Assembly (NCBI GenBank): GCA_035485275.1
Contig: DATHOE010000034.1
Coordinates: 93,677-157,676, forward strand
DNA length: 64,000 nt
Direction of reading: 5' to 3'
From: a bacterium
GTDB lineage: Bacteria > Oederibacteriota > JAJYGY01 > DAIDJD01
Positions 1 to 64,000 of this stretch are shown here, piece by piece. Below the pieces are notes generated by a model. The model did not search any database and had not been told where the DNA came from. It saw only the letters and a list, made by a program, of their open reading frames with translations. Position 1 is the stretch's first letter; the number at the start of each line of letters is the position of its first letter. The position numbers were made by a program, and so were the translations under genes.

Positions 1-1122
1 CCGGTGGTGCGTTCCACCACGCACGGCTCCGAGGCCTGGTCCGAGGAGGCCGACGCGGAGTTCCAGTGGAGCGTGCCGCCCGACGCCTCCAAGATCGCCG
101 GCTACTACTGGCTGGTGGACCAGGCGCCCGCGACCGTGCCCGGCCCCCCGGCCGCGGCCGGGGGCAGCCGCTACAGCACGAGCCCGGCGGCCTCGGTGAA
201 GGGCCTGGCGGACGGCGTCTGGTGGTTCCACGTGGCGGCCATGGACCGCGCCGGGAACGCGGGCGTCCAGGCCGGCCATTACTGCGTGCGTGTCACCCAC
301 GGCCCGCCGCCGCCGCCATTGAGCTCGCCCACCCATCCGCGGCCGGAGGAGGGCTACGCCAACCGCACGGCCGTGTTCCATTGGTCCACGCCCCAGTCCC
401 GCACGCCCGTCTCCGCCTGGCACTACTGCCTGGACCAGATCCCGGACACGGTGCCCGACCAGCGCGCCGCGCGCACCACCGAGCTGCGCGCGGAATTCAA
501 CGATCTGGCCGCGGGCGACTGGTGGTTCCACATCGTCAGCGTTGGTCCCGACGGCGGCCTGGGCCGCCTCGCCTCGCACTTCCCGGCGCGCGTGCGTAGC
601 GCCGGCTCCCTGCAGGGCCAGGTGACCAAGCCCAACGGCATGCTGCCCCAGGAGGGCGCGCTGCTGGAGGTCTTCCGCCAGGGGAAAAGCGTGGCCAAGA
701 CCGCCGCGGGCAAGGACGGGCGCTTCCGTTTCGACGGCCTGGATCCGGGCGAGGTCCTGGTGAAGCTGGACTTGGCGGGCCTGCCTTCGCTCCTGGTCGA
801 CGGCGTCAAGCTCGACGGCGCCTCCTCCACCCTGAACCTGAGCTGCGAATGCATGGCCTGGCCCTCGCCCACCGAAGGGGCGGCCCAGATCCGCTTCGCG
901 GTGCTGGCCAGGGAGCCGGGCAAGGTGGGCCTGAAGCTGTACACCGAGACCGGGCAGGGCCTGGGGGAGATGGAGGCCGCCGCCCCCCGCGCGGGCTACG
1001 TGAAGCTGACCTGGAACTGCTCCGAGGCCCCCGCCGGGAGCCTGCTGTGGCAGGCCACGGTGACGTCCGCGGACGGCAAAGCCGTCAAATTTCCCATCCG
1101 CAAGCTCAGGATCAGCCGCTGA
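1..1122 (+). CDS. 5'-truncated secreted/surface repeat protein (tandem repeats ending in WWFH motif, carboxypeptidase-regulatory-like beta-sandwich segment, C-terminal sorting-like domain)
   Basis: Frame of ORF 4..1122 is open to the window edge, so the N-terminus lies upstream. Two ~110-aa repeats each contain ...DGVWWFHVAAMDRAGN / ...AGDWWFHIVSVGPDGG. Segment GQVTKPNGMLPQEGALLEVF...DGRFRFDGLDPGEV resembles a CarboxypepD_reg fold. Confidence 0.55.
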   Translation, partial: PVVRSTTHGSEAWSEEADAEFQWSVPPDASKIAGYYWLVDQAPATVPGPPAAAGGSRYSTSPAASVKGLADGVWWFHVAAMDRAGNAGVQAGHYCVRVTHGPPPPPLSSPTHPRPEEGYANRTAVFHWSTPQSRTPVSAWHYCLDQIPDTVPDQRAARTTELRAEFNDLAAGDWWFHIVSVGPDGGLGRLASHFPARVRSAGSLQGQVTKPNGMLPQEGALLEVFRQGKSVAKTAAGKDGRFRFDGLDPGEVLVKLDLAGLPSLLVDGVKLDGASSTLNLSCECMAWPSPTEGAAQIRFAVLAREPGKVGLKLYTETGQGLGEMEAAAPRAGYVKLTWNCSEAPAGSLLWQATVTSADGKAVKFPIRKLRISR

Positions 1123-1151
1123 TTTGGGCATCCCAGGCGGGGCGCGATGCG

Positions 1152-1159
1152 TATATAAT
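1152..1159 (+). promoter_or_regulatory. candidate -10 element (TATATAAT) upstream of trxA
   Basis: TATAAT-containing octamer about 60 nt upstream of the trxA ATG, with GGAGGAAG ribosome-binding site just before the start; no convincing -35. Confidence 0.3.
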
Positions 1160-1219
1160 CTGCGGACGGTAAAAAGGTTCATAGGGGCCGCTTTCGTGGC
1201 CCCGCACAGCGGAGGAAGT

Positions 1220-1546
1220 ATGGGAAAGGCGATGACCATCACGCAAGCGAACTTCAAAACCGAGGTTCTTGATTCCAAGCAGCCTGTCTTGATCGATTTT
1301 TGGGCCGAGTGGTGCGGGCCCTGCCGCATGGTGGGCCCCATGGTCGAGGAACTGGCCGGGGAATACGCGGGCAAGGCCAAGGTGGGCAAGATCGACGTGG
1401 ACCACGAGCAGGACCTGGCCCAGAATTTCTCGGTGAGCTCGATCCCGACCCTGCTGGTCATCAAGGGCGGCAAGGTCGTGGGCAGCCGGGTCGGCGTCGG
1501 CAGCAAGGCCGACCTGTCCAAGATGCTGGATGAGGCTTTGCGCTGA
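1220..1546 (+). CDS. trxA: thioredoxin
   Basis: WCGPC active site within VLIDFWAEWCGPCRMVGP; 108 aa; RBS GGAGGAAG precedes ATG at 1220 (ORF 1124 upstream extension has no homology). Confidence 0.9.
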   Translation: MGKAMTITQANFKTEVLDSKQPVLIDFWAEWCGPCRMVGPMVEELAGEYAGKAKVGKIDVDHEQDLAQNFSVSSIPTLLVIKGGKVVGSRVGVGSKADLSKMLDEALR

Positions 1547-1560
1547 ACGAAGCGTCTTTT

Positions 1561-2283
1561 TTGGTGACGGGCGCCACTTCCGTGCTGGGAAGGGCGCTTT
1601 TGCGCCGGCTCTGGGCGGACCCCGCCTGGGCCGGCTTTGTTTTTTACCTGGTGGGGAGGGATGGCTCCGCGCTGGAGGCCCTGTGCCTGGAGGCCGGGGC
1701 CGCCGGACGCGGGGCCGAGGCCCTGGCGCTGGACCTGGCCGAGCCCTCCGCCGGGGAAGCCTGCGCCCGCGCCCTGGCCGCGGCCCCTCCGCTGGGAGGC
1801 TTCGTGTTCGCGGCCGGAAGCGCCCAGGACCAGGTCCTGCCGCTGATGGCCGAAGCCGCCTTTGAGCGGGTGCTCAGGGTGAACCTGGGCTTCCACGCCG
1901 GACTGCTGAAATTTTTCCGCGGACCCGGCCGCCTGGCCCCCGGCGCCCGCGGCCTGCTGGTTGGGTCCAACTCCGGCTTGCGCGGCCAAAAAGGCCAGGG
2001 CGCCTATGCCGCGGCCAAGGGAGGCCTGGTGGACCTGCTGGCCCTGGCCCCCCCCGGCCTGAGGATCAACGTGCTCCTGCCGCCCCTGATGCCCTCGCCC
2101 TTCCTGGACGCGCTCAAGCCCGCGGCCCGCGCGGAACTCTACGGGGCGCGCCTCATGGAGGACCCCGACCCGGCGGCCTCCTGCGCCGAGGCGGCGCTCT
2201 TCCTCCTGTCCGACCGCGCTTCCTACATACACCGCCAGGTCATCCACGCCGACAGCCGCGTGGGCGCCCTGGGCTGGGACTGA
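1561..2283 (+). CDS. SDR-family oxidoreductase (FabG-like ketoreductase)
   Basis: Rossmann N-terminus VTGATSVLGRAL, catalytic YxxxK in GAYAAAKGG, about 240 aa; TTG/GTG start 14 nt after trxA stop. Confidence 0.75.
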   Translation: MVTGATSVLGRALLRRLWADPAWAGFVFYLVGRDGSALEALCLEAGAAGRGAEALALDLAEPSAGEACARALAAAPPLGGFVFAAGSAQDQVLPLMAEAAFERVLRVNLGFHAGLLKFFRGPGRLAPGARGLLVGSNSGLRGQKGQGAYAAAKGGLVDLLALAPPGLRINVLLPPLMPSPFLDALKPAARAELYGARLMEDPDPAASCAEAALFLLSDRASYIHRQVIHADSRVGALGWD

Positions 2284-2289
2284 GGCGGC

Positions 2290-3408
2290 ATGCCCGTGCG
2301 CGTTTTCATCACGGCGCTGGGGCGCGTCAGCGCCCCCTTGGACGGCTCCGGGCTGGCCCCGGACCCGCGCCTGCAGGGCCGTTTGAGCGCGCGCCTGGAT
2401 GTGGAGGCCCGCCCGGGCGAACCCCGTTTGCACGCCCTGGCCCGCCTGGCGGCGGAAGCGGCCCTGGAAGGGGCTCCGGGGATCGGGCGCCTGGCCGCGG
2501 AGGAGAAGGGCGTTTTCCTGTCCTCCAGCAAAGGGGGCATGGAGATCTTCGATACGGCCCATCCGGACCCGGGCCCAGCCCTGTGGCGTTTTTTGAGCTC
2601 CAGCCCCGGCCAGGCGGTGCGCGACGCGCTGGGCTGGCGCGGCGGCGGGCGCAACAGCCCCCTGGCCTGCGCCACCGGCGCCTACGCCATCGGGCTGGCC
2701 TTTGAGGACATCCGCGCCGGGCGCCTGAGCGCGGCCCTGGCCGGCGCGGCCGAGGCCTCCTTGACCCCCTTGGTGGCGGCTTCCTTCGCCAGGCTGGGCG
2801 CGCTGTCCCCGGCGCGGGATCCGGCCGGCCTGCGCGGCCCCTTCGACCGCCGGCGTTCGGGCTTCGTGCTGGGCGAGGCCGGGGCGGCCCTGCTGCTGGA
2901 AAGCGAGGCAAGCCTGGCCCGCACGGGGCATAGGCCCCTGGCGGAGTTCAAGGGATGGGCCTGCACCTGCGACGCCTGGCACCTGACCTCGCCCCTGCCC
3001 TCGGGCCGCCAGGCCGCCCGTTGCATGCGCCTGGCCCTGGAGCGCGCGGGCCTGGCCCCCAGCGACATCGCCTACGTCAACGCCCACGGCAGCGGCACCC
3101 CGGCCGGCGACCTGGCCGAAGCCGCGGCCCTGCGCCAGGTCTTCGACGCCGCATCCGGTCCGAGGCTCAGCTCCATCAAGGGGGCCACGGGCCACACCTT
3201 GGGGGCTTCGGGCGCCCTGGAAGCCCTGGTCACGGTGCGGTCCCTGGAGCGCGGGACGCTGCCCGCGAACAGCTTTTGCCGCGACCCCATGCCCGAGCTG
3301 GCGCCCTGGCTGGCCCTGGAAGCCGAGGCCCTGCGCCCGGGCTCCGCGCTGTCCCTGAGCATGGGCTTCGGCGGGCACAATGTGGCGCTGGTCTTTTCCC
3401 GCGCCTGA
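2290..3408 (+). CDS. beta-ketoacyl-[ACP] synthase, elongating FabF/FabB-like (compact, 372 aa)
   Basis: Cys-His-His triad contexts PLACATGAYAIG, NAHGSGTPAGD, GATGHTLGASGALEA; C-terminal GFGGHNVALVF. Confidence 0.85.
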   Translation: MPVRVFITALGRVSAPLDGSGLAPDPRLQGRLSARLDVEARPGEPRLHALARLAAEAALEGAPGIGRLAAEEKGVFLSSSKGGMEIFDTAHPDPGPALWRFLSSSPGQAVRDALGWRGGGRNSPLACATGAYAIGLAFEDIRAGRLSAALAGAAEASLTPLVAASFARLGALSPARDPAGLRGPFDRRRSGFVLGEAGAALLLESEASLARTGHRPLAEFKGWACTCDAWHLTSPLPSGRQAARCMRLALERAGLAPSDIAYVNAHGSGTPAGDLAEAAALRQVFDAASGPRLSSIKGATGHTLGASGALEALVTVRSLERGTLPANSFCRDPMPELAPWLALEAEALRPGSALSLSMGFGGHNVALVFSRA

Positions 3409-3421
3409 AGCGGAGCTTGCG

Positions 3422-4588
3422 ATGTCCTGGACCGAAGAACTCGAGCTCGACCTTGAGGAGACCCAGTCCAAGGGGCTGCGCCGCAGCCTGCGCGTGTGCG
3501 CGCATCCTGAGGGCCCGCGCATCCGCCTCGATGGAAGGGAACTGGTCCAGTTCGCCAGCAACAACTACCTCGGCCTCAGCGCGCATCCCCAGGTCCTCGC
3601 CGCGGCCAAGGCGGCCCTGGACGAATACGGGGCCGGCGCCGGCGCATCGCGCCTGGTGGGCGGCGGCAGCCTGATGATCCACGCCGCGCTGGAGCGCGAA
3701 TTGGCGCGCTTCAAGGGCATGCCCTCCGCGCTCGTCTTCGCCACCGGCTCCTTGGCCAACCTCGGCCTGCTGGGGACCCTGGCCGGGCCCGAGGATGTCG
3801 TGGTCCTGGACAAGGCCTGCCACGCCACGCTCTACGACGGCGCCCGCCTGTCCGGGGCCGGGCTGGCGCGTTTTCCGCACCAGGACCTGGCCCGTTTGGA
3901 CGCCCTGCTGGCCGAAAAAAGCAAGGGGGCCCGGCGGACCATCGTGGTCGTGGAGGGCGTCTATTCCATGGACGGGGACATCGCGCCCCTGCCCGAGCTC
4001 CTGGAGCTTACGGCGCGCCACCGGGCCCTGCTGGTCGTGGACGAGGCCCATTCCACGGGGGTGCTGGGCGCTGGCGGCCACGGCATCCTGGAGCACTACG
4101 GCTTGGCCGCCCCCGAAAACCTGATCCTGAGCGGCACGCTGAGCAAAGCCCTCGGGAGCCTGGGGGGCTATGTGGCCGGGCCCCAGGTCCTGGTCGACAC
4201 CCTGGTCAACCACAGCCGCGCCTTCATCTACGCCACCGCCTTGCCGGCCTCCTGCGCCGCGGCCGCGCTGGAGGCCCTGCGCCTGATCGAGAAGGAGCCC
4301 GGGCACCTGCAGCGGCTGCGTGTCGTGCGCAAGGCCTTGGCCGAGGGTTTGACGGGCTTGGGCTGGGACTTCGGCCGTTCCCAGAGCCCCATACTCCCCA
4401 TTTTGGTGGGCAGGGCCGCGGCCGCGCTGGCCCTGGAACAAAGGCTTTTGGGGCAGGGATTTTATGTGCCGGCCATGCGGCCGCCGACCGTGCCCGCGGC
4501 CGCCTGCCGCCTGCGCCTGAGCGTGGGCGCCGCCCACGACCTGGGGCAGGTCGAGGCCTTGCTGGCCGTCCTGGGGAAAAAACCATGA
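3422..4588 (+). CDS. bioF: 8-amino-7-oxononanoate synthase-like alpha-oxoamine synthase (BioF-like)
   Basis: PLP-dependent AOS motifs NNYLGL, VDEAHSTGVLG, PLP-lysine in GTLSKALGSLGGYVAG; ATG at 3422 is residue 15 of ORF 3380; adjacent to bioD. Confidence 0.75.
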   Translation: MSWTEELELDLEETQSKGLRRSLRVCAHPEGPRIRLDGRELVQFASNNYLGLSAHPQVLAAAKAALDEYGAGAGASRLVGGGSLMIHAALERELARFKGMPSALVFATGSLANLGLLGTLAGPEDVVVLDKACHATLYDGARLSGAGLARFPHQDLARLDALLAEKSKGARRTIVVVEGVYSMDGDIAPLPELLELTARHRALLVVDEAHSTGVLGAGGHGILEHYGLAAPENLILSGTLSKALGSLGGYVAGPQVLVDTLVNHSRAFIYATALPASCAAAALEALRLIEKEPGHLQRLRVVRKALAEGLTGLGWDFGRSQSPILPILVGRAAAALALEQRLLGQGFYVPAMRPPTVPAAACRLRLSVGAAHDLGQVEALLAVLGKKP

Positions 4589-5208
4589 GCCCGGCAGCGC
4601 TGGCCTCCCTGGTCCGGGGCCCCGGTTATTTCGTCACGGGGACGGACACGGGCGTGGGCAAGACCTGGGTGGCCTGCCGTCTGGCGGAAACGGCGAGGGC
4701 GCGCGGGCTGCGTGTGGGCGTGTTGAAGCCCGCGGAGAGCGGCGGAGGCGGCGACGCGGCGGCCCTGAAAAAAGCGTCGTCCTGCCCGCTGCCCCTGGAG
4801 CTCATCCGGCCCTACGCCTTCGGCGCGGCGCTGGCCCCCTCGGCCGCGGCGGCGCTGGAGGGGAGGCGGGTCGCGCTCAAGCCCATCCTGAAGGCCTACA
4901 GGGCCGTGGAGGGCGTCTCGGATTTCACGCTGGTGGAGGGCGCGGGGGGGCTGCTGGTGCCCTACGGACCCGGTCTCGACGGCGCCTCCATTGCCAAGGC
5001 CATGGGCCTGCCCCTGCTCATCGTGGCGCGGCGGGGGCTGGGGACCATCAACCACAGCCTGCTGACTTTGGAGGCCGCGCGCGCGCGGGGCCTGAATGTG
5101 GCGGCGCTGGTGCTCAGCGCCCCGGGCCGCAAGGGCGATAGGTCCGTGGCCGGCAACGCGCGGCAGATCGCGCGTTTGGGCAAGGTGCGGGTGGTGGAAG
5201 CGGGATGA
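4585..5208 (+). CDS. bioD: dethiobiotin synthetase
   Basis: P-loop YFVTGTDTGVGKT, LKPAESG, LVEGAGG, TINH motifs; start overlaps bioF stop (ATGA). Confidence 0.85.
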   Translation: MSPAALASLVRGPGYFVTGTDTGVGKTWVACRLAETARARGLRVGVLKPAESGGGGDAAALKKASSCPLPLELIRPYAFGAALAPSAAAALEGRRVALKPILKAYRAVEGVSDFTLVEGAGGLLVPYGPGLDGASIAKAMGLPLLIVARRGLGTINHSLLTLEAARARGLNVAALVLSAPGRKGDRSVAGNARQIARLGKVRVVEAG

Positions 5209-5222
5209 ACAAAGGGACCATC

Positions 5223-5250
5223 GGCCGCCCTTAGGGGCGGCCCTTTTTAT
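5223..5250 (+). terminator. rho-independent terminator after bioD
   Basis: Perfect 8-bp inverted repeat GGCCGCCC-TTAG-GGGCGGCC followed by CTTTTTAT, between convergent bioD and uppP. Confidence 0.7.
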
Positions 5251-5266
5251 TCGCGCAGGGTCCGCT

Positions 5267-6070
5267 TCAGGACTGGAAGAAAAACCACAGCAGCGGGCTC
5301 AGGGCCAGGCGGTACCAACCGAAGGGTTTGAACGAAATCCTGGACAGCAGGCGCATGAACTGGCTGACGCTGAGCAGGGCCAGCACAAAGGCCGTGGCGA
5401 AGGCCAGGCCGAAGGCGAGAGGGAAGGCCCGCACCGCCTCGGACTTGTGGAGCTCCAGCAGGGAGGCGGCCAGGAGCACGGGCACTCCCGCCAAAAAGGA
5501 GAATTCCGCGGCCGTTTTGCGGTTCAGGCCCAGGAGCAGGGCGCCGATGATGGTGGCGCCGGAGCGCGAGACGCCCGGCCACAGCGCCAGGCACTGGAAG
5601 AGGCCCACGCCCAGAGCCTGAAGCAGGGTCACGGCGTCGACGCTGGCGCTGGTGACCACTTTCGGACGGAATTCCACGCCCAGGATGGCGGCCCCGCCCA
5701 GGGCCAGGCCGGCCACGGAGGGCAGCGGCCCCAGCATCTGGCTGTAGAAGTATTTTTTGAAGAGCAGGCCGCAGACCAGCACCGGGACGGTGACCAGGGC
5801 CATCAGCTGCCAGGCCCGCGCGCCCTGGAAGCCCGTCCCCTGGTCCAGGCCGGTGCGGCCGGGGCGGAAGAGGGCCTCGAAACGGTTCCAGTACAGGAAC
5901 AGCACGGCCAGGGCCGGCGCGCCCTGCAGGGCCACCCCGAAACTCCGGGTTAGCTCCGGATTGTCCTTGAGCAGGCTCCCCAGGATGATGATATGGGCGT
6001 TGGCGCTCACCGGAAGGAATTCCGTGACGCCTTCAGTGAGTCCGAACAAGAGTGCGTGGAGGATGTTCAT
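5267..6070 (-). CDS. uppP: undecaprenyl-diphosphatase (BacA/UppP)
   Basis: MNILHALLFGLTEGVTEFLPVSANAHIIILGSLL and polytopic membrane profile; ATG at 6070 (residue 37 of ORF 5267..6178; upstream extension non-homologous). Confidence 0.85.
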   Translation of the reverse strand: MNILHALLFGLTEGVTEFLPVSANAHIIILGSLLKDNPELTRSFGVALQGAPALAVLFLYWNRFEALFRPGRTGLDQGTGFQGARAWQLMALVTVPVLVCGLLFKKYFYSQMLGPLPSVAGLALGGAAILGVEFRPKVVTSASVDAVTLLQALGVGLFQCLALWPGVSRSGATIIGALLLGLNRKTAAEFSFLAGVPVLLAASLLELHKSEAVRAFPLAFGLAFATAFVLALLSVSQFMRLLSRISFKPFGWYRLALSPLLWFFFQS

Positions 6071-6226
6071 GCCGCGGCTCCAGGGGAGGTAATAATCGAA
6101 GGAGCTTACACGGAGCCGCCCTGGGAAGGAAAGCCAAACCGGGGTAAATTTCCCCAGGGGGCCGGGCCGCTTAGGCAAGTTTTTTTGTATAAAAGGCTTG
6201 GTTTAAAAGGCCATATTTTTTTAGTT

Positions 6227-6260
6227 TGTGCATTTATTCACAAGGCAATCTGTGTATAAT
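6227..6260 (+). promoter_or_regulatory. candidate act operon promoter: CRP/FNR-family-like palindrome TGTGC-N6-TCACA (6227..6242) plus -10 TATAAT (6255..6260)
   Basis: Read directly: tgtgcatttattcaca matches CRP consensus TGTGA-N6-TCACA with one mismatch; TATAAT 12 nt downstream; sits in the most AT-rich stretch of the window, about 105 nt upstream of actA ATG. Confidence 0.45.
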
Positions 6261-6365
6261 CGTTGGGTTTTCAGGAATCATCGGCCCGGGCCATGAAGGT
6301 CCGGACCAGGAACGGCGTCCCGCTGTCCAAAGCCGGGACGAACTTCGCACTTAGGCAGACCGCAC

Positions 6366-6965
6366 ATGCCTGTGAATAGCCCGCGCCTGACGGCGTTTTT
6401 GATGATCCTCATCTTGGCCGCCCTGTGCCTGTTCCTCACCCCCTTTGTCCAGACCCCGGGGCGTAACAACGGCTACTCACCCCAACAGCCCATAGCTTTT
6501 TCGCACCGCCTGCACGCGGGAATGCTGCAGATCAACTGCCAGTACTGCCACTTCACGGCCGAACGCGGCCCCCACGCCGGTTTCCCGGCCGTGGCCACCT
6601 GCCTGAACTGCCACCGTTTCGTCAAGGGAAGCACCCCCTTCAACCAGGGCGAGATCCAGAAGCTCTACAAGTACGCGGGCCTGGACGCCGACGGGAACCC
6701 CGATCCCAAAGGCAATCCGCAGCCCATCCCCTGGGTCAAGATCCACGTGCTCCCGGCCTTTGTGCGTTTCGACCACAGCCGCCACATCACCCAGGGCGTG
6801 ACCTGCCAGACCTGCCACGGGCCCATCCAGACCATGGACCAGGTGACCCAATATTCGTCGCTGGCGATGGGCTTCTGCGTCAATTGCCACAGGGACGTCG
6901 ACGCCAACGGCCTGCACGGCAAGAAGGTACACGCGTCCCTCGACTGCGCGGTCTGCCACTACTAG
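6366..6965 (+). CDS. actA: Alternative Complex III subunit ActA (membrane-anchored pentaheme cytochrome c)
   Basis: N-terminal TM helix; five CxxCH motifs (CQYCH, CLNCH, CQTCH, CVNCH, CAVCH); first gene of act cluster. Confidence 0.85.
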   Translation: MPVNSPRLTAFLMILILAALCLFLTPFVQTPGRNNGYSPQQPIAFSHRLHAGMLQINCQYCHFTAERGPHAGFPAVATCLNCHRFVKGSTPFNQGEIQKLYKYAGLDADGNPDPKGNPQPIPWVKIHVLPAFVRFDHSRHITQGVTCQTCHGPIQTMDQVTQYSSLAMGFCVNCHRDVDANGLHGKKVHASLDCAVCHY

Positions 6966-6976
6966 AGACTCCAACC

Positions 6977-9900
6977 ATGCCCGATACAAAAAAAACCTAC
7001 TACAAGTCCCAGGCCGAGCGCGAGGCGCTGCTGGATCCGTCCCTGCCGATGCCGGCGCAGATGCAGGAATCCGGCGTCATGGAGGAGAGCCTGGCGGGCG
7101 GGCTGGCCGGGCTCCTGGAGCAGTCCAACGAGCTGCGCATGGACCGGGCCGCCTTCCTCAAGCTGACGGGCTTCAGCTTCGCGGCCGCGGCCCTGGCCGG
7201 CTGCGGCAAGGCCGCTGAAAAGGCCCTGCCCTACCTGGTCCAGCCCGAGGAGGCCATCCCCGGCGTCCCGGTCTTCTACGCGTCGGTCTGCGGCGGCTGC
7301 TCGGCCGGCTGCGGCGTGCTGGCCAAGGACCGCGACGGGCGGCCCATCAAGCTGGAAGGAAACCCCAAGCACCCCCTCAACCACGGCGCCCTCTGCGGCA
7401 TGGGCCAGGCCTCGGTGCTGGGCCTCTACGACACGCACCGGCTGAAGGTCCCGCAGATCGGCGGCCAGGACACGGACTGGGCCTCCCTGGACGCGGCCGT
7501 CATGGGCGCCCTGAAGGACCTGCGCGCCAAGCGCGGCAAACTGCGCATCCTCAGCCGCAGCCTCATCAGCCCAGCCCTGAACGCCCAGATCGCGTCCTTC
7601 GTGGCCGCCCACCCGGGCGCCAAGCACGTGGTCTACGACCCCCTGTCCGCCTCGGCCATCCTCGACGCCCACCAGGAGACCCACGGCCGCCGGGTCCTGC
7701 CCCACTACCGCTTCGATCAGGCCGAGGTGATCGTCGGCTTTGACGCGGACTTCCTGGGCACCTGGATTTCGCCCGTGGAATTCGCCGGCGCCTACCAGAG
7801 CGGCCGCAAACTGCGCGGGCACGAGGGCCGCTTCTCCAAGCATTTCCAGGTCGAATCCGGGCTCACCGTGACGGGCAGCAAGGCCGACGAGCGGGCCACG
7901 GTGCGGCCCAGCGAGATGACCCTGGCTTTGGCCCACCTGGCCGTGAAGCTGGGCGCGCCCTCGGACTGGACCGGCAGGGGGGCCAACCCCATCGGCGCGG
8001 TCAATGCCGTGGACTCCGGCCGCCTGGACGCCATGGCCAAGGCCCTCAAGGCCGCGGGTTCCAAGGGCCTGGTGGTCTGCGGATCCCAGGATCTCAAGGC
8101 CCAGCTGATCACGAACTGGATCAACCACCGCCTGGGCGCCTACGGCACCACGCTGGACGTCAAGCGCCCCTCGCTGCAGCGCCAGGGCGACGACCTGGCC
8201 GTGGCCGCCCTGATCGAGGAGATGGGCAAGGGCCAGGTGCAGGGCCTCATCGTGCTCGACGGCGATCCCGTGGCGGAACTGCCCCAGGGGCAGGCCTTCG
8301 CCGACGGGATGAAGAAGGTCCCCTTCACGGTCAGCCTGGCATTGGCGGACGACGACACCGCCTCGCTGTGCGGCTTCCGCGCGCCGGACAACCATTGGCT
8401 GGAATCCTGGTCCGACGCCGAACCCATCGCGGGCATGGTGGGCCTGGCCCAGCCGGCCATACGGCCCTTGTACAAGACCCGGCAGGCGCTGGAAAGCCTG
8501 GCCGCCTGGCAGGGGAAGGACGGCCTGGCCCTCGACCTGCTGAAGGCCTTCTGGAAGTCCCACGTGTTCCCGGCGGCGGGCAAGGGCCTCTTCTTCGACG
8601 CCTTCTGGGACAGCACGCTTCAGGCCGGCTTTGTGGACAAGGCCGGCGACGCGCAGGGCGCCTCCGGGGATTTCCGCGAGCCGAAGATCGGCGGCCTGAA
8701 GGCCTCCTCCGACGGCATGGAAGTCGCCTTCTACCCCAAGATCGCCCTCCAGGACGGCCGCCACGCGGTCAATCCCTGGATCCAGGAGCTGCCCGACCCG
8801 ATCAACAAGATCTCCTGGGACCAGACCGTCGCGGTGAACGCGGACACGGCCAAGAACCTGGGCCTGGAGGAGGGCGACACGGTCCGCCTCAGCGCGCAGG
8901 GCACGGGCACGGTCCTGGAGCTGCCGGTGCACGTGCAGCCCGGGCAGGATCCGCGCACCTTCAGCGTGCCCATGGGATACGGCCGCGCCGGCACCGAGCG
9001 CTTCCACGACATCGGCCCGCGCTGGCTCCTGAACGTGCCCGTGGTGGACAAGGGCCAGCGCCTGGGCGTGAACGTGGCCGCCCTGGCCGACCCCTCCGAC
9101 GGCCGGCCCAAGTGGCACCGCTCCGGCGCCTCCGTCTCCAAGACCGGCGACAACGTCATGCTGGCCTGCACCCAGATCCACCAGACCCTCGACCTCCCGG
9201 CCTACATGGTCCCCCAGGCCGGCCCGCGCGTGCCGGCCGTCCAGGAGATGACCCTGGAGGAGTTCCGCAAGGGCGCCGAGGCCGAGCGCATGGATCCCGC
9301 GGGCAGCCTTTACAAGGACAGGGAATTCACCGGCCGCCGCTGGGCCATGGCGGTGGACCTGACCGCCTGCAACGGCTGCTCCGCCTGCGTGATCGCCTGC
9401 CAGATCGAGAACAACGTCCCGGTGGTGGGCCGCGAAGAGGTGCGCCGCGCCCACGAAATGCACTGGATACGCATCGACCGCTACTACCACGACGGCCCGG
9501 ACGGGCTGGAGACCATCAGCCAGCCCATGATGTGCCAGCAGTGCGGGCACGCCCCCTGCGAGCCGGTCTGCCCGGTGGCCGCGACCACGACCAACGCCGA
9601 AGGGATTAACCAGCAGGTGTACAACCGGTGCGTTGGCACGCGCTATTGCGCCAACAACTGCCCCTACAAGGTGCGGCGCTTCAACTGGTTCGACTATCCC
9701 GCCGTGTCCGGCTCCGAGACCTTGACCCTGAACCCGGACGTCACGGTGCGTTCGCGCGGCGTGATGGAGAAGTGCAACTTCTGCGTCCAGCGCGTGCAGG
9801 AGCAGAAGGCGGAGGCCAAGCGCGCCGGCCGCGGGGACGCCATGGACGACGGCGAGATCAAGACCGCCTGCCAGCAGACCTGCCCGGCCCAGGCCATCAC

Positions 9901-10033
9901 CTTCGGCGACATCAACGATCCCAAGAGCGCGGTCTCCCTGCTGGCCGGCGACGTGCGGGCCTTCAAGGTGCTGGAGGACCTCAACACCCGGCCCGCGGTG
10001 AGCTACCTGGCCCAAGTCCGAAACAAGAGCTGA
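6977..10033 (+). CDS. actB: Alternative Complex III subunit ActB (molybdopterin-oxidoreductase-like domain fused to 4-cluster FeS domain)
   Basis: About 1019 aa; C-terminal Cys clusters CNGCSACVIAC, CQQCGHAPCEPVCP, CVGTRYCANNCP, CNFCVQRV; Tat-like segment DRAAFLKL followed by LAGC. Start taken at first ATG (6977); true start uncertain. Confidence 0.85.
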   Translation: MPDTKKTYYKSQAEREALLDPSLPMPAQMQESGVMEESLAGGLAGLLEQSNELRMDRAAFLKLTGFSFAAAALAGCGKAAEKALPYLVQPEEAIPGVPVFYASVCGGCSAGCGVLAKDRDGRPIKLEGNPKHPLNHGALCGMGQASVLGLYDTHRLKVPQIGGQDTDWASLDAAVMGALKDLRAKRGKLRILSRSLISPALNAQIASFVAAHPGAKHVVYDPLSASAILDAHQETHGRRVLPHYRFDQAEVIVGFDADFLGTWISPVEFAGAYQSGRKLRGHEGRFSKHFQVESGLTVTGSKADERATVRPSEMTLALAHLAVKLGAPSDWTGRGANPIGAVNAVDSGRLDAMAKALKAAGSKGLVVCGSQDLKAQLITNWINHRLGAYGTTLDVKRPSLQRQGDDLAVAALIEEMGKGQVQGLIVLDGDPVAELPQGQAFADGMKKVPFTVSLALADDDTASLCGFRAPDNHWLESWSDAEPIAGMVGLAQPAIRPLYKTRQALESLAAWQGKDGLALDLLKAFWKSHVFPAAGKGLFFDAFWDSTLQAGFVDKAGDAQGASGDFREPKIGGLKASSDGMEVAFYPKIALQDGRHAVNPWIQELPDPINKISWDQTVAVNADTAKNLGLEEGDTVRLSAQGTGTVLELPVHVQPGQDPRTFSVPMGYGRAGTERFHDIGPRWLLNVPVVDKGQRLGVNVAALADPSDGRPKWHRSGASVSKTGDNVMLACTQIHQTLDLPAYMVPQAGPRVPAVQEMTLEEFRKGAEAERMDPAGSLYKDREFTGRRWAMAVDLTACNGCSACVIACQIENNVPVVGREEVRRAHEMHWIRIDRYYHDGPDGLETISQPMMCQQCGHAPCEPVCPVAATTTNAEGINQQVYNRCVGTRYCANNCPYKVRRFNWFDYPAVSGSETLTLNPDVTVRSRGVMEKCNFCVQRVQEQKAEAKRAGRGDAMDDGEIKTACQQTCPAQAITFGDINDPKSAVSLLAGDVRAFKVLEDLNTRPAVSYLAQVRNKS

Positions 10034-10036
10034 GGA

Positions 10037-11485
10037 ATGAAACCCATGCAATCTAGCGCAGCGGCCGTGGACGTGGATCCGGCCGATCAATCCTGGGTGG
10101 AGGGGAACAAGACCCTCGGCCAAGTCACCAAGGACATCGGCGACCACCTCGACGGCAAGCCCGGCGAGTGGTGGTGGATCGGGTTCGGCATCTCGCTCCT
10201 GGCCCTGGGCCTGGGCGGCTTCTGCATCGTCTACCTCATGTTCACGGGCATCGGCTGTTTCGGCCTGAACAAGACCATCGGCTGGGCCTTTGAGATCACC
10301 AACTTCGTGTTCTGGGTGGGTATCGGCCACGCCGGCACGCTGATCAGCGCCATCCTCTACCTGCTGCGGCAGCGCTGGCGGACCGCGGTGAACCGTTCCG
10401 CCGAGGCCATGACGCTCATCGCGGTCATGTGCGCGGGCCTGTTCCCGCTCATGCACATGGGCCGGCCCTGGTTCTTCTTCTACCTGGCCCCCTACCCCAA
10501 CACCCGCGGCTCCCTGTGGATGAACTTCCGCTCGCCGCTGGTCTGGGACATGCTCGCCATCTCCACCTACTTCACGGTCTCGCTGGTCTTCTGGTACCTG
10601 GGCCTGATCCCCGACCTGGCCACGCTGCGCGACCGGGCCAAGGGCGTGAAGAAGTTCATCTACGGCATCTTCAGCTTCGGCTGGGACGGCTCCAGCCGGA
10701 CCTGGAAGCACTACGAGCTGGTCTACCTGATCCTGGCCGGCCTGGCCACGCCCCTGGTGCTGTCCGTGCACTCGGTGGTGAGCTCGGACTTCGCCACCTC
10801 GCTGATCCCGGGCTGGCACACCACCATCTTCCCGCCCTACTTCGTGGCCGGCGCCATCTTCTCCGGCTTCGCCATGGTCCTGACCCTCATGCTGGTCGCC
10901 CGCAAGACCATGCACTTCGAGGAGTACATCACCCTGCGCCACATCGAGGCCATGACCAAGGTGATGCTCCTGACCTCCATGATCGTGGGCCTGGCCTACA
11001 TGACAGAGTTCTTCATCGCCTGGTACTCCGGCGACCGCTACGAGCAGCAGCACTTCCTGGTCCGCTTCCTGGGCCCATACGGCTGGTGGGCCTTCATCAT
11101 GTACGGCTGCAACATGGTCATCCCCCAGGTGCTCTGGTTCAAGGCGGTCCGGCGCAACCTGCTCCTGGTCTTCATCATCACGCTCAGCACGAACGTGGGC
11201 ATGTGGTTCGAGCGCTGGGTGATCATCGTCAGCTCCCTGCAGACGGACTTCCTGCCCTCCAGCTGGGAGCACTACCACCCCACGCCCTTCGACTACGGCG
11301 TCACGCTGGGCAGCTTCGGGCTCTTCTTCACCGTGTTCCTGCTCTTCGCGCGCTTCCTGCCCATGATCGCCATCGCGGAGATCAAGCACGAGGTCGCCCA
11401 CGGCGGCGCCCCCCACGGCGAGCATGAGGCCCACGGGGCCCACGCCGCAGCCGCGCTGCCGCGCGCCGAAGCGGAGGCCGTATGA
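10037..11485 (+). CDS. actC: Alternative Complex III subunit ActC (NrfD/PsrC-like quinol-interacting membrane subunit)
   Basis: Polytopic membrane protein with NrfD-like helices (FEITNFVFWVGIGHAGTLISAILYL...); ATG 3 nt after actB stop. Confidence 0.8.
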   Translation: MKPMQSSAAAVDVDPADQSWVEGNKTLGQVTKDIGDHLDGKPGEWWWIGFGISLLALGLGGFCIVYLMFTGIGCFGLNKTIGWAFEITNFVFWVGIGHAGTLISAILYLLRQRWRTAVNRSAEAMTLIAVMCAGLFPLMHMGRPWFFFYLAPYPNTRGSLWMNFRSPLVWDMLAISTYFTVSLVFWYLGLIPDLATLRDRAKGVKKFIYGIFSFGWDGSSRTWKHYELVYLILAGLATPLVLSVHSVVSSDFATSLIPGWHTTIFPPYFVAGAIFSGFAMVLTLMLVARKTMHFEEYITLRHIEAMTKVMLLTSMIVGLAYMTEFFIAWYSGDRYEQQHFLVRFLGPYGWWAFIMYGCNMVIPQVLWFKAVRRNLLLVFIITLSTNVGMWFERWVIIVSSLQTDFLPSSWEHYHPTPFDYGVTLGSFGLFFTVFLLFARFLPMIAIAEIKHEVAHGGAPHGEHEAHGAHAAAALPRAEAEAV

Positions 11486-12012
11486 CGCGCCGTTTCGTGG
11501 TCGGCTACTTCGAGGCGGACTCCGCGGCGATCAAGGCCGTCAAGGCCCTGCGCGCGGAAGGCTGGCAGATCTACGACGTCTTCACGCCCTACCCCGTGCC
11601 GGGCATGGACGAGGCCATGGACCTGCCCCATTCCTTCCTGGGCTGGGTGGCCTTCATCAACGGCATGGGCGGGGCCCTGGGCATGCTGGCCCTGGCGCTC
11701 TTCGTGTCCGTGATCGCCTGGCCGCTGAACGTCGGCGGCCGCCCCGACGCGTCCATACCCGCCTTCTTCCCGCCGGTCTTCGAGGCGGGGGTCCTGAGCG
11801 CGGGGGTGACCGTGGTCCTGGCCCTGTTCTGGGTCTGCGACCTCTGGCCGGGGAAGACCGCCAAGCTGGACCTGCCCCGCAGCACGGACGACCGTTTCGC
11901 GGTGGTGCTGGACGCCGACCAGTCCCCCCACGCGGGCGACAGGATCATCGGCGCGCTGAAAGCCCAAGGCGCGGTCGAAGTGGGTGAACAATCCGTCCGG
12001 GAGGCGCTGTGA
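11482..12012 (+). CDS. actD: Alternative Complex III subunit ActD (DUF3341-like)
   Basis: MTRRFVVGYFEADSAAIKAVKALRAEGWQIYDVFTPYPV N-terminus and two C-terminal TM helices; start overlaps actC stop. Confidence 0.75.
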   Translation: MTRRFVVGYFEADSAAIKAVKALRAEGWQIYDVFTPYPVPGMDEAMDLPHSFLGWVAFINGMGGALGMLALALFVSVIAWPLNVGGRPDASIPAFFPPVFEAGVLSAGVTVVLALFWVCDLWPGKTAKLDLPRSTDDRFAVVLDADQSPHAGDRIIGALKAQGAVEVGEQSVREAL

Positions 12013-13319
12013 ACAAGTGGGGCTTCCTGAACATACTCTTGGCGGGCGCTCTGGCTTTCGTGCTGCTGCTGCTGGCGGCCATGCACACCAACCCCAACAA
12101 GCGCAACCATTACTGGCTCCAGGGCATGGACGAGAGCCCGGCGCCGGCGGACTTCTCGGACAACCCCAATTTCGCCAACGGCCAGACCCTGCAGATGCCC
12201 CCGGACGGGACCCTGGCGCAGGGGGAGCAGCGCTATCCCTACGCCGGCGGCATGGACGAAGCCATCCGCGCGGGCAAGGCCCTCAAGAACCCCCTCGACC
12301 CCAACGACCCGCAGGTCCTGCTGAGGGGCAAGATCCTGTTCGAGCGCAACTGCATGCCCTGCCACGGCGTGGCCGGGCGCGGGGACGGCCTGGTCACGGC
12401 CGCCCGCCGCGCGGGCGGCTTCCCGCCGCCCCCCAGCCTGCTGGCGGCCCACGCCAAGGGGCTTCCGGACGGCTACATCTACAACTACATCTCCCGCGGC
12501 GGCATCCTGATGCCCTCCTACGGTGCCCAGATCAACCCCCAGGAGCGCTGGAAGGTGGTCTCCTGGGTCCGGCACATGCAGAAGAGCTTCCCCGAGGCCC
12601 TGCCCGCCACGGGCACGGCGCAGGCCAACGACGAGGCGGGACTGGTGCCCTCCACGACCCCCGGCTTTGACTACGACGGCCAGCCTCCGGTCGACGAGAT
12701 CGAGGCCAACGAGGCCCTGCAGCAGGCCACCATCGAGAACCGGGGCGAAGCCTCGGAGACCGACATGCCCCCGGCCATGGTGGCAGCGGCGGCGGCCGCC
12801 GCCGCGGCGTCAGCCGGGGCCGGAGGGGGCACCCCCTGGCAGCAGGCCCTCGTGGTCATCAACAAGAACGACTGCTTCACCTGCCACAACCCGGACCACA
12901 AGGTCATCGGGCCGGCCTTCAAGGACGTGGCCAAGCGCTACTACAGCCGGCAGCCCGGCATCATCCCGATCCTGGTGGCGAAGGTCAAAGCGGGAGGCGC
13001 GGGCAACTGGGGCCAGGTGCCCATGGCGGCGCACCCCAACACCTCGGACGCGGACCTGACGACCATCGTGAAGGGCATCCTTTATCTGGCCGACCCCAAG
13101 GGCAAGGGGACCAGCTCCATGGCCCCGAGCATGAAGCGGGTCATGGAACTGGTCCATTCCGGGGCGCCCATCCACTGCCCCGCCCTGGGCGCCGAAGCCA
13201 TCAACGGCCCGGCCTTCCTGACCGAGCGCGAGCCCCTGCAGGCCGAAGTGCGGCGCGTCAGCGGCCCGGACCTGGCCGCCCTGGGCCCAGGATCCGTTGA
13301 CCAGGAGACGAAACCATGA
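12009..13319 (+). CDS. actE: Alternative Complex III subunit ActE, extended diheme form (two c-type cytochrome domains joined by a poly-Ala linker)
   Basis: N-terminal TM helix; CMPCH with downstream ILMPSYG (Met ligand); poly-Ala linker AMVAAAAAAAAASAGAGGG; second domain CFTCHNPDHKVIGPAFKDVAKRYY...WGQVPMAAHPN; GTG start overlapping actD stop. Confidence 0.75.
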   Translation: MNKWGFLNILLAGALAFVLLLLAAMHTNPNKRNHYWLQGMDESPAPADFSDNPNFANGQTLQMPPDGTLAQGEQRYPYAGGMDEAIRAGKALKNPLDPNDPQVLLRGKILFERNCMPCHGVAGRGDGLVTAARRAGGFPPPPSLLAAHAKGLPDGYIYNYISRGGILMPSYGAQINPQERWKVVSWVRHMQKSFPEALPATGTAQANDEAGLVPSTTPGFDYDGQPPVDEIEANEALQQATIENRGEASETDMPPAMVAAAAAAAAASAGAGGGTPWQQALVVINKNDCFTCHNPDHKVIGPAFKDVAKRYYSRQPGIIPILVAKVKAGGAGNWGQVPMAAHPNTSDADLTTIVKGILYLADPKGKGTSSMAPSMKRVMELVHSGAPIHCPALGAEAINGPAFLTEREPLQAEVRRVSGPDLAALGPGSVDQETKP

Positions 13320-14482
13320 GCGAGGCCGCCTTGCCTAAAGATCTGCTTTCCCCGGGCCGGAAGCGCGGCCTCCTGGCCCTGGTGGTCCTGGGGGTCGTGA
13401 CCCTGCTGATTGGGGCCGCCATGGACTGCGCCGGGGTCTATTCCGGGGTCCTGATCGGCTTCCTGTTCATCATCGACCTGGGCCTCGGCGGGGTCCTCTT
13501 CGTCGTGATCAACAACGCCGCGGCCGCGCGCTGGGACGCCGTTTTTCGGCGCGTCCCGGAGGCCATGGCCACCACCCTGCTGGGCAGCGCCGGCCTGGTC
13601 CTGGTCTTCCTGTGGGCCGTCAGCCACGTCTATCCCTGGGCCCGGCCGGGCTTCATGGACAACCCGATCCCGGAGCTGGCCGGCAAGAAGGACTGGCTGA
13701 GCGTGGGCTCCTTCTCCTCGCGCGCCCTGGTCTACGTGGCCATCTGGACGGGCATGCTGTGCGTCATCCTGCGCAAGTACTGGGCCCAGGACCGCGACGG
13801 CGTCGACCGCACCACGATCATCCGCAGGCTGTCCATGCTCTTCCTGGTCCTCTTCGCCTACAGCTTCTCGCTGGCCTGCTTCGACTGGCTCATGTCCCTG
13901 GAGCCGACCTGGTACAGCGCCATCTTCGCCGTCTATTGCTTCGGCGGCGTCATGCAATGCGGGCTGGCGGTCACGCTCCTCCTGGTCCTGTACCTGGACG
14001 CGAAGGGCGTCTTCCAGGACAAGCTGCGGGAACAGCACCTGCACGACCTGGGCAAGTGGATGTTCGCCTGGAGCGTCTTCTGGGCCTACATCTGGTTCTT
14101 CCAGTACATGCTCACCTGGTACGCGGACCTGCCCGGCGAGAACCAGTATTACCTTTTGCGCTCCGGGCACTGGGCGTGGATGATGGTGGCGGTGGTGGTC
14201 GGGCGCTTCGCGGTGCCCTTCTTCGGGCTGGCCTCCCAGCGGGTGAAGAAGGACCGGCGGGTGCTGGCGACGGTGGCCGCGGTCGTGATCTTCGCGCAGT
14301 GGCTGGACCTGGTCCTGATGGTCCTGCCCTCCCAGGGCACGATGCGCAACCCTTTCGCCCTGCTGCTGCCCCTCGCGACGGGGGCCGGCTTCGTGCTGCT
14401 GTTCTTCAGGGCCTTCCGCGGCCGGCCCGCCCTGCGCCCGGCGGACGCGGCCATGGCATACAGCAGCCGCTATCTGACCTAG
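13316..14482 (+). CDS. actF: Alternative Complex III subunit ActF (NrfD-like membrane subunit)
   Basis: Polytopic membrane protein after actE with overlapping start; hydrophobic helices throughout. Confidence 0.75.
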   Translation: MSEAALPKDLLSPGRKRGLLALVVLGVVTLLIGAAMDCAGVYSGVLIGFLFIIDLGLGGVLFVVINNAAAARWDAVFRRVPEAMATTLLGSAGLVLVFLWAVSHVYPWARPGFMDNPIPELAGKKDWLSVGSFSSRALVYVAIWTGMLCVILRKYWAQDRDGVDRTTIIRRLSMLFLVLFAYSFSLACFDWLMSLEPTWYSAIFAVYCFGGVMQCGLAVTLLLVLYLDAKGVFQDKLREQHLHDLGKWMFAWSVFWAYIWFFQYMLTWYADLPGENQYYLLRSGHWAWMMVAVVVGRFAVPFFGLASQRVKKDRRVLATVAAVVIFAQWLDLVLMVLPSQGTMRNPFALLLPLATGAGFVLLFFRAFRGRPALRPADAAMAYSSRYLT

Positions 14483-14516
14483 AATGGGCTGTGAGGCCCC
14501 TTTTTAAGAGGTTGTC

Positions 14517-14744
14517 ATGGGAGACATAGGTTTTCCGGAATTGATGGTCATCTTGGTGATCGCCCTGGTGCTCTTCGGGGGCGGGAAGCTGCCCGAGGTG
14601 GGCCGCTCCCTGGGATCGGCGATCCGCGAGTTCAAGAACGCCATGCGGGACGTGGATCCGACCAAGGACGTGAAGGCGGACGCCAAGCTGGTGGACGCCA
14701 AGGTCGTGGACAAGGACAGTGGTTCAAAAGACCAGCACGCCTGA
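14517..14744 (+). CDS. tatA: twin-arginine translocase subunit TatA/E
   Basis: 75 aa; N-terminal TM helix MVILVIALVLFGGGKLPE followed by amphipathic helix SLGSAIREFKNAMRD. Confidence 0.85.
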   Translation: MGDIGFPELMVILVIALVLFGGGKLPEVGRSLGSAIREFKNAMRDVDPTKDVKADAKLVDAKVVDKDSGSKDQHA

Positions 14745-15456
14745 GGATCCCACCCTCTTTGAGCACCTGTTCGAGATACGCACCCGGCTGATCCGCTGCC
14801 TGGCGGTCTTCCTCGGCGCGAGCCTTGTTTGTTACCTGCGCGCCGGGGACATGTTCGACTTCCTTGCCGCGCCTGCGGAGGGCCATCTGGTCTTCACCCA
14901 CCCGGTGGGCGCCATGATGGCCTACATGAAGCTCGGCTTCATGGCGGGCCTGATCGTCTCCTCCCCCTATATTTTCTACCAGGTCTTCGCCTTCCTGCAG
15001 CCGGCCATGAACCCGGCCTGGCGCCGCACCGTGACCCTCAGCCTCGTGGTCGGCTACCTCCTGTTCGGCCTGGGGGTGGCCTTCTCCCTCAAGACCCTGC
15101 CCCTGGCCATGCATTTCCTGCTGTCCTACGCCCGTCCCGGCCTGCAGGCCATGATCAACGTGGACCAGTACTTCAGCTTCGTCTTCCTGATCACCTTCGG
15201 CAGCGGCTTCGCCTTCGAGATGCCCCTATTGATGTATTTCCTGGCCGCGGGAGGCTTCATCAGCAGCGCCACCCTGGTCAAGCAGTGGCGCATGGCAATC
15301 ATGGCCTGCCTGATCCTGGGGGCCGTGATCTGCCCCACGCCGGACCTGGTGACCTGGGCCCTGGTGTGCCTGCCCCTCTTCGGGCTCTACCTGGTCAGCA
15401 TCGGGGTGGTGCGCTGGGCCGAGGGGGCGCGGAGGAAGCGCGTGGAGACGGCCTAG
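14719..15456 (+). CDS. tatC: twin-arginine translocase subunit TatC
   Basis: LFEHLFEIRTRLIRCLAVFL..., six predicted TM helices, about 245 aa; GTG start overlapping tatA 3' end. Confidence 0.85.
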   Translation: MVQKTSTPEDPTLFEHLFEIRTRLIRCLAVFLGASLVCYLRAGDMFDFLAAPAEGHLVFTHPVGAMMAYMKLGFMAGLIVSSPYIFYQVFAFLQPAMNPAWRRTVTLSLVVGYLLFGLGVAFSLKTLPLAMHFLLSYARPGLQAMINVDQYFSFVFLITFGSGFAFEMPLLMYFLAAGGFISSATLVKQWRMAIMACLILGAVICPTPDLVTWALVCLPLFGLYLVSIGVVRWAEGARRKRVETA

Positions 15457-15543
15457 GCAAACGTTTTTCCGGCGTGCATCAAGCGGGACGGAACTTGTGC
15501 GTAATGTGGTTTGGGACGGTAGCGGTGACGGCGGAAGCTTGCG

Positions 15544-16650
15544 CTAAGGGAAGACGGTTTTTGCGAACCATTTTTTGAACTCATCGGTGCGCCTCTCAAA
15601 GAGCCACCAAACCAATGTCGCGTAGCATAGGACCACGCCGCAGACAGCGGCGTAGCCCAGGTAGCCTTCCAGCGTCGGCTGGCTCTTGTGGGGCAGCCTG
15701 AAGGCGTAGAAATAGAACGCCAGCAAAGGGAAATGGACCGTATAGAGGGTGTAGGAAACATTGGAGAGGTGCGCCGAAACTTGTTGGTACAGGGAAGGCC
15801 CTTTTTTCGCCGACGACAGGAAAGGCAGGGTGCACGCGAAGGTCAGCCCCAGGCAGTAGTCGCCGTAGGGAAGGGCGCCGCGCCGGCATAGGATCAGTAC
15901 GACAAGGAACGCGCCCAATAAGAGCATGAAAAAAGCTGGGCGCCGCATCAGCGAACTTATGGGGCTTTTTTCCGCGCTAAAGGAGAAAAATCCCATAAGC
16001 CAGATGAGGCCCATGAGCACCAAACCGGGAGGAAGGACAAATACGCCGACGCAAAACAGAAGAAAATAGACGGTTCTTAGGCTTGGACGGTATTTTGTTT
16101 GGAAGGCCAAATAAGCCAAGGGAAACAGCAGATAGTACCAAAATTCGTTGGCCAAGCTCCATAAGGGCACGTTGCTGCCGAAAACCGGACCGGTGATATT
16201 TTGCAGAAAAAACAGGGTCCTGAGGAACGCAGTGGCGCTGAGGTCGAAGGAGGTTTGGTCGCCGCTATTCACGAGCCGCGTATACTCCCCCAGATAGCCC
16301 TTCGGCCCCAGGGAAAGGCCCGTTCGATCCCAGAAAAAGGTCAGGACGAGGGCAGGAACGAGGACCATCCACAGGCGGCACATCCGGTTTAGGCCGTATT
16401 GACGCCATGTCCAACGGTCGGCGGCGACCGAATTCGCCACCGCCCCACCCACAAAGTACCCGCTCAATACGAAGAAAACGATGACCGCCTGGTGCCCGAG
16501 CCCGGTGAGGAAATAAAAAAAGGCGGTGAACGCATTGGGGGCGCCGATTTCCGGATAATCCACGAAGAAAAATCCCCGGGCATGGCCAAAGGCCACCGCC
16601 AAGGCTGCCCCTCCCCTGATCAGATCCAGATGAGAATTTCTCTCGGCCAT
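15544..16650 (-). CDS. acyltransferase family 3 membrane O-acyltransferase
   Basis: LDLIRGGAALAVAFGH...AVIVFFVLSGYFVG signature and about 10 TM helices. Confidence 0.8.
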   Translation of the reverse strand: MAERNSHLDLIRGGAALAVAFGHARGFFFVDYPEIGAPNAFTAFFYFLTGLGHQAVIVFFVLSGYFVGGAVANSVAADRWTWRQYGLNRMCRLWMVLVPALVLTFFWDRTGLSLGPKGYLGEYTRLVNSGDQTSFDLSATAFLRTLFFLQNITGPVFGSNVPLWSLANEFWYYLLFPLAYLAFQTKYRPSLRTVYFLLFCVGVFVLPPGLVLMGLIWLMGFFSFSAEKSPISSLMRRPAFFMLLLGAFLVVLILCRRGALPYGDYCLGLTFACTLPFLSSAKKGPSLYQQVSAHLSNVSYTLYTVHFPLLAFYFYAFRLPHKSQPTLEGYLGYAAVCGVVLCYATLVWWLFERRTDEFKKWFAKTVFP

Positions 16651-16788
16651 CGGTTTTCAGCTCGATAATTTTTTAAAAACCTTCGCCATAAAGATCATCG
16701 GAGATCGGATAATCCGACAGATATTGAGGTCAGGTTCAAGGGGGGTCAACTTGTAATTTAACGCCCAGCGGAGGCCCCGGGCTCGGCG

Positions 16789-16817
16789 TTGACAGCGGGG
16801 GGGAGGGGCGCAAAAAT
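16789..16817 (+). promoter_or_regulatory. candidate sigma70-type promoter (TTGACA - 17 nt - AAAAAT) upstream of the FkbM methyltransferase gene
   Basis: TTGACA at 16789..16794, 17-nt GC-rich spacer, A/T-rich hexamer at 16812..16817; located in divergent intergenic region. Confidence 0.35.
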
Positions 16818-16872
16818 ATACTGGTACTTTGGCCCTCAGATCGGGCTGCTTTGATGCATTGGAGCGGGGACA

Positions 16873-17772
16873 ATGGGATTTTTTGGAAGCCTGAATTTTG
16901 TCGTGAAACATCCGTTCAACCAGGGACATTCCTTTTCTGCGGTCAAAAGATACATAAACTGGCAGATCGCCTGCCGCTTGGCGCCCGGCGCCTTGGTTTG
17001 CCCGTGGGTGAACGGCACCAAACTGGTGGCCGGCCCGGGCGACCATGGCGTCACGGGCAACATCTATTGCGGACTGCATGATTTCGAGGACATGGCCTTC
17101 GTGCTCCACGCGCTGCGTCCCGACGACCTGTTCCTGGACATCGGAGCCAACGCCGGCAGTTACACCGTCCTGGCCTGCGGAGCCGTCGGCGCCAGGGGGA
17201 TCTGCATCGAGCCGGTCCCCGCCACCTTCTCGAAACTGCTCCTGAATATCAGGGTCAACGACCTCGGCGGACGGGTGCGAGCATTGAATGTGGGCGTGTC
17301 CGACAAGGCCGGAGTCCTGCTCTTCAGCACCGCGGAAGACGCGATGAACCATGTGGTCGAGGGGACCAAGGAGGGCACGGTCAGCGTCGAAACTCGGACC
17401 CTGGACGCGATCCTGGGCGAAGAGACTCCGGCCATCATCAAATTGGACATTGAAGGCTTCGAACTTCCGGCCTTGCGCGGAGGGAGCGCACTGTTTTCCC
17501 GTACGGGCCTGCAGGCCGTGATCATGGAGCTGAACGGGAGCGGCGAGCGTTACGGCTTCGACGAGAAGGACATCCTGCGCATGATGTCTGAATTCGGCTT
17601 TGAACCGGGCCTTTATGTCCCTGAAACGCGGCGGATAGCGGCCTTGGCGACGCCGAACAGAAAAGGGAACACGCTCTTCGTCCGCGACCGGGACAGGCTC
17701 GCCGGCCTGTGCCGGCAGGCCCCGGCTGTGGAGATATTCGGCGGGACCTATTTACGCCCGCCCAACGCGTAA
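16873..17772 (+). CDS. FkbM-family methyltransferase
   Basis: LFLDIGANAGSYTVLA ... IIKLDIEGFELPAL motifs typical of FkbM family. Confidence 0.8.
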   Translation: MGFFGSLNFVVKHPFNQGHSFSAVKRYINWQIACRLAPGALVCPWVNGTKLVAGPGDHGVTGNIYCGLHDFEDMAFVLHALRPDDLFLDIGANAGSYTVLACGAVGARGICIEPVPATFSKLLLNIRVNDLGGRVRALNVGVSDKAGVLLFSTAEDAMNHVVEGTKEGTVSVETRTLDAILGEETPAIIKLDIEGFELPALRGGSALFSRTGLQAVIMELNGSGERYGFDEKDILRMMSEFGFEPGLYVPETRRIAALATPNRKGNTLFVRDRDRLAGLCRQAPAVEIFGGTYLRPPNA

Positions 17773-17814
17773 ACGAGTTTTTGGGCGGGCGATTAGCGGA
17801 ACGCCGTGAAAGGG

Positions 17815-17843
17815 CTTTGAATATCCGGGTCGGCCAATATAAT
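17815..17843 (+). promoter_or_regulatory. candidate promoter (-10 TATAAT at 17838..17843) upstream of the metallophosphoesterase gene
   Basis: TATAAT about 57 nt upstream of GTG 17901, weak -35 CTTTGA 17 nt upstream; followed by small inverted repeat CTCCGG-N8-CCGGAG. Confidence 0.3.
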
Positions 17844-17900
17844 AAGGCTCCGGGACGCCGGCCGGAGTCCTGACAAAAACGTCGGCAAAGGACTTGGGTT

Positions 17901-18590
17901 GTGCCTGCAGAAGACAAACGCGACATCATCGTGATTCCGGACGTGCATGGCAGGGAGGACGTGCTTGAAGCCATGCTGCGCGCCACCAACTTCGTCGATG
18001 GCGAGGGAAGGCTGACGCCGTCCGACACATGGCTGGTGCAGCTGGGGGACATCCTGGACCGCGGCCCCCGTCCGCGGGCCTGCGTGGAACGGCTGATGTC
18101 CATTCAGCAGCAGGCGCCGTCCCGGGTGACAGTCCTTAAGGGCAACCATGAGGAGATGGCCCTGCACGCCGACGACCCGGCGGTGAAGCGCCTGTGGCTG
18201 CTCAACGGCGGCGGAAGCACCTTGGACGACTATGAGGGCGAGTTCGAACGCTTTCTTTTGCCAGGCGGGAAACATTATCAATGGCTCGACGGCCTGCCAC
18301 TTTTTTTCGAGTTCAAGAACGTCCTGTTTTGCCACGCCGGATTGGGGAAAAAACGGAAGGGGCGCCTGGAGGCCGATGGAGTGCTCTGGGACCGTCCGCC
18401 CCTTGAACGAGGACCTTACCGGGCCGTTGTTTGCGGGCACACGCCCACCGCCAGCGGCCACATTGAGGAGGTCGCGGGGGTCTGGCGCTGCGATCTGGGC
18501 TTGGGTCACGGCACGGAAAAGGCCCTGGAGGTCCTGGTCTTGACCGTGGGCGATTCGACCTTGGCGTCCCGGATAGTGCATTTCACCTAG
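17901..18590 (+). CDS. calcineurin-like metallophosphoesterase (PPP-family Ser/Thr-type phosphatase / ApaH-like)
   Basis: Metal-binding motifs PDVHGRE (GDxHG-like), LGDILDRG (GDxxDRG), LKGNHEE (GNHE), CGHT. Confidence 0.75.
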   Translation: MPAEDKRDIIVIPDVHGREDVLEAMLRATNFVDGEGRLTPSDTWLVQLGDILDRGPRPRACVERLMSIQQQAPSRVTVLKGNHEEMALHADDPAVKRLWLLNGGGSTLDDYEGEFERFLLPGGKHYQWLDGLPLFFEFKNVLFCHAGLGKKRKGRLEADGVLWDRPPLERGPYRAVVCGHTPTASGHIEEVAGVWRCDLGLGHGTEKALEVLVLTVGDSTLASRIVHFT

Positions 18591-18659
18591 TCCTACCGTA
18601 TAATTGCCCCCGATTTTCCTTGGTACCTAAGGTTTTTGAACCGTTCAGGAGATCGAATC

Positions 18660-19847
18660 GTGCCCAATTCCAGGTCCCTTTCTCGGTTCAGCGGCAAAGC
18701 GGGCCAGGACATTTCGGTATTGCATGTGATCGGCAGCCTCTCCGGCGCGGCCGGAGGCCCAAGCCGATGTGTTCCGGATCTATGCCTCGGCAGCTCCGCA
18801 GCCGGCATAAGGGTCGGGATCGCGTTCATGGACGGGGCAGGTGAGCTGTCCATGGAGGCCAAGCGCCTGCCAGGCCACGGCGTCCGGTGCCATCCCCTGC
18901 GTCTTTGGGACGCGCCTTGGGCTCTATGGCGGATTGCGCGGGATTACGACGTCGTGCACGTCAACGGCGTCTGGAGTTTTTTGCCCACCTTGGGCTGCCT
19001 GATCGCCCGGCTGCGGCATAAACCGCTGGTGGTGGCCCCACACGGCATGCTGGAACCCTGGTCCTTGGCCAAAAAAAGGCTGAAAAAAAAGTTGGGACTC
19101 TGGCTTTACCAGGGCAGGGTGCTGCGTATGGCCTCGGTATTGCAGGCCACGGCCGCGAGCGAAGCGACCAATATCCGGGACCTTGGACTCGGGAACCCGG
19201 TGGCGGTCATCGCCAACGGCGTCCAAATTCCGGCCATCAAGGGCAGCCTTGCGCGGCTTAAGGGGAAGGCGCGGCGCCTGCTCTTCCTTTCGCGCATCCA
19301 TCCCAAGAAAGGCGTCTTGGAATTGGTGCGGGCTGTGGCGGCCCTGCGCACGATCATAGGGGACGGGCATTGGATCGTGACCGTCGCCGGGCCCGACGAG
19401 GGTGGCCATCTAGCCGAAGTGCAGGCGGAGGCGCAGAGGCTCGGCGTCCTATCTTTCTTTGAGTTTCCCGGTTCCGTCGAGGACGAGGAAAAATGGTCCC
19501 TTTACCGCTCCGCGGACCTTTTTGTGCTTCCCACTTACAGCGAGAATTTCGGCTTGGTGATCGCCGAAGCCCTGGGCTGCGGCGTGCCGGTGGTGACGAC
19601 GCAGGGGGCTCCGTGGAGCGAATTGGAGAGCCATCACTGCGGCTGGTGGCACCCTATCGGCCAGAAGAACCTGGAAGCGGCGCTCAAAGAGGCGCTGCTT
19701 TGCCCTCCCCGGACCCTGAAGGCGATGGGCGGACGGGGCCGTAAACTGGTCCAAAAACGCTACGGATGGGACCTGGTGGTGGCCCAGCTGGAGCAGCTAT
19801 ACCTGTGGGTATTGGGAAGGCGGGGCAGGCCAGAGGGGCTTCATTAA
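18660..19847 (+). CDS. glycosyltransferase family 4 (GT-B)
   Basis: VLHVIGSLSGAAGG N-terminus, C-terminal VLPTYSENFGLVIAEALGCGVPVV (EX7E-type motif); GTG at 18660 preceded by AGGAGA. Confidence 0.8.
   Translation: MPNSRSLSRFSGKAGQDISVLHVIGSLSGAAGGPSRCVPDLCLGSSAAGIRVGIAFMDGAGELSMEAKRLPGHGVRCHPLRLWDAPWALWRIARDYDVVHVNGVWSFLPTLGCLIARLRHKPLVVAPHGMLEPWSLAKKRLKKKLGLWLYQGRVLRMASVLQATAASEATNIRDLGLGNPVAVIANGVQIPAIKGSLARLKGKARRLLFLSRIHPKKGVLELVRAVAALRTIIGDGHWIVTVAGPDEGGHLAEVQAEAQRLGVLSFFEFPGSVEDEEKWSLYRSADLFVLPTYSENFGLVIAEALGCGVPVVTTQGAPWSELESHHCGWWHPIGQKNLEAALKEALLCPPRTLKAMGGRGRKLVQKRYGWDLVVAQLEQLYLWVLGRRGRPEGLH
19071..19090 (+). repeat. A7 and A8 homopolymeric tracts inside GT4 coding sequence
   Basis: gccAAAAAAAggctgAAAAAAAAgttg read directly; encodes KKRLKKK. 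Confidence 0.85.
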
Positions 19848-19994
19848 AAGAAGGCAAGCTGGGGGGCTAGACTGGGATACCCGCTTAAAGTAAAATTACG
19901 CCCAGCTCGTTTTTGTTTCACAATCCCTGCCTGTTCTTCCGCGGCCTTCTTGTTCCACAAGAACCTGCGTGAAAAGGCTGAAAAGGCGACTACG

Positions 19995-20717
19995 ATGTTT
20001 CTTGGCGGGAGAATAAAGGCCCGGCTCGGATCGCGGGTTTGGTTTTGCATGTGTGCGGCGGCCGTTTTGATCATAAGCACCACGCCTGGCTTCGCCTCCG
20101 GCTTTTCCCAATCATCGAATGACTTTACGCTGTTCAACGGCGCGGATTATCCGCCCTTTCTTATCGGCCCCGGGGACATTTTGACCGTGTCGGTCTATGG
20201 GGAGAAGGATTTTCCAGACAGGTATCTGGTCGAGTCCTCAGGCAAGATCGTTTTGCCGCTTGCAGGCGAGGTCAAGGTGGCGGGCCTCACCCAAGCCCAG
20301 GCCGGCGCCGCCCTTGCGCGCCACCTTTTGCCCTTTGAGAGAAATCCCCAGGTCACGGTCCTGATCGCCGAATCCAACAACTATAACGTGTCGATCCTGG
20401 GGGCTGTGGCCCACCCGGGGAAATACCCCATCCATGGGAAAGCGGATTTACTGGATATTTTGGCTGATTCGGGCGGACCGACGGACCAAGCGGCCCTGAA
20501 CAATGCCGTTTTGATCCGACGTAACAGGCGCATTTCTTTACCCCTCAAGCAGTACCTTTTGGATACGGACTCCACCGTGTCACAGCCCCTGTTGTACCCC
20601 GGAGATGTCATAGTGGTGCCGGAAACCATCTGGCCGAGCCTGGCCGAATGGGGCATCATCGCGAGCATCATCACCAGCGGAGTGCTTGTATACGCCGCCA
20701 TTGAGAATCGCCCGTGA
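19995..20717 (+). CDS. polysaccharide export protein, OPX/Wza-like (short form)
   Basis: Signal peptide, PGDILTVSVYGEKDF (Poly_export motif), SLBB-like segment, C-terminal TM helix; ATG at 19995 (residue 16 of ORF 19950). Confidence 0.75.
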   Translation: MFLGGRIKARLGSRVWFCMCAAAVLIISTTPGFASGFSQSSNDFTLFNGADYPPFLIGPGDILTVSVYGEKDFPDRYLVESSGKIVLPLAGEVKVAGLTQAQAGAALARHLLPFERNPQVTVLIAESNNYNVSILGAVAHPGKYPIHGKADLLDILADSGGPTDQAALNNAVLIRRNRRISLPLKQYLLDTDSTVSQPLLYPGDVIVVPETIWPSLAEWGIIASIITSGVLVYAAIENRP

Positions 20718-22684
20718 ACAATCCCTCCCCCGGATTTACGCCCGCCGATCACAAGGGAATACGTCCCAATACGCGGTCATCCGTTCAGGCCGACGGCGCA
20801 CATCTTGGTTCGGAGTTGGCCGACATCCTTCGCTTGGTCCTCAAACATTGGAAGCTGATGTTGTTGGTCCTGCTGGCGGTGGCCTTGTCGGCGCTGGCCT
20901 ACGTGGAGACCGCGGTCCCCATGTGGCAATCCACGGCGACGGTCAAACTGCCGGTGGCGGACACGACCGGCGACCCGATGGAACAGCTGCTGCAGATGAA
21001 TTCCGCCAACGACCCCGTTGAAACCTATATGGAGGTCGCGAAGAGCCTCAATGTCGCTCTTCGCGTTGCACGGGATCTGGATTTGACGAATACGGCCCAG
21101 TTCGGGGGGGCCAAGGATTTGACCGCGGTCGCCGGGGCCCTTATCAACTCATTCTCGGTCACGACCGTGGAAGGGAGCAACATCCTCTCCTTCCGGGTGC
21201 AGGCCAGCGACCGGAGGTTGGCGGCGAGGCTCGCGAACGCGTGGGCGCAGGCGTTCATAGACGTCAACCTCGATTTCAACCGCACAGGGGCCGACAGCCG
21301 CCGTAATTTCATCGAGTCCCAAATGGCCGCGCTGAAGGTGACCCTAACCAACGGGGAAGAGGCCTTGACGAAGCTCGCCCAGCATCAGGGCGTTCTCCAT
21401 CAGGCGGGCGGCGAAACCCAGGATCAAGGCGAATCCCTGATCGCCGAGCTGCAGATGAAGGCCGAGGATCTGGAGATTGAGCGTAGCACGCTGGCGACCC
21501 GCTATAGTCCGAATAATCCTCGCTACAAGGAAGTGGACGCGGAGTACCGTGAAGCCGAGAGGGAGCTGCAACGACGGATGCTCCAAATGCCGACCCAGGA
21601 GATGGATTATTCCCGCTTGGCCCGGGAAGTCAAAGCGAACGAAGCGATGTACGACCTGCTTCTTGAAAAAGACCAGGAAACCAGGATTTCCGAGAATGTG
21701 GACGACAGCGGGATTGTGGTCGTGGACACGGCCCTCCCGGCCAACACCCCTTTTAGTCCGCAAAAAAAGCGGATCGTTTTGTTGGGCCTGCTGGTCGGGC
21801 TTCTGCTGAGTTTTTCCGCGGCATGGAGCCTGGAGCGCTGGCTCGACCAAGTCGGAGGCGAGGCGGAGCTCTTCCGTTTGAGCGGCCTGCCGGCCCTGGC
21901 CATGATCCCGAATTGGCGTTATGAGCTCAAAAGCACCCAGGCGGCCGGCGCGAAGCAGAAAGCCGGAGGCCCCTCCGAAGAAGGGCTTCCCCAGCAGGAA
22001 ATGGAAGGCTTGATCATCATGCCGTCCCTGAAGAACACCTACTACAGCGAGTCCTTCAAGATGCTGCGGACCAATCTGGCCTTCAGCCAGGTCGACAGGC
22101 CCATCAAGACTTTTTGTGTCCTGTCCGCGAACGCCTCCGAAGGCAAGACGACAATAAACTCCAATCTGGCGCTGACGCTGGCAGCGACCGGCAAAAAGGT
22201 GCTGCTGGTGGACGGCGACCTTCGCAAACCGAGGCTGCACAAGCTTTTCGGTCTGAAGGTCGGTTCGGACGTCGGGCTGCCTTTTTTGCTGAACGGGCAG
22301 GCCACCTTGGAGTCCCAGCTGCGCCAGGGTCCGGTTCCGGAATTGTCGATACTGCCCTGCGGGGTGATCGTCCCGAACCCGTCCGAACTCATGGCGTCCG
22401 CCATCCTTGAGAAGATCCTGCAGACTATGCGTGAGCGCTTCGATTACGTGATATTCGACGCCGCGCCTATTCTGCCCGTGACGGACGGCGTGGTGTTGGC
22501 GACGCGTTTGGACGGCGTCGCCCTCGTCGTGAAGCACGAGGGCACCCGCCGCCTCGAGTTGCGGGTGGCCTTGGAGCACTTGGCTTCGGCCAAGGCCCCG
22601 GTCTTGGGCACGATCTTGAATTCGGTGGATATGAGGAAATATTCCTACACCTACGGATACAAAAGCCAATCTTATGGGGATTAG
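20714..22684 (+). CDS. wzc: polysaccharide co-polymerase / BY-type tyrosine autokinase (Wzc-like)
   Basis: N-terminal TM plus coiled-coil chain-length domain; Walker A SANASEGKTT, A' VLLVDGDLRKP, Walker B DYVIFDAAP; C-terminal tyrosine cluster KYSYTYGYKSQSYGD. Confidence 0.85.
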   Translation: MNNPSPGFTPADHKGIRPNTRSSVQADGAHLGSELADILRLVLKHWKLMLLVLLAVALSALAYVETAVPMWQSTATVKLPVADTTGDPMEQLLQMNSANDPVETYMEVAKSLNVALRVARDLDLTNTAQFGGAKDLTAVAGALINSFSVTTVEGSNILSFRVQASDRRLAARLANAWAQAFIDVNLDFNRTGADSRRNFIESQMAALKVTLTNGEEALTKLAQHQGVLHQAGGETQDQGESLIAELQMKAEDLEIERSTLATRYSPNNPRYKEVDAEYREAERELQRRMLQMPTQEMDYSRLAREVKANEAMYDLLLEKDQETRISENVDDSGIVVVDTALPANTPFSPQKKRIVLLGLLVGLLLSFSAAWSLERWLDQVGGEAELFRLSGLPALAMIPNWRYELKSTQAAGAKQKAGGPSEEGLPQQEMEGLIIMPSLKNTYYSESFKMLRTNLAFSQVDRPIKTFCVLSANASEGKTTINSNLALTLAATGKKVLLVDGDLRKPRLHKLFGLKVGSDVGLPFLLNGQATLESQLRQGPVPELSILPCGVIVPNPSELMASAILEKILQTMRERFDYVIFDAAPILPVTDGVVLATRLDGVALVVKHEGTRRLELRVALEHLASAKAPVLGTILNSVDMRKYSYTYGYKSQSYGD

Positions 22685-22758
22685 CGACAAGTGTCGCGGG
22701 CGCAACCCGGTGGCGCCCGTCGACAAGGAGCATTTACAGTTAAGACGAAGGGGCGGCG

Positions 22759-24069
22759 ATGGGATTGTTGTCAAAAAGTGAGATTGGGCCGGCCGGAGTT
22801 TCCAAAAAAAAGAAAATCAGGCCACCTCACTTGAGTTCGGCGGCGGGCAGCGCGGGGCACGCCAGGGAAAAGGCGCTGGTCGTCACCTACAATCACGGGC
22901 TCAACGACCCGCCCATCAAGCAAGCCGCCGAAAGTCTCGCTGCCGAAGCTTACCAGGTCACGCTTTTGCAATCCCCCGTGCGACGGGCTTTTCCGACCGA
23001 GGCCCCGAAGGGGGTGTCGGTCGTGGAGTACTGGATGCCACGGCGCGGCGGGGGATTGAACAGTCTGGTTCGCTGGCTCAGTTTCTGGCTGTCCGTCAAA
23101 CGGGCCCTAAAGGACCTGAAGCCCGACGTCGTGGTCGCGTTCATGCCCCCGAGTTTGGCGGCGATGCCCGGCTTCCTGAAGCGCGGGAATGTGGTCGCCT
23201 GCATCTACGACGTCCCCGCCCTGAACACAATGGGGAGGCTGGACCGATGGATCTTCACGCGCGGGTTCCGCTTTTTGAAGAACGCCGGCGTTACCTGGTG
23301 CAGCGACTATTTCAGGGCGGTATTGACCAAGGATCTGGCCGACCTGAAAACGCTGCCGCTGGTCTGCCATAATTGCCCCCCGAAGGACTACTTCCACGCC
23401 CTACCGGCGGCCAGGGATCCCTGGCTCAGGAGGGAGCTCATCAAACTGGGGGCCCCCCTGAATCCCAAAGGCGGCGGCTGCATCCTGTTGAGGGCTGGCG
23501 CCATCGGCGAGTCCTGCGGGCTGGATGAGACGCTGGAGGCCATGTCCGGACTTCCCAAGGATTACGTTTTTCTCATGATGGGACGCCCGGATCCCGGCTT
23601 TTTGGAAGCGCTCAAAGCCAGGATCAAGGGGATGGGACTGCAGAACCGCGCCTTCGTCTGGAACCTGCCTTCGGATGAAGTGTGGAAGAAAGCCCTGATA
23701 GGGGCCGACATCGGGCATGTGATCCACGGCCCCTTCCAGTCGGCGGCCCTTCAGGAACAGTTTAAGTTGAATTCCAGCCTCTCCAATAACCGGATCTTCC
23801 AGTACATGGCCGCCGGGCTTCCTGTTCTCGCCTATGACGACCCCAGAATGTCGGGCCTGTACAAGGAAGTGGGCTGCTTTCGTTCGGCCCGGATCCTGAA
23901 TCTGCGCGAGGACCTGGAGGCCCATTGGAGGGAACTCGGCGCCTCGGCGGCCCTGCGCCGCCGGCTTGGACTCCGGGCGAGGCGCGCCCACCTGAAAAAG
24001 TATTGCTGGGAATATCAGTTCGCGCCGGTGCTGCAGGCCGTCCACGGACGCGCCGTGGAGCCCGCGTGA
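22759..24069 (+). CDS. glycosyltransferase (GT-B fold, family 1/4-like)
   Basis: C-terminal NRIFQYMAAGLPVLAYDDP-type motif and GT-B organisation; weaker N-terminal similarity. Confidence 0.6.
   Translation: MGLLSKSEIGPAGVSKKKKIRPPHLSSAAGSAGHAREKALVVTYNHGLNDPPIKQAAESLAAEAYQVTLLQSPVRRAFPTEAPKGVSVVEYWMPRRGGGLNSLVRWLSFWLSVKRALKDLKPDVVVAFMPPSLAAMPGFLKRGNVVACIYDVPALNTMGRLDRWIFTRGFRFLKNAGVTWCSDYFRAVLTKDLADLKTLPLVCHNCPPKDYFHALPAARDPWLRRELIKLGAPLNPKGGGCILLRAGAIGESCGLDETLEAMSGLPKDYVFLMMGRPDPGFLEALKARIKGMGLQNRAFVWNLPSDEVWKKALIGADIGHVIHGPFQSAALQEQFKLNSSLSNNRIFQYMAAGLPVLAYDDPRMSGLYKEVGCFRSARILNLREDLEAHWRELGASAALRRRLGLRARRAHLKKYCWEYQFAPVLQAVHGRAVEPA
22804..22811 (+). repeat. A8 homopolymeric tract near the 5' end of the glycosyltransferase gene
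   Basis: tccAAAAAAAAgaaaatc read directly, codons 15-18 (KKKK) of ORF 22759. Confidence 0.85.
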
Positions 24070-24097
24070 CGGCCAGCCGTTCGCTCCCCAGGGGCGC

Positions 24098-25603
24098 ATG
24101 AGAAGCCGCCGCATCTTGTCGGCCTATGGCAGCAGTTTGCTGGGGCTATTCTCCGGCATCCTGACCAATTTTTGGTTCCTCAAGGTCCTGACATCCCAAC
24201 TGTCGAAAAACGAATTCGGCCTTTACGCCTATGTACTGCAAATCACCGCCTATTTCGGTTTTTTGCTGCTCGGCATCGATTTCGCCGCCTCTCGCGACAT
24301 AGCCAAGAATCTGGCGCTGGGGCGCCAGGATGAGGCCTTCAGCGCCTACCAGGTGCTGGGACGTTTCAACAGGATCGCCGGGGCCGTATGCGCCGCCGGA
24401 ACCGTCATCCTGGCCCTGGTGATCCCCCGCCTGGGCTTGCGCGGCTGGGACCAGCCTTCGGTGCTTGTCGGTTTGACCCTGTTGGTGGGGTTCTCCCAGG
24501 TCCTCGGTTTTTTCCAGGTCACGCCCTCCGCGGCGCTCATCGGATCGCAACAGCAATGGATCGTCAACCTCCTGACCACGCTCAGGAGCGTCGCAACCAC
24601 ACTGCTGGCCTACGCGCTGCTTGAGGGCGGGGCCGGGATCTACTGCATCGCGATCGCGGGCGTGGTGACCGCGGCCCTGCACCTTTTGTGTTCCGACATT
24701 CTTTGCCGCAAATATTGCCCGTGGACCGTGGACCCGTCCCGGAAGACGCTGTCGCGCGAGAAGTTCAAGGAGCTGTTCCAGTTCGGGGGCCTGAACCATC
24801 TCGGCTATATGGCCTGGACCGTGGAGTCCACCAGCGACGTCTTCCTGCTGGGCGCCTACGGCGGGCCCGAGGCCGTAGCGATATACGTGCTTTGGTGGCG
24901 CTTTCCGTCCATGCTCATCAGCTTTTGCACCAGGCTGAGCGACGCTGCCTTTCCGACCTGGGTCGAAAGCAGCACCGATCCCGGAAACTCCTCCGCCCGT
25001 CTTTTGGAAAAGGTGGGTATGCTCAGCCTCGGGCTCGGCACCTTGGCCCTTCTCGGGACCGGCCTGTGGCTTCCGAATTTCGTGCGCCTGTGGCTCGGGC
25101 ACGACTATCTGGCCCTGCATCCGCGCTTTTTGGCCCTGGAGATGGGGGCCCTTGTGCTGGTGCGGGTGTTTGGGAACCTGTTCAGCATGTTCTGGCTCTC
25201 CCAGGGCAAGGTGCGCCTCACCACCGGTTTGAGCATCGTGCTCATGGTGACCAAACTGGGGCTGGGCATCGTCTTGACCCGCCTTTATGGCGTGGACGGC
25301 CTCCTGGGTGCCTCGATCATCAACGGCGTCGCCCAGTGCGCCGGCTTGGGCATACCCTTGTACCTGAAAAAGCACTTCAACGTTAAGACGCTGATTTCGG
25401 GCCTGGCGCTCACCGCAGGCGCGCTCCTGCTGGCGATTTGGATCGGCGGGGCCTTCATCCACGACGTTGGACCCTTTGGATTCGGGCTCGGCGTGGCCGC
25501 GACGGCCCTCTTTTGGGGTCTGGTGTGGACCGGGGCCGCCTGGAAGAGCGCGCTCAACAGCAATTTGCGGCAACTTAAGGTGTTCCGGTCCTGGCCCGCC
25601 TAA
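24098..25603 (+). CDS. wzx: Wzx-like oligosaccharide flippase (MOP/polysaccharide biosynthesis protein family)
   Basis: About 500 aa, 12+ TM helices, organisation typical of Wzx/PST family. Confidence 0.7.
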   Translation: MRSRRILSAYGSSLLGLFSGILTNFWFLKVLTSQLSKNEFGLYAYVLQITAYFGFLLLGIDFAASRDIAKNLALGRQDEAFSAYQVLGRFNRIAGAVCAAGTVILALVIPRLGLRGWDQPSVLVGLTLLVGFSQVLGFFQVTPSAALIGSQQQWIVNLLTTLRSVATTLLAYALLEGGAGIYCIAIAGVVTAALHLLCSDILCRKYCPWTVDPSRKTLSREKFKELFQFGGLNHLGYMAWTVESTSDVFLLGAYGGPEAVAIYVLWWRFPSMLISFCTRLSDAAFPTWVESSTDPGNSSARLLEKVGMLSLGLGTLALLGTGLWLPNFVRLWLGHDYLALHPRFLALEMGALVLVRVFGNLFSMFWLSQGKVRLTTGLSIVLMVTKLGLGIVLTRLYGVDGLLGASIINGVAQCAGLGIPLYLKKHFNVKTLISGLALTAGALLLAIWIGGAFIHDVGPFGFGLGVAATALFWGLVWTGAAWKSALNSNLRQLKVFRSWPA

Positions 25604-25775
25604 GGGCCGGCCGGTCCCATAGGTACCCGCGGTTCCCGCGCCCCCCTGAGGCCCCTGGCGACCCGTTTGACCCTATGCTATCGTGTGTGGGTTGCGGTTC
25701 CCGGCGGTGTTTTGTCCGGCCCGCGCGGGGACGGCGGACCGACAGTCCGCATATTTTGGACAGATATGGGAGCAG

Positions 25776-26918
25776 ATGGTGAGAATCGCAATCGCGAGTC
25801 CGGGGCGTTTTCATGTCCTGGATTTAGCGCGGGAATTGCATTCGCTGGGCCACGAGGTGCGTTTCTATTCCTATGTCCCGGGATTTCGTTCAAAACGTTT
25901 TGGACTGCCGGAGGCCTGCGGCCGGTCGATATTCTGGTGGGGCGCTCCCTTGCTCGCGCTGAACAGGGTTCTGGGTTTCCTGGGACTGGGGGCCCCCTTG
26001 AACTCGGTGCAGCGGGCCTGGTGCGACTGGGTCACCTCAACGCGTCTTGAGCCCTGCGACGTGATGATCGCCATGTCCGGTTGTTTCAGCCTGAGCATTG
26101 CCAAAGCGAAAAAACGTTGGAACGCGGTCATTTTGGTCGAGCGCGCCAGCCGCCACATCAACTCCCAGAAGGAGATCCTGGACGAGGTCCACGCCCTCCA
26201 TCCGGGCGCCGCGACCGTGCCCGACGTCGACGTGCACAGGGAACTGAGGGACTACGCCTTGGCGGACCGAATCGTGGTGCCCTCCAGGCACGTGGTGGAG
26301 AGCTTCGTCGAAAATGGGGTTCCGCGGGAACGTCTGTTCCGAAATCCGTTCGGGGTGGACCTTTCGATGTTCTCCCCCACGCCCGTTCCCGCAGGGCCGC
26401 CCACGGTATTGATGGTCGGGACTTGGTGCTACCGCAAAGGCTGCGACCTGCTGGTGGAGGCCTTGCGGGGCCTCGATTTCAGGCTTTTGCACGCCGGCCC
26501 GCTCGGCGACTGCCCTTTCCCCAGCGGGGCAGGCTTTGAGACATTGGGGATTTTGGACCAGACGAAGCTGAAAGAGGTCTATGCCCGGGGCCATATCATG
26601 GCCCTTCCGTCCAGGGAGGAGGGCTTGGCCTTTGTGCAGGCCCAGGCTCTGGCCTGCGGACTGGGCTTGGTCTGCTCCGACCGAACGGGCGGGGACGATC
26701 TAAGGGAGATACTGGAAGATCCCGGCCTGGTGACCGTGGTCAAGACCGGCGACGTCGGGGGACTGAGAGAGGGCCTTCGGCAGGCGATGCGCCTGGCGCA
26801 GTCGAAGAAGGGCCTACGGGACAGCTCCGGGGCTTCCTTGGAAAAGTTGTCGTGGAAGGCCTACGGGCTGCGCTATGACGCTTTTTTGCGGGGCCTGGTT
26901 CCTGCAAAGGCCTTATGA
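25776..26918 (+). CDS. glycosyltransferase family 4 (GT-B)
   Basis: MVRIAIASPGRFHVLDLARELHSLGHEV N-terminus; C-terminal IMALPSREEGLAFVQAQALACGLGLV motif; ATG at 25776. Confidence 0.8.
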   Translation: MVRIAIASPGRFHVLDLARELHSLGHEVRFYSYVPGFRSKRFGLPEACGRSIFWWGAPLLALNRVLGFLGLGAPLNSVQRAWCDWVTSTRLEPCDVMIAMSGCFSLSIAKAKKRWNAVILVERASRHINSQKEILDEVHALHPGAATVPDVDVHRELRDYALADRIVVPSRHVVESFVENGVPRERLFRNPFGVDLSMFSPTPVPAGPPTVLMVGTWCYRKGCDLLVEALRGLDFRLLHAGPLGDCPFPSGAGFETLGILDQTKLKEVYARGHIMALPSREEGLAFVQAQALACGLGLVCSDRTGGDDLREILEDPGLVTVVKTGDVGGLREGLRQAMRLAQSKKGLRDSSGASLEKLSWKAYGLRYDAFLRGLVPAKAL

Positions 26919-27982
26919 AGAAGGGTCCGCTGAATATCCTTTATCTGGGGGATTCCGCGCAGGGCACCACGTCCCTGCAACGGTGCATGGCGCTGCGCTC
27001 GCTCGGGCACCGGGTGACCATGGCGGACAGCGCTCCGCGGAGCATTGGGCTCCTCCATCGCGTCGATGACTGGCTGTACCGAAAGGGTTTTTCGGGGATG
27101 GGCCATCGCAGCCCGGCCACCAACCGGCAAATCCGACAGGAACTAGGGCGTAGGGTTTTCGACCTGCTTTGGATCGATAAGGGAATCTACATCACCCCCG
27201 AGACCATCGCCGCAGCCAAGGCCGCCAATCCCGGTCTGCTGGTTTTGGGCTATTCGCCGGACTACATGGCCGCGCGGCACAACAACAGCCGCTGGTTCAT
27301 CGCCCATTCCGCTTCGTACGACCTCTTCGTGACCACCAAATCTTATGCGGTGGAGTGGCACAAGGCGATCGGGACAAAAGACGTACTTTTTGTCGGCAAC
27401 GCCTACGACCCCGCGACGCACAGGCCGATGCGGATCGCCGCGGCGACGCGAAAGGCGCTGGGCGGGCCGGTTGGTTTCATCGGCTTTTATGAGGCGCCCC
27501 GCGCGGAGGCGGTCGCGTATCTGGGGGCGCACGGTGTTCCGACGAAGGTGTATTCCCCGGGATGGGACACCAGTTCGCCGGCCCCGGGGGTGACCGTCGT
27601 GGCGCGTCCCCTGTTCGGCGACGACTACGCGAAAGCAATCAACGCCTTCGACATCAACCTTTGCTTCCTTCGCGCCATGAACTTGGACGTGCAGACCCAG
27701 CGCAGCGTCGAAATTCCGGCTTGCGGGGCCTTCATGCTGGCCGAGCGGACGGCCGAGCACCAGGGACTTTTTAAAGAGGGTATCGAGGCGGATTTTTTCA
27801 GCAGCAAGGAAGAACTTCTGTCGAAATGCCGTTTCTATCTCGCGAATCCGGCAGTGAGGAAAAGGGTCGCCCTGGCCGGGTACCGGCGTTGCCTCCGTTC
27901 GGGTTACAGCAACCAGGCCAGGATGGAAAAGATGATTGAACACCTTTTGGGGTCCGTGCGGGGACGCGGGAAGGGAAGATGA
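26915..27982 (+). CDS. CgeB-like glycosyltransferase family protein
   Basis: C-terminal RSVEIPACGAFMLAERTAEHQGLFKEG...FFSSKEELLSKCRFYLANPAVRKRVALAGY resembles CgeB/GT1-like domain. Confidence 0.6.
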   Translation: MKKGPLNILYLGDSAQGTTSLQRCMALRSLGHRVTMADSAPRSIGLLHRVDDWLYRKGFSGMGHRSPATNRQIRQELGRRVFDLLWIDKGIYITPETIAAAKAANPGLLVLGYSPDYMAARHNNSRWFIAHSASYDLFVTTKSYAVEWHKAIGTKDVLFVGNAYDPATHRPMRIAAATRKALGGPVGFIGFYEAPRAEAVAYLGAHGVPTKVYSPGWDTSSPAPGVTVVARPLFGDDYAKAINAFDINLCFLRAMNLDVQTQRSVEIPACGAFMLAERTAEHQGLFKEGIEADFFSSKEELLSKCRFYLANPAVRKRVALAGYRRCLRSGYSNQARMEKMIEHLLGSVRGRGKGR

Positions 27983-29415
27983 GCTCGGCCACTTTGATGG
28001 GGGACACGCCCTTATTGCAGGTTCCCGCCGATACCCGGTATTTTAGGCGGATAGGATTCGGCCTCATCGCGGCCTGGGTCCTGGTTCTTTTGGCCGTCCT
28101 ATTCGTGAGCAATTGGTGCACGGAGAAAAACCTCCTGGCCGCGTTGGTTCTGAGTCTCGGTTTGAGCCCTATGGCGGCGTGGTTTTTGGAGGGCCAGGGC
28201 GGCGATTTCCCGATTTTCCAGTTGCATACACTATACTACGGCATGAATTACGGGCTTGCGTCGCTGTACGCCAATCCTCAATTGACCGCGGTGTCGGAAT
28301 CGGACCGCGTTGTCGCGCTGCAGGCGACCGCCATGGGCTTGGGGGTGATGCTGTGGGCGTATTACTTCATCGGGGTACGGTTGTTCCGGCGGATACGGCC
28401 GCTGAAGGTGACAACTCCCGTGCCCTATGAAAATTTTCTCAGATGGGCCTGGGTCATAGCCTTCATCAGCGCCATAAAAAAAATCACCGGAGTGGATTTT
28501 GGGCCCCTGGAGATGCTGGTTTACCAGCCTCTCCTGTACCTGGGGTGGATGGCCAACACTTTTATCCTTGTCGACTTGCTTGTCTACAAAAGGGGGAAGA
28601 AACTGCGGTCGATGTTTTTTTTCGGTTTGTTGATGTTCTTTCAGTTTTTTTCCGCCATCGGATCCGGCCTATTCTCCAACATCCTGATCCTCGTTTTTTT
28701 CATGATCTTCGTTTATTTGAACGTGAAAAAGCGGGTACTCATGAAGGTCATCGTCTTGAGCGTGGTGTTTTTCGTCATTTTGGAGCCGCTGAAAAACGAA
28801 TTTCGCCTGCTGACTTGGGGGCCCAAGAATACGTCCGTCAGCGCGGTTCAAAGGGCGTCGATTTTCGCGGAATTGCTCGTGTCGAAGTACAGCGCCTATT
28901 CTTCCGTCGCATCCACCTCCGTGAACCAGGTCGTCAGCAGGATAGACGACGCCTATACGTTGGCGCGAGTGATGCAGCAGACACCCGACTATGTCCCTTA
29001 TTCGAACGGCAGCACTTACTTATCCTTGCTCACCATTTGGATTCCACGCGCTATTTGGCCCGATAAACCACAAGGGAACATTGGAAATACGTGGGCCCAC
29101 TGGTACGGCCTATTGGACCAGGACGATTTCACGACCTCCTACAACCTGCCTTGGATCGTGGAGTTTTATATCAACTTCGGCTGGGCGGGGATCATCGTCG
29201 GCATGTTTTTGTCCGGAATCCTGTTTGCCTGGCTTGCCGCATTTTTTTGTTTCCCCGGGGCGAGCGCGTTGGAGTATTCGGCGGCGGTTCCCCTGCTTCT
29301 TAACCTTTGGTACGCCGAATCGAATTTCGCCCTGGTTGCCGGCGGGCTCATCATAGGGCTGGTCGTGCTCCGGGTGTACATGAAAGCCATGCCCTACCTC
29401 GCTTTCAAGTTTTGA
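27979..29415 (+). CDS. polytopic membrane protein, putative Wzy-type polymerase / O-antigen ligase-like
   Basis: 478 aa, about 10-12 TM helices with large loop; lower GC than neighbours; position between GT genes. Confidence 0.55.
   Translation: MSSATLMGDTPLLQVPADTRYFRRIGFGLIAAWVLVLLAVLFVSNWCTEKNLLAALVLSLGLSPMAAWFLEGQGGDFPIFQLHTLYYGMNYGLASLYANPQLTAVSESDRVVALQATAMGLGVMLWAYYFIGVRLFRRIRPLKVTTPVPYENFLRWAWVIAFISAIKKITGVDFGPLEMLVYQPLLYLGWMANTFILVDLLVYKRGKKLRSMFFFGLLMFFQFFSAIGSGLFSNILILVFFMIFVYLNVKKRVLMKVIVLSVVFFVILEPLKNEFRLLTWGPKNTSVSAVQRASIFAELLVSKYSAYSSVASTSVNQVVSRIDDAYTLARVMQQTPDYVPYSNGSTYLSLLTIWIPRAIWPDKPQGNIGNTWAHWYGLLDQDDFTTSYNLPWIVEFYINFGWAGIIVGMFLSGILFAWLAAFFCFPGASALEYSAAVPLLLNLWYAESNFALVAGGLIIGLVVLRVYMKAMPYLAFKF
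28476..28483 (+). repeat. A8 homopolymeric tract inside Wzy-like gene
   Basis: gccatAAAAAAAAtcacc read directly (encodes AIKKIT). Confidence 0.85.
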
Positions 29416-29416
29416 C

Positions 29417-30511
29417 ATGAAGATACTCGTCTTCCGGATTGGCCAATTGGGGGACGCCTTGGTGTCGGTGCCCGTCGTCCGGGCGGTCAGGGCCCTGTAC
29501 CCGCAAGCCCGGATGGACCTTTTGACCGACATGAAACGCGATCCCAACAGCGTCTCCGTGGACAAGGTTTTCGACGGATGCGGAATCTTCGAAAACGTTT
29601 TTTTCTACGGGTCGAAGGAGCGTTTCTTGAGGAATCCCCTTGCGCTGGCGGGGACCTGGCTGTCATTGCGGAAAAACGGCTATGACGGCCTGGTATACCT
29701 GGCGCCGAACCAGCGCTCGGGTTTCCAGATGCGCCGGGACGCCCTTGTCTTCCGATCCCTGGGGATCAAACGCATCTGGGGGCTGTCGTCCTCGGGCCGT
29801 ATTCTGCCCTCCTCCAGGCCCTTGCCGCGCCTGCCGGCCGAGGGCCGGACCCTTGCGGACAGGCTCATTCACGACGGATTGCCGATCAGCGTCGATGATT
29901 TCCGCTTCGATTTGGGGATCAGCGACGGCGAATATGGGGCCCTGCGCGGGAAGTTGGGGCAGGCCTGGCCCGGGGAGGGGGTCCGCGTCTACGCGGCCTG
30001 TCCCTTCACGGCCATGCCGGCGAAAAAATGGCCCTTGGGCCGTTACATCGAGGTATTCCGCCGCCTCCACAAGGAACAGGGCTTGAGCCCGATATTTTTG
30101 GGGTCGAAGGCGGATGGCGCGGAGGCTGAGGAATTGCGTCGCGCCATCGGAATCGGTTACAATTTCACTGGAATGAGCATCCGGGAGTCGGCGGCGATCA
30201 TGCGCCGCTGCGATTTTTACCTCGGCAACGACACGGGCACCATGCACTTGGCCGCCGCCGAGGGGCTCCGGTGCGTGGCGGTCTTCTCCGCGCGCACATA
30301 CCCCGGGATCTGGGAGCCACCGGGATCCGGTCACCGGATTCTCCGCACGGCGGTTCCGTGCGAAGGCTGCGAGCTTACCCACTGCGTCGAGCACAAGATG
30401 CAGTGCCTCGACCTCATCGGCGCCGACGCCGTCTATGAGGCCTGTGAGAGCCTTCTTGGAACGGCGGGTTACCCCCCGGGGGCTCAGGGACCTATAGCGG
30501 CAGGCAATTAG
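29417..30511 (+). CDS. glycosyltransferase family 9 (heptosyltransferase-like)
   Basis: MKILVFRIGQLGDAL N-terminus and YLGNDTGTMHLAAA motif typical of GT9. Confidence 0.8.
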   Translation: MKILVFRIGQLGDALVSVPVVRAVRALYPQARMDLLTDMKRDPNSVSVDKVFDGCGIFENVFFYGSKERFLRNPLALAGTWLSLRKNGYDGLVYLAPNQRSGFQMRRDALVFRSLGIKRIWGLSSSGRILPSSRPLPRLPAEGRTLADRLIHDGLPISVDDFRFDLGISDGEYGALRGKLGQAWPGEGVRVYAACPFTAMPAKKWPLGRYIEVFRRLHKEQGLSPIFLGSKADGAEAEELRRAIGIGYNFTGMSIRESAAIMRRCDFYLGNDTGTMHLAAAEGLRCVAVFSARTYPGIWEPPGSGHRILRTAVPCEGCELTHCVEHKMQCLDLIGADAVYEACESLLGTAGYPPGAQGPIAAGN

Positions 30512-30567
30512 CGTTTCATCGCCCCTTCCGCGGATGGATGGGGCGAGCTCCGTTTTTAAGGCGTCCG

Positions 30568-31428
30568 ATGACCAAGCTTCCGATCACCGTTCTCTTGGCC
30601 GTCAAGAACGAGGCGCTGAACCTGCCGAAATGCCTGGATTCCCTCGGGCCGGCCGTGAAGGTCTATGTCCTGGATTCGCAGAGCACCGACGATTCGGCCA
30701 AGATCTGCCGCCGCCGGGGAGCCGAGGTCGTACAGTTCCGCTACAAGAACAGCTATCCGAAAAAAAGGCAGTGGGCCCTGGAGCACTTGAGGATCACCAC
30801 GCCGTGGGTTTTTCTCCTGGACGCGGACGAGATCATAACCGAGGCCCTGTGGTCGGAAATCCGAGAGGTCATCTCGTCGCCGTCGAAGGTCAACGCCTTC
30901 CTCATCAAAAAACAGTTCCATTTTCTGGGGCGGCGCTTCACCCACGGCGGTTTTTCCCACGCAGCCATCCTTCTTTTCAGGAACGGGACGGCCCGTTTTG
31001 AAAGGCTCTTCGACGACGATTCGTCGGATCTGGACATGGAGGTCCATGAGCGTCTGATCGTGGATGGCGCCATCCGCCCCTTAAAAAACCCCGTCAGGCA
31101 CGAGGATTTCAAGAATTTGTCGGCCTATCTCGAGCGGCACAACAAGTATTCCTCCTGGGAAAGCGCGCTGCGCCTTCAATTCATGAAGACGGGGAAATAC
31201 GGGAACGACAGCATCCGAGCGAAGTTCTTCGGCAACGCCCAGGAACGCCGGCGTTTCCTGAAGAAACTCGTCATCCGGGCCCCTTTTGAGCCGTGGATTT
31301 GGTTCATCTACCATTACCTGATCAGGCTCGGTTTTCTTGAGGGAAGGCCCGGGTTTATCGCCTGCGTCATTCGGTCGAATTATATTTCGGACACCAGGGC
31401 CAAAATGTACGAGATGGCGAACAAATGA
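30568..31428 (+). CDS. glycosyltransferase family 2
   Basis: ITVLLAVKNEALNLPKCLDS ... VFLLDADEI (DxD) GT-A motifs; ATG at 30568. Confidence 0.8.
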   Translation: MTKLPITVLLAVKNEALNLPKCLDSLGPAVKVYVLDSQSTDDSAKICRRRGAEVVQFRYKNSYPKKRQWALEHLRITTPWVFLLDADEIITEALWSEIREVISSPSKVNAFLIKKQFHFLGRRFTHGGFSHAAILLFRNGTARFERLFDDDSSDLDMEVHERLIVDGAIRPLKNPVRHEDFKNLSAYLERHNKYSSWESALRLQFMKTGKYGNDSIRAKFFGNAQERRRFLKKLVIRAPFEPWIWFIYHYLIRLGFLEGRPGFIACVIRSNYISDTRAKMYEMANK

Positions 31429-31438
31429 AACCGAGCCG

Positions 31439-32659
31439 TCAGGAGGGCCAGGGTTTCCCGGCCAGCGCGACGCTCAAGCGGGCCGCCTGGGCTATGCCCT
31501 TGGCCGACGCGGCTGTGCTGTAGAGTTTGATGCGTTCGGATGCTTCGGTCGAGTAACGACGCCTGCGGCTTTTGTCGAGGAAAAGGTTCCGGAGGTGTTC
31601 GGCGAGTTTTTTCGCGTCCCCCGCGGCGAATAGTTCCCCTGTTTTTCCCGGCGACACCAAGTCCTGGGCGCAGCCGCATTGCTCGGTGGCGATGACGGGC
31701 AGCCCCATCTGCATGGCTTCGTTCACCACCAGACCCCAGGTCTCAAAGAGCGATGGCAGGACGAAAAGGTCCGCGGCCGCGAAGTAGTCGGCTAGGCGGC
31801 TTTGGTTCACGAAACCCGCCAGGACCGCCCGGCCCGGGGCCAGCCGCCGCGCCTGGGCCCGCAAATCGGGGGCCAGGGGCCCGTCGCCGACGAAAACGGC
31901 CTTCAGTTGGGGTAAATCCGGCAGGAGCGCCAGGGCGTCCAGCAGGGTTTGGGGCGCCTTCCGGTCGATGAGCTTTCCGGAAAAGAGGGCCACCACGTCC
32001 TTGGGGCCGATGCCCAAGGCGCTCCTCAGCGCGGCGGAGCGGGGGCGCCGATTGAAAAGGGCGGAGTCCACGGAATAGGGCGAAAAAACGAGGCGGTCTG
32101 GATCCACGCCGAGCCCGGAAAGATGGGTTCTTGCCCCCTTGCCGATCACCGCGAACGCGTCCACGGACGAATAAATCCGTTTCAAGATCCGGTTTCTCGC
32201 CCAGGATTTCAACGCATAGGCGGCCTTTCCCGGCCCGGAGGAGGCGTCCGCGCCGGGGGAGGGCCCGAATTCCCCACGCATCACCACACCCAGGCCCAGC
32301 CTGTGCGCGGCCCACAGCGTCTGCCATTCAAAGGGCCGCATGTAACCCGGCACCAGCACGCACTGGAAGCCGCCCCGCAGCAGCAAGTCCAGGGGGTGCC
32401 TCAGGCGCATCTGCCAGCGCCGCGTGGGGTCCCTGTCGCGGGACAGAAAGACGCTGGAGTAGCCTTCCAAAAGCGGCACGTCCCAGGTTACGCCGCGGCC
32501 GAAATCCGGGTCCTTCCCGTCGCGCAGGCTGGAGTCGCTGAGGTAGAAAACCGTCGCGTCGATGTCGCGTTCACGGCCAAGCTGCCGCCATACCGGGGCG
32601 AAATACTGAATAGGATGGGTTTGGAATATGGCGAGCTTGATCCGCAAGTTTGCCCTCAC
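31439..32659 (-). CDS. glycosyltransferase family 4 (GT-B)
   Basis: FVLPSLFETWGLVVNEAMQMGLPVIATEQCGCAQDLV motif; probable GTG start at about 32659 (GAAAGG RBS), overlapping upstream stop. Confidence 0.8.
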   Translation of the reverse strand: MRANLRIKLAIFQTHPIQYFAPVWRQLGRERDIDATVFYLSDSSLRDGKDPDFGRGVTWDVPLLEGYSSVFLSRDRDPTRRWQMRLRHPLDLLLRGGFQCVLVPGYMRPFEWQTLWAAHRLGLGVVMRGEFGPSPGADASSGPGKAAYALKSWARNRILKRIYSSVDAFAVIGKGARTHLSGLGVDPDRLVFSPYSVDSALFNRRPRSAALRSALGIGPKDVVALFSGKLIDRKAPQTLLDALALLPDLPQLKAVFVGDGPLAPDLRAQARRLAPGRAVLAGFVNQSRLADYFAAADLFVLPSLFETWGLVVNEAMQMGLPVIATEQCGCAQDLVSPGKTGELFAAGDAKKLAEHLRNLFLDKSRRRRYSTEASERIKLYSTAASAKGIAQAARLSVALAGKPWPS

Positions 32660-34401
32660 GAACCTTTCACGCTGAGGAAATTCCCGAGGCAAAGCGCGTC
32701 GATGTCGTTGCGCAAGTAGCAGGCGACCGCCTGCCGGGGAGTGTCCACCACGGGCTCATTCTCGTTGAAACTCGTGTTGAGGACTACGGGTGTCCCGCTT
32801 AAGCGTCCGAAACGCTCGATCAATGCGTAGTACCGCGGGTTCAGTTCGCTGGTCACCGTCTGCAGGCGTCCGGTGGAGTCCTCGTGGGTCACCGCGGCCA
32901 GCGCCCCGCGTTTCGCTTCCCGGATCCGGACGACATGCATCATGAAGGGGCTGGAAACGTCCTGCTCAAAATATTCGTGCACGGATTCGGCAAGGATGCT
33001 GGGGGCGAAAGGACGGAAGCCTTCCCGGCGCTTGATACGCCGGTTGATGGTGTCCTTCATGCCCGGCCATCCTGGATGCGCCAGGATGGACCGGTTCCCC
33101 AAAGCCCGCGGTCCCCATTCGCTGCGCCCCTGGTACCAGCCCACGATCTTGCCCTGGTTCAGCAGGCCGGCGACCGAGTCGAATAGGGCGTCGTCGTCCA
33201 GGCGTTTGTAGGCCAGGCCCCCCTCACGCAGCGCCGCTTCGATTTCATTTTCCGGGTATTCCGGGCCGAGGTAGGCCTGCATTTGGGCCGGGACCCTGGG
33301 ATTTCCGAGCACCTGGTGCCAGACATGGTAGGCGGCGCCGACGGCGGTGCCGTCGTCGGAGGCCGCGCATTGGATATAGGTCCGGCGGAAGGGGGTGTCC
33401 CGCAGTATCCGGGCGTTGCAGACGCCGTTGAGGGCGCAGCCGCCGGCGGTCACCAGGGCGTCTACCGGAACCCGGCCCGCGAGCCATCCGAGGCTCTGCA
33501 GCACGACCTCTTCAAAACGGGTTTGGCAGGAACGGGCCAGGTCCATCTCGCGCTGGGTGATCGGGTCGCCGCGGCGCCGGGGCGCACCCAATTCCGCCAC
33601 CAAGCGGTCGGTATAAAGGCGCGACAACACCGGGTTTGCGCCGGCGACGGTCGTCGGCATGCGGCCGTCGGTGCCGAGGGCGCTGATATAGCTTTGATCG
33701 AGCTTGAAATCGCCGTTCTTGCCGGCATCTAGGACTTTCCGCATGAACGGCGCGTAGACGTCCTGGCCGTAGGCCGACAGGCCCATGACCTTGTATTCCT
33801 CGCCCACCTGGTCGAATCCGATGAACTGGCAGATTGCGGTGTAAAAGATCCCCAATGAATGGGGCAAGTGCACCCGCTTGAGCACATCGATTTTCGTCCC
33901 ATGGCAATGGGCGTACATCGCCGATACGAAGTCCCCGGAACCGTCGTAGGAAAAACCCGCCGCCTCCTCGAATGGGCTGCAATAGAAGGCGCTGGCGATA
34001 TGGGCCAGATGGTGTTCAACGGGCACCACTTTGAAGCGGCAGGAGCTTTCAGGCTCCCCCAGGGCCTCCGCGACCATGCTTTTCAAGCTGAGGGTGTTTT
34101 TCCTGCGCGCCAGGTTCGCCCGCACATAGTCGAGCGCGCCGGCGGGATGCCCAAGCAGATAGGCCAGCTTGGCGGCCCCATTCGCGCTGTTGTCGTGGCC
34201 GAGGGCGATATAGTCGATGTCCTTGAGCTTGAGCCCCTCCATATCCAATACGCGCCGTAGGGCATGGGCAGGGAAGCAGGAGGCGTGTTTGATCCTTTCG
34301 CCCAGGCGCTCCTCCGCGATGGCGGCCGTGAGGCGTCCGTCCCGCACCAGACAGGCGGACGAATCGAGGTGGAAGAGGTTCAATCCGACGATCGCGGGCA
34401 T
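32656..34401 (-). CDS. carbamoyltransferase (NodU/CmcH family)
   Basis: MPAIVGLNLFHLDSSACLVRDGRLTAAIAEERLGERIKH N-terminal signature and HHLAHIASAF; about 581 aa; start at ATG 34401. Confidence 0.85.
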   Translation of the reverse strand: MPAIVGLNLFHLDSSACLVRDGRLTAAIAEERLGERIKHASCFPAHALRRVLDMEGLKLKDIDYIALGHDNSANGAAKLAYLLGHPAGALDYVRANLARRKNTLSLKSMVAEALGEPESSCRFKVVPVEHHLAHIASAFYCSPFEEAAGFSYDGSGDFVSAMYAHCHGTKIDVLKRVHLPHSLGIFYTAICQFIGFDQVGEEYKVMGLSAYGQDVYAPFMRKVLDAGKNGDFKLDQSYISALGTDGRMPTTVAGANPVLSRLYTDRLVAELGAPRRRGDPITQREMDLARSCQTRFEEVVLQSLGWLAGRVPVDALVTAGGCALNGVCNARILRDTPFRRTYIQCAASDDGTAVGAAYHVWHQVLGNPRVPAQMQAYLGPEYPENEIEAALREGGLAYKRLDDDALFDSVAGLLNQGKIVGWYQGRSEWGPRALGNRSILAHPGWPGMKDTINRRIKRREGFRPFAPSILAESVHEYFEQDVSSPFMMHVVRIREAKRGALAAVTHEDSTGRLQTVTSELNPRYYALIERFGRLSGTPVVLNTSFNENEPVVDTPRQAVACYLRNDIDALCLGNFLSVKGS

Positions 34402-34739
34402 AGTTACTCTTTTTTTGGAGGCCGGGCCCCCAGGCATGGGCGGGGCGTCGCGATAAAAACAGGGGATCCGGGGCTCCGGAAACGAGCGGAGTTCACCCGT
34501 AAACTCGGCGGGGAGCCTGAAAAACAGCCAAACCGCGGGCAGCCGGAATTGGGAGGGTCTCTATGGCGTGTATTTTCGGTTATGGGCCATTTCAATGTCA
34601 ACACCGACTCTGGGCCCTCGCTGGAGGGTCCCCTGGGAAGCCCTTTTTGCCATAGCGCCAGGCGCCTTTGGAAGCTAGGCGTTTTTGTTTCAAGCGCGGA
34701 TGAAACGGACTAGAAGCCCCGACCCATCTTGCGGAGTGC

Positions 34740-35894
34740 TCACGCAGCCGGCCCTCTAACGGGGGCTGCCGGCCGCCTTTGTGGCATAGAAAGCATGCAT
34801 ACGAACATCAGGAGGATCGTGGGAAAATTCTGGAGGATGATCGTTCTGTCATAGTCGCTGAACCAGCCCAAGCGATACAGGGCTATTTGGGCGTAACACA
34901 ATCCCGTCAGGGCCAGCGCCAGCGCCGCATGCCATTTGGAAGCGATGCCGTCGCGGAACAATAGCGCCAAAGGGAAGATGAAGCTAAGCATGTCATATTC
35001 CCCGTGGTAGACCACCAGCAGCGTCCAAATGACGAAAATCGAGAAAGTCGCGAGGTCGTCGAGATCGCCCCTCCGCACCCGCCGTACCATCGCGACAAAG
35101 GTGCCCGCCTGAAAGAGCAAGACAAGCGCTTTGGACTGCCATAGCCGGGGGTAGAGCGATAAAACGGCGTTGACGTCGGTGTCCCCCAATGCCGAGGCAT
35201 TTCTCAAGGTGTGAACATATTCCGTCACGAGGTTCCAGGGCGTCGTGGCGAGCCAGGTACTTGAAAATACGATGAGAATCCCATGGAGGGTCAAAGCAAG
35301 ACCCACCGGGGCATATAGCCCCAGGCACGCCATCCATAAAAGTCCGGGCAATGTGAAGGTCCATTTCAGCAGCGAGAACTGGAGCGCGATGGCGGCCCAT
35401 AACGGATGTTTTTTCAGCGCCAGCTCGTATCCCATCAAAAATAAGCCCAAGGCGAACAGGGTTTGCTGCCCATCCCCAATGTCCTCACGCCAGGGCCTCG
35501 AGGCGTAGACGAGCAATGAGAAAACCAGGAATTTGTCCAAGGGAATGCGGTTCAGCCAGCGTCTTCGGATCATCCAAAAAATGTATACGGTCATGCATAA
35601 TTTAGAGAAGAGCCAGATCATTTTTGCGGGCGTCCAATCCAAGGCCGCCAGCGGCCACAGACAAACTAGGCTGGCCGGCGAGTAATAGTGGAGACCGTCA
35701 CCCCCCCATTCCGTTTCGATCTTCAACCACGCCGGCCCAGAATGGTACGGATCTATGTGCTGGAGCAATAGACGGGATTCACACCAGGCTGAATCGTGGC
35801 TGAAAGCTACGGCATTCTTGACGTTCCAAACCGTTACGGCCAGAAAAAGAACCGCGAGCAAGGCCCGCGTTGGGGTCCAATGAAATCGAAGCAA
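34740..35894 (-). CDS. polytopic membrane protein, putative GT-C-type glycosyltransferase (DUF2029/GT87-like)
   Basis: 384 aa, about 10 TM helices; assignment from hydrophobicity pattern and context only. Confidence 0.45.
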   Translation of the reverse strand: MLRFHWTPTRALLAVLFLAVTVWNVKNAVAFSHDSAWCESRLLLQHIDPYHSGPAWLKIETEWGGDGLHYYSPASLVCLWPLAALDWTPAKMIWLFSKLCMTVYIFWMIRRRWLNRIPLDKFLVFSLLVYASRPWREDIGDGQQTLFALGLFLMGYELALKKHPLWAAIALQFSLLKWTFTLPGLLWMACLGLYAPVGLALTLHGILIVFSSTWLATTPWNLVTEYVHTLRNASALGDTDVNAVLSLYPRLWQSKALVLLFQAGTFVAMVRRVRRGDLDDLATFSIFVIWTLLVVYHGEYDMLSFIFPLALLFRDGIASKWHAALALALTGLCYAQIALYRLGWFSDYDRTIILQNFPTILLMFVCMLSMPQRRPAAPVRGPAA

Positions 35895-36093
35895 TTCAAA
35901 TCTCCCGGACGGAACCCGGGACCTAGTCTCGGGTAAACAATGGGGCGGATACGCGCCAAAAATGATTTTCCCTCTGTATTATTTCATTGTGTCTTAAAGG
36001 TAGCTCAGAGGCAAGAGGCCCAACCCTCGTGGGCACTCCTTAGGCCATTATGCTGCGCTTAATGCTTGGATCCAGGGATTGTAAGGGCTCGAC

Positions 36094-37170
36094 CTAAGTT
36101 TGTGTTAGGAGCTTCCCGGACCTGTCCCCCCAGAAATGCTTGAGCCAGAGCCTAGCCGGTCGATCGAAATAGGTGTCTAGGTATGCACATAAAACGAGCA
36201 AACCGGCAATGAACCCGATGCCAGACCACGGAGCCCAACTCTCGACTGGAACATTGAGGTGTTTGAAGAGCATGTGGACAAAAAATTCGCACGTAAGATG
36301 AAGCACATACACCGCATAGCTGGTCGCGCCCAAAAAGGCGTAGATCCGGGATTCCCGACCCGGCGCGGAATCCGCAGCTGCCCCGAGGTAGATCAGCGTC
36401 GGCGAAAGGATCAGAACGAAAAGCAGCTCATAGGTGCAACGGAATGCCTTGCTGGGTTCCAGGCCCAAAAATAAGAGCAGGCCGGCCAGCAGAAGTGGGG
36501 GATAGATTTTCAGCCCGGACCGCGGCAGCCGTTGCAGAAGAAGCCCCGCGCAAAAAGAAAAACATACGCGGGAGGCCGCTATCCATACGTCGTTCAGGCT
36601 CCAGGAGTCTCCCGCGATCATTGAGCCCGTTCTCCGCTGCGCGATGTACAACCCCATCGCACCCACTCCGGCTAGCGCCAGAAGCAGGCGCCGGTTTAGT
36701 CTCCGCCAAAAGGCGCCGTAAAAAGCGTTTGCAATCAATTCCCAAAAGAGGGTCCAGGCCACAAGCATTAGTGGATAAAACTCAGGAGAAATGTTGAGTG
36801 AAAATGGCGACGGCAGCATGATCAGGCCGAGAAGCAGAGACGCAACCATGCCTGTGATGCTAATGTGCAGCGGGTTCCCCATGAAAAAGTTTCCGATCCA
36901 GGGGATCAATCCGAGCAGCGTGCCCAGCAGGTAAAGCGGATAGAAACGGATCAAACGCAGGCGCATGAATTCCGCCCAGGTCATTGTTTGAGCCAGGCGC
37001 CCCGAATAAGCTTCGGACACCACAAAACCGCTGAGCGCGAAAAAGAAATCCACCGCCAAAGAGCCTTCCGGAAAATTGAAAGCGCCGAAAAATGTTCCGC
37101 CGTGGACTACTATAATCGCGATGGCCGCCACGCCGCGCATACCATCCAGGGTTAGGTAACGCTTTTTCAT
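36094..37170 (-). CDS. acyltransferase family 3 membrane O-acyltransferase
   Basis: YLTLDGMRGVAAIAIIVVHG...DFFFALSGFVVSEAY signature. Confidence 0.8.
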   Translation of the reverse strand: MKKRYLTLDGMRGVAAIAIIVVHGGTFFGAFNFPEGSLAVDFFFALSGFVVSEAYSGRLAQTMTWAEFMRLRLIRFYPLYLLGTLLGLIPWIGNFFMGNPLHISITGMVASLLLGLIMLPSPFSLNISPEFYPLMLVAWTLFWELIANAFYGAFWRRLNRRLLLALAGVGAMGLYIAQRRTGSMIAGDSWSLNDVWIAASRVCFSFCAGLLLQRLPRSGLKIYPPLLLAGLLLFLGLEPSKAFRCTYELLFVLILSPTLIYLGAAADSAPGRESRIYAFLGATSYAVYVLHLTCEFFVHMLFKHLNVPVESWAPWSGIGFIAGLLVLCAYLDTYFDRPARLWLKHFWGDRSGKLLTQT

Positions 37171-37430
37171 TGAGGATCCTTGGCGCTATTGATGAAGCCC
37201 TGCTGTGCTTGAGATGCCGGAGCGGACTGTCTTCAACGAAGCCACATTTTGGATCATGGGACGCGACAATGGAAGGGCACGAAGCGTGCACAAATGGGGA
37301 AGGGGAGGCATTTTCGCCATAGCCTGGGGGATTTTTTAACGGTATGTTCTGACCGCAGGGGCCAAGCCGTCTCCTATTGCCGCCTATGGCTTCGGCTCAT
37401 AAAAAACTTGTCTTACCCCCCGACACTTAG

Positions 37431-38549
37431 ATGGCCATGGCCAGCGAGGTTCATAAACGGCGTTTTTTGACCTTGGACGGATTACGCGGGCTAGGCGCGC
37501 TACTCATCATGGTCTTCCATTTTGGTTCGTACGGAATTTCTCCGGTGCCCATGTTCTGCAAGGGCTACCTCGCGGTCGATCTTTTTTTCATTTTAAGTGG
37601 AGTGGTGCTCGCTGAGGCCTATTCGGCACGCCTGGCCGCGGGTTTGTCCCTGGCGGAGTTCCTGAAAATACGCTGGATTCGTCTCTATCCCTTTTACGCG
37701 CTGGCCTTGGTTTCTTCCGTAGCGATGCTTTTATTGTACTTTTTGGCAAAATCCTCAAACATGGATTTTATCCACTGGGCGCCAACAAGGTTTGTGGCCG
37801 GGTTCACTCCCGGCAGCTTTTTGGTCGCGTTTTCTTTCTCGGCCTTCATGGTCCCGGCCCCCATCGCCGGAGCGCTATTTCCATTCGTGGTACAGGCCTG
37901 GTCCTTGTTTTACGAGCTCTTGGTGAACCTGGGATGGGCGCTGACGCGGGCAGGGCTCGGGCGCTTTCGGCTTGGGATCGTAATAGCCATCGCGGCCTGC
38001 GGATTGTGCATGTTCGGACACAACGATGGCATCGCCGCCGGGGGTGAATGGACTTGCTCGGACCTCGCGACGGGATGCTGCCGCGTCTCTTTTTCCTTCG
38101 GCGTCGGACTCATGATTCACGACATCGACAAGGCCCGCGTGCCCCGGGTGAACCCTTGGATCATTTTTTTGGTCGTCGTAGCCTTGCTTGCTGCGAATCC
38201 GCCGGAGGCCTGGTGGGGTCTGTTCGATTTGGCGGCCGTATGGGTCTTTTTGCCGGCCTGCGTTCTGCTCGCTACGGTGAGTGAGCCCAGGCACGCCTGG
38301 GAGGCACAGACGTTCACGTTCATGGGCAACGCCAGTTACGGTATTTATATGATCCACGGTCGTTTTCTTTCGGTCCTACATTGGGCCGTGGATAGGTTCG
38401 CCCTCAGCCCTTATCTTGGCGAGGTGTTGGTGACGGTGGGGGTTGTATTTTTGGCGCACTGGCTGGAGCGGGTTTGGGATAGGCCTGCCCGTTCGTGGCT
38501 GGCCGGGTTTATCGGCGGGGAATCCGCACCCAAACTAAAAAAACGCTGA
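37431..38549 (+). CDS. acyltransferase family 3 membrane O-acyltransferase
   Basis: FLTLDGLRGLGALLIMVFHF...DLFFILSGVVLAEAY signature. Confidence 0.8.
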   Translation: MAMASEVHKRRFLTLDGLRGLGALLIMVFHFGSYGISPVPMFCKGYLAVDLFFILSGVVLAEAYSARLAAGLSLAEFLKIRWIRLYPFYALALVSSVAMLLLYFLAKSSNMDFIHWAPTRFVAGFTPGSFLVAFSFSAFMVPAPIAGALFPFVVQAWSLFYELLVNLGWALTRAGLGRFRLGIVIAIAACGLCMFGHNDGIAAGGEWTCSDLATGCCRVSFSFGVGLMIHDIDKARVPRVNPWIIFLVVVALLAANPPEAWWGLFDLAAVWVFLPACVLLATVSEPRHAWEAQTFTFMGNASYGIYMIHGRFLSVLHWAVDRFALSPYLGEVLVTVGVVFLAHWLERVWDRPARSWLAGFIGGESAPKLKKR

Positions 38550-38740
38550 TTTTACGGATTTTTTGGGGAGCCTTGGTTGGGAACTCCGCCTCTAATGGGT
38601 TACAATTGACCTTGGAACCGGCTTGGCCGACAGCGGACGACGCGAATAGCGGCATTAAGATCGTCGACACCGTTTGGTGCCGTGGCTGAAGACCGGTACT
38701 GGCCCCAGGATCGTTTACAGTGTATTATAGCCGGTAATCT

Positions 38741-40330
38741 ATGCTGTTCTTGGACAAGCAAATGAACTTTGGTTGCGGAAAAATCGCCTTTGTGATGGCT
38801 GCCATCCTGGCCCTGGGTTTCGGCTGGGTATGCATGGTTTTGGCCAAGCGTTTACGTTGGGTTGACCGTCCCGGACACAGGAAGAGTCAGAAGCGGTCGG
38901 TGCCCTATCTGGGGGGGCTGGCTCTTTTTCTCGCCCTTGGCACGACCCTGTTTGTCCTTTATCAGGTGGGTTATTTTGTTGCGGAGCCGGGTTTCAGCAT
39001 TCCCTCTCTCCTAGCGTGTTTATCCCCGGCTTTGGCCGCCTGCGGATTGGGGCTCTGGGACGATATTTATGAAATGCCGGCCAGATACAAATTCGCCTTC
39101 CAAGGCCTCATCGCGCTCGGGTTCAGCCAGTTCGCGTACCGATTTTCCGTTTTCCACATTCCCGGTTTTTCGCCCCTAATTTTGGACCCTGAAGTAGCCG
39201 TCCTGGTCACCACGTTTTTCATGGTCGCGGTTGTAAACGGATTCAACATGATCGACGGCTCGGACGCCCTCTGCCTCGGTTCAAGCACGGTGACCTTGGC
39301 GCTTGTGTCCGCCGTGGCTGAGCTTGACGGACAGCCCCAATTCGCGATATTGGGCCTGGCGACCTGCGGCGCCTGCCTGGGTTTGCTGTACTGGAATCGG
39401 CCCCCCGCACGCATTTATATCGGGGACGCCGGCAGCCTGGGCTTGGGCTTCCTTGTGGCGGGTCTTGTGGTCGCACTGGGAGCGGGCGCCCCCGGACATT
39501 TCCTGCTGGGGCCGAAGGGTCTTCCGCGGGAGGCTTTCGCCTATCAGATCGTGGTGGCGTCACTATTGGTCGGCATTCCGGCCCTGGAGGTGCTGTTGAC
39601 GGTGGCGCGGCGGGGCCTGCAGGGAAGGAGCTTGGGCCGCGGCGACCAGGGACACCTGCACCATCGATTGGCCCAGCGCGGATGGCGGCCGGCCTCGATC
39701 GCCGGCGGAGCCATGGGGGTGAATCTCCTGTGTGGAAGCATAGCGTTGGCTTTTTTGTCCGGTGAAAAAGGCATGGCCGTGATGTGCGCGTTCATGCTGG
39801 CGATACTGTTGGGGTTGGGGCTGCAGTATTTGGACTATTTCCGGATGCTTCGATCGGATTGGCTGGACAAACGGCGCCCCCATTATGCGGTGGCGACCCA
39901 CTTTGCCGCCATGCAGGCCTCAAAACTGAAGTTGGCCAGCCATCGTGAGGAGGTTTTGGCCCTGGTGAAGCAGGCGTGCCACGAATTTGGGGCCCATGAA
40001 TGTCGCGTCAGCGTGCGGGACTCGTCGGACAGGCGATGGATTTGGAAATGGTCCGAACCGGCACCCGCGCAGGCGGGCCCCCGGGTGAAGGACAGGGTGC
40101 GCATCGCGGACACGCGCAACCATGCGTCCTGGACGATGGAAAACGACGACAGAGAACCGGACTTGAACATGAATCTTCGCGTGATCATGACCGAATTCAT
40201 GCGCGACGCGCTTGAACGTTTGGTTGAACTCATGGCGGGCCAGGAGAACGTCGTTCCAGAACGGGATGCCGGAAAGACGGACACACTGGACCTGGTTCTG
40301 AGTATCAAGGGTTTCAAAAACAGGCTCTGA
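38741..40330 (+). CDS. undecaprenyl-phosphate sugar-1-phosphate transferase, MraY/WecA (GT4-PNPT) family, with about 190-aa C-terminal extension
   Basis: LGLWDDIYE (DD motif), VNGFNMIDGSDAL, IYIGDAGSLGLGF; typical family length about 340-370 aa, this is 529 aa. Confidence 0.8.
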   Translation: MLFLDKQMNFGCGKIAFVMAAILALGFGWVCMVLAKRLRWVDRPGHRKSQKRSVPYLGGLALFLALGTTLFVLYQVGYFVAEPGFSIPSLLACLSPALAACGLGLWDDIYEMPARYKFAFQGLIALGFSQFAYRFSVFHIPGFSPLILDPEVAVLVTTFFMVAVVNGFNMIDGSDALCLGSSTVTLALVSAVAELDGQPQFAILGLATCGACLGLLYWNRPPARIYIGDAGSLGLGFLVAGLVVALGAGAPGHFLLGPKGLPREAFAYQIVVASLLVGIPALEVLLTVARRGLQGRSLGRGDQGHLHHRLAQRGWRPASIAGGAMGVNLLCGSIALAFLSGEKGMAVMCAFMLAILLGLGLQYLDYFRMLRSDWLDKRRPHYAVATHFAAMQASKLKLASHREEVLALVKQACHEFGAHECRVSVRDSSDRRWIWKWSEPAPAQAGPRVKDRVRIADTRNHASWTMENDDREPDLNMNLRVIMTEFMRDALERLVELMAGQENVVPERDAGKTDTLDLVLSIKGFKNRL

Positions 40331-40370
40331 GCCTGCTCAGGAATGCCTTCGTGAGACGCTGAGCTGCGGG

Positions 40371-41108
40371 TCAGCCTTTGGAAGTCGCCCCGCCTATTGG
40401 TTTGGATGCCTGTGCGACAACATTGCAATAGGAGTCGTATTTTTTTGGAAGCATGCGGTCCAGCGCTAGGCCGCTCAGATTCATCGATGGAATAAATAGG
40501 TAAGGCGTCCCGAAACGGAGATACCGCACAAGGCACATGGTCAGGTGTTGCCAGGACGCGAGAAAACTCGATGTGGTCTTGTCGGTGACGACGTTATCGA
40601 AGCCGTGTTTCCGCAACAATAACGCGAAGCCGGCCGCCGTATATCGGGCAAGGTCCTCCGGGCCGTCCTCTTCCCAAGTGAACGGGGTTACGATGAGGAG
40701 GCGTCCGCCCGGCCTAAGCACCCTTTTGAATTCGTCGAGCACTTGGTCTATATTTGGAACGTACATCATCACCTCGGTACTGAACACTCCGTCAAAGCTT
40801 CCGTCCGCGAAGGGCAGGGTTTTACCGTCGTAGAAGGCGTCAATGTCGCTGCGTTTGTCGTAGAAATCCATCTGCAATTCCAGGCCTACGTAGGTCCTCG
40901 CGTTATTGAACAAGGATCGATAGGGTTTGGTTCCACAGCCGAAGTCCAAAATATCGCCGTGAAAGCCCTCGGCGCGAGCGGCGACGGCGCGGTAGATCCC
41001 GCGGTGGATGATGTAGCTGGAGTTCACGAAAATTCCAACGGGTCCTGGCAGAAACTTGTGCTTTTGCACCACCGTTTCTCTGAATTTTTTCCTGAGCTTT
41101 TCTAGCAT
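40371..41108 (-). CDS. class I SAM-dependent methyltransferase
   Basis: ILDFGCGTKPY (motif I), FDGVFSTEVMMYVPN, LRPGGRLLI; start taken at internal ATG (residue 46 of ORF to 41243), uncertain. Confidence 0.65.
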   Translation of the reverse strand: MLEKLRKKFRETVVQKHKFLPGPVGIFVNSSYIIHRGIYRAVAARAEGFHGDILDFGCGTKPYRSLFNNARTYVGLELQMDFYDKRSDIDAFYDGKTLPFADGSFDGVFSTEVMMYVPNIDQVLDEFKRVLRPGGRLLIVTPFTWEEDGPEDLARYTAAGFALLLRKHGFDNVVTDKTTSSFLASWQHLTMCLVRYLRFGTPYLFIPSMNLSGLALDRMLPKKYDSYCNVVAQASKPIGGATSKG

Positions 41109-41223
41109 TAGGCCCCTCAAAAAACGGCGACGGCTTATATCCAAGGTCCATTTTGGAGGGCCGTTCCTAAAACGCCGGAACAGGACCGGGCCCTGGATCG
41201 GTCCGAACTCCAGAAACCGAGCT

Positions 41224-42186
41224 TCATCTCCAGCCTCGGACAAAGGCCCGCCGGACGTAGCCCTTGAAATCGCCGAGGGTCCACGATCCGACGAGCATGC
41301 GCGGGAGCTCCCAAGGGGAGGTGGATCTCCGTACCGCGCAGGAACGGGTGGTGAAGGCGAAGCGATAGCCGGAATCCTTCAGGGCCAAAATGCTGGCCTG
41401 GTCGTATTGCCCGTTGGGATAGGCGAAGTAGGGGCTCTCCAGGCCCCAGCGCCTCAAATCCAGGTAGGATCCCCGTACTTCGGACCTTTGTGACGCGGGA
41501 GGGCGGCCCGCGAGGATGAAGTGACTCCTTGTGTGTCCGCCGACGGACATCCCGGGAGTGGAGGCCCAGGAACGCACTTCTCCCAGGGACATTATCCGGT
41601 GGCTGGGCCGGGGCCTGGCGGGTACTCCGGCCTTCCCCGATATCTCGCGAAGGGCCCGGGCCTGCGCGCTGGGGGACATCGCTTGAAGGAGGTCCCAAAG
41701 GCGGTCGAAGGTGTCCATCCAGTTTCGGCCCGGTTCCGGGAGGAGGCGGATCCCGCGGTACACAAGGGGAGCCCGGCGGCCGGCGTTCCCGTCTGAGAGG
41801 ATCCGTTCCAGGGCGTCCCAAAGGAATTCCCGTTTCCGGTTCACGTACCCGGTGGCCAGAAAAAGGAGGGCGGGTAGCCTCATTTGGTGCAAGACCGGGA
41901 GTGCCCCGGTCACGTTATCCGAGTATCCGTCGTCGAAGGTCAACATGATCGCCGGACGCCGGCGGGGCTTCATGATGTCCTCGGCTCCTATGACGTCGAA
42001 ATTCTCCGCCAGCCAAACCAACTGGCGCCGGAAGGCTTCCGGCGTCACTGTGATCCCGAAGGGATCCGTTTCGAAGTTCGCGATTCGGTGGTAGCCGAGC
42101 ACCAGGAGGGGAGCTTCCCAGAGGTTCCTGAGGGCGTTCACCGGAAAATGCGAGACACCTTTGATGCGATCCATGGACCAAGACAT
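41224..42186 (-). CDS. polysaccharide deacetylase (NodB-like)
   Basis: AIMLTFDDGYSDN motif and NodB-like organisation. Confidence 0.75.
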   Translation of the reverse strand: MSWSMDRIKGVSHFPVNALRNLWEAPLLVLGYHRIANFETDPFGITVTPEAFRRQLVWLAENFDVIGAEDIMKPRRRPAIMLTFDDGYSDNVTGALPVLHQMRLPALLFLATGYVNRKREFLWDALERILSDGNAGRRAPLVYRGIRLLPEPGRNWMDTFDRLWDLLQAMSPSAQARALREISGKAGVPARPRPSHRIMSLGEVRSWASTPGMSVGGHTRSHFILAGRPPASQRSEVRGSYLDLRRWGLESPYFAYPNGQYDQASILALKDSGYRFAFTTRSCAVRRSTSPWELPRMLVGSWTLGDFKGYVRRAFVRGWR

Positions 42187-42227
42187 GCGTTTCCCCTGTC
42201 CCCTTGCGGACGTTCCTCCGGCCCGCG

Positions 42228-43619
42228 TCAGCGTGCGGGCCCGGGGGCCAAGATGGCGTCGTAGATCGCGTCCACGCGCCGGACGTAGTCGCCGGATGAC
42301 TGCACGGTCGGCATAGCGGCGCCGTAACGGGTCAAGGCTCCCGGCTCGCTGCGCATCCGATCTATCGCGCGCGCGAGGGAGGCGACTGAACCGATCTCGA
42401 ACACTCGCCCGAAGCGGTCCTCAATGTCATAGTCCCTCAGGGTCGGGATATCGGGCGCTATAACCGGGCGTTTGTGGGCGAAGGACTCGAGCAGGGTCAG
42501 CGGCAGGTTCTCCATGCACTGCGAAGGAATCAGTGTGGCATCGATCCTGGAGAAAAAGGATGCGATGTCGCGGTGCGGAAGCCACCCCAGCCATTCGACG
42601 GTGTGCATGCCCACGTGCCCGGGATAGCGGGCGCGTAGTTCCTTAGCGAAATCGCCGTCCAGGCTGCCCGCGACCACGAGGCGCACCGGCGACGAGACCA
42701 CGCCGCTTTCAAGCGCCTGAAAGACCTCCCCCAAACCCTTGTCCGGCGCGATCCTTCCAATATAGCCGAAGGTGACTTCTCCCGACGCTTTGCATTTTGC
42801 GCCGGCATCCTGCACCGGATCGTAGTACCAGGGGATGACGTGGACCATCTTCCTATCTATGCCGAACTGGGAGAAGAACTCCGCGCCGAATGAATTGGCG
42901 ACGATCAGGGCCCCCAAAGCGGGGAGGGCGAGCCTGGCCCTCTCCAGATTCAGGGAAACCCTCCGCTTCAGGCCGACACGGAGGATTCCGCGCTCGCTGA
43001 GGGACCGGTCGAAGGGGAAGAGGCTCGTCGCCTCCAGGAGTCGTTCGCCGAAAAGCGTCGAAACGAGCATCTCGTTGAGCCTTCCGGCCGTTCGCCTGCC
43101 GGCCCAGACGCAGCGGGCGCATTTGTCGAGTTCCGCGGTCCCGTCGCAGAGCCCGCCTTCGCCCTTCACGAGATGCGACCGCAGGCAACCCAGGCCCCAG
43201 TCGTGGGCGGAGAAGACGGCCGGGATAGAGGAACGCCTCGCGGCCTCGAAGATCCACCACATTCCCGCGCCATGGTGCATATGGACGATGTCCGGCTTGA
43301 TTCTGCCGAGCAGTTCGCGGCCGATCCCAACCGCCTCCTCCCACCTCGCCTCGTTCAGCACTTGGCCCGAGTAGAGGTGGTTCAGATTCACGACATGGTA
43401 AGGGAGGCCCTGGAAGGTGTATTCCAGGCGCGAAACGATTTTAGGGGCGGCGGGGGCGGGCAGTGGGCCCTCCCATCCGTCCTGCCCCGGCCAGGTCAAT
43501 AGCTCCACGTCCCGGCCATGGTTTTCGCGCAGGGCCCGGGCTTGGCGGAAGACGTTGTTGTTGTATCCGACCGGATCGGGCCAGGCGTATTTGCTGACGA
43601 AAAGGATACGACCTGGCAT
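42228..43619 (-). CDS. glycosyltransferase family 4 (GT-B)
   Basis: MPGRILFVSKYAWPDP N-terminus, GT-B organisation. Confidence 0.8.
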   Translation of the reverse strand: MPGRILFVSKYAWPDPVGYNNNVFRQARALRENHGRDVELLTWPGQDGWEGPLPAPAAPKIVSRLEYTFQGLPYHVVNLNHLYSGQVLNEARWEEAVGIGRELLGRIKPDIVHMHHGAGMWWIFEAARRSSIPAVFSAHDWGLGCLRSHLVKGEGGLCDGTAELDKCARCVWAGRRTAGRLNEMLVSTLFGERLLEATSLFPFDRSLSERGILRVGLKRRVSLNLERARLALPALGALIVANSFGAEFFSQFGIDRKMVHVIPWYYDPVQDAGAKCKASGEVTFGYIGRIAPDKGLGEVFQALESGVVSSPVRLVVAGSLDGDFAKELRARYPGHVGMHTVEWLGWLPHRDIASFFSRIDATLIPSQCMENLPLTLLESFAHKRPVIAPDIPTLRDYDIEDRFGRVFEIGSVASLARAIDRMRSEPGALTRYGAAMPTVQSSGDYVRRVDAIYDAILAPGPAR

Positions 43620-43683
43620 CAGAGGCGTCCATTCAGCGGAGCTTCTTAAAGACCGGCCGAAGGCGGCGCCGGCAGACTCCTGT

Positions 43684-44796
43684 CTACTTAAAGAACTCGT
43701 TCACCGCCTGAATCACCCGCTCCTGGTCTTCCGCTTTGAGGTCCGCGTAGAAGGGCAGGCTCAGGATCTCCTCATATAGCCCCTCGGTGACCGGCAGAGG
43801 GATGCTGTAGGGGGCGAATTGTGGCTGAAGGTGGTTGGGGATGTAATTGACGCCGCTGTCCACTCCCCGTTCCCGCAGCCAGGCCATCAGGCCGGCCCTG
43901 CGGCCGCGCAGAACCCTGACGACATAAGTGAAAGGGAAGACATCATCTATAGGCCATTTCAACAGACGGAGTCCCGTCAGGGGCCGGAAGGCCTGGTTGT
44001 ACCGGGCGAGGATTTCGAGTTTCCGCGCCTTGAATTGTTCCATGCGGTCCAGTTGGACCAGGCCAATGGCCGCGCTGATGTTGCTCATATGGTAGCGCCA
44101 TCCGACCGTCTCCACCTGGTATCTCCACTCGTCCTGGGCCCCCATGCGCTGCCAGCGGTCCCGGCTGATTCCCAACACCCTTTTTTTGCGGGCCAATGCG
44201 GCCACCGCGGGGTCCGAGGTGACGATCGCCCCGCCCTCACCGCAGGTGATGTTCTTGATCGGGTCGAAGCTGAAGCAAGTGATCTGCCCGAACGAGCCGA
44301 TACGACGGCCGCGGTGGGTGGATCCGAAGGCATGGGCGGCGTCCTCAACCAGAACGGTTCCGTGCCGCTCGGACAGCTCCAGGAGCCGGTCCATGTCCGC
44401 GGGGATGCCGCAGTAGTGGACCGGGACGATGGCACGGGTGCGGGCGGTCACCTTGCGGGCGACATCTCCGACGTCCAGATTCAGGGTTTCCGGTTCCACC
44501 TCGCAAAAGACCGGGGTGGCTCCGGCCGCACGGATGGCCTGGATCGTGGCGCAAAAAGTGAGGGAGGGTACGATCACCTCCGCGCCGGCCGTGATGCCGG
44601 CGGACTCCAAGGCCAGATGCAGTGCGGCGGTGCCTGAAGAGACCGCCACGGTTTCGCGTCCGTCGAACAAGCTCCGCAGGCGCTCCTCGAAATTCAGCAC
44701 CTGTTTGCCGAAGCCCAGCCATCCGCTGGAAAGTACTTCGGCGACGGCCCCGGCCTCAAGCGCGCCGGTGCTTGGTTTGGAAACTGGAATCGTCAT
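43684..44796 (-). CDS. DegT/DnrJ/EryC1/StrS-family PLP-dependent sugar aminotransferase
   Basis: PLP-lysine context SFDPIKNITCGEGGAI, about 370 aa. Confidence 0.85.
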   Translation of the reverse strand: MTIPVSKPSTGALEAGAVAEVLSSGWLGFGKQVLNFEERLRSLFDGRETVAVSSGTAALHLALESAGITAGAEVIVPSLTFCATIQAIRAAGATPVFCEVEPETLNLDVGDVARKVTARTRAIVPVHYCGIPADMDRLLELSERHGTVLVEDAAHAFGSTHRGRRIGSFGQITCFSFDPIKNITCGEGGAIVTSDPAVAALARKKRVLGISRDRWQRMGAQDEWRYQVETVGWRYHMSNISAAIGLVQLDRMEQFKARKLEILARYNQAFRPLTGLRLLKWPIDDVFPFTYVVRVLRGRRAGLMAWLRERGVDSGVNYIPNHLQPQFAPYSIPLPVTEGLYEEILSLPFYADLKAEDQERVIQAVNEFFK

Positions 44797-45824
44797 CCCT
44801 TACGCCTCTTGATATCCATGGATGCCGCAGCCTGAAAACCGCTCGCCATCCAGTTCTGGGCCAAAATCTCCGCCAGGTCCGGCGAGAAGTGGCGGCGCCA
44901 CAGCAGGACGGAGGCCTCCGCCGGCCTCGCCAGCCAGGAGAGCCTGGCGCCCCATTTTTCCGCGAAACTGCCGTCCAAACCATAAAAGGCCGCCCTCAAT
45001 CCGTAGGTATAACGCAGCGCGCGCAGGTACGCCGAAACCCTGCTTTGGGCGGCCAGCCACTTGGTGAATGCCTCCCGTTCCGAGCCGGGCCGAAGAAGGT
45101 CCTGCGCACAGCCGTGCCGCTCGCGGAGCAGATAGACGACGGTCACCAGCACGTCCTCAAATCCTTGCTGATCCCCGCTTTCGGCCCGCGATGTCTGGCC
45201 GGGGTGCTTCCTTAGCATGATCAGGGGCCGTTTCATGCAGGCCAAGCGCCCCACGGCCGCAAGGTTCAGCCAGAGATCCTTGTCCTGGACGCTCAAAAGC
45301 GAGAGCTTGTATCCGCCTAGAGCCAAAGCCTTTTCCCGGGAAAAGACCACGGATGAATGCGGAATAGTGCGGCGCATTTCCAGCATGTCCGCCATCAGGG
45401 CATCGTGCTGCGACGCATAACGATGCCGCCGGACCTCCCTGCCTTCAGCGTCAATTTCCACGCAGCTCGTGCCCAGCAACACGAGGTCCGGTTCGCGAAG
45501 CAGCTGGTCGATTTGCTCGCTTAATTTTTCCGGAAGCCAGAGGTCGTCCTGGTCGATGCGTGCGATCCACGAGCCCTTGGCGAGCCGCAAACCCCGGTTG
45601 AGCGTATCGGATAGGCCGCTGTGTTTTTTGGCGACGACCTTTATGCGGCGGTCTTTTTTGGCGAGGGATCGGGCCAGGGGGAGCGAACCGTCCGTGGAGG
45701 CGTCGTCCAGGATGATGAGTTCCAGGTTTGCATGGGTTTGGGCGAGCACGCTGGAGACTGCCGTGGCTAGCCAACGGGACCCATTGTAGACTGGCAACAG
45801 CACCGACACCAAAGGAGGTTTCAA
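44793..45824 (-). CDS. glycosyltransferase family 2
   Basis: VSVLLPVYNGSRWL ... LIILDDASTDGS ... RIDQDD GT-A motifs. Confidence 0.8.
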   Translation of the reverse strand: MKPPLVSVLLPVYNGSRWLATAVSSVLAQTHANLELIILDDASTDGSLPLARSLAKKDRRIKVVAKKHSGLSDTLNRGLRLAKGSWIARIDQDDLWLPEKLSEQIDQLLREPDLVLLGTSCVEIDAEGREVRRHRYASQHDALMADMLEMRRTIPHSSVVFSREKALALGGYKLSLLSVQDKDLWLNLAAVGRLACMKRPLIMLRKHPGQTSRAESGDQQGFEDVLVTVVYLLRERHGCAQDLLRPGSEREAFTKWLAAQSRVSAYLRALRYTYGLRAAFYGLDGSFAEKWGARLSWLARPAEASVLLWRRHFSPDLAEILAQNWMASGFQAAASMDIKRRKG

Positions 45825-46169
45825 AATTCAACCCGCTCCGAACATGCCCCGATCCGGGGCGTAAGGGTTTCCTTGGCCCGGCGTCATTGCCGTATTTTGG
45901 CCCAAATGGCGGGCAAAGGGGCAGGCCCCCTCTTGCCTTAATCGCCCAAGCCAAGCCCGGCCGAACACAAGGTGCCGCTATTCTTGGCTGAACCGGCCTA
46001 GCTTAACACGTGGCCCAGTCCGAATCCTCTAGTTTTTTTCGTGGATTCGGCGAACCGTTGCAGGTCCCAACTACGTTGCATCCGAACTAGGATACGCATA
46101 TTGAGATTGAAATCCCGGACTGCGCCTGAGATAAAAGCCGCAAGCCCCGCGCACGGAGGACCACCGATC

Positions 46170-47045
46170 ATGCCGAAACTTAAATTCGTCCGGGAGTTCC
46201 TTAAGAAAATCTCACCAGTCTGGAGCTTCTTTCGATTCCTCAAACACAGGGTTTTCCTGCCGCTAGTGCAGCGCAGCACTTTGAACGTCCTCGAAACGTT
46301 TCCGGTCTGTGCGCCGGCTGGGGCGGGGGGCTACGGGCCGAGGGCCGAGATCACGATCCGAGGCATTAACCAGCTTCTTCCGGGCTTATATTCGTTAGCG
46401 ATTTTGAACGGGGCAAAAGGGATAGAGCCGCGGTCTGCGGAAGGATGGCCGTTTCCTGAGGGAGATTTGGAAACCATAAAGGCTTTGGAGGCCTGCCTGG
46501 CGAAATTTGGAACAAGAAAGGATCCGCCGTACCTCAGGCTTTACGGGCACATTTTTAAAGACAGGGAACAAATAGAAACGGTTCTGGAAATCGGGATCGG
46601 ATCGAATAACCCCAGCATCGTCTCAAATAACCTGGGGAGCGCGGCGCCCGGCTCCACGCTTCGTGGCCTCAGGGATTTCCTTGGCGGCGCCCGGATTTAT
46701 GGGGTGGATGTGGATACCGACATTCTATTCACAGAGGACCGCATTCAAACCTATTTTGTAGACCAGACGGATCGGGCCTCCCTGGAGGCTCTGGGCCGGG
46801 AGCTGCCTGACGCCTTTGACCTGATCATCGACGACGGACTACTTGCGCCTGTGGCGGATCTGCCAACATTGAATTTCTCACTCGCGCGCCTCCGGATTGG
46901 GGGATGGCTGGTGGTGGAGGAAATTCCTGGTCGGGCCCTTGTTTTCTGGAAGGTCGTAGCCACGATGCTGGCTTTGTCGTTTAAAGCGACCATTCTCTCC
47001 AATGATGATGACAGTCTTATTTTTGTGGTCGAAAGAAAATACTAA
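46170..47045 (+). CDS. hypothetical protein, methyltransferase-like Rossmann fold (lower-GC gene)
   Basis: VLEIGIGSN ... RIYGVDVD ... LIIDDG pattern; ATG at 46170 (residue 44 of ORF 46041). Confidence 0.5.
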   Translation: MPKLKFVREFLKKISPVWSFFRFLKHRVFLPLVQRSTLNVLETFPVCAPAGAGGYGPRAEITIRGINQLLPGLYSLAILNGAKGIEPRSAEGWPFPEGDLETIKALEACLAKFGTRKDPPYLRLYGHIFKDREQIETVLEIGIGSNNPSIVSNNLGSAAPGSTLRGLRDFLGGARIYGVDVDTDILFTEDRIQTYFVDQTDRASLEALGRELPDAFDLIIDDGLLAPVADLPTLNFSLARLRIGGWLVVEEIPGRALVFWKVVATMLALSFKATILSNDDDSLIFVVERKY

Positions 47046-47108
47046 ATCAGGTATTGGGGCGGGGCCTGTTCCGCCAGGGGAGTCACCGTAAATGGCCCCG
47101 GTACCTTG

Positions 47109-48491
47109 TTAAGCCGGCCACCTTTTTGATCCACTCGAAGTCAAAATTTTCCAAATGAACGCGGTGAGTAAAAACAAAAAAAGAGGATAGTAAATACCTG
47201 AGCCATAGAAATATGGCACCGGAATACCAATCATCTCAATGCAAATAACACATATCGTAAAATAAAATTTGAGTCTCTTGTCGGAAAGGCTCAACATATT
47301 CTTCAATACCCACGGCAGCAACGCGATGACCCAGAACAGTCTGATCATCCAGGTGAACGGTGCGCAAAAAAGCGTGATGAGTATTCCGAAGTAATAGAAA
47401 GTCAATGTGGGATCCAGGAAATCCGGAGATGTTCCACGTGCGAAAAAAAAAGTCAGAGCCCACAATAGCAGCGGGGTGAAAATCATAATTAATAGTCTGG
47501 AGATATGTAAACGCGATGCCATTTCTCGGGTGCCTGATCCGTTTGAGTTCTGGTCCATGAGCCCGCTGTCGTCATATATAACTCCATCGATGGTGTTTAT
47601 GGAGTCGGGCCAAGCCCGGGAATATATTTGGATTTCCCTGGAGCTTAACGACTGATTTTCACTCCCCAATTCTTCCGATTGGAAAATACGGCCCAAACGA
47701 TGCATGAAATAATCTTGGTTTACCGAAATGCCGTCCAAAGCGAGGCTGCTTCCAAAAAGCACGGCTACACCTAACAGGAATCCAACTAAAGTTGGACGCC
47801 AGCGCGTTAAGAATATTCCGGGCATGAACAAAAGGGTGTCCAGTTTTAGGAAGGTGGCCACCGCAAGGCAGGCCCCTAATGCGCAATGAGCCCAATTTTC
47901 TTTGAATCGACAGGCCAGAAAAAAACCCATGGTAATGACAAAAAATGTAATTCCGTCGATATTTGCTGCTTCGATCTGGGAGACTGTGGGGTAAAACCAA
48001 AAAGCGGTACCCAATACCGCGAACATCGGAAACAAAAATATGTCCAGCCACACGACATAGGTTGCCGCCGCAATCGACGCGACAATGCATGAAAAAATTA
48101 AAAGCGTCCAAATCAACTTGGCGCGGGCATACCTAAAATAAGTGAAAGGAACAAACAGTCTTGCCGTCAATGGGGGCAATAAAAAACCGCTGTTGGCGAA
48201 CGAGCTATAATCCCAGGTGCGGATGTCTTTCGCCATATTGTTGTCATAGGGAGAATATCCATCCCTCACGGAGAATCCGGTGCTATAGAAATCAAAAAAA
48301 TCACCTTGTGGGCCATGGGCGACTAGATGGCAGGTCCAGCCGGAAATCCAGATAAGTCCGCTCAAAAAATAGAGCATCATTAAGATTTTAAGTTTTCGTG
48401 GCGCTCTTTCCACTGATACTCCCTGTCGCGTATGTTTTTCCTTCCTTAGACCTTGGACCCAGTGCCGGATGCTCGGGTTGGCGTCACGCAT
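47109..48491 (-). CDS. polytopic membrane protein (lower-GC), putative GT-C/DUF2029-like or polymerase
   Basis: 460 aa, many TM helices, Phe/Trp/Tyr-rich; visibly AT-richer than flanking genes; start uncertain. Confidence 0.5.
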   Translation of the reverse strand: MRDANPSIRHWVQGLRKEKHTRQGVSVERAPRKLKILMMLYFLSGLIWISGWTCHLVAHGPQGDFFDFYSTGFSVRDGYSPYDNNMAKDIRTWDYSSFANSGFLLPPLTARLFVPFTYFRYARAKLIWTLLIFSCIVASIAAATYVVWLDIFLFPMFAVLGTAFWFYPTVSQIEAANIDGITFFVITMGFFLACRFKENWAHCALGACLAVATFLKLDTLLFMPGIFLTRWRPTLVGFLLGVAVLFGSSLALDGISVNQDYFMHRLGRIFQSEELGSENQSLSSREIQIYSRAWPDSINTIDGVIYDDSGLMDQNSNGSGTREMASRLHISRLLIMIFTPLLLWALTFFFARGTSPDFLDPTLTFYYFGILITLFCAPFTWMIRLFWVIALLPWVLKNMLSLSDKRLKFYFTICVICIEMIGIPVPYFYGSGIYYPLFLFLLTAFIWKILTSSGSKRWPA

Positions 48492-48725
48492 ACTGTGTTC
48501 TAATTTTTTGATTTTGCGGATGCCTGAAAAACGAGGTGCCGGATTATAATTCCCGCTGCCATAAGAAGCAACGGGCCGGGGCGAAAGGCTGCGGAATGAT
48601 CCCCCGGGCTGGCGCCAATTGGATCGCGTTCCGAATGGATTTGACCCAGCATTTGCTATACACTTTGCGCTTTCAGGAGCCGGTCCGTTAGGGGGACTCG
48701 GCTTACCGTCTAGCCAGGTTGTCGC

Positions 48726-49484
48726 ATGAAGCTTTCAGTGGTCACTGTGGTCCGGAACGACCCGGCGGTGGCGTCCACGGTATCCAGCGTTTTGGCCCAG
48801 AAAGGCCTGGACGTGGAATGCGTCGTCATCGACGGCGCGAGTACGGACGGCACTTTGGCGGCCCTGAAACCCATGCGCCGGCGGATACGCCTTTTCAGCG
48901 AGCCTGACAGCGGCATCTACGACGCCATGAACAAGGGGCTGCATAGGGCGCGAGGTCGGGTGGTGGGCTTCCTGAACGCGGGGGACGTTTTTTTGGGGGA
49001 CCACAATTTGGCGGAGGTTTCCCGGGCTTTCAGCTCGGACAAGGGCCTGGGCGCCTGTTTTTCCGGGCTGGAAATCTCCGATCCCCAAGGGAAGCGGAAG
49101 CGCTGGTGGCCCGCCTCGGAGTACCAGCCCGGGGCCTTTGCCGCAGGGTGGATGCCCAGCCACCCGACTTTTTACGCCCTGCGCCGGCCCCTGCTCGATT
49201 TGGGCGGCTTTGACCTGCGTTACCGTCTGGCAGCGGATTACGACCTGATGCTCAGGGCCTTGGAACAGGCTCAGCTTCGTTCCGTGGCCCTGCCGCTTTG
49301 CCTGGTGCGCATGCGCAGCGGCGGCGCCAGCCAGGCTTCTCTGGGCGCCCTTTGGCGCCACAATAGGGAAGCCTGGTCCGCGGCCACCGCCGCGGGAACC
49401 GTGAGGTGCTCCTTTGGGCGCTTTTTGGCCCGCAAATGGAGCCATAAATGGCGCCAGGTCCTGGATGCGCGGTTTGCGCCCTGA
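48726..49484 (+). CDS. glycosyltransferase family 2
   Basis: LSVVTVVRNDP ... VVIDGASTDGT ... FLNAGD GT-A motifs. Confidence 0.8.
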   Translation: MKLSVVTVVRNDPAVASTVSSVLAQKGLDVECVVIDGASTDGTLAALKPMRRRIRLFSEPDSGIYDAMNKGLHRARGRVVGFLNAGDVFLGDHNLAEVSRAFSSDKGLGACFSGLEISDPQGKRKRWWPASEYQPGAFAAGWMPSHPTFYALRRPLLDLGGFDLRYRLAADYDLMLRALEQAQLRSVALPLCLVRMRSGGASQASLGALWRHNREAWSAATAAGTVRCSFGRFLARKWSHKWRQVLDARFAP

Positions 49485-49551
49485 CGGCGGAATCGCGTTT
49501 TTTGTCCAGTTAAGGCGGCCCTGACAGCCCGTTCAGAACTCAAGGGAAACC

Positions 49552-50607
<1,056 letters not shown>

Positions 50608-50608
50608 G

Positions 50609-52114
50609 GTGGCCCAGCAGGCCCCGGTCACTGGCATGCGCGGCGCGGCGGTCCAGGGCGCGTTCTGGAGCATCGCCTTGGCCGTCGGCAATAAGGCCGT
50701 GACCACAGTGGGGCAGGTCGCGCTGGCTTGGTACCTTTTCCCGCGGGACATGGGGATCGTCGCGATGGCGGCCTCGGTGGTGGCGCTGGCCACTTTCTTC
50801 ACGGCCAGCGGCATCGACGACCTGCTGGTGCAGCGCCACGACTCCTATGAGCAGGACGCAACCCAGGTATTTTGGCTGTCCCTTTGTTTCAATGTCGTCG
50901 CGATGGCGGTCGCCGTGGCCTTGATCCCCTTCGCGGTCCGGCATTTCGGGGACGGGCGGGTGGGCCGCCTGATGCTCATCCAGGCGGCGAGTTGGCCGGT
51001 CTCCACCGTCACGCTGGTGCTCCGCCCGCAATTGGCCAATGTCCTGCGCTTCAAGGCCATCGCCGCGATCCGGCTCGGGGAGGGCGTGGTATTCACCGGC
51101 TGCGCGGTTTTTCTGGCCGCCCAGGGTTGGGGGCCCTACGCGCTCGTGTGGCCGACCCTCTTCTCGGCGATCTTTTCCGCCGCGGCTTTTTGGTGCCTGG
51201 CGGACAGGCCGCCCATGGGCTGGCCCAAGCCGGTTTCCTGGCCGGCCTACATCACCCCCGGCCTTCTGTTGATGGTGGGCAACTTCGTGGGGGTGATGGC
51301 GATCCAGATGCCGAACTTCATCATCGGAAGCCTGATGGACGCCCGCGGGACCGGCCTCTACGCCTGGGGCTACCTGGTGGCATCCCAGGCGATCTTCTTG
51401 CTGGTCCTCAATCTCCGCGGTTTGTTCACGCCGTTGTTTTCAAAACTGAAATCCGAGCCGGAGCGCCTGGCCAAGGCCACCGCGCAGGCCGCGTACGCCA
51501 TCACCGCGGTGGTCGCCCCGATATGCGTCCTGCAGGCGTTTTTCGCCCGTCCCCTGATCGAGACTTTTTTTCCGGCGCGCTGGACGGACGCGGTGCTGGT
51601 GGTGTACTGGCTGAGCCTGGGCTTTTGCGCCCAGCCGGTCGCCTTGATCACGCAGGCCGCCCTGATCGCGAAGGCCAGGTTCGGCCTGGCCTTGAGGCTG
51701 GCCCTGCTGCAGGCCGTCCTGGGGGCCCTGGGGGTGGCCTGGGGATGCCTCAAGAGCGGCATCGAGGGCGCGGCCGTGGGCGCGGCGGTTAGCGCCGTCC
51801 TATGCCTCCCGCTCAACCTGTGGATACTGCGCGGCGAGGTGGGCTGTTCCTGGCTCCGCTTGTTGGACGCGCCCAAAGCCATCCTATTCGGCGCCCTGGC
51901 TTTCCTTCCGTCGTGGGGGATCTTTTGGGCCTTCGGCGGCGCCTACCATTGGTGGTCCAACGCGGCGGAGGGCGTCGCCTACTGCGCGGTCCTGGCCCTG
52001 GTCTACAGGCTTTTCGACCCAGGCATGTTCGATGAACTCTCCGGATTGAGGTCCCTGATGCGGGGCGCCCCGGGGAAGCTTCCAGACCTTTCAAGGGGGG
52101 AGCAGTGCCCCTGA
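50609..52114 (+). CDS. Wzx-like flippase / polysaccharide biosynthesis protein (MOP family), second copy
   Basis: About 500 aa, 12-14 TM helices; GTG start 2 nt after gmd stop. Confidence 0.7.
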   Translation: MAQQAPVTGMRGAAVQGAFWSIALAVGNKAVTTVGQVALAWYLFPRDMGIVAMAASVVALATFFTASGIDDLLVQRHDSYEQDATQVFWLSLCFNVVAMAVAVALIPFAVRHFGDGRVGRLMLIQAASWPVSTVTLVLRPQLANVLRFKAIAAIRLGEGVVFTGCAVFLAAQGWGPYALVWPTLFSAIFSAAAFWCLADRPPMGWPKPVSWPAYITPGLLLMVGNFVGVMAIQMPNFIIGSLMDARGTGLYAWGYLVASQAIFLLVLNLRGLFTPLFSKLKSEPERLAKATAQAAYAITAVVAPICVLQAFFARPLIETFFPARWTDAVLVVYWLSLGFCAQPVALITQAALIAKARFGLALRLALLQAVLGALGVAWGCLKSGIEGAAVGAAVSAVLCLPLNLWILRGEVGCSWLRLLDAPKAILFGALAFLPSWGIFWAFGGAYHWWSNAAEGVAYCAVLALVYRLFDPGMFDELSGLRSLMRGAPGKLPDLSRGEQCP

Positions 52115-53370
52115 GAATATCCGCGGCCCTGCTGTACGCGGTCGCTTTCATGGCCCAATACCATTTTTTGATGGTCCCCCATTTCGGCTATTGGGGCTTC
52201 GGGGACCTCAGCGGCGTCCTGGAGTGCCTTTATCTTCTGCCTTTGATGGTGGCGCCGGCCCTGTGCATGCCCGAGCGGATCGACCGCCCGTCGGCGCTGT
52301 TCGCGTTTTTGAACTACACGATCATCTATGTGCCCGTCTGCGTGCTGCTGTTCCATTCCACGCTGACGTCGATCAGCCTCGCGGACCAATGGGCGATATT
52401 GATCGCCTTGGCCGCCAGCACTGCCTTGCTCTTTGAGGTCCCGCGTTTGCCCTCCATCCCCCTGCGCCGGGGCAGGCTGAGCGGGGGCGCGATTCTGGCT
52501 GCCTGCTGGTGCGTGCTGGGCGCGGTGGTGCTGATGACCCTCGCCGTCAACAGGATCGGGTTCTTCGGGTTCAAGGGGATCGGAGCCGCCAGGGCCGCCT
52601 ACACGGAAAATATCCGCCCTCTGGGCCCCTATTTCGGGTACTTCGACGCCTGGTGCGGCCTGGCGATCATCCCTTTCCTGTTCGTGGTCTGTTTAAGGAA
52701 AGACCGCCGCTGGGGCTGGCTGCTCCTGAGCGCGGTGTGCGTGCTGCTGTTCATGACCTCGGGGCGCAAGACCGCCCTGCTCACGCCCTTGGCGGTTTTG
52801 GGCAGCTATTTCGGGGTGAAGAAGGGTCTCAGGACCCCGGCGCTTTTGTTCGTGTTTTCGGGCCTCTTGCTGGTCCCCTTCGTCTTCGGGGCCCTCGGGC
52901 TCTCGGGCCCCCGCGACCTATACTACAATGTCATCAATTTCAGGATCTTCGCGGTGCCACAGATCCTTATCCCGCAGTATTACAGCTATTACCTGGCCAA
53001 CGGATTCACCCACTTCCGCAGCATCAATGTGGTCAACCGGTTTTTCTTTGGAGGGGCGGCGTTCGAGCAGCCCTGGGCCGCCATCGCCCGCTTCTATTAC
53101 AAGAAAAAATTCACGGCCGATGCCGTGTTCTATGCGACCGACGGCCTGGCGGCCTTGGGCATCGTGGGGATCCCCTGCGTGACCGCGGCTTGCGTTTTGG
53201 TTTTTTGGATCTTTGATTCCCTGCAAAAGGGGCATTCCGCGCTGTTGATGCTCCCCTGCATGATGCCCTTCCTTTTTTCGTTGTTCAACAATTCGCTGTT
53301 TACTACGATGCTCACCGGCGGTGGCTTCGTGCTGATGGCGCTGTTCTATCTGCTTCCGGATACCGCGTGA
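52105..53370 (+). CDS. polytopic membrane protein, putative Wzy-type polymerase
   Basis: 421 aa, about 10 TM helices, follows Wzx-like gene with overlapping start. Confidence 0.5.
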   Translation: MPLRISAALLYAVAFMAQYHFLMVPHFGYWGFGDLSGVLECLYLLPLMVAPALCMPERIDRPSALFAFLNYTIIYVPVCVLLFHSTLTSISLADQWAILIALAASTALLFEVPRLPSIPLRRGRLSGGAILAACWCVLGAVVLMTLAVNRIGFFGFKGIGAARAAYTENIRPLGPYFGYFDAWCGLAIIPFLFVVCLRKDRRWGWLLLSAVCVLLFMTSGRKTALLTPLAVLGSYFGVKKGLRTPALLFVFSGLLLVPFVFGALGLSGPRDLYYNVINFRIFAVPQILIPQYYSYYLANGFTHFRSINVVNRFFFGGAAFEQPWAAIARFYYKKKFTADAVFYATDGLAALGIVGIPCVTAACVLVFWIFDSLQKGHSALLMLPCMMPFLFSLFNNSLFTTMLTGGGFVLMALFYLLPDTA

Positions 53371-53410
53371 AAGCCGCGCCCATCCGTTGTTTTAGGAGTC
53401 CGGGATTCCA

Positions 53411-53983
53411 GTGAAGTCGGCCGTACGGAAATGGTGGGGACGTTGCGCCGCTTTGGCGGTGTGTCTCCTTTTGATGCAAGTGGCCTGGTTCGAGTATGTG
53501 TTCAGTTGCCCGGCCCCCGCGCTCCAGGCGGACATGCTGGCGGTCTATGGCGGGGATCCCCCGCGCTACGCCCTGGGCTGGGCCGTCGAGCGGCAGGGCC
53601 GCTTCAATTTTCTGGTCTTTTCCGACGCCCACGCCGATTTTTTGGCCCAGATGAAGGGCCAATATGGTCCGCCGCGCGCCGCGCGCTTGCTGCTCGAACC
53701 GCGGGCCCGGTCCACCGCCCAGAACGCGCGTTATGTGGCCGTGCTCATCCGCGACCATGGGTGCAGGAGCGTGCTGGTCATCACGTCCTGGTGGCACCTG
53801 CCCAGGGCTCTCTTTTTGACCCACCTTGCGTTGCTGGGCAGCGGCGTGGAAATTTCCGGCCTGGGCTCGGAGCTGCGTCCCTCGGTGGCGTGGAACGATC
53901 GCCGCGTGTGGGAGGAGCTGATCCGGTTCTGGGGCTCGTTGCTGACGTTCACGTCGGACACCCACAACACCTCTTTTCTTTAG
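53411..53983 (+). CDS. DUF218 (YdcF/ElyC/SanA-like) family protein
   Basis: STAQNARYVAVLIRDHGCRSVLVITSWWHLPRA pattern typical of DUF218. Confidence 0.6.
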   Translation: MKSAVRKWWGRCAALAVCLLLMQVAWFEYVFSCPAPALQADMLAVYGGDPPRYALGWAVERQGRFNFLVFSDAHADFLAQMKGQYGPPRAARLLLEPRARSTAQNARYVAVLIRDHGCRSVLVITSWWHLPRALFLTHLALLGSGVEISGLGSELRPSVAWNDRRVWEELIRFWGSLLTFTSDTHNTSFL

Positions 53984-54000
53984 CGTTCCAGGGACAGGGC

Positions 54001-55917
54001 GTGGCCAAAGTGCGTATCTCATTTTTGGGAAAAGGCGGCGCGTTTTGCGCGCTCCTGGTTTTGGCGGCCTGTGTTCAGGCCCACGATTATTTTGTCGCCC
54101 CCTCTGGGATGGACAGCAACCCCGGCACCCTGGACCAGCCCTTCCGGACCCTTGCCTGGGCGGTCCCCTATGTCCGCGCGGGGGATACCCTGTATCTTCG
54201 CGCCGGGGTGTACCGTCAGGCCGTCAGCGTCGAACACGGCGGCACCGCGTCGGCGCCGGCCGTGTTCAGCGCCTACGGGGCGGAAGCCGCGGTTTTAGCG
54301 GGTAGCGATCCCCTTGTCGGAACCTGGAAAAAATACGACGGGAAGATATGGTGCCTGGACGGCGTGTCACGCACCTCGGACCTTTTCGTGGACGGCCAGG
54401 AGATGTCCATAGCCCGATGGCCGACTGCGGGTCCCGGTGCGCCCATGGACCAGGGATGGGCCCTCACCGGCGCCGGAACCAACGCGGCGGTCGTCGCAGA
54501 TCCCCATTTACCGGACCTTCCCCTGGTCGGGGCCCGGGTGCACATCGTCCCCGGCTTGGCCTGGGTCAGCTTCACCCGGTCGATCAAGGAATACGGGCGG
54601 GGAAGGCTCACCCTGTCGAGCCCGGTTTGCGGCGCGACGCCCGCCTATTGCCCCAGGCCCGGAAACCGCTATTTCCTTTACGGGAGCCTGGCCCTCTTGG
54701 GCGGCCCCGGCGAGTGGTACCAGGACCCGGCGACACTGCGGATCTACCTCTGGGCCCCGGACGGCCGCGACCCCGCCGACCACCTGGTTGAGGTGGCGCG
54801 GCGCAAGGCGGTCATCCGGGACGACGGCTATTCCCACGTCGAATTCCGGAATCTGCACACCTTCAGCGGGGGCATCAAGATCAGCCGCTGTGTGGGATGC
54901 AGGGTGATCGGGGTGGACCAGCGTTACGTGCAGCGCTATACGGAGGTGGAGGGATATTCCGCCGAAAATCCCACGAATTCGCTCTACGCCGGAAGCGACT
55001 GCGAATGGGCGGACGGATCCATTGAGGGAAGCAGCGGCGACGGTCTGGCGGTTTCCGGCACGCACCAGCACGTGCACGACATGCTCATCCACGACGTGTG
55101 CCGGGAAGCCAGCTACTCGGGGGCCCTGGCCCTGCTCGGAAGCGGGCAGGTCATCGAGAACAACACCCTCTATGACAGCGGTCGCTATCTCATCAACCTG
55201 GGGACAACCCACGGCGGACGCATCGCCCACAACGACCTGTACAATTCCGGCTTGCTGACGAACGACTCGGGGGCCATCTATTCATATGACACCGACGGCG
55301 CCGGCATGGTCATTGCCTTCAACGACGTGCACCATGCGCCCGGCACCCGCGGTGTCGGGATCTACCTCGACAACGGCGACTCCGACTACGTGGTGCTTCA
55401 CAATCTTGTCCATGACTGCGCCTGGGCCGGGGTCGAATTGAACCTGCCGAGCAACTGCAATGTCGTCTGCAACAACACGCTTTGGAATTGCAAGCATTGG
55501 GTTTGGGCCGACGGCAACATCCATTACCACTCGATGACCGGCACGGTGCTGGCGAACAATGTGGTCAACGGGACCGAATTGCTGGTGAGGGACCGTTTGG
55601 CGCCCGTCCAGGTGCGCAACGCCGCCCTGCTCCAGCCGCCGCAGCTCTTCGCGCCGGGCGGCTTCTCACTGGCCGCGGGCTCCTGGGCCATCGCTTCGGG
55701 GGTTTCGATCCCGCCCTATACCGACGGCGGATGCGGCGCGGCCCCGGACCTGGGGGCCATCAATTACGGCTGCGGCCAGGATTGGAGCGCGGGTTGCGCC
55801 CGCAGGCCGGCGGCCTTCCCGTATCCGGCGCTGGAAATGCTCGGCATGGGTCCGTCCCCGGGCCCGGACCCCCGGACGGAGCACCCTTCGGCCGGCGGAG
55901 CTGCGCCGTGGAACTAG
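54001..55917 (+). CDS. secreted right-handed parallel beta-helix repeat protein (pectate-lyase-like fold; candidate polysaccharide lyase/hydrolase)
   Basis: Signal peptide ISFLGKGGAFCALLVLAACVQA; repetitive NN/ND-rich beta-helix pattern (NNTLYDSG, AHNDLYNSG, AFNDVHHAPG, LHNLVHDC, CNNTLWNC); GTG start 54001 or 54010; upstream part of ORF 53431 is an off-frame artefact. Confidence 0.65.
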   Translation: MAKVRISFLGKGGAFCALLVLAACVQAHDYFVAPSGMDSNPGTLDQPFRTLAWAVPYVRAGDTLYLRAGVYRQAVSVEHGGTASAPAVFSAYGAEAAVLAGSDPLVGTWKKYDGKIWCLDGVSRTSDLFVDGQEMSIARWPTAGPGAPMDQGWALTGAGTNAAVVADPHLPDLPLVGARVHIVPGLAWVSFTRSIKEYGRGRLTLSSPVCGATPAYCPRPGNRYFLYGSLALLGGPGEWYQDPATLRIYLWAPDGRDPADHLVEVARRKAVIRDDGYSHVEFRNLHTFSGGIKISRCVGCRVIGVDQRYVQRYTEVEGYSAENPTNSLYAGSDCEWADGSIEGSSGDGLAVSGTHQHVHDMLIHDVCREASYSGALALLGSGQVIENNTLYDSGRYLINLGTTHGGRIAHNDLYNSGLLTNDSGAIYSYDTDGAGMVIAFNDVHHAPGTRGVGIYLDNGDSDYVVLHNLVHDCAWAGVELNLPSNCNVVCNNTLWNCKHWVWADGNIHYHSMTGTVLANNVVNGTELLVRDRLAPVQVRNAALLQPPQLFAPGGFSLAAGSWAIASGVSIPPYTDGGCGAAPDLGAINYGCGQDWSAGCARRPAAFPYPALEMLGMGPSPGPDPRTEHPSAGGAAPWN

Positions 55918-55940
55918 GGCGTCCGGCAAGGCAGGGGCGG

Positions 55941-57149
55941 GTTTGCCTTCTTTGGCATCGTTTTGGGCCATACCATCACGCCCGCTTGAAGGCCGTCCAG
56001 GCCTTGCGGGACTGCGTCGGGGTCGAGTTCTCCTCCGTTGATCCGACCTACGCCTGGGACAAGGTGGCCGCGAAATCCGGCTCCAAGATGGTGACCTTGT
56101 TTTCCGACAGCTTTTCGCAGGACATCCCGGTCCGGAGGATCGAACGCAGGCTCGGGGAGGTCTTCGCCGCCATCCGCCCCGCGGCGGTCGTCATCCCCGG
56201 TTGGTCCGACCGGGTTCCGCTGGCGGCCCTCGAATGGTGCGTCAGGCAGCGTGTCCCCGCGGTGCTGATGTCGCCGAGCCAGCGGGGCGATGCGCCCCGG
56301 GTCTGGTACAAGGAGTGGCCGAAAAGGCGGATCGTGAGCCTCTTCAGCGCGGCCTTGGTCGGCGGTGCGCCCCAGAAACGCTATTTGACGGAGCTGGGCT
56401 TTCCCGGCGAAAGGGTCTTTTTCGGTTACAACGTCGTCGATAACGCCCATTTCTCCAAAGGGGCGAGGAAGGCGCGCAATTCCGGGGAGGCGCTCCGCAT
56501 GCGGCTGGGGCTTCCAAAGGATTACTTCCTGGTCTCGACCCGCTTTGTTCCGAAAAAAAACCTGGAGAGATTCCTGGCGGCCTACGCCGCCTATACACGG
56601 AAGGTTTCAGGGCGACCCTGGAGCCTAATCCTCCTGGGCGACGGACCCCTGCGGCCCAAGCTGGAAAGCATGGTCGACGCGCTGGGTTTGCGGAATTTTG
56701 TGGGCATGCCTGGCTTCAAACAATACAATGACTTGCCCGTCTATTATGGATTGGCGAAAGCCATGGTGTTGCCGAGCGCGTCTGAGCAGTGGGGCTTGGT
56801 CGTGAATGAGGCCATGGCGGCCGGCCTGCCGGTGCTGGTGTCCGGCGCTTGCGGCTGCGCGGAAGACCTTGTTCGTGACGGGGTGAACGGTTTTTTGCTG
56901 GACCCCTTGGACACGGAGCAAATGGCTGAAGCCCTTCTCAGGACCAGCCGGGCGAAGAAAAAATTGGCCCACATGGGCGCGCTGGGCGCCCGGATCATAG
57001 GGCAGTGGAGTCCGCGGACCTTTGCCGAAGGCCTGTCGCGGGCCTTAGAGTCGGCGCTGAGGGCCCCGTCGGCCGGATTCGGGCCCCTCGACAGGATGAT
57101 TCTCGGCGTGGTCCAGCGCCAGAATCTAAAAGGTTACCGGGATCAATGA
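55941..57149 (+). CDS. glycosyltransferase family 4 (GT-B); start codon unresolved
   Basis: SASEQWGLVVNEAMAAGLPVLVSGACGCAEDLV motif; no canonical start found just upstream of the homologous region. Confidence 0.7.
   Translation, partial: VCLLWHRFGPYHHARLKAVQALRDCVGVEFSSVDPTYAWDKVAAKSGSKMVTLFSDSFSQDIPVRRIERRLGEVFAAIRPAAVVIPGWSDRVPLAALEWCVRQRVPAVLMSPSQRGDAPRVWYKEWPKRRIVSLFSAALVGGAPQKRYLTELGFPGERVFFGYNVVDNAHFSKGARKARNSGEALRMRLGLPKDYFLVSTRFVPKKNLERFLAAYAAYTRKVSGRPWSLILLGDGPLRPKLESMVDALGLRNFVGMPGFKQYNDLPVYYGLAKAMVLPSASEQWGLVVNEAMAAGLPVLVSGACGCAEDLVRDGVNGFLLDPLDTEQMAEALLRTSRAKKKLAHMGALGARIIGQWSPRTFAEGLSRALESALRAPSAGFGPLDRMILGVVQRQNLKGYRDQ
56553..56560 (+). repeat. A8 homopolymeric tract inside GT4 coding sequence
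   Basis: ttccgAAAAAAAAcctgg read directly (encodes PKKNL). Confidence 0.85.
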
Positions 57150-57185
57150 TGTCATTCGGTCAATTAGCGGGCGTCGGGTTGAAAC

Positions 57186-58472
57186 GTGGGTAGGCCGAAA
57201 ATAGGCATCGTCTCCGGAATTCTGAACCCCAGATACGGCGGACCACCGGCGGTGATACGCGGCCACATCCGCGGGCTCGGCTCGCGGGCCGAAGTGAAGG
57301 TCTTCGGCGTGCAGGATCCCGGGGACGAGGCGGAGTTGCGCGGCCTCTATCCGGGATGCGAGCTGTTTCCGAGGGCCTTTCCGAAGCGCTGGTTCAGGGG
57401 CCAGGGCCTGCGCCAGGCTCTGGTCGAGCAGGCGCCGGGCCTGGATCTCCTCCACGCCCACATGCTTTGGGACCACACCGTGTGGGCGACGGCCCACGCC
57501 GCGCGCAGCGCCAAGGTGCCCTTCATCGTTTCGCCCCACGGCAACATTTTGAACGTCGAACCGTGGTGGCCGCCGCACAAGGTCGCCTACCGTGAAATCG
57601 TCCTCAAACCCCTGCTGAAAAATTGCGCCTTCGTGCACGCCCTGAGCGAGCGCGAGGCCGAAGGCTGCCGGCGCTTCGGGGTCGTCTGCCCCATCCGCGT
57701 GATCCCCAACGGCCTGCCGCTGTCCGACTACTCCCTGCGCAGGGATCCGGAGCTGGCGCTGGAGACCTGGCCCGCCCTGAGGGGACGGAGGGTCCTGCTG
57801 TTCATAGGTCGCCTGGCGCCGCTCAAGGGCCTGGACATGCTGTTGAACGCGTGGAGCCGCTGCCTGCACGACCCGAGTTTGCGCGACTGGATTTTGGTGA
57901 TCGCCGGCCACGACTACCGTGGCTACGCCCAGCAGGTCGCGCTCCAGGTGAAGGCGCTGGGTCTGGAGGGAAGCGTGATCCTTCCGGGACCCGTGCTGGG
58001 GGCCCTGAAACAGTCCCTGCTGGGCCATGCCGAGGCCTTCGCCCTGCCCTCCCGCACGGAAGGCTTCAGCGTCGCCCTCCTGGAGGCCCTGTCGGCGTCC
58101 CTGCCCTGCGTGTACACGACCGAATGCCATTTCAGCGACCTGGCCAAGAAGGGCGGGGGCTGGGAGGTCCAGCCCAACGCCGGCGACCTTTCCGAGGCCC
58201 TCGAGCTCGCGTTGCGGCAGACGCCGGAACGCTTGAAGAGCATGGGCGCGGCCGGGAACGCCCTGGGCCGGGCCAAGTACAGCCTTGAACGGGTGGCGGA
58301 CCAGCTGCTGGACATGTATAGGACGGCGCTGGGGCGGCGGGGGCTTCCGCCGCCGCGGAACGCCGGCCTGGCATACCATAAAAACGGGGCCCAAAAAGGG
58401 CGCGGGCCGGCGCAGACGGCCGTGCAATTCAGCTGGCGCAGGACCGGAGGCGGATGGGCTCGTCCGGCCTAG
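57186..58472 (+). CDS. glycosyltransferase family 4 (GT-B)
   Basis: KIGIVSGILNPRYGGPPAV N-terminus; FALPSRTEGFSVALLEALSASLPCV motif; GTG start. Confidence 0.8.
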   Translation: MGRPKIGIVSGILNPRYGGPPAVIRGHIRGLGSRAEVKVFGVQDPGDEAELRGLYPGCELFPRAFPKRWFRGQGLRQALVEQAPGLDLLHAHMLWDHTVWATAHAARSAKVPFIVSPHGNILNVEPWWPPHKVAYREIVLKPLLKNCAFVHALSEREAEGCRRFGVVCPIRVIPNGLPLSDYSLRRDPELALETWPALRGRRVLLFIGRLAPLKGLDMLLNAWSRCLHDPSLRDWILVIAGHDYRGYAQQVALQVKALGLEGSVILPGPVLGALKQSLLGHAEAFALPSRTEGFSVALLEALSASLPCVYTTECHFSDLAKKGGGWEVQPNAGDLSEALELALRQTPERLKSMGAAGNALGRAKYSLERVADQLLDMYRTALGRRGLPPPRNAGLAYHKNGAQKGRGPAQTAVQFSWRRTGGGWARPA

Positions 58473-59569
58473 GCCGCGATTTTTTTGCGCAAATCCATGA
58501 AGGGCTTTTCGACCAGCAGGTAGGACGCCGCACCCAATACCAGCGAAAAGACGATACAAAAAAATTGGGACTCCAACGATTCGCCTCCGAACAAGATCAC
58601 GGCCGCCAAGAGGCCGACCGTATGAAGCAGGTACAGCGAATAGGAGATGGTCCCCAGCCAGTGGAACGCTAAAAAACCCGGGGTCCTTCCTTGTTTCGTC
58701 TCCGTGGGCGCAAGTTCCAGCATCACCAGCGTCAGGATCAGGAACGCGCAAGCATAGGGCATGATCCATCGGTTCAGTTCGGATCCGTGAAACCTGAGGT
58801 TGAGGACCGGGACCAGGAAATTCAAGGCTATCGCCAGGAAAAGAAAGCCGAGCGTCCGGCCCCGGGGCCCGTAAAAATTTTTCAGCTTTTCGAAACTCGC
58901 CTTTTTGACGGTCCATTCCGCGAGCAGGGCCCCGAGGTACCAGGACCAGAATGTGGTGATGAAAACTTCCTGCGCGACAATCCGCCAGGGATTCGCCTCG
59001 GCGATGAAACGGCTCACGAAAAAATACCAGACGAGCGCGGCCATGAAGGCCAGGGTGAGCTGCTTCAGGGAGAAATCCAGCGCTTTGAAAGCCAGGGCGT
59101 AACAGAGATAAAACTGGGCCTCGAGAGCGATGGTCCAAAACGGGCCGTTGATCGTGCGCCAGCCGAGGGGATAGAAATTGTGCGCAAAAATGAAGTGGAA
59201 GAAAACGTCGTAGGCGCCCAGCGGGGGGCTGATGTCCCCCGTGGTCCGGAAACAGCCGGCAATCAGGCAAACGACGATCGCGAAGTAGTAAGCGGGCACG
59301 ATCCTGAATATGCGGTTCAGCGCGAACGGCCGCAAGGCCAAGCCCCCCTGCCCCCGTTCCGCCCGTATGGCCTGGGGGCGATGGATGCAAAAACCGCTCA
59401 ACACGAAGAAAATGCTCACCCCCCAGAAGCCCAAATTACGCAGTATGGGGTGGTAGCCGTTCAGGTGGTCGTAATATTGGCGGTACATATGGAAAACCAA
59501 CACGGCGAAGGCGGCAATTCCACGCAACACATCCAAGGAATCCAGGCGTTGTTTTGGCGCTGATTGCAT
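58469..59569 (-). CDS. acyltransferase family 3 membrane O-acyltransferase
   Basis: LDVLRGIAAFAVLVFH ... SIFFVLSGFCI signature. Confidence 0.8.
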   Translation of the reverse strand: MQSAPKQRLDSLDVLRGIAAFAVLVFHMYRQYYDHLNGYHPILRNLGFWGVSIFFVLSGFCIHRPQAIRAERGQGGLALRPFALNRIFRIVPAYYFAIVVCLIAGCFRTTGDISPPLGAYDVFFHFIFAHNFYPLGWRTINGPFWTIALEAQFYLCYALAFKALDFSLKQLTLAFMAALVWYFFVSRFIAEANPWRIVAQEVFITTFWSWYLGALLAEWTVKKASFEKLKNFYGPRGRTLGFLFLAIALNFLVPVLNLRFHGSELNRWIMPYACAFLILTLVMLELAPTETKQGRTPGFLAFHWLGTISYSLYLLHTVGLLAAVILFGGESLESQFFCIVFSLVLGAASYLLVEKPFMDLRKKIAA

Positions 59570-59763
59570 ATTATTTTTTACTGATTTCGATGGGGGCGAT
59601 CATCGGGCGGGACATCCATCACCTTATCTGGCATGACGCTGAAAAAATGTTTTCAGGCCGCGTTTTCCAACCGAGATTTTGAATAAGCCTCTTGTTCGTG
59701 AATGATAGTCCCCGTATTTCTTGGTGTCCACCGGTATCGGGGAAGCCGCGCCGTGGAGGCGAT

Positions 59764-60498
59764 TTACGAGGCGGTCAGCGCCGCGTTTTCCCCCAGGAAG
59801 CCTTCGGCCTCGGCGCCGGCCCGTTCCAGCCCTTCCTGGAGCCGTCGCAGGTCCCCGTTTTGGTCCCCGTTGTCCCGGTTGAAACGCAGCTCCTCCCCGA
59901 ACCAGAAGACTCCATGGGCAAAGGGCGGCGCCACGACCATCCGGTCCCAGCTCTTCAGCCTCGGGGCCGGCCGGCAGGCGAACGCGACGGGGACGACGGA
60001 GCAGCCGCTGAGGCGGGCCAGCTTGACGGCCCCGTCTTTCGCCTCGCGGCGGGGTCCCTTCGGGCCGTCCACGGTGAGCAGGACGTGTTCGCCGCGTCCG
60101 AGGAAGCTTTGCAGCTCCAGCAGGCCGGTGCTGCCGCCCCGTGTGGAGGAGCCGCGCGCCGGTTCGAGCCAGCCCAGGCGCACCAGGGCCCGGCTGATCA
60201 GCTCGCCGTCGAAACTTTGGCTGGCCAGGGCGTGCAGTGGCTGGCCGCGGTAAAAACCGGCGATCAGGGAGTTTTCGTGCCAGACGGCGTAGATGAAGGG
60301 TTTTTCGGGGGCTGCAAAGGGCGACAGGGAGGTCTGGCCGGCCTCCTTGATCTTCCAGGTGGCGGCAAGGCCCCTCAAGGTCCAGGCCCCCAGGCGTGGA
60401 ACCGTGGAAAGGATCAATTTTTCCTTCAAATTTCTGGGCTGCATATTTTTTTTATCCCCAAATTGAAAGCAATTGTCCAGCGCCTTTAGATCGGGCAA
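59764..60498 (-). CDS. DUF374-like lysophospholipid-acyltransferase-family protein
   Basis: FIYAVWHENSLIAGFY ... LASQSFDGELISRAL ... LLTVDGPKGPRREAKDGAVKLARLSGCSVVPV pattern; start (60498 or 60444) uncertain. Confidence 0.55.
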   Translation of the reverse strand: MPDLKALDNCFQFGDKKNMQPRNLKEKLILSTVPRLGAWTLRGLAATWKIKEAGQTSLSPFAAPEKPFIYAVWHENSLIAGFYRGQPLHALASQSFDGELISRALVRLGWLEPARGSSTRGGSTGLLELQSFLGRGEHVLLTVDGPKGPRREAKDGAVKLARLSGCSVVPVAFACRPAPRLKSWDRMVVAPPFAHGVFWFGEELRFNRDNGDQNGDLRRLQEGLERAGAEAEGFLGENAALTAS

Positions 60499-60578
60499 CT
60501 TTGGGCCGTTTTCGCCGTATCCTTAAGGTGGGTGAAGAAAAGACTTTGGACGTCGGGCAAGGCCTTTGGGGGAAAACC

Positions 60579-61889
60579 ATGACCATGATGCGAGCCACGA
60601 TTCTGGGCCTCCTTTTGGCGGGCCTGCCTCCCCTGTGCGCGCAGGGCGCCCAGCACGCTTGGGGAGGCGTCCAAAGCGGGGGCGCCCCCCGCCAGGCGGC
60701 CCCCGCGCGGCAGCCCCTGGTCATCAATATGGGCCGGCCCAGCAGCGGCTACGCCCGCAATTTCCCCTCCCAACAACGGGCCCAGGCGGCCCCTGCGGCG
60801 CGGCCCTCCTGGGGCCACGTCAACTGGTCGGCGTCGGTCTCCGGCCGGGGGGCGATGCCCGGCCGCTCATACGGCGCGGCGCAGCCTCGCACAGCCCGGC
60901 CCTCCGCCTCGTCCTGGGCCGGTTCGGCCTTCGGCGGGCTGCGCCCGGCAGCGGGAACGCGCATGGCCGTCGCCCGCCACCACCATCCTTACACCCAGGG
61001 CTATGTGCGCCACAAACTGCGCACCCTGGGCGTGACCGCGGAACCCAGCCTGATCACCGACCGCTCGGAGATGCTCCACACCGACGCGGCGCATTCGACC
61101 ATCCGCTACCCCACACGGGGGCCCCAGGGCGCGGCCCTGCCCACGCGGCGCCTGAATCCGGCCCAGGCCTCGGACGCGGCGCTGGTGCGCGCGCACATGG
61201 GCAGGGTGGACGATCCCGGCTGGCGGGCCAACGTGGAAAGCTACAACAGCATCGAGAACAGGCCGGGACACTACTATTGGCACAAGGACAACGGCTTCAA
61301 CTATTGCCATTACCTCGACGCTTCCGGCTATCAATGGTACGGATGGTACCTGGGGGACGGATTCTTTTGGACCCGGGATTTCAACGGCCGCTGGTGGTGG
61401 TATGACCAGGCGGACGCGCGCTGGGACTTCTATAACGACAATTTTTGGTGGTGGCAGGACCCGGACCACGTCGGCGACCTGTATTGCTACAACGACGGGG
61501 CCTACATACCCGTCAATTCGGCCGAGGACCAGATCGTCGTGAGCCAGCCCGACACCACGGACTACCAGACCTTCACCAGCCCGGACGGCAGCCGCGAGGT
61601 GAAGCTGGTCGCCGGAGGCTCGGACGCCTTCCTGTACGACACCGCGGTGCCGCCCTCATTCGACCCCGTGTACCTGGCCTCAGGCGTGCAGAGCGTGCAG
61701 TTCTCGGACACCAGCAACGGCCGGCCTTTGGAGATCGTGCTCAGGCTCGACGACGGTTCCTTCGACCTCTTCGACGCCCAGGGCCAGGCCTATGGCCCGG
61801 GCAACAACGACACGGACGCCGCGAACTATGAAAGCGGCGACGGCTCGGCCCCGGGGGACACCATCCCCTCCCAGCCGGTCAATCCCTGA
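60579..61889 (+). CDS. secreted hypothetical protein with disordered Ala/Pro/Arg-rich region and Trp/Tyr-rich repeat domain
   Basis: ATG at 60579 preceded by GGGGGA; signal peptide MTMMRATILGLLLAGLPPLCAQGA; aromatic block with RWWWYDQ / NFWWWQD. Confidence 0.6.
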   Translation: MTMMRATILGLLLAGLPPLCAQGAQHAWGGVQSGGAPRQAAPARQPLVINMGRPSSGYARNFPSQQRAQAAPAARPSWGHVNWSASVSGRGAMPGRSYGAAQPRTARPSASSWAGSAFGGLRPAAGTRMAVARHHHPYTQGYVRHKLRTLGVTAEPSLITDRSEMLHTDAAHSTIRYPTRGPQGAALPTRRLNPAQASDAALVRAHMGRVDDPGWRANVESYNSIENRPGHYYWHKDNGFNYCHYLDASGYQWYGWYLGDGFFWTRDFNGRWWWYDQADARWDFYNDNFWWWQDPDHVGDLYCYNDGAYIPVNSAEDQIVVSQPDTTDYQTFTSPDGSREVKLVAGGSDAFLYDTAVPPSFDPVYLASGVQSVQFSDTSNGRPLEIVLRLDDGSFDLFDAQGQAYGPGNNDTDAANYESGDGSAPGDTIPSQPVNP

Positions 61890-62775
61890 GGCGGGCGGGG
61901 TAGCGGCCCGCCCGGATGAGCTCCGCGAGGCCGGCGGCGACCAGGGCCTTGTCCTCGCGGTAGGTGATCCCGAACCAGGCGTCGCTTGAGGGCAGCACCG
62001 TGACCTCGGCCCGGCCGTCCTTGACCAGGCCGTCCACGACCCCGGGCACGTAGAGCTCGCCCTTCGCCAGGAGCTCCTCCCGCCGCAAAAAGGCGTCAAA
62101 GGCGCGGCCGAGGTGGCCGAAGATCGAGGGCGTGAAGCCGAAGAAGTTCATGGAGACGGTCTCGCGGCCGCTGAAGACGGCGCCGCTGACCTGGTCGCGC
62201 GCGCCTTCGGGCGTTTTCTCGATCTTGAGGGTTTCGACCACGCCGCGCAGCTTCCCGCCCTCCACCGCGCAGATGCCGCGCGACACGGTGCCGTGCTCGC
62301 TGAGCGTGGCCTTGAGTTCGTAGCCGACCATGCAATAGTCCGCCAGGGCCCCGTCCTTGGCCGCCCGGAGGCGCCGGGCCATGGCGTCGAAGCCCTGGCG
62401 TCCGTAGAAGTCGTCGGCGTTGACCATGGCGAAGGGCTCTTGGATGAGGCCCTCGGCCATGAGCACCGCGTGGCCCGTGCCCCAGGGTTTTTCCCGGCCC
62501 TCCGGCCGCTTGAACCAGGCCGGGGTCTTGTCCAGCTCCTGGTAGGCGTAGTCCACGGCTATTTTTTTCTCGAAGCGGCTCCCCAGATCCCTTTTGAAGG
62601 CCTCCGCGAAATCCGGGCGAACCACGAAAACGGCCTTGCCGAAGCCGGCCCCCACCGCGTCATGGAGCGAATAGTCCAGCAGGGTCTCGCCGCCGGGGCC
62701 CACGGGATCCATCTGTTTCAGGCCCCCGTAGCGGCTTCCCATGCCGGCTGCCAGGATCAGGAGGGTGGGCTTCAT
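61879..62775 (-). CDS. sugar-phosphate nucleotidyltransferase
   Basis: N-terminal LILAAGMGSRYGG nucleotide-binding motif; about 298 aa. Confidence 0.7.
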   Translation of the reverse strand: MKPTLLILAAGMGSRYGGLKQMDPVGPGGETLLDYSLHDAVGAGFGKAVFVVRPDFAEAFKRDLGSRFEKKIAVDYAYQELDKTPAWFKRPEGREKPWGTGHAVLMAEGLIQEPFAMVNADDFYGRQGFDAMARRLRAAKDGALADYCMVGYELKATLSEHGTVSRGICAVEGGKLRGVVETLKIEKTPEGARDQVSGAVFSGRETVSMNFFGFTPSIFGHLGRAFDAFLRREELLAKGELYVPGVVDGLVKDGRAEVTVLPSSDAWFGITYREDKALVAAGLAELIRAGRYPARLRD

Positions 62776-62829
62776 GGTCTCTCCGGTGAGAAAGCGTGGC
62801 GTTTTCCGTGCGCCGGGGGTTTAATGCGT

Positions 62830-62846
62830 CCTGGCTCGAAGCCAGG
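62830..62846. other. small perfect hairpin (CCTGGC-TCGAA-GCCAGG) in divergent intergenic region upstream of panD
   Basis: Inverted repeat read directly from sequence; no T-run. Confidence 0.5.
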
Positions 62847-62883
62847 CCCCCGGCCGTCCCTGAAGCTCAATGAAAGGCCATCC

Positions 62884-63294
62884 ATGTCCATCACCGTATG
62901 CACCGGCAAGCTCCACCGCGTCCGCGTCACCGGCGCGCGCCTCGACTACGAGGGAAGCATCACCATCGACAGCCGCCTCATGGCGGCGGCCGGCATCCTG
63001 CCCTTCCAGCTGCTGCACATCAACAGCATGGCCAACGCCGTCCATTGGGAGACCTACGCCATCGAGGGCGCCGCCGGCAAGGGGGAGATCCTCCTCAACG
63101 GCTGCCCGGCGCGCCTGTTCCAACCGGGCGACCAGGTGATCATACTGGCTTTGGAGCAGATGGAGCGGGCCCAGGCGGCCCGGGTGCGCCAGAAGGTGGT
63201 GCTGGTGGACGAGCACAACAGGATACGCAGCGTGGAACTGAAGGGCCTCAGGCGCAGGTCCGGGGCTCAGCCCCGGACGAGGCGCTCGGTCTGA
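62884..63294 (+). CDS. panD: aspartate 1-decarboxylase (pyruvoyl-dependent)
   Basis: GKLHRVRVTGARLDYEGSITID with Gly-Ser self-processing site; 136 aa with a C-terminal Arg-rich tail. Confidence 0.8.
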   Translation: MSITVCTGKLHRVRVTGARLDYEGSITIDSRLMAAAGILPFQLLHINSMANAVHWETYAIEGAAGKGEILLNGCPARLFQPGDQVIILALEQMERAQAARVRQKVVLVDEHNRIRSVELKGLRRRSGAQPRTRRSV

Positions 63295-64000
63295 TCGAGC
63301 AGCACCAGGGCCTCCTTGACCACGGCCTCCGTGCCGCGGCCCCCGGGTGCCAAGGCGTCGACGGCCAGGCGCATGCTGGCGCAGATGCGCAGGGCGCTGA
63401 CCTCGCGCCCCTGGCGCGCGCCGCAGCGGGCGGGCTGGCCGATGTGGCCGTGGCGCTCCAGAAGGGTCTCGTACACGGCGCGCGTCTCGGCGTGGTCCAG
63501 GTAGCCGTCGCGTTTCAACAGGAAGGGGAACAGGGAGGGGACGGCGTCCCAGCCGGGCTCCTGCGCGAAGGGGCCCCGGTCCAGGGGCCCCAGGGGAAGG
63601 GCTTCCAGGGCCCCGCCCGAGGCGAGCCTTTTTGTCACCGCAACGGCGAAGGCCCGCAGGAAGCCTTCCACGGCCTTGTCCGGCAGGAGCCGGAAGGCCT
63701 TCATTTCGGTCAAGGCGGCCTCCCATCGCAGAAGCAGGCCCAGGTTGCATTCGCGGACCATGGAGCCGCGCCCTTCCCAGCCTTTGGGCCAGTCCGAACG
63801 CGCCGAGTAGGCGGACAGGGAAGCCGGCAAGGACCTCCGCTGCCAAAGGGAGGCCAGGGCGGGCGGAACCAGCAGCGCCGCGCTGAAGGCGGGCCCGGTC
63901 ACGAATTTTGAGCCGGTGAGGGCGATCAGGAAGCCCTGCCCCAGGTAGGCGCGCAGCGTCGCCGGCGACAGGCGGAACTGGCAGGCGTCCACGAGCACGT
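63267..64000 (-). CDS. PLP-dependent enzyme, aminotransferase class V-like fold (C-terminal part; N-terminus beyond window)
   Basis: Frame open to window end; LTGSKFVTGPAFSAALLV resembles class-V PLP-lysine region; 3' end overlaps panD by about 28 nt. Confidence 0.4.
   Translation of the reverse strand, partial: VLVDACQFRLSPATLRAYLGQGFLIALTGSKFVTGPAFSAALLVPPALASLWQRRSLPASLSAYSARSDWPKGWEGRGSMVRECNLGLLLRWEAALTEMKAFRLLPDKAVEGFLRAFAVAVTKRLASGGALEALPLGPLDRGPFAQEPGWDAVPSLFPFLLKRDGYLDHAETRAVYETLLERHGHIGQPARCGARQGREVSALRICASMRLAVDALAPGGRGTEAVVKEALVLLDQTERLVRG

Follow-up and report, generated by a model that had tools for sequence, protein, structure and literature searches.

The window, that is, the whole 64-kb stretch of DNA analysed here, contains a mosaic polysaccharide locus of the Wzx/Wzy type, itself below the core genome in GC, which encodes Wza, Wzc, two flippases, a Wzy-like protein, a phosphoglycosyltransferase and many glycosyltransferases (GTs). 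The segment considered in this work, with a methyltransferase-like gene and a GT87-like membrane glycosyltransferase gene at its centre, is set out in Table 1. On its left, the 343-aa GT2, which has no TM helix and whose best non-self homolog is 41% identical, heads a leftward operon with genes for a DegT aminotransferase, a GT4, a polysaccharide deacetylase and a methyltransferase. On its right, the GC3 values of the GT2, the dehydratase and the flippase are 0.785, 0.811 and 0.878, respectively, and the flanks on both sides thus have host-locus composition. The GDP-mannose 4,6-dehydratase matches the gmd model TIGR01472 with 545 bits, above its cutoff, and the flippase gene (50609..52114), the second of the MOP superfamily, may simply be a wzx.

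Table 1. Features of the segment and its flanks, in window coordinates
Feature	Position	Strand	Description
GT2 glycosyltransferase, left flank	44793..45824	-	343 aa; PF00535 E 1.7e-29; GC3 0.751, z -1.0
Left border	45825..46169		345 nt, divergent, GT2 (-) / methyltransferase-like (+); GC 0.580
Methyltransferase-like gene	46170..47045	+	291 aa; class I SAM-methyltransferase fold, MycE/SpnK sugar O-methyltransferase type
Spacer between convergent stop codons	47046..47108		63 nt; GC 0.635, host-like
GT87-like GT-C-fold membrane glycosyltransferase (predicted)	47109..48413	-	434 aa from GTG 48413 (probable start); compositional outlier
Right border	48414..48725		312 nt, divergent, GT87-like (-) / GT2 (+); GC 0.545
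Right flank: GT2 (WcaE-like), GDP-mannose 4,6-dehydratase, MOP/Wzx-family flippase	48726..52114	+	252, 351 and 501 aa

The gene coordinates given in the earlier note are correct as open reading frames, and that of the membrane protein does reach an ATG at 48491, which gives 460 aa; however, this frame probably begins too early. The GTG is favoured as the true start because a GGGAG Shine-Dalgarno-like motif, read directly from the sequence, lies just 5' of it, an independent gene call (P0001) begins there, and the relatives of the protein measure 427-436 aa. If the 460-aa start were used, the right border would be 234 nt long. Both borders in Table 1 exceed the 90th percentile of intergenic size in the window (238 nt), where the other divergent gaps measure 222, 260 and 705 nt. 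The long non-coding borders of the earlier note are therefore real, but they are ordinary divergent promoter regions with the GC typical of the window's intergenic DNA. A scan for promoters and terminators gave signals not usefully above shuffled expectation; for a terminator in the 63-nt spacer, folding was no better than in shuffled sequence (z -0.01 and 0.92), and no Rfam family was found in either border, one lncRNA match (E 0.26) being due to chance.

Nor was a mark of a mobile element found, and this part of the initial proposal is not supported: the 64 kb contain no tRNA, the genes scanned include none of an integrase or transposase family, and there is no plasmid match and no convincing flanking repeat or target-site duplication. 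Phage origin was rejected, as no viral relatives of the GT87-like gene were found. A 26-nt direct repeat of 73% identity in the two borders (45841-45866 and 48563-48588) is within chance for such a search, and a 40-nt inverted repeat (I1), considered as a pair of element termini, was discarded because each arm falls within one of the two divergent GT2 genes, in the part that encodes the N-terminus.

Composition of the segment

In 1-kb windows, the GC content falls to a minimum of 0.452 at 47001-48000, whereas the flanks have 0.61-0.65 and the ends of the window 0.68-0.75. The dip that had been reported for 45900-48700 is therefore real but not uniform: at 200-nt resolution, a sharp trough (0.375-0.50) is confined to 47.0-48.4 kb, which corresponds to the GT87-like gene, and the methyltransferase-like gene has values of 0.505-0.595. 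The GT87-like gene is exactly the lowest-GC 1305-nt stretch of all 64 kb (0.452), the runner-up among non-overlapping stretches of this length being the Wzy-like gene (0.530). Elsewhere in the locus, too, it is the genes for membrane proteins that are AT-richer, with GC of 0.537 for the Wzy-like gene, 0.55-0.57 for acyltransferases and 0.555 for a second GT87 gene; the two flippases, with GC3 of 0.83-0.88, are among its higher-GC genes. The two GT87-like genes of the window were considered as recent paralogs, which was ruled out (BLASTP E 0.44).

Codon usage was evaluated by comparing the observed GC3 with that expected from the amino-acid composition of each protein, taking the standard deviation among 34 locus genes. 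This check, which the earlier note had called for, bears out its suspicion for the GT87-like gene, whose GC3 is 0.522-0.525 against an expected 0.769 (binomial z -12.8; -4.3 SD among the 34 genes). For the methyltransferase-like gene the values are 0.621 against 0.753 (z -5.4; -2.3 SD among the same genes), a codon shift equal to that of the lowest other gene of the locus (36094..37170), and the GC3 of the two genes differs (0.52 versus 0.62; z 2.6). As background, GC3 is about 0.77 in the neighbouring genes of the locus and about 0.91 at the core-like ends of the window. The anomaly is thus essentially one gene, the GT87-like gene, rather than the whole of the segment, and the methyltransferase-like gene is a separate member that is only mildly atypical in composition.

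A GT87-like enzyme and a divergent methyltransferase-like protein

Sequence and predicted structure both identify the GT87-like protein as an enzyme of the GT-C fold and a relative of PimE from mycobacteria. It matches the Pfam GT87 family (PF09594, E 8.6e-11, 42.5 bits versus a gathering score of 25), NCBI names it 'glycosyltransferase family 87 protein', and a profile of its family has PimE (9dm5) as its sole match among PDB sequences (E 1.4e-16). In a Foldseek search with the AF2 model (pLDDT 88.5, pTM 0.91), PimE came first, with TM scores of 0.61/0.68, followed by ALG3, ArnT and ALG6, and also by GPI-MT-I and OST/PglB. The protein has at least nine hydrophobic segments and retains the near-invariant D38, the invariant W67-D68 and the invariant K190, the last of which pairs with PimE K195 in the HMM alignment. 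In the model, D38 begins helix 37-50, which directly follows TM1, and by this position it is a putative equivalent of PimE D58. Because 26 of the 28 family-conserved residues are kept, the gene is not decaying.

The 291-aa protein has 83 homologs, many of them with PF13578, and the profile of this family matches MycE (3ssm, E 2.8e-15) and 8ia9 (E 7e-14) among PDB sequences; MycE and SpnK were also the top Foldseek matches (E 7.5e-10) of its model (pLDDT 89.4). The invariant SAM motif E140-x-G142-x-G144 is kept, as are D222 and E250. Two other positions are altered. Where 39/39 homologs have DDGLH, this protein has DDGLL (H225L), and His is also found at position 225 in 76 of 80 relatives from viral contigs; position 251, which is Asp in 39/39 homologs and in 80/80 viral-contig relatives, is Glu (D251E). 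Position 225 was equated with His278 of MycE by an alignment that takes into account the 20-residue tag offset of the chain, together with the residue list in PMC9275233, where His278 is given as a conserved active-site residue and Asp275 and Asp304 as metal ligands. Altogether, the window protein is altered in 9 of 51 conserved columns (H225L, D251E and seven more), where the mean is 0.36, and its rate of evolution is higher than that of its relatives. Glu303 of MycE is a further metal ligand. Akey et al. (2011) are reported to have identified MycE His278 as the proton-abstracting base. In another source, it is a residue near MycE His278 that abstracts the proton.

Since the active-site His is lost and a metal-site Asp is replaced by Glu, the methyltransferase-like protein is probably catalytically dead, or else altered or repurposed, although Glu251 might still bind metal. 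Its family is found in polysaccharide operons, on viral contigs and in fusions with TPR repeats, and one homolog with intact residues is encoded inside a GT-GT-MTase-GT-Wzx operon. The suggestion that both genes modify the glycan is consistent with two families that act on sugars, but methylation is doubtful.

Origin of the low-GC gene

The five nearest GT87 relatives are 45–50% identical to the window copy. The GC of their DNA was determined for two of them (P0004 and P0006; loci L006-L008), which lie on high-GC contigs and have GC of 0.68-0.71 and GC3 of 0.91-0.96, and amino-acid composition was compared for all five, each of which is of the GC type. The fraction of residues with AT-rich codons (FYMINK: Phe, Tyr, Met, Ile, Asn, Lys) is 0.31 in the window protein versus 0.17-0.23 in the five, and that of residues with GC-rich codons (GARP: Gly, Ala, Arg, Pro) is 0.23 versus 0.30-0.34. 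Since the nearest relatives are GC-type in their amino acids and, in the two cases above, GC-rich in their DNA, low GC is a trait neither of this family nor of membrane proteins. In the tree, the five form a monophyletic group (100% of bootstraps) from which the window copy, with its long branch, is excluded; P0090, which comes next, is likewise AT-type in composition. The GT87-like gene, compositionally foreign in both its synonymous sites and its amino acids, was probably acquired horizontally, as the earlier note had suggested for the whole segment, and from a lower-GC organism; the methyltransferase-like gene is only borderline in composition. It is from composition alone that we infer the insertion, and the donor GC is likewise deduced. 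The homolog comparison that had been proposed for tracing the origin led to high-GC nearest known relatives, and no donor was identified. Similarity searches do not mark the two central genes as foreign, because the flanking genes are equally orphan: best similarities are 41-48% for the flanks and 42-50% for the GT87-like and methyltransferase-like genes. Searches with the 343-aa GT2 gave only generic GT2 matches of at most 35% on genome contigs and a best non-self protein match of 41%, and with the 252-aa GT2 as query the best metagenome match was 48% and no relative of the locus appeared, so that the genome, metagenome and protein collections searched contain no close relative of it (best non-self match 35-48%).

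For the segment as a whole, we put somewhat better than even confidence in a single horizontally acquired low-GC GT87-like gene, not a cassette, next to a separate, degenerate methyltransferase gene. The GT87-like gene would have been captured from a clearly lower-GC lineage; in the large polysaccharide locus it is placed, along with its own upstream region, between two operons that are transcribed divergently. Polysaccharide clusters are known to contain low-GC segments, in particular genes for membrane processing, and these are usually ascribed to lower-GC donors (PMC3715488); a low-GC foreign gene in such a locus is a familiar, ordinary pattern.

That the two genes arrived as one unit, glycosylating and methylating the glycan, as had been suggested, is doubtful. 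They are adjacent, both lie under the mean GC3 of the locus, both belong to sugar-related families, and together they fill the space between the divergent operons, with a long border on each side that contains one arm of the weak 26-nt repeat. Yet the repeat is no better than chance, the GC3 of the two genes is unequal, the methyltransferase-like gene is inside the range of the other locus genes, and the spacer between the pair is host-like. The genes are convergent, each with a separate intergenic region between it and the outer gene that it faces, and their homologs co-occur in none of the 129 loci examined, the contexts of the methyltransferase homologs (P0008, P0035) being unrelated to those of the GT87 homologs (P0002-P0006); moreover, viral contigs contain members of the methyltransferase family but none of the GT87 family. 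A conserved pairing had been hinted at by a convergent 339-aa neighbour on the contig of P0003, and was dropped when the fetched loci gave no co-occurrence.

An explanation without any transfer is, in our view, unlikely. The low GC would have arisen, or been maintained, in situ, for example because a toxic multi-pass membrane enzyme is selected to have rare codons and to be poorly expressed, or by AT-biased mutation under relaxed selection, reflecting the same unexplained tendency as in wzx and wzy, which are often the lowest-GC genes of their clusters, a fact said to need explanation (PMC3715488). The AT-richer membrane-protein genes elsewhere in the locus (0.537-0.57) would fit this, as would the failure to find a mobility signature. 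On the other hand, the two close relatives, of the same family and topology, reach GC3 of 0.91-0.96 in high-GC hosts, so membrane function does not require low GC, and the two flippases of this very locus are GC-rich at third positions. The shift also includes GC1 (0.41 versus 0.66-0.67) and amino-acid usage, and therefore points beyond codon choice to long evolution in an AT-rich background; the retention of nearly all family-conserved residues is at odds with decay. Finally, misjoining of a lower-GC fragment into a high-GC contig during metagenome assembly, which the metagenomic source and the abrupt change of composition at the ends of the gene might suggest, is hardly credible, as a Logan contig (SRR7093796) matches 12,818 nt of the window (36170..48987), including both junctions, at 100% identity, ENA (268.5 kb) and JGI (297.8 kb) contigs encode the same proteins, although these assemblies may share source reads, and the low-GC segment is one intact gene set neatly between intact neighbours. 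The JGI contig had been considered as a second strain, but its difference in TatC is a Met/Val convention at a GTG start, and the other contigs with this locus all represent the same strain.

Possible function and comparison with known systems

GT-C enzymes can modify glycans periplasmically after polymerisation (PMC11127046), and the mechanism of PimE has been described (PMC12041525). By analogy with PimE and with the Gtr-type three-component systems, the GT87-like enzyme most likely uses a lipid-phosphate-sugar donor to add a sugar to the glycan on the periplasmic side. Its N-terminus would be cytoplasmic, Asp38, where the first juxtamembrane helix of the periplasm begins, would serve as the catalytic base, and Lys190 would bind the phosphate of the polyprenyl-phosphate-sugar donor. 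One sugar would be moved to a lipid-linked or nascent glycan at the periplasmic face, and the side-branch or terminal residue thus added would alter the surface antigen. The side-chain nature of this glycosylation we infer from the same analogy. It is also possible that the acceptor is something other than a polysaccharide, because three of the closest GT87 relatives lie in chemotaxis/response-regulator neighbourhoods, which are non-polysaccharide.

PimE, a polyprenyl-phosphate-mannose-dependent alpha-1,2-mannosyltransferase of CAZy family GT87 (PDB 9dm5/9dm7), is the best fold match and shares the multi-pass GT-C architecture; its phosphate-binding K195 aligns with the invariant K190, and the near-invariant Asp of the GT87-like family follows TM1, as does its catalytic D58, to which it may correspond. 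However, identity in the structural alignment is only 13-15%, and the window gene, from a high-GC MAG, lies in a Wzx/Wzy-type polysaccharide locus without any sign of the pathway to the PIM glycolipids of mycobacteria. To our knowledge, the GT87 family has been characterised biochemically only in mycobacteria; from its presence in such a locus, it may serve to decorate glycans in the periplasm.

The Gtr-type systems (GtrA/GtrB/GtrC, and the GT136 system of Citrobacter) similarly involve a stand-alone, compositionally atypical GT-C gene at a surface-polysaccharide locus, and the GT87-like enzyme, too, would be expected to act after export with a lipid-phosphate-sugar donor, a concept discussed in PMC11127046. 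Unlike them, the window gene is not phage-associated, it is GT87-like and neither of the GtrC type nor GT136, and its surroundings showed neither a recognisable GtrB-like synthase nor a GtrA/SMR flippase. In the window, no GtrB/Ppm1-like donor synthase was recognised, its three GT2 proteins having no TM helices and EpsE, TuaG and WcaE as their best NCBIfam matches, with a marginal ArnC match (E 3e-4) for the 343-aa GT2; the genes scanned likewise gave no GtrA family match. A donor synthase may be encoded in another part of the genome. The second MOP flippase and a GT2 are encoded 0.3-2 kb from the GT87-like gene, and it is possible but unproven that these right-flank genes are its functional partners, a role that is speculation. 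A bolder reading, which we regard as decidedly unlikely, is that the GT87-like gene, recently captured from a low-GC lineage that is only distantly related, is a stand-alone 'serotype-converting' GT-C module that uses the housekeeping polyprenyl-phosphate-sugar pool without a dedicated synthase or flippase, and that it represents a small uncharacterised GT87 subfamily, with 247 representatives among 1.84 billion proteins, modifying surface polysaccharides outside Actinobacteria; its neighbour would then be a retained pseudo-methyltransferase, for example a sugar- or SAM-binding partner or a regulator.

The locus also resembles O-antigen and capsule clusters with their low-GC serotype-specific genes, such as the wzx, wzy and GT genes of Salmonella rfb. 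Both have nested tiers of sub-genome GC within one cluster, and the lowest GC is that of genes whose integral-membrane products process or modify the glycan, by convention attributed to lower-GC donors (PMC3715488). It differs in its background, a genome of about 70% GC, and in its outlier, which is a GT-C enzyme and not wzx or wzy, the flippases here being of higher GC. Low-GC, horizontally acquired modifying genes in surface-polysaccharide loci are a bacterial route to diverse antigens and phage receptors, and this one would be a clean example from an uncultured soil bacterium. Its high-GC relatives indicate that the function of the protein does not impose low GC, a point of relevance to the long-standing puzzle of AT-rich processing genes in such clusters.

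As for the 291-aa protein, it shares the SAM motif E-x-G-x-G and the DD and E-D metal-site motifs, the last with Glu for Asp, with MycE and SpnK, the Mg-dependent 6-deoxyhexose O-methyltransferases of macrolide and spinosyn biosynthesis (PDB 3ssm, 8ia9/8iaa), and a GDP-mannose 4,6-dehydratase gene nearby implies that 6-deoxyhexoses are made or used by the locus. The alignment is limited to the C-terminal catalytic domain (~120-230 residues), however, the N-terminal region being unlike, Leu and Glu stand at the positions of His278 and Asp304, and its family does not occur in polyketide clusters. The degenerate methyltransferase is a small warning against annotating function by family membership alone.

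Composition of the locus and extent of the low-GC segment

The window has a mean GC of 0.629, arranged in tiers: housekeeping-type genes at both ends (GC ~0.65-0.75, GC3 ~0.9, about 0.91) enclose a surface-polysaccharide locus of ~44 kb with a GC3 of 0.767 ± 0.054. The locus encodes export and assembly proteins (Wza, Wzc, two MOP/Wzx flippases, a Wzy-like protein and a WecA/MraY-type phosphoglycosyltransferase), as well as a carbamoyltransferase, four Acyl_transf_3 proteins, more than 10 glycosyltransferases, a GDP-mannose 4,6-dehydratase and a DegT aminotransferase. The entire locus is a compositional island, whose left edge lies directly after tatC and whose right edge lies between one of the Acyl_transf_3 genes and a DUF374 gene. 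What the earlier note took for flanks was therefore already atypical for the genome, given a GC3 of ~0.77 in the locus versus ~0.91 at the window ends.

In 1-kb windows GC reaches its minimum, 0.452, at 47-48 kb, and the lowest-GC stretch of 1305 nt in the window is the gene of the GT87-like membrane protein (the GT87 gene), followed by the Wzy-like gene at 0.530. The AT-rich insert of 45900-48700 described in the earlier note is thus a real dip, but a narrower one: at 200-nt resolution the sharp trough (0.375-0.50) is confined to 47.0-48.4 kb, that is, to the GT87 gene, whereas the adjacent methyltransferase-like gene has a GC of 0.505-0.595 and the borders 0.53-0.60. Since AT-rich codons specify many of the amino acids that abound in membrane proteins, an expected GC3 was derived for each gene from its own amino-acid sequence, with codon usage taken from the rest of the locus. 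On this measure the GT87 gene has a GC3 of 0.525 where 0.769 is expected (binomial z -12.8, or -4.3 SD on the spread between genes), and the methyltransferase-like gene 0.621 versus 0.753 (z -5.4; -2.3 SD), a deviation equal to that of the lowest other locus gene, an acyltransferase. The non-coding borders of the pair are indeed long (345 and 312 nt, versus a median gap of 37.5 nt), but they match other divergent gaps (222, 260 and 705 nt); their GC, 0.58 and 0.545, is ordinary for intergenic DNA of the window, and both are divergent promoter regions.

Features of the window and their coordinates
Feature	Coordinates (strand)	Remarks
Left-end genes	1..15456	fatty-acid and biotin genes, BacA, alternative-complex-III-like set, TatC
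Divergent non-coding gap	6179..6883	705 nt, GC 0.589; separates bacA from the alternative-complex-III-like operon; the window's longest intergenic stretch
Surface-polysaccharide locus	15544..59600
First MOP/Wzx flippase	24098..25603	relatively high GC3, 0.83
Wzy-like gene	27979..29415
Second low-GC sub-block	34740..41243	GT87-like GT-C, two Acyl_transf_3, WecA/MraY-type phosphoglycosyltransferase, Methyltransf_11
GT87-like GT-C gene	34740..35894	384 aa
Acyltransferase	36094..37170
DegT aminotransferase	43684..44796
GT2	44793..45824 (-)	divergent from methyltransferase-like gene
Methyltransferase-like gene	46170..47045 (+)
GT87 gene	47109..48413 (-)
GT2	48726..49484 (+)	divergent from GT87 gene
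GDP-mannose 4,6-dehydratase	49552..50607
Second MOP/Wzx flippase	50609..52114	relatively high GC3, 0.88
421-aa membrane protein	52105..53370	~8 predicted TM helices, no Pfam match
Right-end genes	59764..64000	DUF374, nucleotidyltransferase

Two other parts of the locus are also low in GC. The second sub-block (GC 0.54-0.60, GC3 0.65-0.72, z -3 to -6) is similar in composition to the methyltransferase-like gene; its GT87-like gene is not recognisable as a paralog of the GT87 gene (E 0.44). The Wzy-like gene, whose product has a weak PF14296 match below threshold, shows the second-lowest gene GC (0.537) with a GC3 of 0.73, near the locus norm, so that its low GC is mostly a matter of amino-acid composition, unlike that of the GT87 gene.

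The GT87 protein, put at 460 aa in the earlier note, probably starts at GTG 48413 and has 434 aa, a start favoured by a GGGAG motif a few bases upstream, by the independent gene call (P0001) and by the length of the relatives (427-436 aa). The ATG start of the methyltransferase-like gene at 46170 (291 aa) agrees with its database entry (P0007) and with relatives of 288-295 aa. The two genes converge, their stop codons 63 nt apart, and each is divergent from its outer neighbour, so that the pair fills an otherwise shared divergent promoter region between two operons. An assembly artefact is contradicted by a Logan contig (SRR7093796) that is 100% identical to window positions 36170..48987 (12,818 nt), across both junctions. 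The same proteins, HTB22803 and HTB22804 in NCBI, are encoded on a metagenome-assembled contig in ENA (ERZ27253678 k141_388256, 268.5 kb) that contains the window, and on a JGI contig of 297.8 kb; the latter was rejected as a second strain, its TatC differing only in the Met/Val convention at the GTG start.

A divergent GT87 enzyme and its origin

The GT87 protein matches Pfam GT87 (PF09594) with 42.5 bits versus a threshold of 25, and an exhaustive search with HMMER across 1.84 billion representatives returned 247 relatives at E ≤ 1e-3, 8 of them at E ≤ 1e-30, which places it in a small, divergent branch. A profile of 51 family members matched one solved structure, the mannosyltransferase PimE (9dm5, E 1.4e-16), whose phosphate-binding Lys195 aligns with Lys190, invariant in the family of the window protein. 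The AlphaFold model built from the family alignment (pLDDT 88.5, pTM 0.91) is structurally closest to PimE (TM 0.61/0.68), ALG3, GPI mannosyltransferase I, ArnT, ALG6 and oligosaccharyltransferases, all of them GT-C enzymes or close structural kin whose donors are lipid-phosphate-linked sugars. After a basic N-terminus and TM1 (~residues 10-33), a near-invariant Q36-x-D38 opens a helix of residues 37-50; PimE has its catalytic base, D58, on the periplasmic side, where it forms the tip of the first juxtamembrane helix (PMC12041525). Of 28 positions that are near-invariant in the family, the protein deviates at 2, a usual number for a member, and it looks functional. This GT-C enzyme has its conserved residues intact, and its gene lies in a Wzx/Wzy-type locus with an upstream region to itself; the protein represents a new, divergent GT87/GT-C member, not a new kind of system.

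The protein has only five close relatives, at 45-50% identity. The genes of the two with DNA (P0004 and P0006) lie on high-GC contigs and have a GC of 0.68-0.71, GC1 of 0.66-0.67 and GC3 of 0.91-0.96, whereas the window gene has GC1 0.41, GC2 0.42 and GC3 0.52; low GC is therefore not characteristic of the family, nor does membrane topology impose it. Phe, Tyr, Met, Ile, Asn and Lys (FYMINK) make up 0.31 of the window protein versus 0.17-0.23 of the five relatives, and Gly, Ala, Arg and Pro (GARP) 0.23 versus 0.30-0.34, the amino-acid composition being GC-type in all five. Such a shift, reaching the protein level, implies that the gene evolved for a long time at lower GC before it arrived here. 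Neighbour joining grouped the five high-GC relatives as a clade with 100% bootstrap support and placed the window copy outside it, on a long branch; the next sequence (P0090) is AT-type in composition too. We infer that the composition of the GT87 gene is a classical signature of horizontal acquisition, the standard reading of low-GC segments in polysaccharide clusters (PMC3715488). The genes scanned included no mobility gene, the 64-kb window no tRNA and no convincing target duplication, and no plasmid or viral relatives of the GT87 gene were found, nor a donor among the relatives found. Similarity searches, such as the BLAST of the two proteins that the earlier note proposed for tracing their origin, do not single them out as foreign, because the flanking genes are equally orphan, with nothing closer than 35-48% identity in genome, metagenome and protein collections.

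A divergent 165-aa DUF4760-like gene is present on the contig of the relative P0003 (JGI 3300050821) and at the loci of P0004 and P0006 (L006-L008). Three of the five relatives share this non-polysaccharide context, which on the longer contigs also includes CheX/CheD and response-regulator genes; this hints that in their lineage the protein has a housekeeping function apart from polysaccharide loci.

A degenerate methyltransferase-like protein

Alone, the methyltransferase-like protein barely matches Pfam (FtsJ, below threshold). Many of its 83 homologs carry PF13578 (Methyltransf_24), and several are fused to TPR repeats. A 40-member family profile matched MycE (3ssm, E 2.8e-15) and 8ia9 (E 7e-14), the latter entitled SpnK, with demethylmacrocin O-methyltransferase as the depositors' molecule name. 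MycE and SpnK, also the top fold matches of the AlphaFold model (pLDDT 89.4), are Mg-dependent O-methyltransferases with 6-deoxyhexoses as substrates. A homolog with its residues intact (P0035) is located in a GT2-GT1-MTase-GT4-Wzx operon; this setting and the GDP-mannose 4,6-dehydratase of the window locus make O-methylation of a glycan sugar the natural role of the family.

Within the ungapped motif FDLIIDDGLH...N...GGWLVVEDI, His225, Asn230 and Asp251 are found in 39 of 39 homologs; only in the window protein are they replaced, by Leu, Asp and Glu. Since the 3ssm chain carries a 20-residue tag, alignment positions 295, 298 and 324 are Asp275, His278 and Asp304 of MycE. Akey et al. (2011) reportedly assigned the proton abstraction in MycE to His278. 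Asp275, His278 and Asp304 are three of the four residues given for the conserved active site in this enzyme class (PMC9275233), and in MycE the metal holds the sugar and a nearby residue abstracts the proton (PMC4426599). Relatives on viral contigs (n=80) keep the His in 76 cases and the Glu-Asp pair in all 80; N230D carries less weight, as position 230 is variable among them. The window protein is also off-consensus at 9 of 51 near-invariant positions (others: mean 0.36, maximum 6), and its p-distance to the family outgroup (0.709 versus 0.644 ± 0.010) exceeds that of any ingroup sequence. The reading frame is uninterrupted and has the usual length. Relaxed or altered constraint explains the sequence most economically and would leave an inactive or repurposed enzyme; on this view the gene is no new kind of system but belongs, in degenerate form, to a family of sugar O-methyltransferases. 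The family appears uncharacterised; it is widespread on viral contigs (L133-L212, IMG/VR; 156 matching stretches, giant-virus bins included) and often TPR-fused in cellular genomes (proteins P0011, P0013, P0014, P0018, P0021 and P0056).

Probably separate histories and a proposed role

The earlier note had read both genes as one glycan-modifying cassette, but their joint arrival seems unlikely. They differ in GC3 (z 2.6), and the spacer between them is host-like (GC 0.635). Their nearest relatives lie in unrelated contexts: tblastn of both proteins against 129 other loci found none with both, neither gene occurs at any of the ~120 loci that harbour relatives of the GT2 genes on either side, and viral contigs carry the methyltransferase family but not the GT87 family. 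A 40-nt inverted repeat bracketing the pair, considered as element termini, has its arms in the parts of the two GT2 genes that code for the protein N-termini and therefore reflects the homology of these genes. These observations argue for separate acquisitions or histories. Polysaccharide clusters are mosaics below genome-mean GC, lowest in membrane-embedded, serotype-specific genes (PMC3715488), and the GT87 gene matches this well-described pattern. It offers a clean, quantified case, in which the relatives show in addition that low GC is not functionally required, next to a likely dead methyltransferase.

The GT87 enzyme would act on the periplasmic face with a polyprenyl-phosphate-sugar as donor, its phosphate held by Lys190; Asp38 would deprotonate a hydroxyl of the acceptor, either the repeat unit carried on undecaprenyl diphosphate or the growing polymer, and a side-branch or terminal sugar would be added, by analogy with three-component modification systems (PMC11127046). 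This mechanism is weakened by the window's lack of any recognisable GtrB/Ppm1-like synthase or GtrA-type flippase; possible partners are the neighbouring 252-aa GT2 and the second of the MOP flippases. As three of the nearest relatives lie outside polysaccharide loci, a glycolipid or protein acceptor is also possible. The two flippases would reflect either two fused polysaccharide pathways or the export by one of them of the lipid-phosphate-sugar donor for both GT-C enzymes. The second flippase gene is immediately followed by that of the 421-aa protein, which might be another polymerase or resemble a ligase. The DegT aminotransferase and GDP-mannose 4,6-dehydratase genes lie in opposite operons, separated by the focal pair, and together could yield a GDP-4-amino-4,6-dideoxyhexose such as perosamine.

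Follow-up and report, generated by a model that had tools for sequence, protein, structure and literature searches.

Background

The closest described relatives of the protein considered here belong to the glycoside hydrolase family GH141, which includes the founding member BT_1002 of Bacteroides thetaiotaomicron (5MQP in the PDB), the xylanase Xyn141E and the Wf141 endo-fucanases. The activities of GH141 include fucosidase, endo-fucanase and xylanase, and the enzymes are catabolic (PMC10154630; PMC12786026). In BT_1002 the residues D523 and D564 were found to be critical by mutagenesis and have been assigned as the nucleophile and the acid/base (PMC10154630; PMC12786026), while a demonstration of the mechanism by which GH141 enzymes act is still lacking (PMC10154630). 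BT_1002 carries an insertion domain, which comprises residues 109–295 (PMC10154630).

Glycanases encoded within clusters for polysaccharide synthesis are a well-known theme, of which beta-helix examples exist; the arrangement described below is a familiar one and introduces no new biological principle. PslG, BcsZ, AlgL and PelA are exported polymer-cleaving enzymes encoded inside biosynthetic clusters, with folds or families unrelated to those of the protein studied here, so that the analogy is one of role. WceF from Pantoea stewartii is a right-handed beta-helix hydrolase encoded in a cluster for EPS synthesis (PMC7949094). The likeness of our locus to the WceF/AmsF systems of Pantoea and Erwinia, i.e. 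a beta-helix glycanase gene within an EPS cluster, is again limited to the role, whereas WceF is a tailspike-like trimer with no detectable homology to our protein, and its structure was absent both among the 50 Foldseek matches listed and from the results of the sequence searches.

Results and discussion

The gene and the N-terminus of its product

The analyzed window is a stretch of 64,000 nucleotides from a bacterium (GCA_035485275.1, DATHOE010000034.1:93677-157676), and all features mentioned below are on its + strand. The gene of the beta-helix protein occupies positions 54001..55917, beginning with GTG and ending with the stop codon TAG (55915-55917); the ORF of ~640 aa announced in an earlier note on this DNA is intact and comprises 638 codons, corresponding to a protein of 638 aa. 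An identical protein, P0001, is present on two public contigs, and independent gene callers have chosen the same start. A chance ORF of high-GC DNA was ruled out by homologs found at E=0 and by the thousands of members of the family.

The protein is predicted to carry a Sec-type signal peptide (residues 1–27, positions 54001..54081), as read by eye from its N-terminus, MAKVRISFLGKGGAFCALLVLAAC-VQA/HDY (also written MAKVRISFLGKGGAFCALLVLAACVQA/HDY), where the slash follows VQA27 and marks the predicted cleavage site. Basic residues are followed by a hydrophobic segment (residues ~6–27), which is the only one in the entire protein, and the AxA-type site VQA/HD is aligned with LAA/HDY and LRA/QDY of the orthologs; the claim of a signal peptide made in the earlier note agrees with all these features. 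The sequence L21-A-A-C24 is also compatible with a lipobox, and lipidation is therefore possible, but uncertain, because the Cys residue is missing from most orthologs.

Domain architecture

The AlphaFold model, built on an alignment of 15 sequences (mean pLDDT 83, pTM 0.84), exhibits a right-handed beta-helix that is interrupted by a beta-sandwich. The N-terminal cap with the first coils (residues ~28–100, positions 54082..54300) is modeled with pLDDT >94 and includes a DUF1565/Pel9A-like motif (PF22842, PF07602); it matches residues 2–98 of XylC as well as the N-termini of GH141 and PL9 proteins. It is followed by the inserted beta-sandwich (residues ~101–262, positions 54301..54786), which is all-beta in the model, exhibits a conserved PGEWY motif (236–240) and is aligned by hhalign to the insertion domain of BT_1002; the match of Pfam GH141_M to residues 223–251 is weak (16.3 bits, under the cutoff of 27). 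[quoted passage not shown] Thus, the hallmarks of the beta-helix superfamily, i.e. stacked three-strand coils, an Asn ladder and the Pfam Beta_helix match, are all present, and the fold named in the earlier note is borne out by both Pfam and the model. The "Asn-rich" pattern of that note holds for residues 270–540 (8.5% Asn), but not for the protein as a whole (4.4% Asn).

The beta-helix is followed by a conserved C-terminal motif (residues ~555–600, positions 55663..55800) of the form GS.AI..G ... APDLGA..YG...W.AG, modeled with pLDDT <60, in which the conserved columns are S561, G567, G579, P582, D583, G585, A586, W595 and G598. The Pro/Gly-rich tail (residues 601–638, positions 55801..55914) is unconserved and unstructured in the model (pLDDT 28–34).

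Relationship to GH141 and the candidate catalytic pair

The comparison of the predicted structure with PL and GH families, which had been recommended in the earlier note, identified GH141 as the best fold match, with its catalytic Asp pair conserved; the lack of conserved catalytic residues, by which the earlier note would have seen its proposal refuted, was therefore not observed. The top match of the Foldseek search in the PDB was 5MQP, i.e. BT_1002 (E 4e-20, TM 0.58–0.62). For the profile-profile comparison, homologs of BT_1002 were fetched and aligned, and hhalign of the window protein's family against this GH141 alignment returned a probability of 99.4–99.5% and E of about 1e-22 over 385–435 columns, which extend from the cap through the insertion into the helix.

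The same alignment pairs D422 (LTN-D-SGAIY) with the GH141 motif HMY-D-VAGIY and D457 (GIYL-D-NG) with YLYT-D-EG. The aligned GH141 aspartates are positions 528 and 569 in the SEQRES of 5MQP, which, given the +5 offset of the tag, form the sole pair of Asp residues 41 positions apart that fits D523 and D564. D422 (codon at 55264..55266) would accordingly be the candidate counterpart of the putative nucleophile D523, and D457 in the motif GIYLDN (codon at 55369..55371) that of D564; these residues are conserved in 97% and 98% of 156 family representatives, respectively, and both are invariant in the 15-sequence alignment. The pairing was reproduced by BLASTP with P0017 (E 2e-7), in an alignment significant in both regions; P0017 is a bona fide homolog of GH141, since it scores 340 bits with the HMM of the BT_1002 clade. 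Within its coil, D422 precedes the position stacked on D457 by ~8 residues, and only the homology to BT_1002 suggests that the two side chains may be close to each other on adjacent coils.

In direct comparisons, the BT_1002-clade HMM scores the window protein with 17 bits, over the N-terminus and the insertion only, phmmer against 5MQP gives E 1e-4, and 5MQP was missed by a plain HMM search with a sub-profile of the catalytic region. Profile comparison indicates that the protein is homologous to GH141, yet by the direct HMM score it falls outside the BT_1002 clade. The two share the composition of cap, inserted beta-sandwich and beta-helix, as well as the essential Asp pair, whereas their sequences are only 15–20% identical and the catalytic domain of GH141 has ~100 additional loop residues.

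Other beta-helix families

The second fold match was the GH120 beta-xylosidase XylC (3VST, Foldseek E 7.5e-15), while GH136, phage capsule depolymerases, PL9, GH110 and AlgG followed far behind GH141 and GH120. Similarity to XylC is strong at the N-terminus and confined to it (91 bits). In the alignment, the nucleophile D382 of XylC coincides with D457, but its acid/base residue E405 falls opposite N481, a position occupied by Asn in 84% of the family of the window protein. Membership in GH120 was rejected for want of a conserved catalytic pair.

Among solved structures, the closest relative in sequence is 9RX2, a "Parallel beta-helix repeat protein" of 717 aa, which the family profile matches with 107 bits (E 5e-30, positions 18–491) and which retains both Asp motifs (LGDGNGIY and GIRTDGG). 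It differs from the window protein in the large insertions in its helix, has no stated function and is absent among the Foldseek matches listed. With the GH141 profile it reaches 58 bits, and it is thus intermediate between the window family and GH141. A literature search found no paper on 9RX2 or on the "parallel beta-helix repeat protein". Origin from a phage depolymerase was rejected too, the viral matches of Foldseek being generic beta-helix or tailspike structures (TM <=0.48).

Genomic neighborhood

The beta-helix gene is a member of a co-directional run that begins with Gmd, a GDP-mannose 4,6-dehydratase (49552..50607; Pfam GDP_Man_Dehyd, 5.6e-144), and continues with a Wzx-type flippase (50609..52114; Pfam Polysacc_synt_3, 1.7e-44) and a polytopic membrane protein of 421 aa with ~9–10 hydrophobic segments (52105..53370). 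No family was found for the latter in Pfam or NCBIfam, even at relaxed thresholds, and its position suggests a Wzy-type polymerase. The following DUF218 gene (53411..53983; Pfam PF02698, 190 aa with one N-terminal TM segment, 12–33) ends 17 nt ahead of the beta-helix start. Downstream are two GT4 glycosyltransferases, GT4a (55908..57149; Pfam Glycos_transf_1) and GT4b (57186..58472; identified by Pfam), so the neighbors named in the earlier note are indeed in place. The GTG start of GT4a overlaps the stop of the beta-helix gene by 10 nt, and the same overlap is present in the related loci L001, L010 and L011. A scan for terminators and promoters found no intergenic terminator within the co-directional run and only weak consensus matches, each of which lay either within a coding sequence or on the opposite strand. 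The surrounding ~45 kb form a polysaccharide region with Wza, Wzc, a second Wzx, Wzy, many glycosyltransferases, acyltransferases and a carbamoyltransferase.

The beta-helix gene is directly upstream of GT4a in all five close relatives, whose proteins range from identical (P0001) through 68% (P0002), 62% (P0003) and 59% (P0004) to 53% identity (P0005). The order of the entire cassette could be assessed only on the longer contigs (L001, L002 and L004), and there Gmd/Wzx/TM421/(DUF218)/BH/GT4/GT4/DUF374 is kept, with proteins 45–81% identical: Wzx is syntenic in all three, Gmd also precedes Wzx in L001, and GT4b is 81% (L001) and 67% (L004) identical. In L001, L002, L004 and L007 the 421-aa protein is likewise encoded ahead of the beta-helix protein. 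DUF218 is present in L001, L002, L004, L010 and L011, while in L007 it is absent and the gene of the 421-aa protein directly precedes that of the beta-helix protein; thus, DUF218 is not an obligate partner. These syntenic relatives are probably one lineage, and the kept gene order may therefore in part reflect shared ancestry rather than selection.

More distant members of the family are found in other contexts: P0008 and P0026 adjoin genes of GH123 and GH2, P0006 is flanked by GGDEF genes, and neither P0012 nor P0013 lies in a polysaccharide locus. The neighbors from GH123 and GH2 are consistent with a glycan-cleaving family, and the broad family looks like a group of glycan-cleaving enzymes, one clade of which has become part of a biosynthetic operon.

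Possible function

The earlier note had offered a dedicated depolymerase as one of its options, and the GH141 homology, the conserved Asp pair and the recurrent context of polysaccharide genes lend it partial support at the level of sequence. We lean, with moderate confidence, towards an exported GH141-like glycoside hydrolase that acts on the polymer of its own cassette by means of D422 and D457. The gene, its modeled fold, the homology to GH141, the conservation of the Asp pair and the operon arrangement with its recurrence in relatives were observed directly, whereas we infer export, catalytic activity, the stereochemistry of the reaction and the nature of the substrate. Such an enzyme would be exported by the Sec pathway, would be either periplasmic or lipid-anchored, and would hydrolyze glycosidic bonds by means of two carboxylates, D422 and D457, on adjacent coils. 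Its gene would be co-transcribed and translationally coupled with the Gmd/Wzx/putative Wzy/GT4 cassette, and owing to this co-transcription and coupling the most likely substrate would be the polysaccharide of the cassette. The enzyme may cut chains back, set them free, or remove stray polymer from the periplasm. Roles of this kind are known for PslG, BcsZ, AlgL and PelA in other polysaccharide systems. The beta-helix hydrolase WceF is another example (PMC7949094).

The alternatives are less supported than a hydrolase of the cassette's own polymer. The characterized GH141 enzymes are catabolic, in contrast to the location of our gene in a biosynthetic operon, and the distant members P0008 and P0026 are found next to GH123 and GH2 genes, with P0012 and P0013 also outside polysaccharide loci; perhaps the window protein could then be a catabolic hydrolase of an exogenous glycan, such as a fucose- or xylose-containing polymer of plants or algae, with its position in the locus being functionally meaningless. 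We consider this rather improbable, as the gene is wedged between DUF218 (17-nt gap) and GT4a (10-nt overlap), the arrangement recurs in 5/5 close relatives down to 53% identity, and the search of the surrounding 45 kb found neither another catabolic GH nor a transporter or regulator. The idea of a lyase or C5-epimerase for a polysaccharide that contains uronic acids, in the manner of PL9, PL6 or AlgG, would account for the match of the N-terminal 45–60 residues to Pel9A/PelN of PL9 and to rhamnogalacturonan lyase, for the presence of PL9, PL6 and AlgG among the lower Foldseek matches and for the weak NCBIfam match to AlgG (E 0.023). However, the similarity to PL9 is confined to the N-terminal cap (residues 20–80), which is common to GH120 and GH141, the TM values are 0.26–0.35 compared to ~0.6 for GH141, and what is conserved is an Asp/Asp pair like that of GH141. 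The epimerase option of the earlier note fares no better: the alignment with the AlgG profile has E 0.09–0.14, the structural match is weak (TM 0.26–0.28), and the DPHD motif is missing from the aligned stretch, where its counterpart is a non-conserved segment, so that a mannuronan C5-epimerase of the AlgG/AlgE type was rejected. The only "DPH" in the window protein (residues 167–169) is within the insertion domain. Nor was there any sign of uronic acids, in that no dehydrogenase of UDP-glucose or GDP-mannose came to light among the ~50 ORFs of the window that were scanned, and a lyase or epimerase appears quite improbable altogether.

The beta-helix is also a common fold of adhesins and binding proteins, WceF aggregates in a lectin-like fashion with its substrate (PMC7949094), and several positions conserved in the family are changed in the clade of the window protein; among 156 representatives, it departs from the highly conserved positions by E73Q, Y368R and D234G. 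Could it be a protein that binds glycans or serves as a scaffold or adhesin, e.g. a beta-helix lectin or a component of the export apparatus? We regard a non-catalytic role of this kind as very unlikely, since both Asp residues and their motifs, D-x-G-x-I-Y and G-I-Y-L-D-N, are kept in every member of the clade. The adhesin suggested in the earlier note likewise finds no backing, since Pfam and NCBIfam returned no autotransporter, pertactin or adhesin match at E<=1 and the protein has neither a C-terminal barrel nor an anchor domain. An autotransporter was rejected for its C-terminus, which is a short, disordered, Pro-rich tail without a beta-barrel.

The presence of Gmd in the operon suggests, although only as a lead, that the polymer of the cassette contains a 6-deoxyhexose derived from GDP-mannose; the window showed neither fcl nor rmd, nor a clear per gene. 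An extension of the idea, which we put forward as a speculation and regard as unlikely, is that P0001–P0005 represent an unrecognized, biosynthesis-coupled class of GH141-like enzymes that arose from the catabolic family and that would, together with the 421-aa protein and mostly also DUF218, set the chain length of a polymer containing a GDP-mannose-derived 6-deoxyhexose or release it. The choice of a 6-deoxyhexose polymer follows from the presence of Gmd in the operon and from the fucosidic and xylosidic linkages cleaved by GH141 enzymes. In this scenario, the 421-aa membrane protein would possibly be a new type of Wzy polymerase.

If our reading is correct, a GH141-like beta-helix enzyme would join the glycanases embedded in loci for polysaccharide synthesis, and it could find use as a depolymerase specific to the polysaccharide that an uncultured bacterium makes.

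Size and conservation of the family

A word-indexed search found 24 matches, as if the protein were rare, but the exhaustive profile search revealed 82,940 cluster representatives at E<=1e-3, of which 6,041 also passed the threshold of E<=1e-30. The apparent rarity was therefore an artifact of the sensitivity of the word-indexed search, and the family is very large; the candidate pair D422/D457 would constitute a concrete catalytic hypothesis for this family, with its 6,041 clusters at the stricter threshold. A literature search found no published function for any member. Conservation figures refer to 156 diverse representatives, in which three Asn residues, one per coil (N441, N468 and N492), are conserved without exception (156/156), and the Asn series N411, N441, N468, N492 and N520 is 92–100% conserved. 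The conserved polar residues of the helix core comprise, apart from D422 and D457, also Y427, Y455, H444, H467, R395, N411, N441, N468 and N492. The best 150 profile matches all score >510 bits, nearly all of them over almost the whole profile, and many are multidomain giants.

Divergent residues of the beta-helix protein

Three positions that are 85–97% conserved among the 156 diverse representatives of the wider family (E73, D234 and Y368) are occupied by Q, G and R, respectively, in the predicted GH141-like hydrolase encoded in the window (codons 54217–54219, 54700–54702 and 55102–55104). The same three positions are variable inside the locus-associated clade, and the changes may correspond to an altered substrate subsite. 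Family members encoded elsewhere bear varied C-terminal additions: P0006 and P0007 possess long Ser/Thr/Pro-rich linkers followed by a small terminal domain (P0006 is flanked by GGDEF genes), P0009–P0013 share a conserved module of ~200 aa, and P0072 (4240 aa) comprises about 8 tandem copies of the domain itself.

Organization of the cassette and the surrounding super-locus

The 421-aa membrane protein (window 52105–53370), with ~9–10 hydrophobic segments, shows no match to any family in Pfam or NCBIfam, even at E≤1. In relatives its gene is invariably located just upstream of the beta-helix gene, and the protein is a candidate for a divergent Wzy-type polymerase. The DUF218 gene is dispensable for the cassette, because it is missing from the region around the close relative P0002 (L007, 1–2827), where the gene for the 421-aa protein directly overlaps the start of the beta-helix gene. 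On the other side, the start of the first GT4 gene (GT4a) is a GTG codon at 55908 rather than a codon 3' of the beta-helix stop, and the resulting 10-nt overlap (55908–55917) recurs in the contigs L001, L010 and L011. This overlap indicates that translation of the beta-helix gene and GT4a is coupled.

The beta-helix gene lies within a polysaccharide super-locus of ~45 kb (15544–63846), which includes genes for Wza (19950–20717), a Wzc-type tyrosine kinase (20714–22684), two Wzx flippases (24098–25603 and 50609–52114), Wzy (27979–29415), a carbamoyltransferase (32656–34437, minus strand) and a WecA/MraY-type initiating transferase (38741–40330), together with glycosyltransferases of the GT4 (~8), GT2 (3), GT9 (1) and GT87-like (2) types and four Acyl_transf_3 genes. 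The super-locus probably encodes more than one polymer. A sub-cluster on the minus strand (41224–45824) recalls the ArnB/ArnC/ArnD logic: a DegT-family aminotransferase, whose top NCBIfam matches (PseC and ArnB) both score below the cutoff, is encoded there with a GT2 gene in overlap, and genes for a GT4 and a polysaccharide deacetylase are also present. The GT87-like GT-C genes are found nearby (47109–48491 and 34740–35894), and the sub-cluster may serve the periplasmic transfer of a lipid-linked amino sugar.

Additional observations on the window

Two long opposite-strand ORFs (57126–59390, 754 aa, and 6962–11443, 1493 aa, both minus) and an upstream in-frame ORF (53431–54000, plus), which would lengthen the beta-helix ORF by 190 codons at its 5' end, coincide in part with genes that are well supported; all three most likely arise as artefacts of the high GC content. 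The DUF374 gene (59764–60498, minus strand) and an unclassified 497-aa ORF (60396–61889, plus strand) overlap at their 5' ends by ~100 nt with the predicted start codons, and both are kept in L001 and L002, two contigs bearing relatives of the beta-helix gene. Outside the polysaccharide region, a gene set at 6366–14482 resembles alternative complex III, with a multihaem cytochrome c7/c3, a molybdopterin-like Fe-S subunit (1049 aa), an NrfD-like membrane subunit and a cytochrome c; it is followed by TatC (14719–15456), and bioF- and bioD-like genes occupy 3380–5208.

What the first reader, a model, noticed from the sequence alone, without database searches (positions are those of the whole stretch)
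60579..61889. Secreted protein with an extreme Trp/Tyr-rich repeat block
After a signal peptide and a disordered Ala/Pro/Arg/Ser-rich region, about 80 residues contain roughly 11 Trp and 10 Tyr in degenerate repeats (DFNGRWWWYDQ, FYNDNFWWWQD), plus two Cys. I do not recognise this as a named domain; it may be a carbohydrate- or membrane-binding aromatic module. It lies just outside the polysaccharide locus.
Basis: seen in the sequence. Interest (0 to 1): 0.5.

Follow-up and report, generated by a model that had tools for sequence, protein, structure and literature searches.

The report
Unnamed tryptophan-packed domain in exported protein
This is a real, strongly conserved gene for an exported protein of uncultured peat and soil bacteria; its tryptophan/tyrosine-packed block is a self-contained, unnamed domain that most likely binds something, but the ligand and the function are unknown.

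Summary
ORF 60579-61889 (+) encodes a 436-aa protein with a Sec-type signal peptide. One 80-residue stretch (aa 230-309) holds 11 Trp, 12 Tyr and 6 Phe, the most extreme in the window.

No Pfam, NCBIfam or PDB-sequence match exists for it or for 120 aligned relatives.

It belongs to a family of at least 339 clusters. Almost all come from candidate division FCPU426 MAGs, with 1-6 scattered copies per genome and no conserved neighbours.

The Trp module is portable. In 29 Elusimicrobiota protein clusters it sits in front of a caspase domain, where sibling caspases carry Ank, Sel1, PDZ or WD40 modules. It is also the most constrained part of the gene (dN/dS 0.09).

Best reading: a non-enzymatic recognition or adhesion module. 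Whether the ligand is glycan, peptide or the protein itself is unresolved. It is a new domain family of unknown function, of moderate interest.

The parts
60579..61889 (+). Complete gene (436 codons plus stop) for the exported three-module protein
   Evidence: Translation. The identical 436-aa gene call is found on ENA ERZ27253678 k141_388256 and Logan SRR7093796. 273 homologues. dN/dS 0.26 against the 73%-identical homologue.
60568..60573 (+). GGGGGA, a Shine-Dalgarno-like purine run 5 nt upstream of the ATG
   Evidence: Read directly from the sequence. Inference only.
60579..60647 (+). Sec-type signal peptide (aa 1-23, MTMMRATILGLLLAGLPPLCAQG|A), no lipobox
   Evidence: Homologues align with K/R plus a hydrophobic core plus small residues.
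60648..60953 (+). Basic, low-complexity, length-variable linker (aa 24-125; net charge +11 here, mean +8.5 in 31 homologues)
   Evidence: Alignment A1. Low pLDDT. Charge analysis. dN/dS 0.32.
60708..60776 (+). Conserved motif 1 inside the linker (aa 44-66, consensus RQPVVINMxRPSSGGHNRNFPSQQ); aa 47-50 are predicted as a beta-strand
   Evidence: I49 is invariant; P46, P63 and Q65 are at least 90% conserved. Strand 47-50, with block pLDDT of about 85.
60804..60827 (+). Conserved motif 2 inside the linker (aa 76-83, PSWGHVNW; consensus PSYGxLxW)
   Evidence: P76 and G79 are at least 90% conserved.
60954..61163 (+). Conserved His-rich segment (aa 126-195; HHHPYTQGYVRHKLRTLGV...ITDRSEMLHTD..HS), mostly extended with one short helix
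   Evidence: H134, Y138, Y142, L147, G151, V152, P156, I159, R162, S173 and P178 are invariant. pLDDT 80-95. DCA pair M165-L202.
61164..61253 (+). Two helices (aa 197-210 and 213-225) immediately before the aromatic strands and modelled together with them
   Evidence: Both models. DCA pairs E226-H235 and N223-D267.
61254..61526 (+). Trp/Tyr-rich module (aa 226-316): nine short beta-strands (232-237, 240-246, 252-258, 261-268, 271-276, 281-286, 289-293, 301-305, 308-311). Net charge -9. This is the block the finding is about.
   Evidence: Counts. W253 and W273 are invariant, and W234, W264, W282, W290 and W291 are at least 97% conserved in 121 sequences. pLDDT 89-98. dN/dS 0.088. Found fused to caspases.
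61527..61802 (+). C-terminal beta module (aa 317-408): eight strands, interpreted as about two propeller-like blades, with an SPDG motif. Net charge -10.
   Evidence: The propeller matches were obtained with the whole model and are absent for the Trp module alone. Occurs as three tandem copies in P0200. dN/dS 0.137.
61803..61886 (+). Acidic, variable low-complexity tail (aa 409-436)
   Evidence: Alignment. pLDDT 40-56. Charge.
61879..61889 (.). 11-nt overlap of the 3' ends of this gene and the convergent NTP_transferase gene (61879-62775, minus strand)
   Evidence: The same 11-nt overlap is seen in the relative's locus, L083 5080-5090.

Best explanation
The gene encodes an exported, non-enzymatic, modular binding protein. 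It belongs to a lineage-restricted paralogous family, mainly of candidate division FCPU426.

Proposed sequence of events and layout:
- After Sec export and signal-peptide cleavage, the protein has two halves. One is a basic, largely disordered N-terminal arm with two conserved short motifs and a His-rich segment. The other is an acidic folded head made of two modules.
- The Trp/Tyr block is the first module. It is a self-contained alpha/beta domain of two helices plus nine beta-strands. Conserved aromatic side chains occupy both alternating positions along every strand.
- If the strands form one sheet with the helices packed on one face, which I infer but could not check, that face is the domain core. 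The other aromatic face must then be covered by a partner.
- I propose that this second face is the working surface. It would be an aromatic stacking platform, flanked by conserved Asp, His, Arg and Gln, that recognises a polymeric ligand. My first choice of ligand is a glycan of the cell envelope or of plant or peat origin.
- The C-terminal module, which I read as two propeller-like blades, would add a second binding or oligomerisation surface. The basic arm would tether the acidic head, either to anionic envelope polymers or back onto the head.

Shown: export signal, module boundaries, predicted secondary structure, portability, conservation and purifying selection.
Inferred: sheet topology and helix packing, the binding role, the exposed aromatic face, the nature of the ligand and the role of the arm.
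For: - Signal peptide present, without a lipobox or any known anchor.
- No catalytic family or motif detected in this protein or in 120 aligned relatives.
- Confident models. Full length: pLDDT 80, pTM 0.78, above 90 for aa 150-400. Trp module alone: pLDDT 89, pTM 0.81. Both give the same two helices plus nine strands.
- Aromatic residues are at least 92% conserved at both alternating positions along the strands.
- The Trp module has the lowest dN/dS in the gene, 0.088.
- The module is portable. It occurs alone with a Pro/Ala tail (P0284). It also occurs N-terminal to a Peptidase_C14 caspase in 29 clusters, most of them with a signal-peptide-like N-terminus and those that are named assigned to Elusimicrobiota. 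Sibling caspases carry Ank, Sel1, PDZ or WD40/PD40 modules instead. Variable accessory domains are known for orthocaspases (PMC5756287).
- The C-terminal module is separable too: three tandem copies in P0200.
- Paralogues are scattered, up to 6 copies per genome, with no conserved neighbours. This is typical of stand-alone surface or binding proteins.
- A charge dipole is conserved in 31 of 31 members.
Against: - No ligand evidence of any kind.
- No fusion to a glycoside hydrolase, lyase or esterase was seen, which would be expected of a classical CBM.
- The slot the module occupies in caspases is otherwise filled by protein-binding modules. That favours a peptide or protein ligand, or self-association, over a glycan.
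- I could not obtain model coordinates. The sheet topology, the helix packing and the exposure of the second aromatic face are therefore inferred from strand alternation, not measured.
- The conserved aa 126-195 segment, or a second subunit, may cover that face.
Confidence: 0.45

Rival explanations
1. The Trp module is a protein- or peptide-binding or homo-oligomerisation module. Its free aromatic face would pack against a second copy, or clamp proline-rich (PPII) segments. That would drive self-assembly of the FCPU426 proteins and proximity-induced activation of the secreted caspases.
For: - In the caspase family it replaces Ank, Sel1, PDZ and WD40 modules, which are protein-binding modules by established knowledge of those families.
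- Both alternating strand positions are aromatic, so a partner is needed to bury one face.
- Two-blade propeller fragments are known to assemble into closed propellers (PDB 6r5x and 6r5y appear among the matches).
- The C-terminal module occurs as three tandem copies in P0200.
- Pro/Ala-rich segments directly follow the module in P0284 and in the caspase fusions.
- The conserved basic-arm/acidic-head dipole would favour head-to-tail contacts.
Against: - No multimer prediction or experiment could be run.
- Pro-rich linkers are common in secreted proteins of GC-rich bacteria, so they carry little weight.
- The conserved polar residues between the aromatics (D247, D276, R266, R281, Q293, D294) fit sugar binding equally well.
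Confidence: 0.3
2. The aromatic residues are purely structural, forming a hyper-stable Trp-zipper-like core suited to acidic peat. Function would then lie elsewhere, for example in a metal site formed by the conserved histidines (HHH at 134-136, H172, H235, H244) and acidic residues.
For: - H134, H235 and H244 are invariant in the 31-sequence alignment (H235 and H244 stay at or above 93% in 121 sequences), and H135, H136 and H172 are at least 90% conserved.
- About 7 His lie in aa 126-225 across the family.
- The Cys are dispensable: 21 of 121 members have none, so stability must come from packing.
- By established knowledge, cross-strand Trp pairs stabilise beta-hairpins.
Against: - About 36% aromatic residues on both alternating positions of nine strands is far more than two helices can bury.
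- The module works without the His-rich segment in P0284 and in the caspase fusions.
- No metal-binding family was matched.
Confidence: 0.12
3. The module is a membrane- or lipopolysaccharide-interface binder. Trp and Tyr would partition into the outer-membrane interface and the basic arm would bind anionic lipid A or LPS.
For: - By established knowledge, Trp and Tyr prefer membrane interfaces.
- Basic N-terminal arm.
- The upstream divergent neighbour is a DUF374 protein, conserved in the closest relative. DUF374 is a family I recall, untested here, as linked to lipid A/Kdo loci.
Against: - The Trp module is strongly acidic, net -7.5 on average, which disfavours binding to anionic membranes.
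- The neighbourhood is not conserved across 80 other loci.
- There are no amphipathic or transmembrane beta-barrel features. The strands are only 4-8 residues long.
Confidence: 0.08
4. It is not a real protein, only a chance ORF in GC-rich DNA.
For: GC-rich DNA produces many long spurious ORFs, and several overlap this region.
Against: - Hundreds of homologues at 43-92% identity, with invariant residues.
- dN/dS 0.26 overall and 0.09 in the Trp module.
- Confident structure prediction.
Confidence: 0.01

Closest known systems
Choline-binding / cell-wall-binding repeats (Pfam CW_binding_1, e.g. LytA and clostridial toxin CROPs) and glucan-binding YG repeats
   Same: Secreted. Short aromatic-rich beta-hairpin units of roughly 18-20 residues. 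By established knowledge, ligand binding there is through stacked Trp and Tyr.
Type-A carbohydrate-binding modules (e.g. CBM2, CBM3, CBM5/12), which have planar aromatic strips
   Same: Small, non-catalytic, portable beta-rich module with conserved Trp and Tyr flanked by polar residues. Extracellular.
   Different: No Pfam CBM hit. The only chitinase sequence hits are insignificant, E 0.6-1.7. No CBM appears among the listed fold matches. Never seen attached to a carbohydrate-active enzyme in the hits examined.
Beta-propeller blades (PD40/TolB-like, WD40) and two-blade fragments that oligomerise
   Different: No PD40 or WD40 sequence match. Global TM-scores are only 0.09-0.16. One chain cannot close a propeller. 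The Trp module on its own is not propeller-like.
Accessory domains of bacterial orthocaspases (Peptidase_C14 with WD40, TPR/Sel1, Ank, PDZ and others)
   Same: The Trp module occupies the accessory-domain position in 29 Elusimicrobiota caspase clusters. Variable accessory domains are a known feature of orthocaspases (PMC5756287).
   Different: The window protein has no caspase domain. In that review the accessory domains are described as commonly lying C-terminal to the catalytic p20 domain, and this Trp-rich domain is not mentioned in the passages I read. Here the module is N-terminal and most of these proteins have a signal-peptide-like N-terminus.
Aromatic-cradle peptide binders (WW, SH3, GYF, EVH1) - from my own knowledge, as an analogy for how it might work
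   Same: Small beta-rich modules in which conserved Trp and Tyr bind proline-rich PPII peptides. Pro-rich segments flank the Trp module here.
   Different: No sequence or fold match was obtained. This module is much larger (about 90-120 aa) and far richer in Trp. Not tested beyond the Pfam scan.

Membership tests
Choline-binding / cell-wall-binding repeats (CW_binding_1 and CW_binding_2) | Match to the Pfam repeat profile in tandem copies | tested here: not met
   hmmscan against Pfam gives 0 families at E<=10 for the protein. The family is not among those matched in the scan of all 121 aligned sequences.
Choline-binding / cell-wall-binding repeats (CW_binding_1 and CW_binding_2) | Statistically detectable tandem sequence repeat of about 20 aa forming a solenoid | tested here: not met
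Carbohydrate-binding modules (any Pfam CBM family) | Sequence or fold similarity to a known CBM | tested here: not met
Carbohydrate-binding modules (any Pfam CBM family) | Occurrence appended to carbohydrate-active catalytic domains | tested here: not met
   The only fused catalytic domain found is Peptidase_C14. Only the best 150 of 339 clusters could be inspected.
Carbohydrate-binding modules (any Pfam CBM family) | Demonstrated glycan binding | not testable with these tools
   Needs glycan arrays, pull-downs or ITC on recombinant protein.
PD40 / WD40 beta-propeller repeats (C-terminal module only) | Match to the repeat profile | tested here: not met
   No PD40 or WD40 hit for the protein, for the isolated C-terminal module or for the triple-copy P0200 at E<=10, nor in the scan of all 121 aligned sequences at E<=1. 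A profile search of PDB sequences found nothing.
PD40 / WD40 beta-propeller repeats (C-terminal module only) | Four-stranded antiparallel blades arranged around an axis | tested here: inconclusive
Orthocaspase (Peptidase_C14) family | p20 catalytic domain with a His-Cys dyad | tested here: not met
   No Peptidase_C14 match in the window protein. Only distant relatives of the Trp module carry it.
Outer-membrane beta-barrel or lipoprotein | Lipobox, or long amphipathic transmembrane strands with a C-terminal aromatic residue | tested here: not met
   No lipobox. Strands are 4-8 residues long. The C-terminus is ...SQPVNP.
The unnamed family itself (FCPU426 three-module proteins) | Signal peptide, motif RQPVVINM..., HHHPY segment, Trp module with WWWQDP, and C-terminal SPDG...DAFLYD module | tested here: met
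   All blocks are present and aligned in the window protein, at 43-92% identity to 120 listed homologues.

The most novel reading that the evidence does not exclude
The Trp/Tyr block founds a new family of portable extracytoplasmic recognition domains whose fold is not represented among solved structures. It would use a wall of invariant tryptophans as a stacking platform for a polymeric ligand. Candidate ligands are a glycan, or aromatic and phenolic polymers abundant in peat. It is shared between a paralogous surface-protein family in FCPU426 and secreted caspases of Elusimicrobiota. That would make it effectively a new binding-module family, and possibly the targeting device of extracellular bacterial caspases.
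Probability: 0.25. Interest if true: 0.6.

Novelty: new variant of a known kind. Interest (0 to 1): 0.4.

Why it matters
- FCPU426 and Elusimicrobiota are uncultured, poorly understood lineages of peat and soil. A conserved, multi-copy, exported family with no annotation is a candidate for how these cells interact with their surroundings or build their envelope.
- The Trp module is one of the most Trp-dense globular domains I know of: 14% Trp and 36% aromatic residues over 80 aa. It has no convincing structural relative in the PDB. An experimental structure would therefore probably add a new fold variant and perhaps a new binding-module family.
- Its fusion to secreted caspases gives a handle on what extracellular bacterial caspases recognise.
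- If the aromatic residues turn out to be merely structural, the finding is an ordinary domain of unknown function.

Tried and rejected
1. Pfam and NCBIfam scans of the protein, and a Pfam scan of 121 family members and of the isolated C-terminal module, found nothing recurrent.
2. Sequence and profile searches of PDB chains with the whole protein, the Trp-module profile and the C-module profile found nothing below E 0.05. The best hit is low-complexity.
3. Internal sequence repeat test: not above composition-matched shuffles. 'Repeat family' is rejected as a sequence-level claim.
4. Conserved gene neighbourhood: none of the window's neighbours recur near 80 homologous loci, and no family recurs next to the homologues beyond generic regulators. 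An operon-based functional inference is therefore rejected. Only the closest relative keeps the DUF374 and NTP_transferase flanks.
5. Link to the polysaccharide locus: rejected, because the locus is absent next to the closest relative.
6. The AFDB Foldseek library was unavailable.
7. The profile search with the Trp-module alignment in the word-indexed database scored only 140 candidates and returned only proteins of 106-219 aa, mostly truncated calls. It was of little use apart from P0284.
8. Disulphide hypothesis: the four Cys positions are not conserved together and 21 of 121 members have none. Rejected as essential.
9. Paralogues inside the window: none.
10. The promoter and terminator scan was uninformative.
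11. Mean-field DCA recovered hairpin and inter-segment contacts consistent with the model. It cannot report on the invariant Trp positions.
12. Literature searches found no description of this family.
Full report
**1. The observation**

The ORF list shows a 497-codon frame starting at GTG 60396. The ATG at 60579 gives a 436-aa product beginning MTMMRATILGLLLAGLPPLCAQGAQ. Independent gene calls on two public assemblies that carry exactly this protein use the same start. These are ENA ERZ27253678 contig k141_388256 (268.5 kb) and Logan SRR7093796. Homologues also align from that methionine.

The protein has 16 Trp and 23 Tyr. Residues 230-309 contain 11 Trp, 12 Tyr and 6 Phe, and Cys are at 20, 243 and 303. 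Among all 159 six-frame ORFs of at least 150 aa in the window this is the extreme. It has 23 W+Y per 80 residues against 13 for the next ORF, with a binomial P of about 1e-16 on the window's own amino-acid background.

The N-terminus has the features of a Sec signal peptide and no lipobox. By a simple heuristic, 92 of 101 full-length homologues look the same and only one has a lipobox-like motif.

Two details need correcting:
- The 'degenerate repeats' are not a significant sequence repeat once composition is controlled. The best internal alignment scores 38 against 37.2 +/- 6.6 for shuffles.
- The N-terminal 'disordered' part contains conserved elements (section 3).

**2. It is a real, selected gene of an unannotated family**

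- The word-indexed search found 273 homologues at 43-92% identity. All are 'hypothetical protein' and none carries a Pfam domain.
- The exhaustive HMMER scan of 1.84 billion cluster representatives found 339 clusters at E<=1e-3 and 104 at E<=1e-30.
- Pfam and NCBIfam give no hit at E<=10 for the protein.
- A Pfam scan of all 121 aligned sequences gives no recurrent family.
- PDB sequence searches give nothing significant, whether with the protein or with profiles of the Trp module and the C-terminal module.
- Against the gene of the 73%-identical relative, Nei-Gojobori dN/dS is 0.26 overall. By region it is 0.32 in the linker, 0.32 in aa 126-225, 0.088 in the Trp module and 0.137 in the C-terminal module. 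The Trp block is thus the most constrained part of the gene.

**3. Anatomy**

From the alignments and the models, the protein consists of:
- a signal peptide (aa 1-23);
- a length-variable, basic, low-complexity linker (aa 24-125) with two conserved short motifs, RQPVVINMxRPSSGGHNRNFPSQQ (aa 44-66, with a predicted strand at 47-50) and PSYGxLxW (aa 76-83);
- a conserved His-rich segment (aa 126-195, HHHPYTQGYVRKKLQKIGV...ITDR.EIIHTDR.HS);
- two helices (aa 197-210 and 213-225);
- nine short strands (aa 232-311) that carry the aromatic residues;
- eight further strands (aa 319-399) with the motifs SPDGTRxVK, DAFLYD and DGSFDxFD;
- an acidic, variable tail.

Conservation in 121 sequences: W253 and W273 are invariant. 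W234, W264, W282, W290 and W291 are at least 97% conserved. Aromatic residues are at least 92% conserved at both alternating positions of essentially every strand.

The Cys are not essential. C243 is present in 94 of 121 members, C283 in 69, C303 in 31 and C312 in 20, and 21 members have none of the four.

A charge dipole is conserved in all 31 sequences examined (the window protein and 30 homologues). Mean net charges are +8.5 for the linker, +4.5 for aa 126-225 (plus about 7 His), -7.5 for the Trp module, -8.3 for the C-terminal module and -4 for the tail.

**4. Structure**

The full-length AlphaFold2 model, built on 121 sequences, has mean pLDDT 80.1 and pTM 0.78, with block-mean pLDDT mostly above 90 for aa 150-400. 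The Trp module modelled alone (aa 196-318, 60 sequences) has pLDDT 89.4 and pTM 0.81, with the same two helices and nine strands.

A mean-field DCA on 306 sequences (Neff 231) recovers contacts consistent with the model:
- hairpin pairs V387-L397, L246-Q252, W256-F263 and F284-L301;
- helix-to-strand pairs E226-H235 and N223-D267;
- the pair M165-L202.

Fold searches gave the following:
- Foldseek against the PDB gives one hit below E 1e-3, with TM-scores of 0.09-0.16, so there is no global match.

I conclude that the propeller-like signal most likely comes from the C-terminal module. It has eight strands, which I read as about two blades. The Trp module has no convincing relative among solved structures.

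I had no access to the coordinates. The sheet topology, the packing of the helices and the burial of individual residues are therefore inferred, not measured.

**5. Distribution and context**

A scan of one genome per GTDB species confirmed 88 stretches encoding a relative, of which 80 were kept as loci, from 45 assemblies. The largest share of the records is labelled candidate division FCPU426; the rest are metagenome-assembled genomes from the same kinds of surveys with generic labels or labels of other phyla. There are 1-6 copies per assembly, with 22 assemblies holding at least two copies and one holding six. No paralogue lies in the window.

The neighbours here are as follows:
- upstream of the gene: a GT4 glycosyltransferase, an Acyl_transf_3 gene and, adjacent and divergently transcribed, DUF374;
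- downstream: a convergent NTP_transferase gene that overlaps the 3' end by 11 nt, then PanD.

The closest relative with context (P0002) keeps DUF374 and the overlapping NTP_transferase but has unrelated genes beyond them. None of the window's neighbours recurs at the 80 other loci, and no family is consistently adjacent.

The region 38.7-59.6 kb is indeed a polysaccharide locus. It encodes Glycos_transf_4, GT1, DegT, GT2, GT87, GDP-mannose dehydratase, a flippase, a beta-helix protein, GT4 and an acyltransferase. The gene is not functionally tied to this locus.

**6. Modularity**

The Trp module is portable:
- P0284 (217 aa, on a 136-kb contig) is the Trp module followed only by a Pro/Ala tail.
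- P0263 and P0268 carry the module N-terminal to a Peptidase_C14 caspase domain.
- A search with P0263 shows 29 clusters with this architecture, most of them with a signal-peptide-like N-terminus. Those with names are called 'caspase family protein [Elusimicrobiota bacterium]'.
- Sibling caspases, about 57% identical in the catalytic domain, carry ankyrin, Sel1, PDZ or WD40/PD40 modules instead.

Variable accessory domains are a recognised feature of orthocaspases (PMC5756287).

The C-terminal module is also separable. P0200 consists of three tandem copies of it.

**7. Interpretation**

What is shown: this is an exported protein without any detectable catalytic domain. It is built from separable modules, and the most constrained one is an aromatic-packed alpha/beta domain. 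That domain is re-used in the position where related proteins carry recognition modules.

What I infer: the Trp module is a binding module. Conserved aromatics occupy both alternating positions along every strand. If the strands form a single sheet, two helices can cover only one face of it. The other aromatic face must then be covered by a ligand, another part of the chain or another subunit.

- My preferred reading is a stacking platform for a polymeric ligand, with a glycan as first choice. The conserved Asp, His, Arg and Gln among the aromatics fit this. The basic arm would act as a tether. Confidence 0.45 for the binding-module explanation as a whole. The glycan part alone is weaker.
- The main rival is protein or peptide binding, or homo-oligomerisation (0.3). 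It is favoured by the company the module keeps in caspases, by the two-blade C-terminal module and by the adjacent Pro-rich segments.
- Lesser rivals are a purely structural aromatic core with a His-based metal site (0.12) and membrane or LPS-interface binding (0.08). The latter is disfavoured by the strongly acidic module.
- A spurious ORF is excluded.

**8. Comparison with known families**

- It works like aromatic-platform binding modules such as choline-binding repeats and type-A CBMs, but it fails their membership tests. There is no profile match, no significant tandem repeat, no fold match among the listed hits and no attachment to carbohydrate-active enzymes.
- The C-terminal module resembles two propeller blades but matches no PD40 or WD40 profile.
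- I found no paper describing this family. FCPU426 itself is known only from surveys and a few MAG and single-cell studies (PMC7031533 and PMC10434106).

**9. Verdict**

This is a genuine, previously unnamed domain family with a striking composition and no known function. I rate it a new variant of a known kind, namely secreted non-catalytic aromatic binding modules. Interest is 0.4. It is eye-catching and structurally new, but at present it is a domain of unknown function among many in uncultured lineages.

Noticed in passing
window 61879-61889; L083 5080-5090: The 3' ends of the target gene and of the convergent NTP_transferase gene overlap by 11 nt, with no room for a terminator. The same overlap is kept in the 73%-identical relative's locus.
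   Followed up: partly
window 14000-50000, especially 46001-48000: GC content drops from about 0.65-0.74 in the flanks to 0.55-0.63 across the polysaccharide region. The minimum is 0.50 at 46-48 kb, over a GT87-like gene and an ORF without a Pfam hit. This may indicate a horizontally acquired cassette.
   Followed up: no
window 38741-59569: Polysaccharide biosynthesis locus confirmed by Pfam: Glycos_transf_4, GT1, DegT aminotransferase, GT2, GT87, GDP-mannose 4,6-dehydratase, Polysacc_synt_3 flippase, an 828-aa right-handed beta-helix protein, GT4 and Acyl_transf_3. ORFs 46041-47045 and 52105-53370 have no Pfam hit.
   Followed up: partly
window 60648-61886 (protein aa 24-436) and 30 aligned homologues: A conserved charge dipole. 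The disordered N-terminal arm is basic (mean +8.5, then +4.5 with about 7 His). The Trp module, the C-terminal module and the tail are all acidic (-7.5, -8.3 and -4).
   Followed up: partly
P0263, P0268, P0290-P0315, P0379 (metagenomic proteins); L086 16-1677: The same Trp-rich module sits in front of a Peptidase_C14 caspase domain in 29 clusters, most with a signal-peptide-like N-terminus and the named ones assigned to Elusimicrobiota. Sibling caspases carry Ank, Sel1, PDZ or WD40/PD40 modules instead. This suggests a family of extracytoplasmic caspases with swappable recognition domains.
   Followed up: partly
P0200 (303 aa, metagenomic protein): This protein is made of three tandem copies of the C-terminal SPDG...DAFLYD module after a Pro-rich leader. 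If each copy is two blades, it could form a six-bladed propeller.
   Followed up: no
window 34743-35978 (minus strand): The second most Trp-rich ORF of the window (8 Trp in its richest 80-aa stretch, 412 aa). Not examined; it may be a membrane protein of the polysaccharide region.
   Followed up: no
window 1-64000: No tRNA gene (ARAGORN) and no Rfam family at gathering threshold anywhere in the 64-kb window.
   Followed up: yes
L001-L080 (GTDB species representatives): Several genomes that hold the family are labelled 'uncultured proteobacterium', 'Spirochaetota', 'Fibrobacteria', 'Firestonebacteria' or 'Brevinematales' in their records. They share this otherwise FCPU426-restricted family, so these are probably imprecise taxonomic labels of MAGs.
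   Followed up: no
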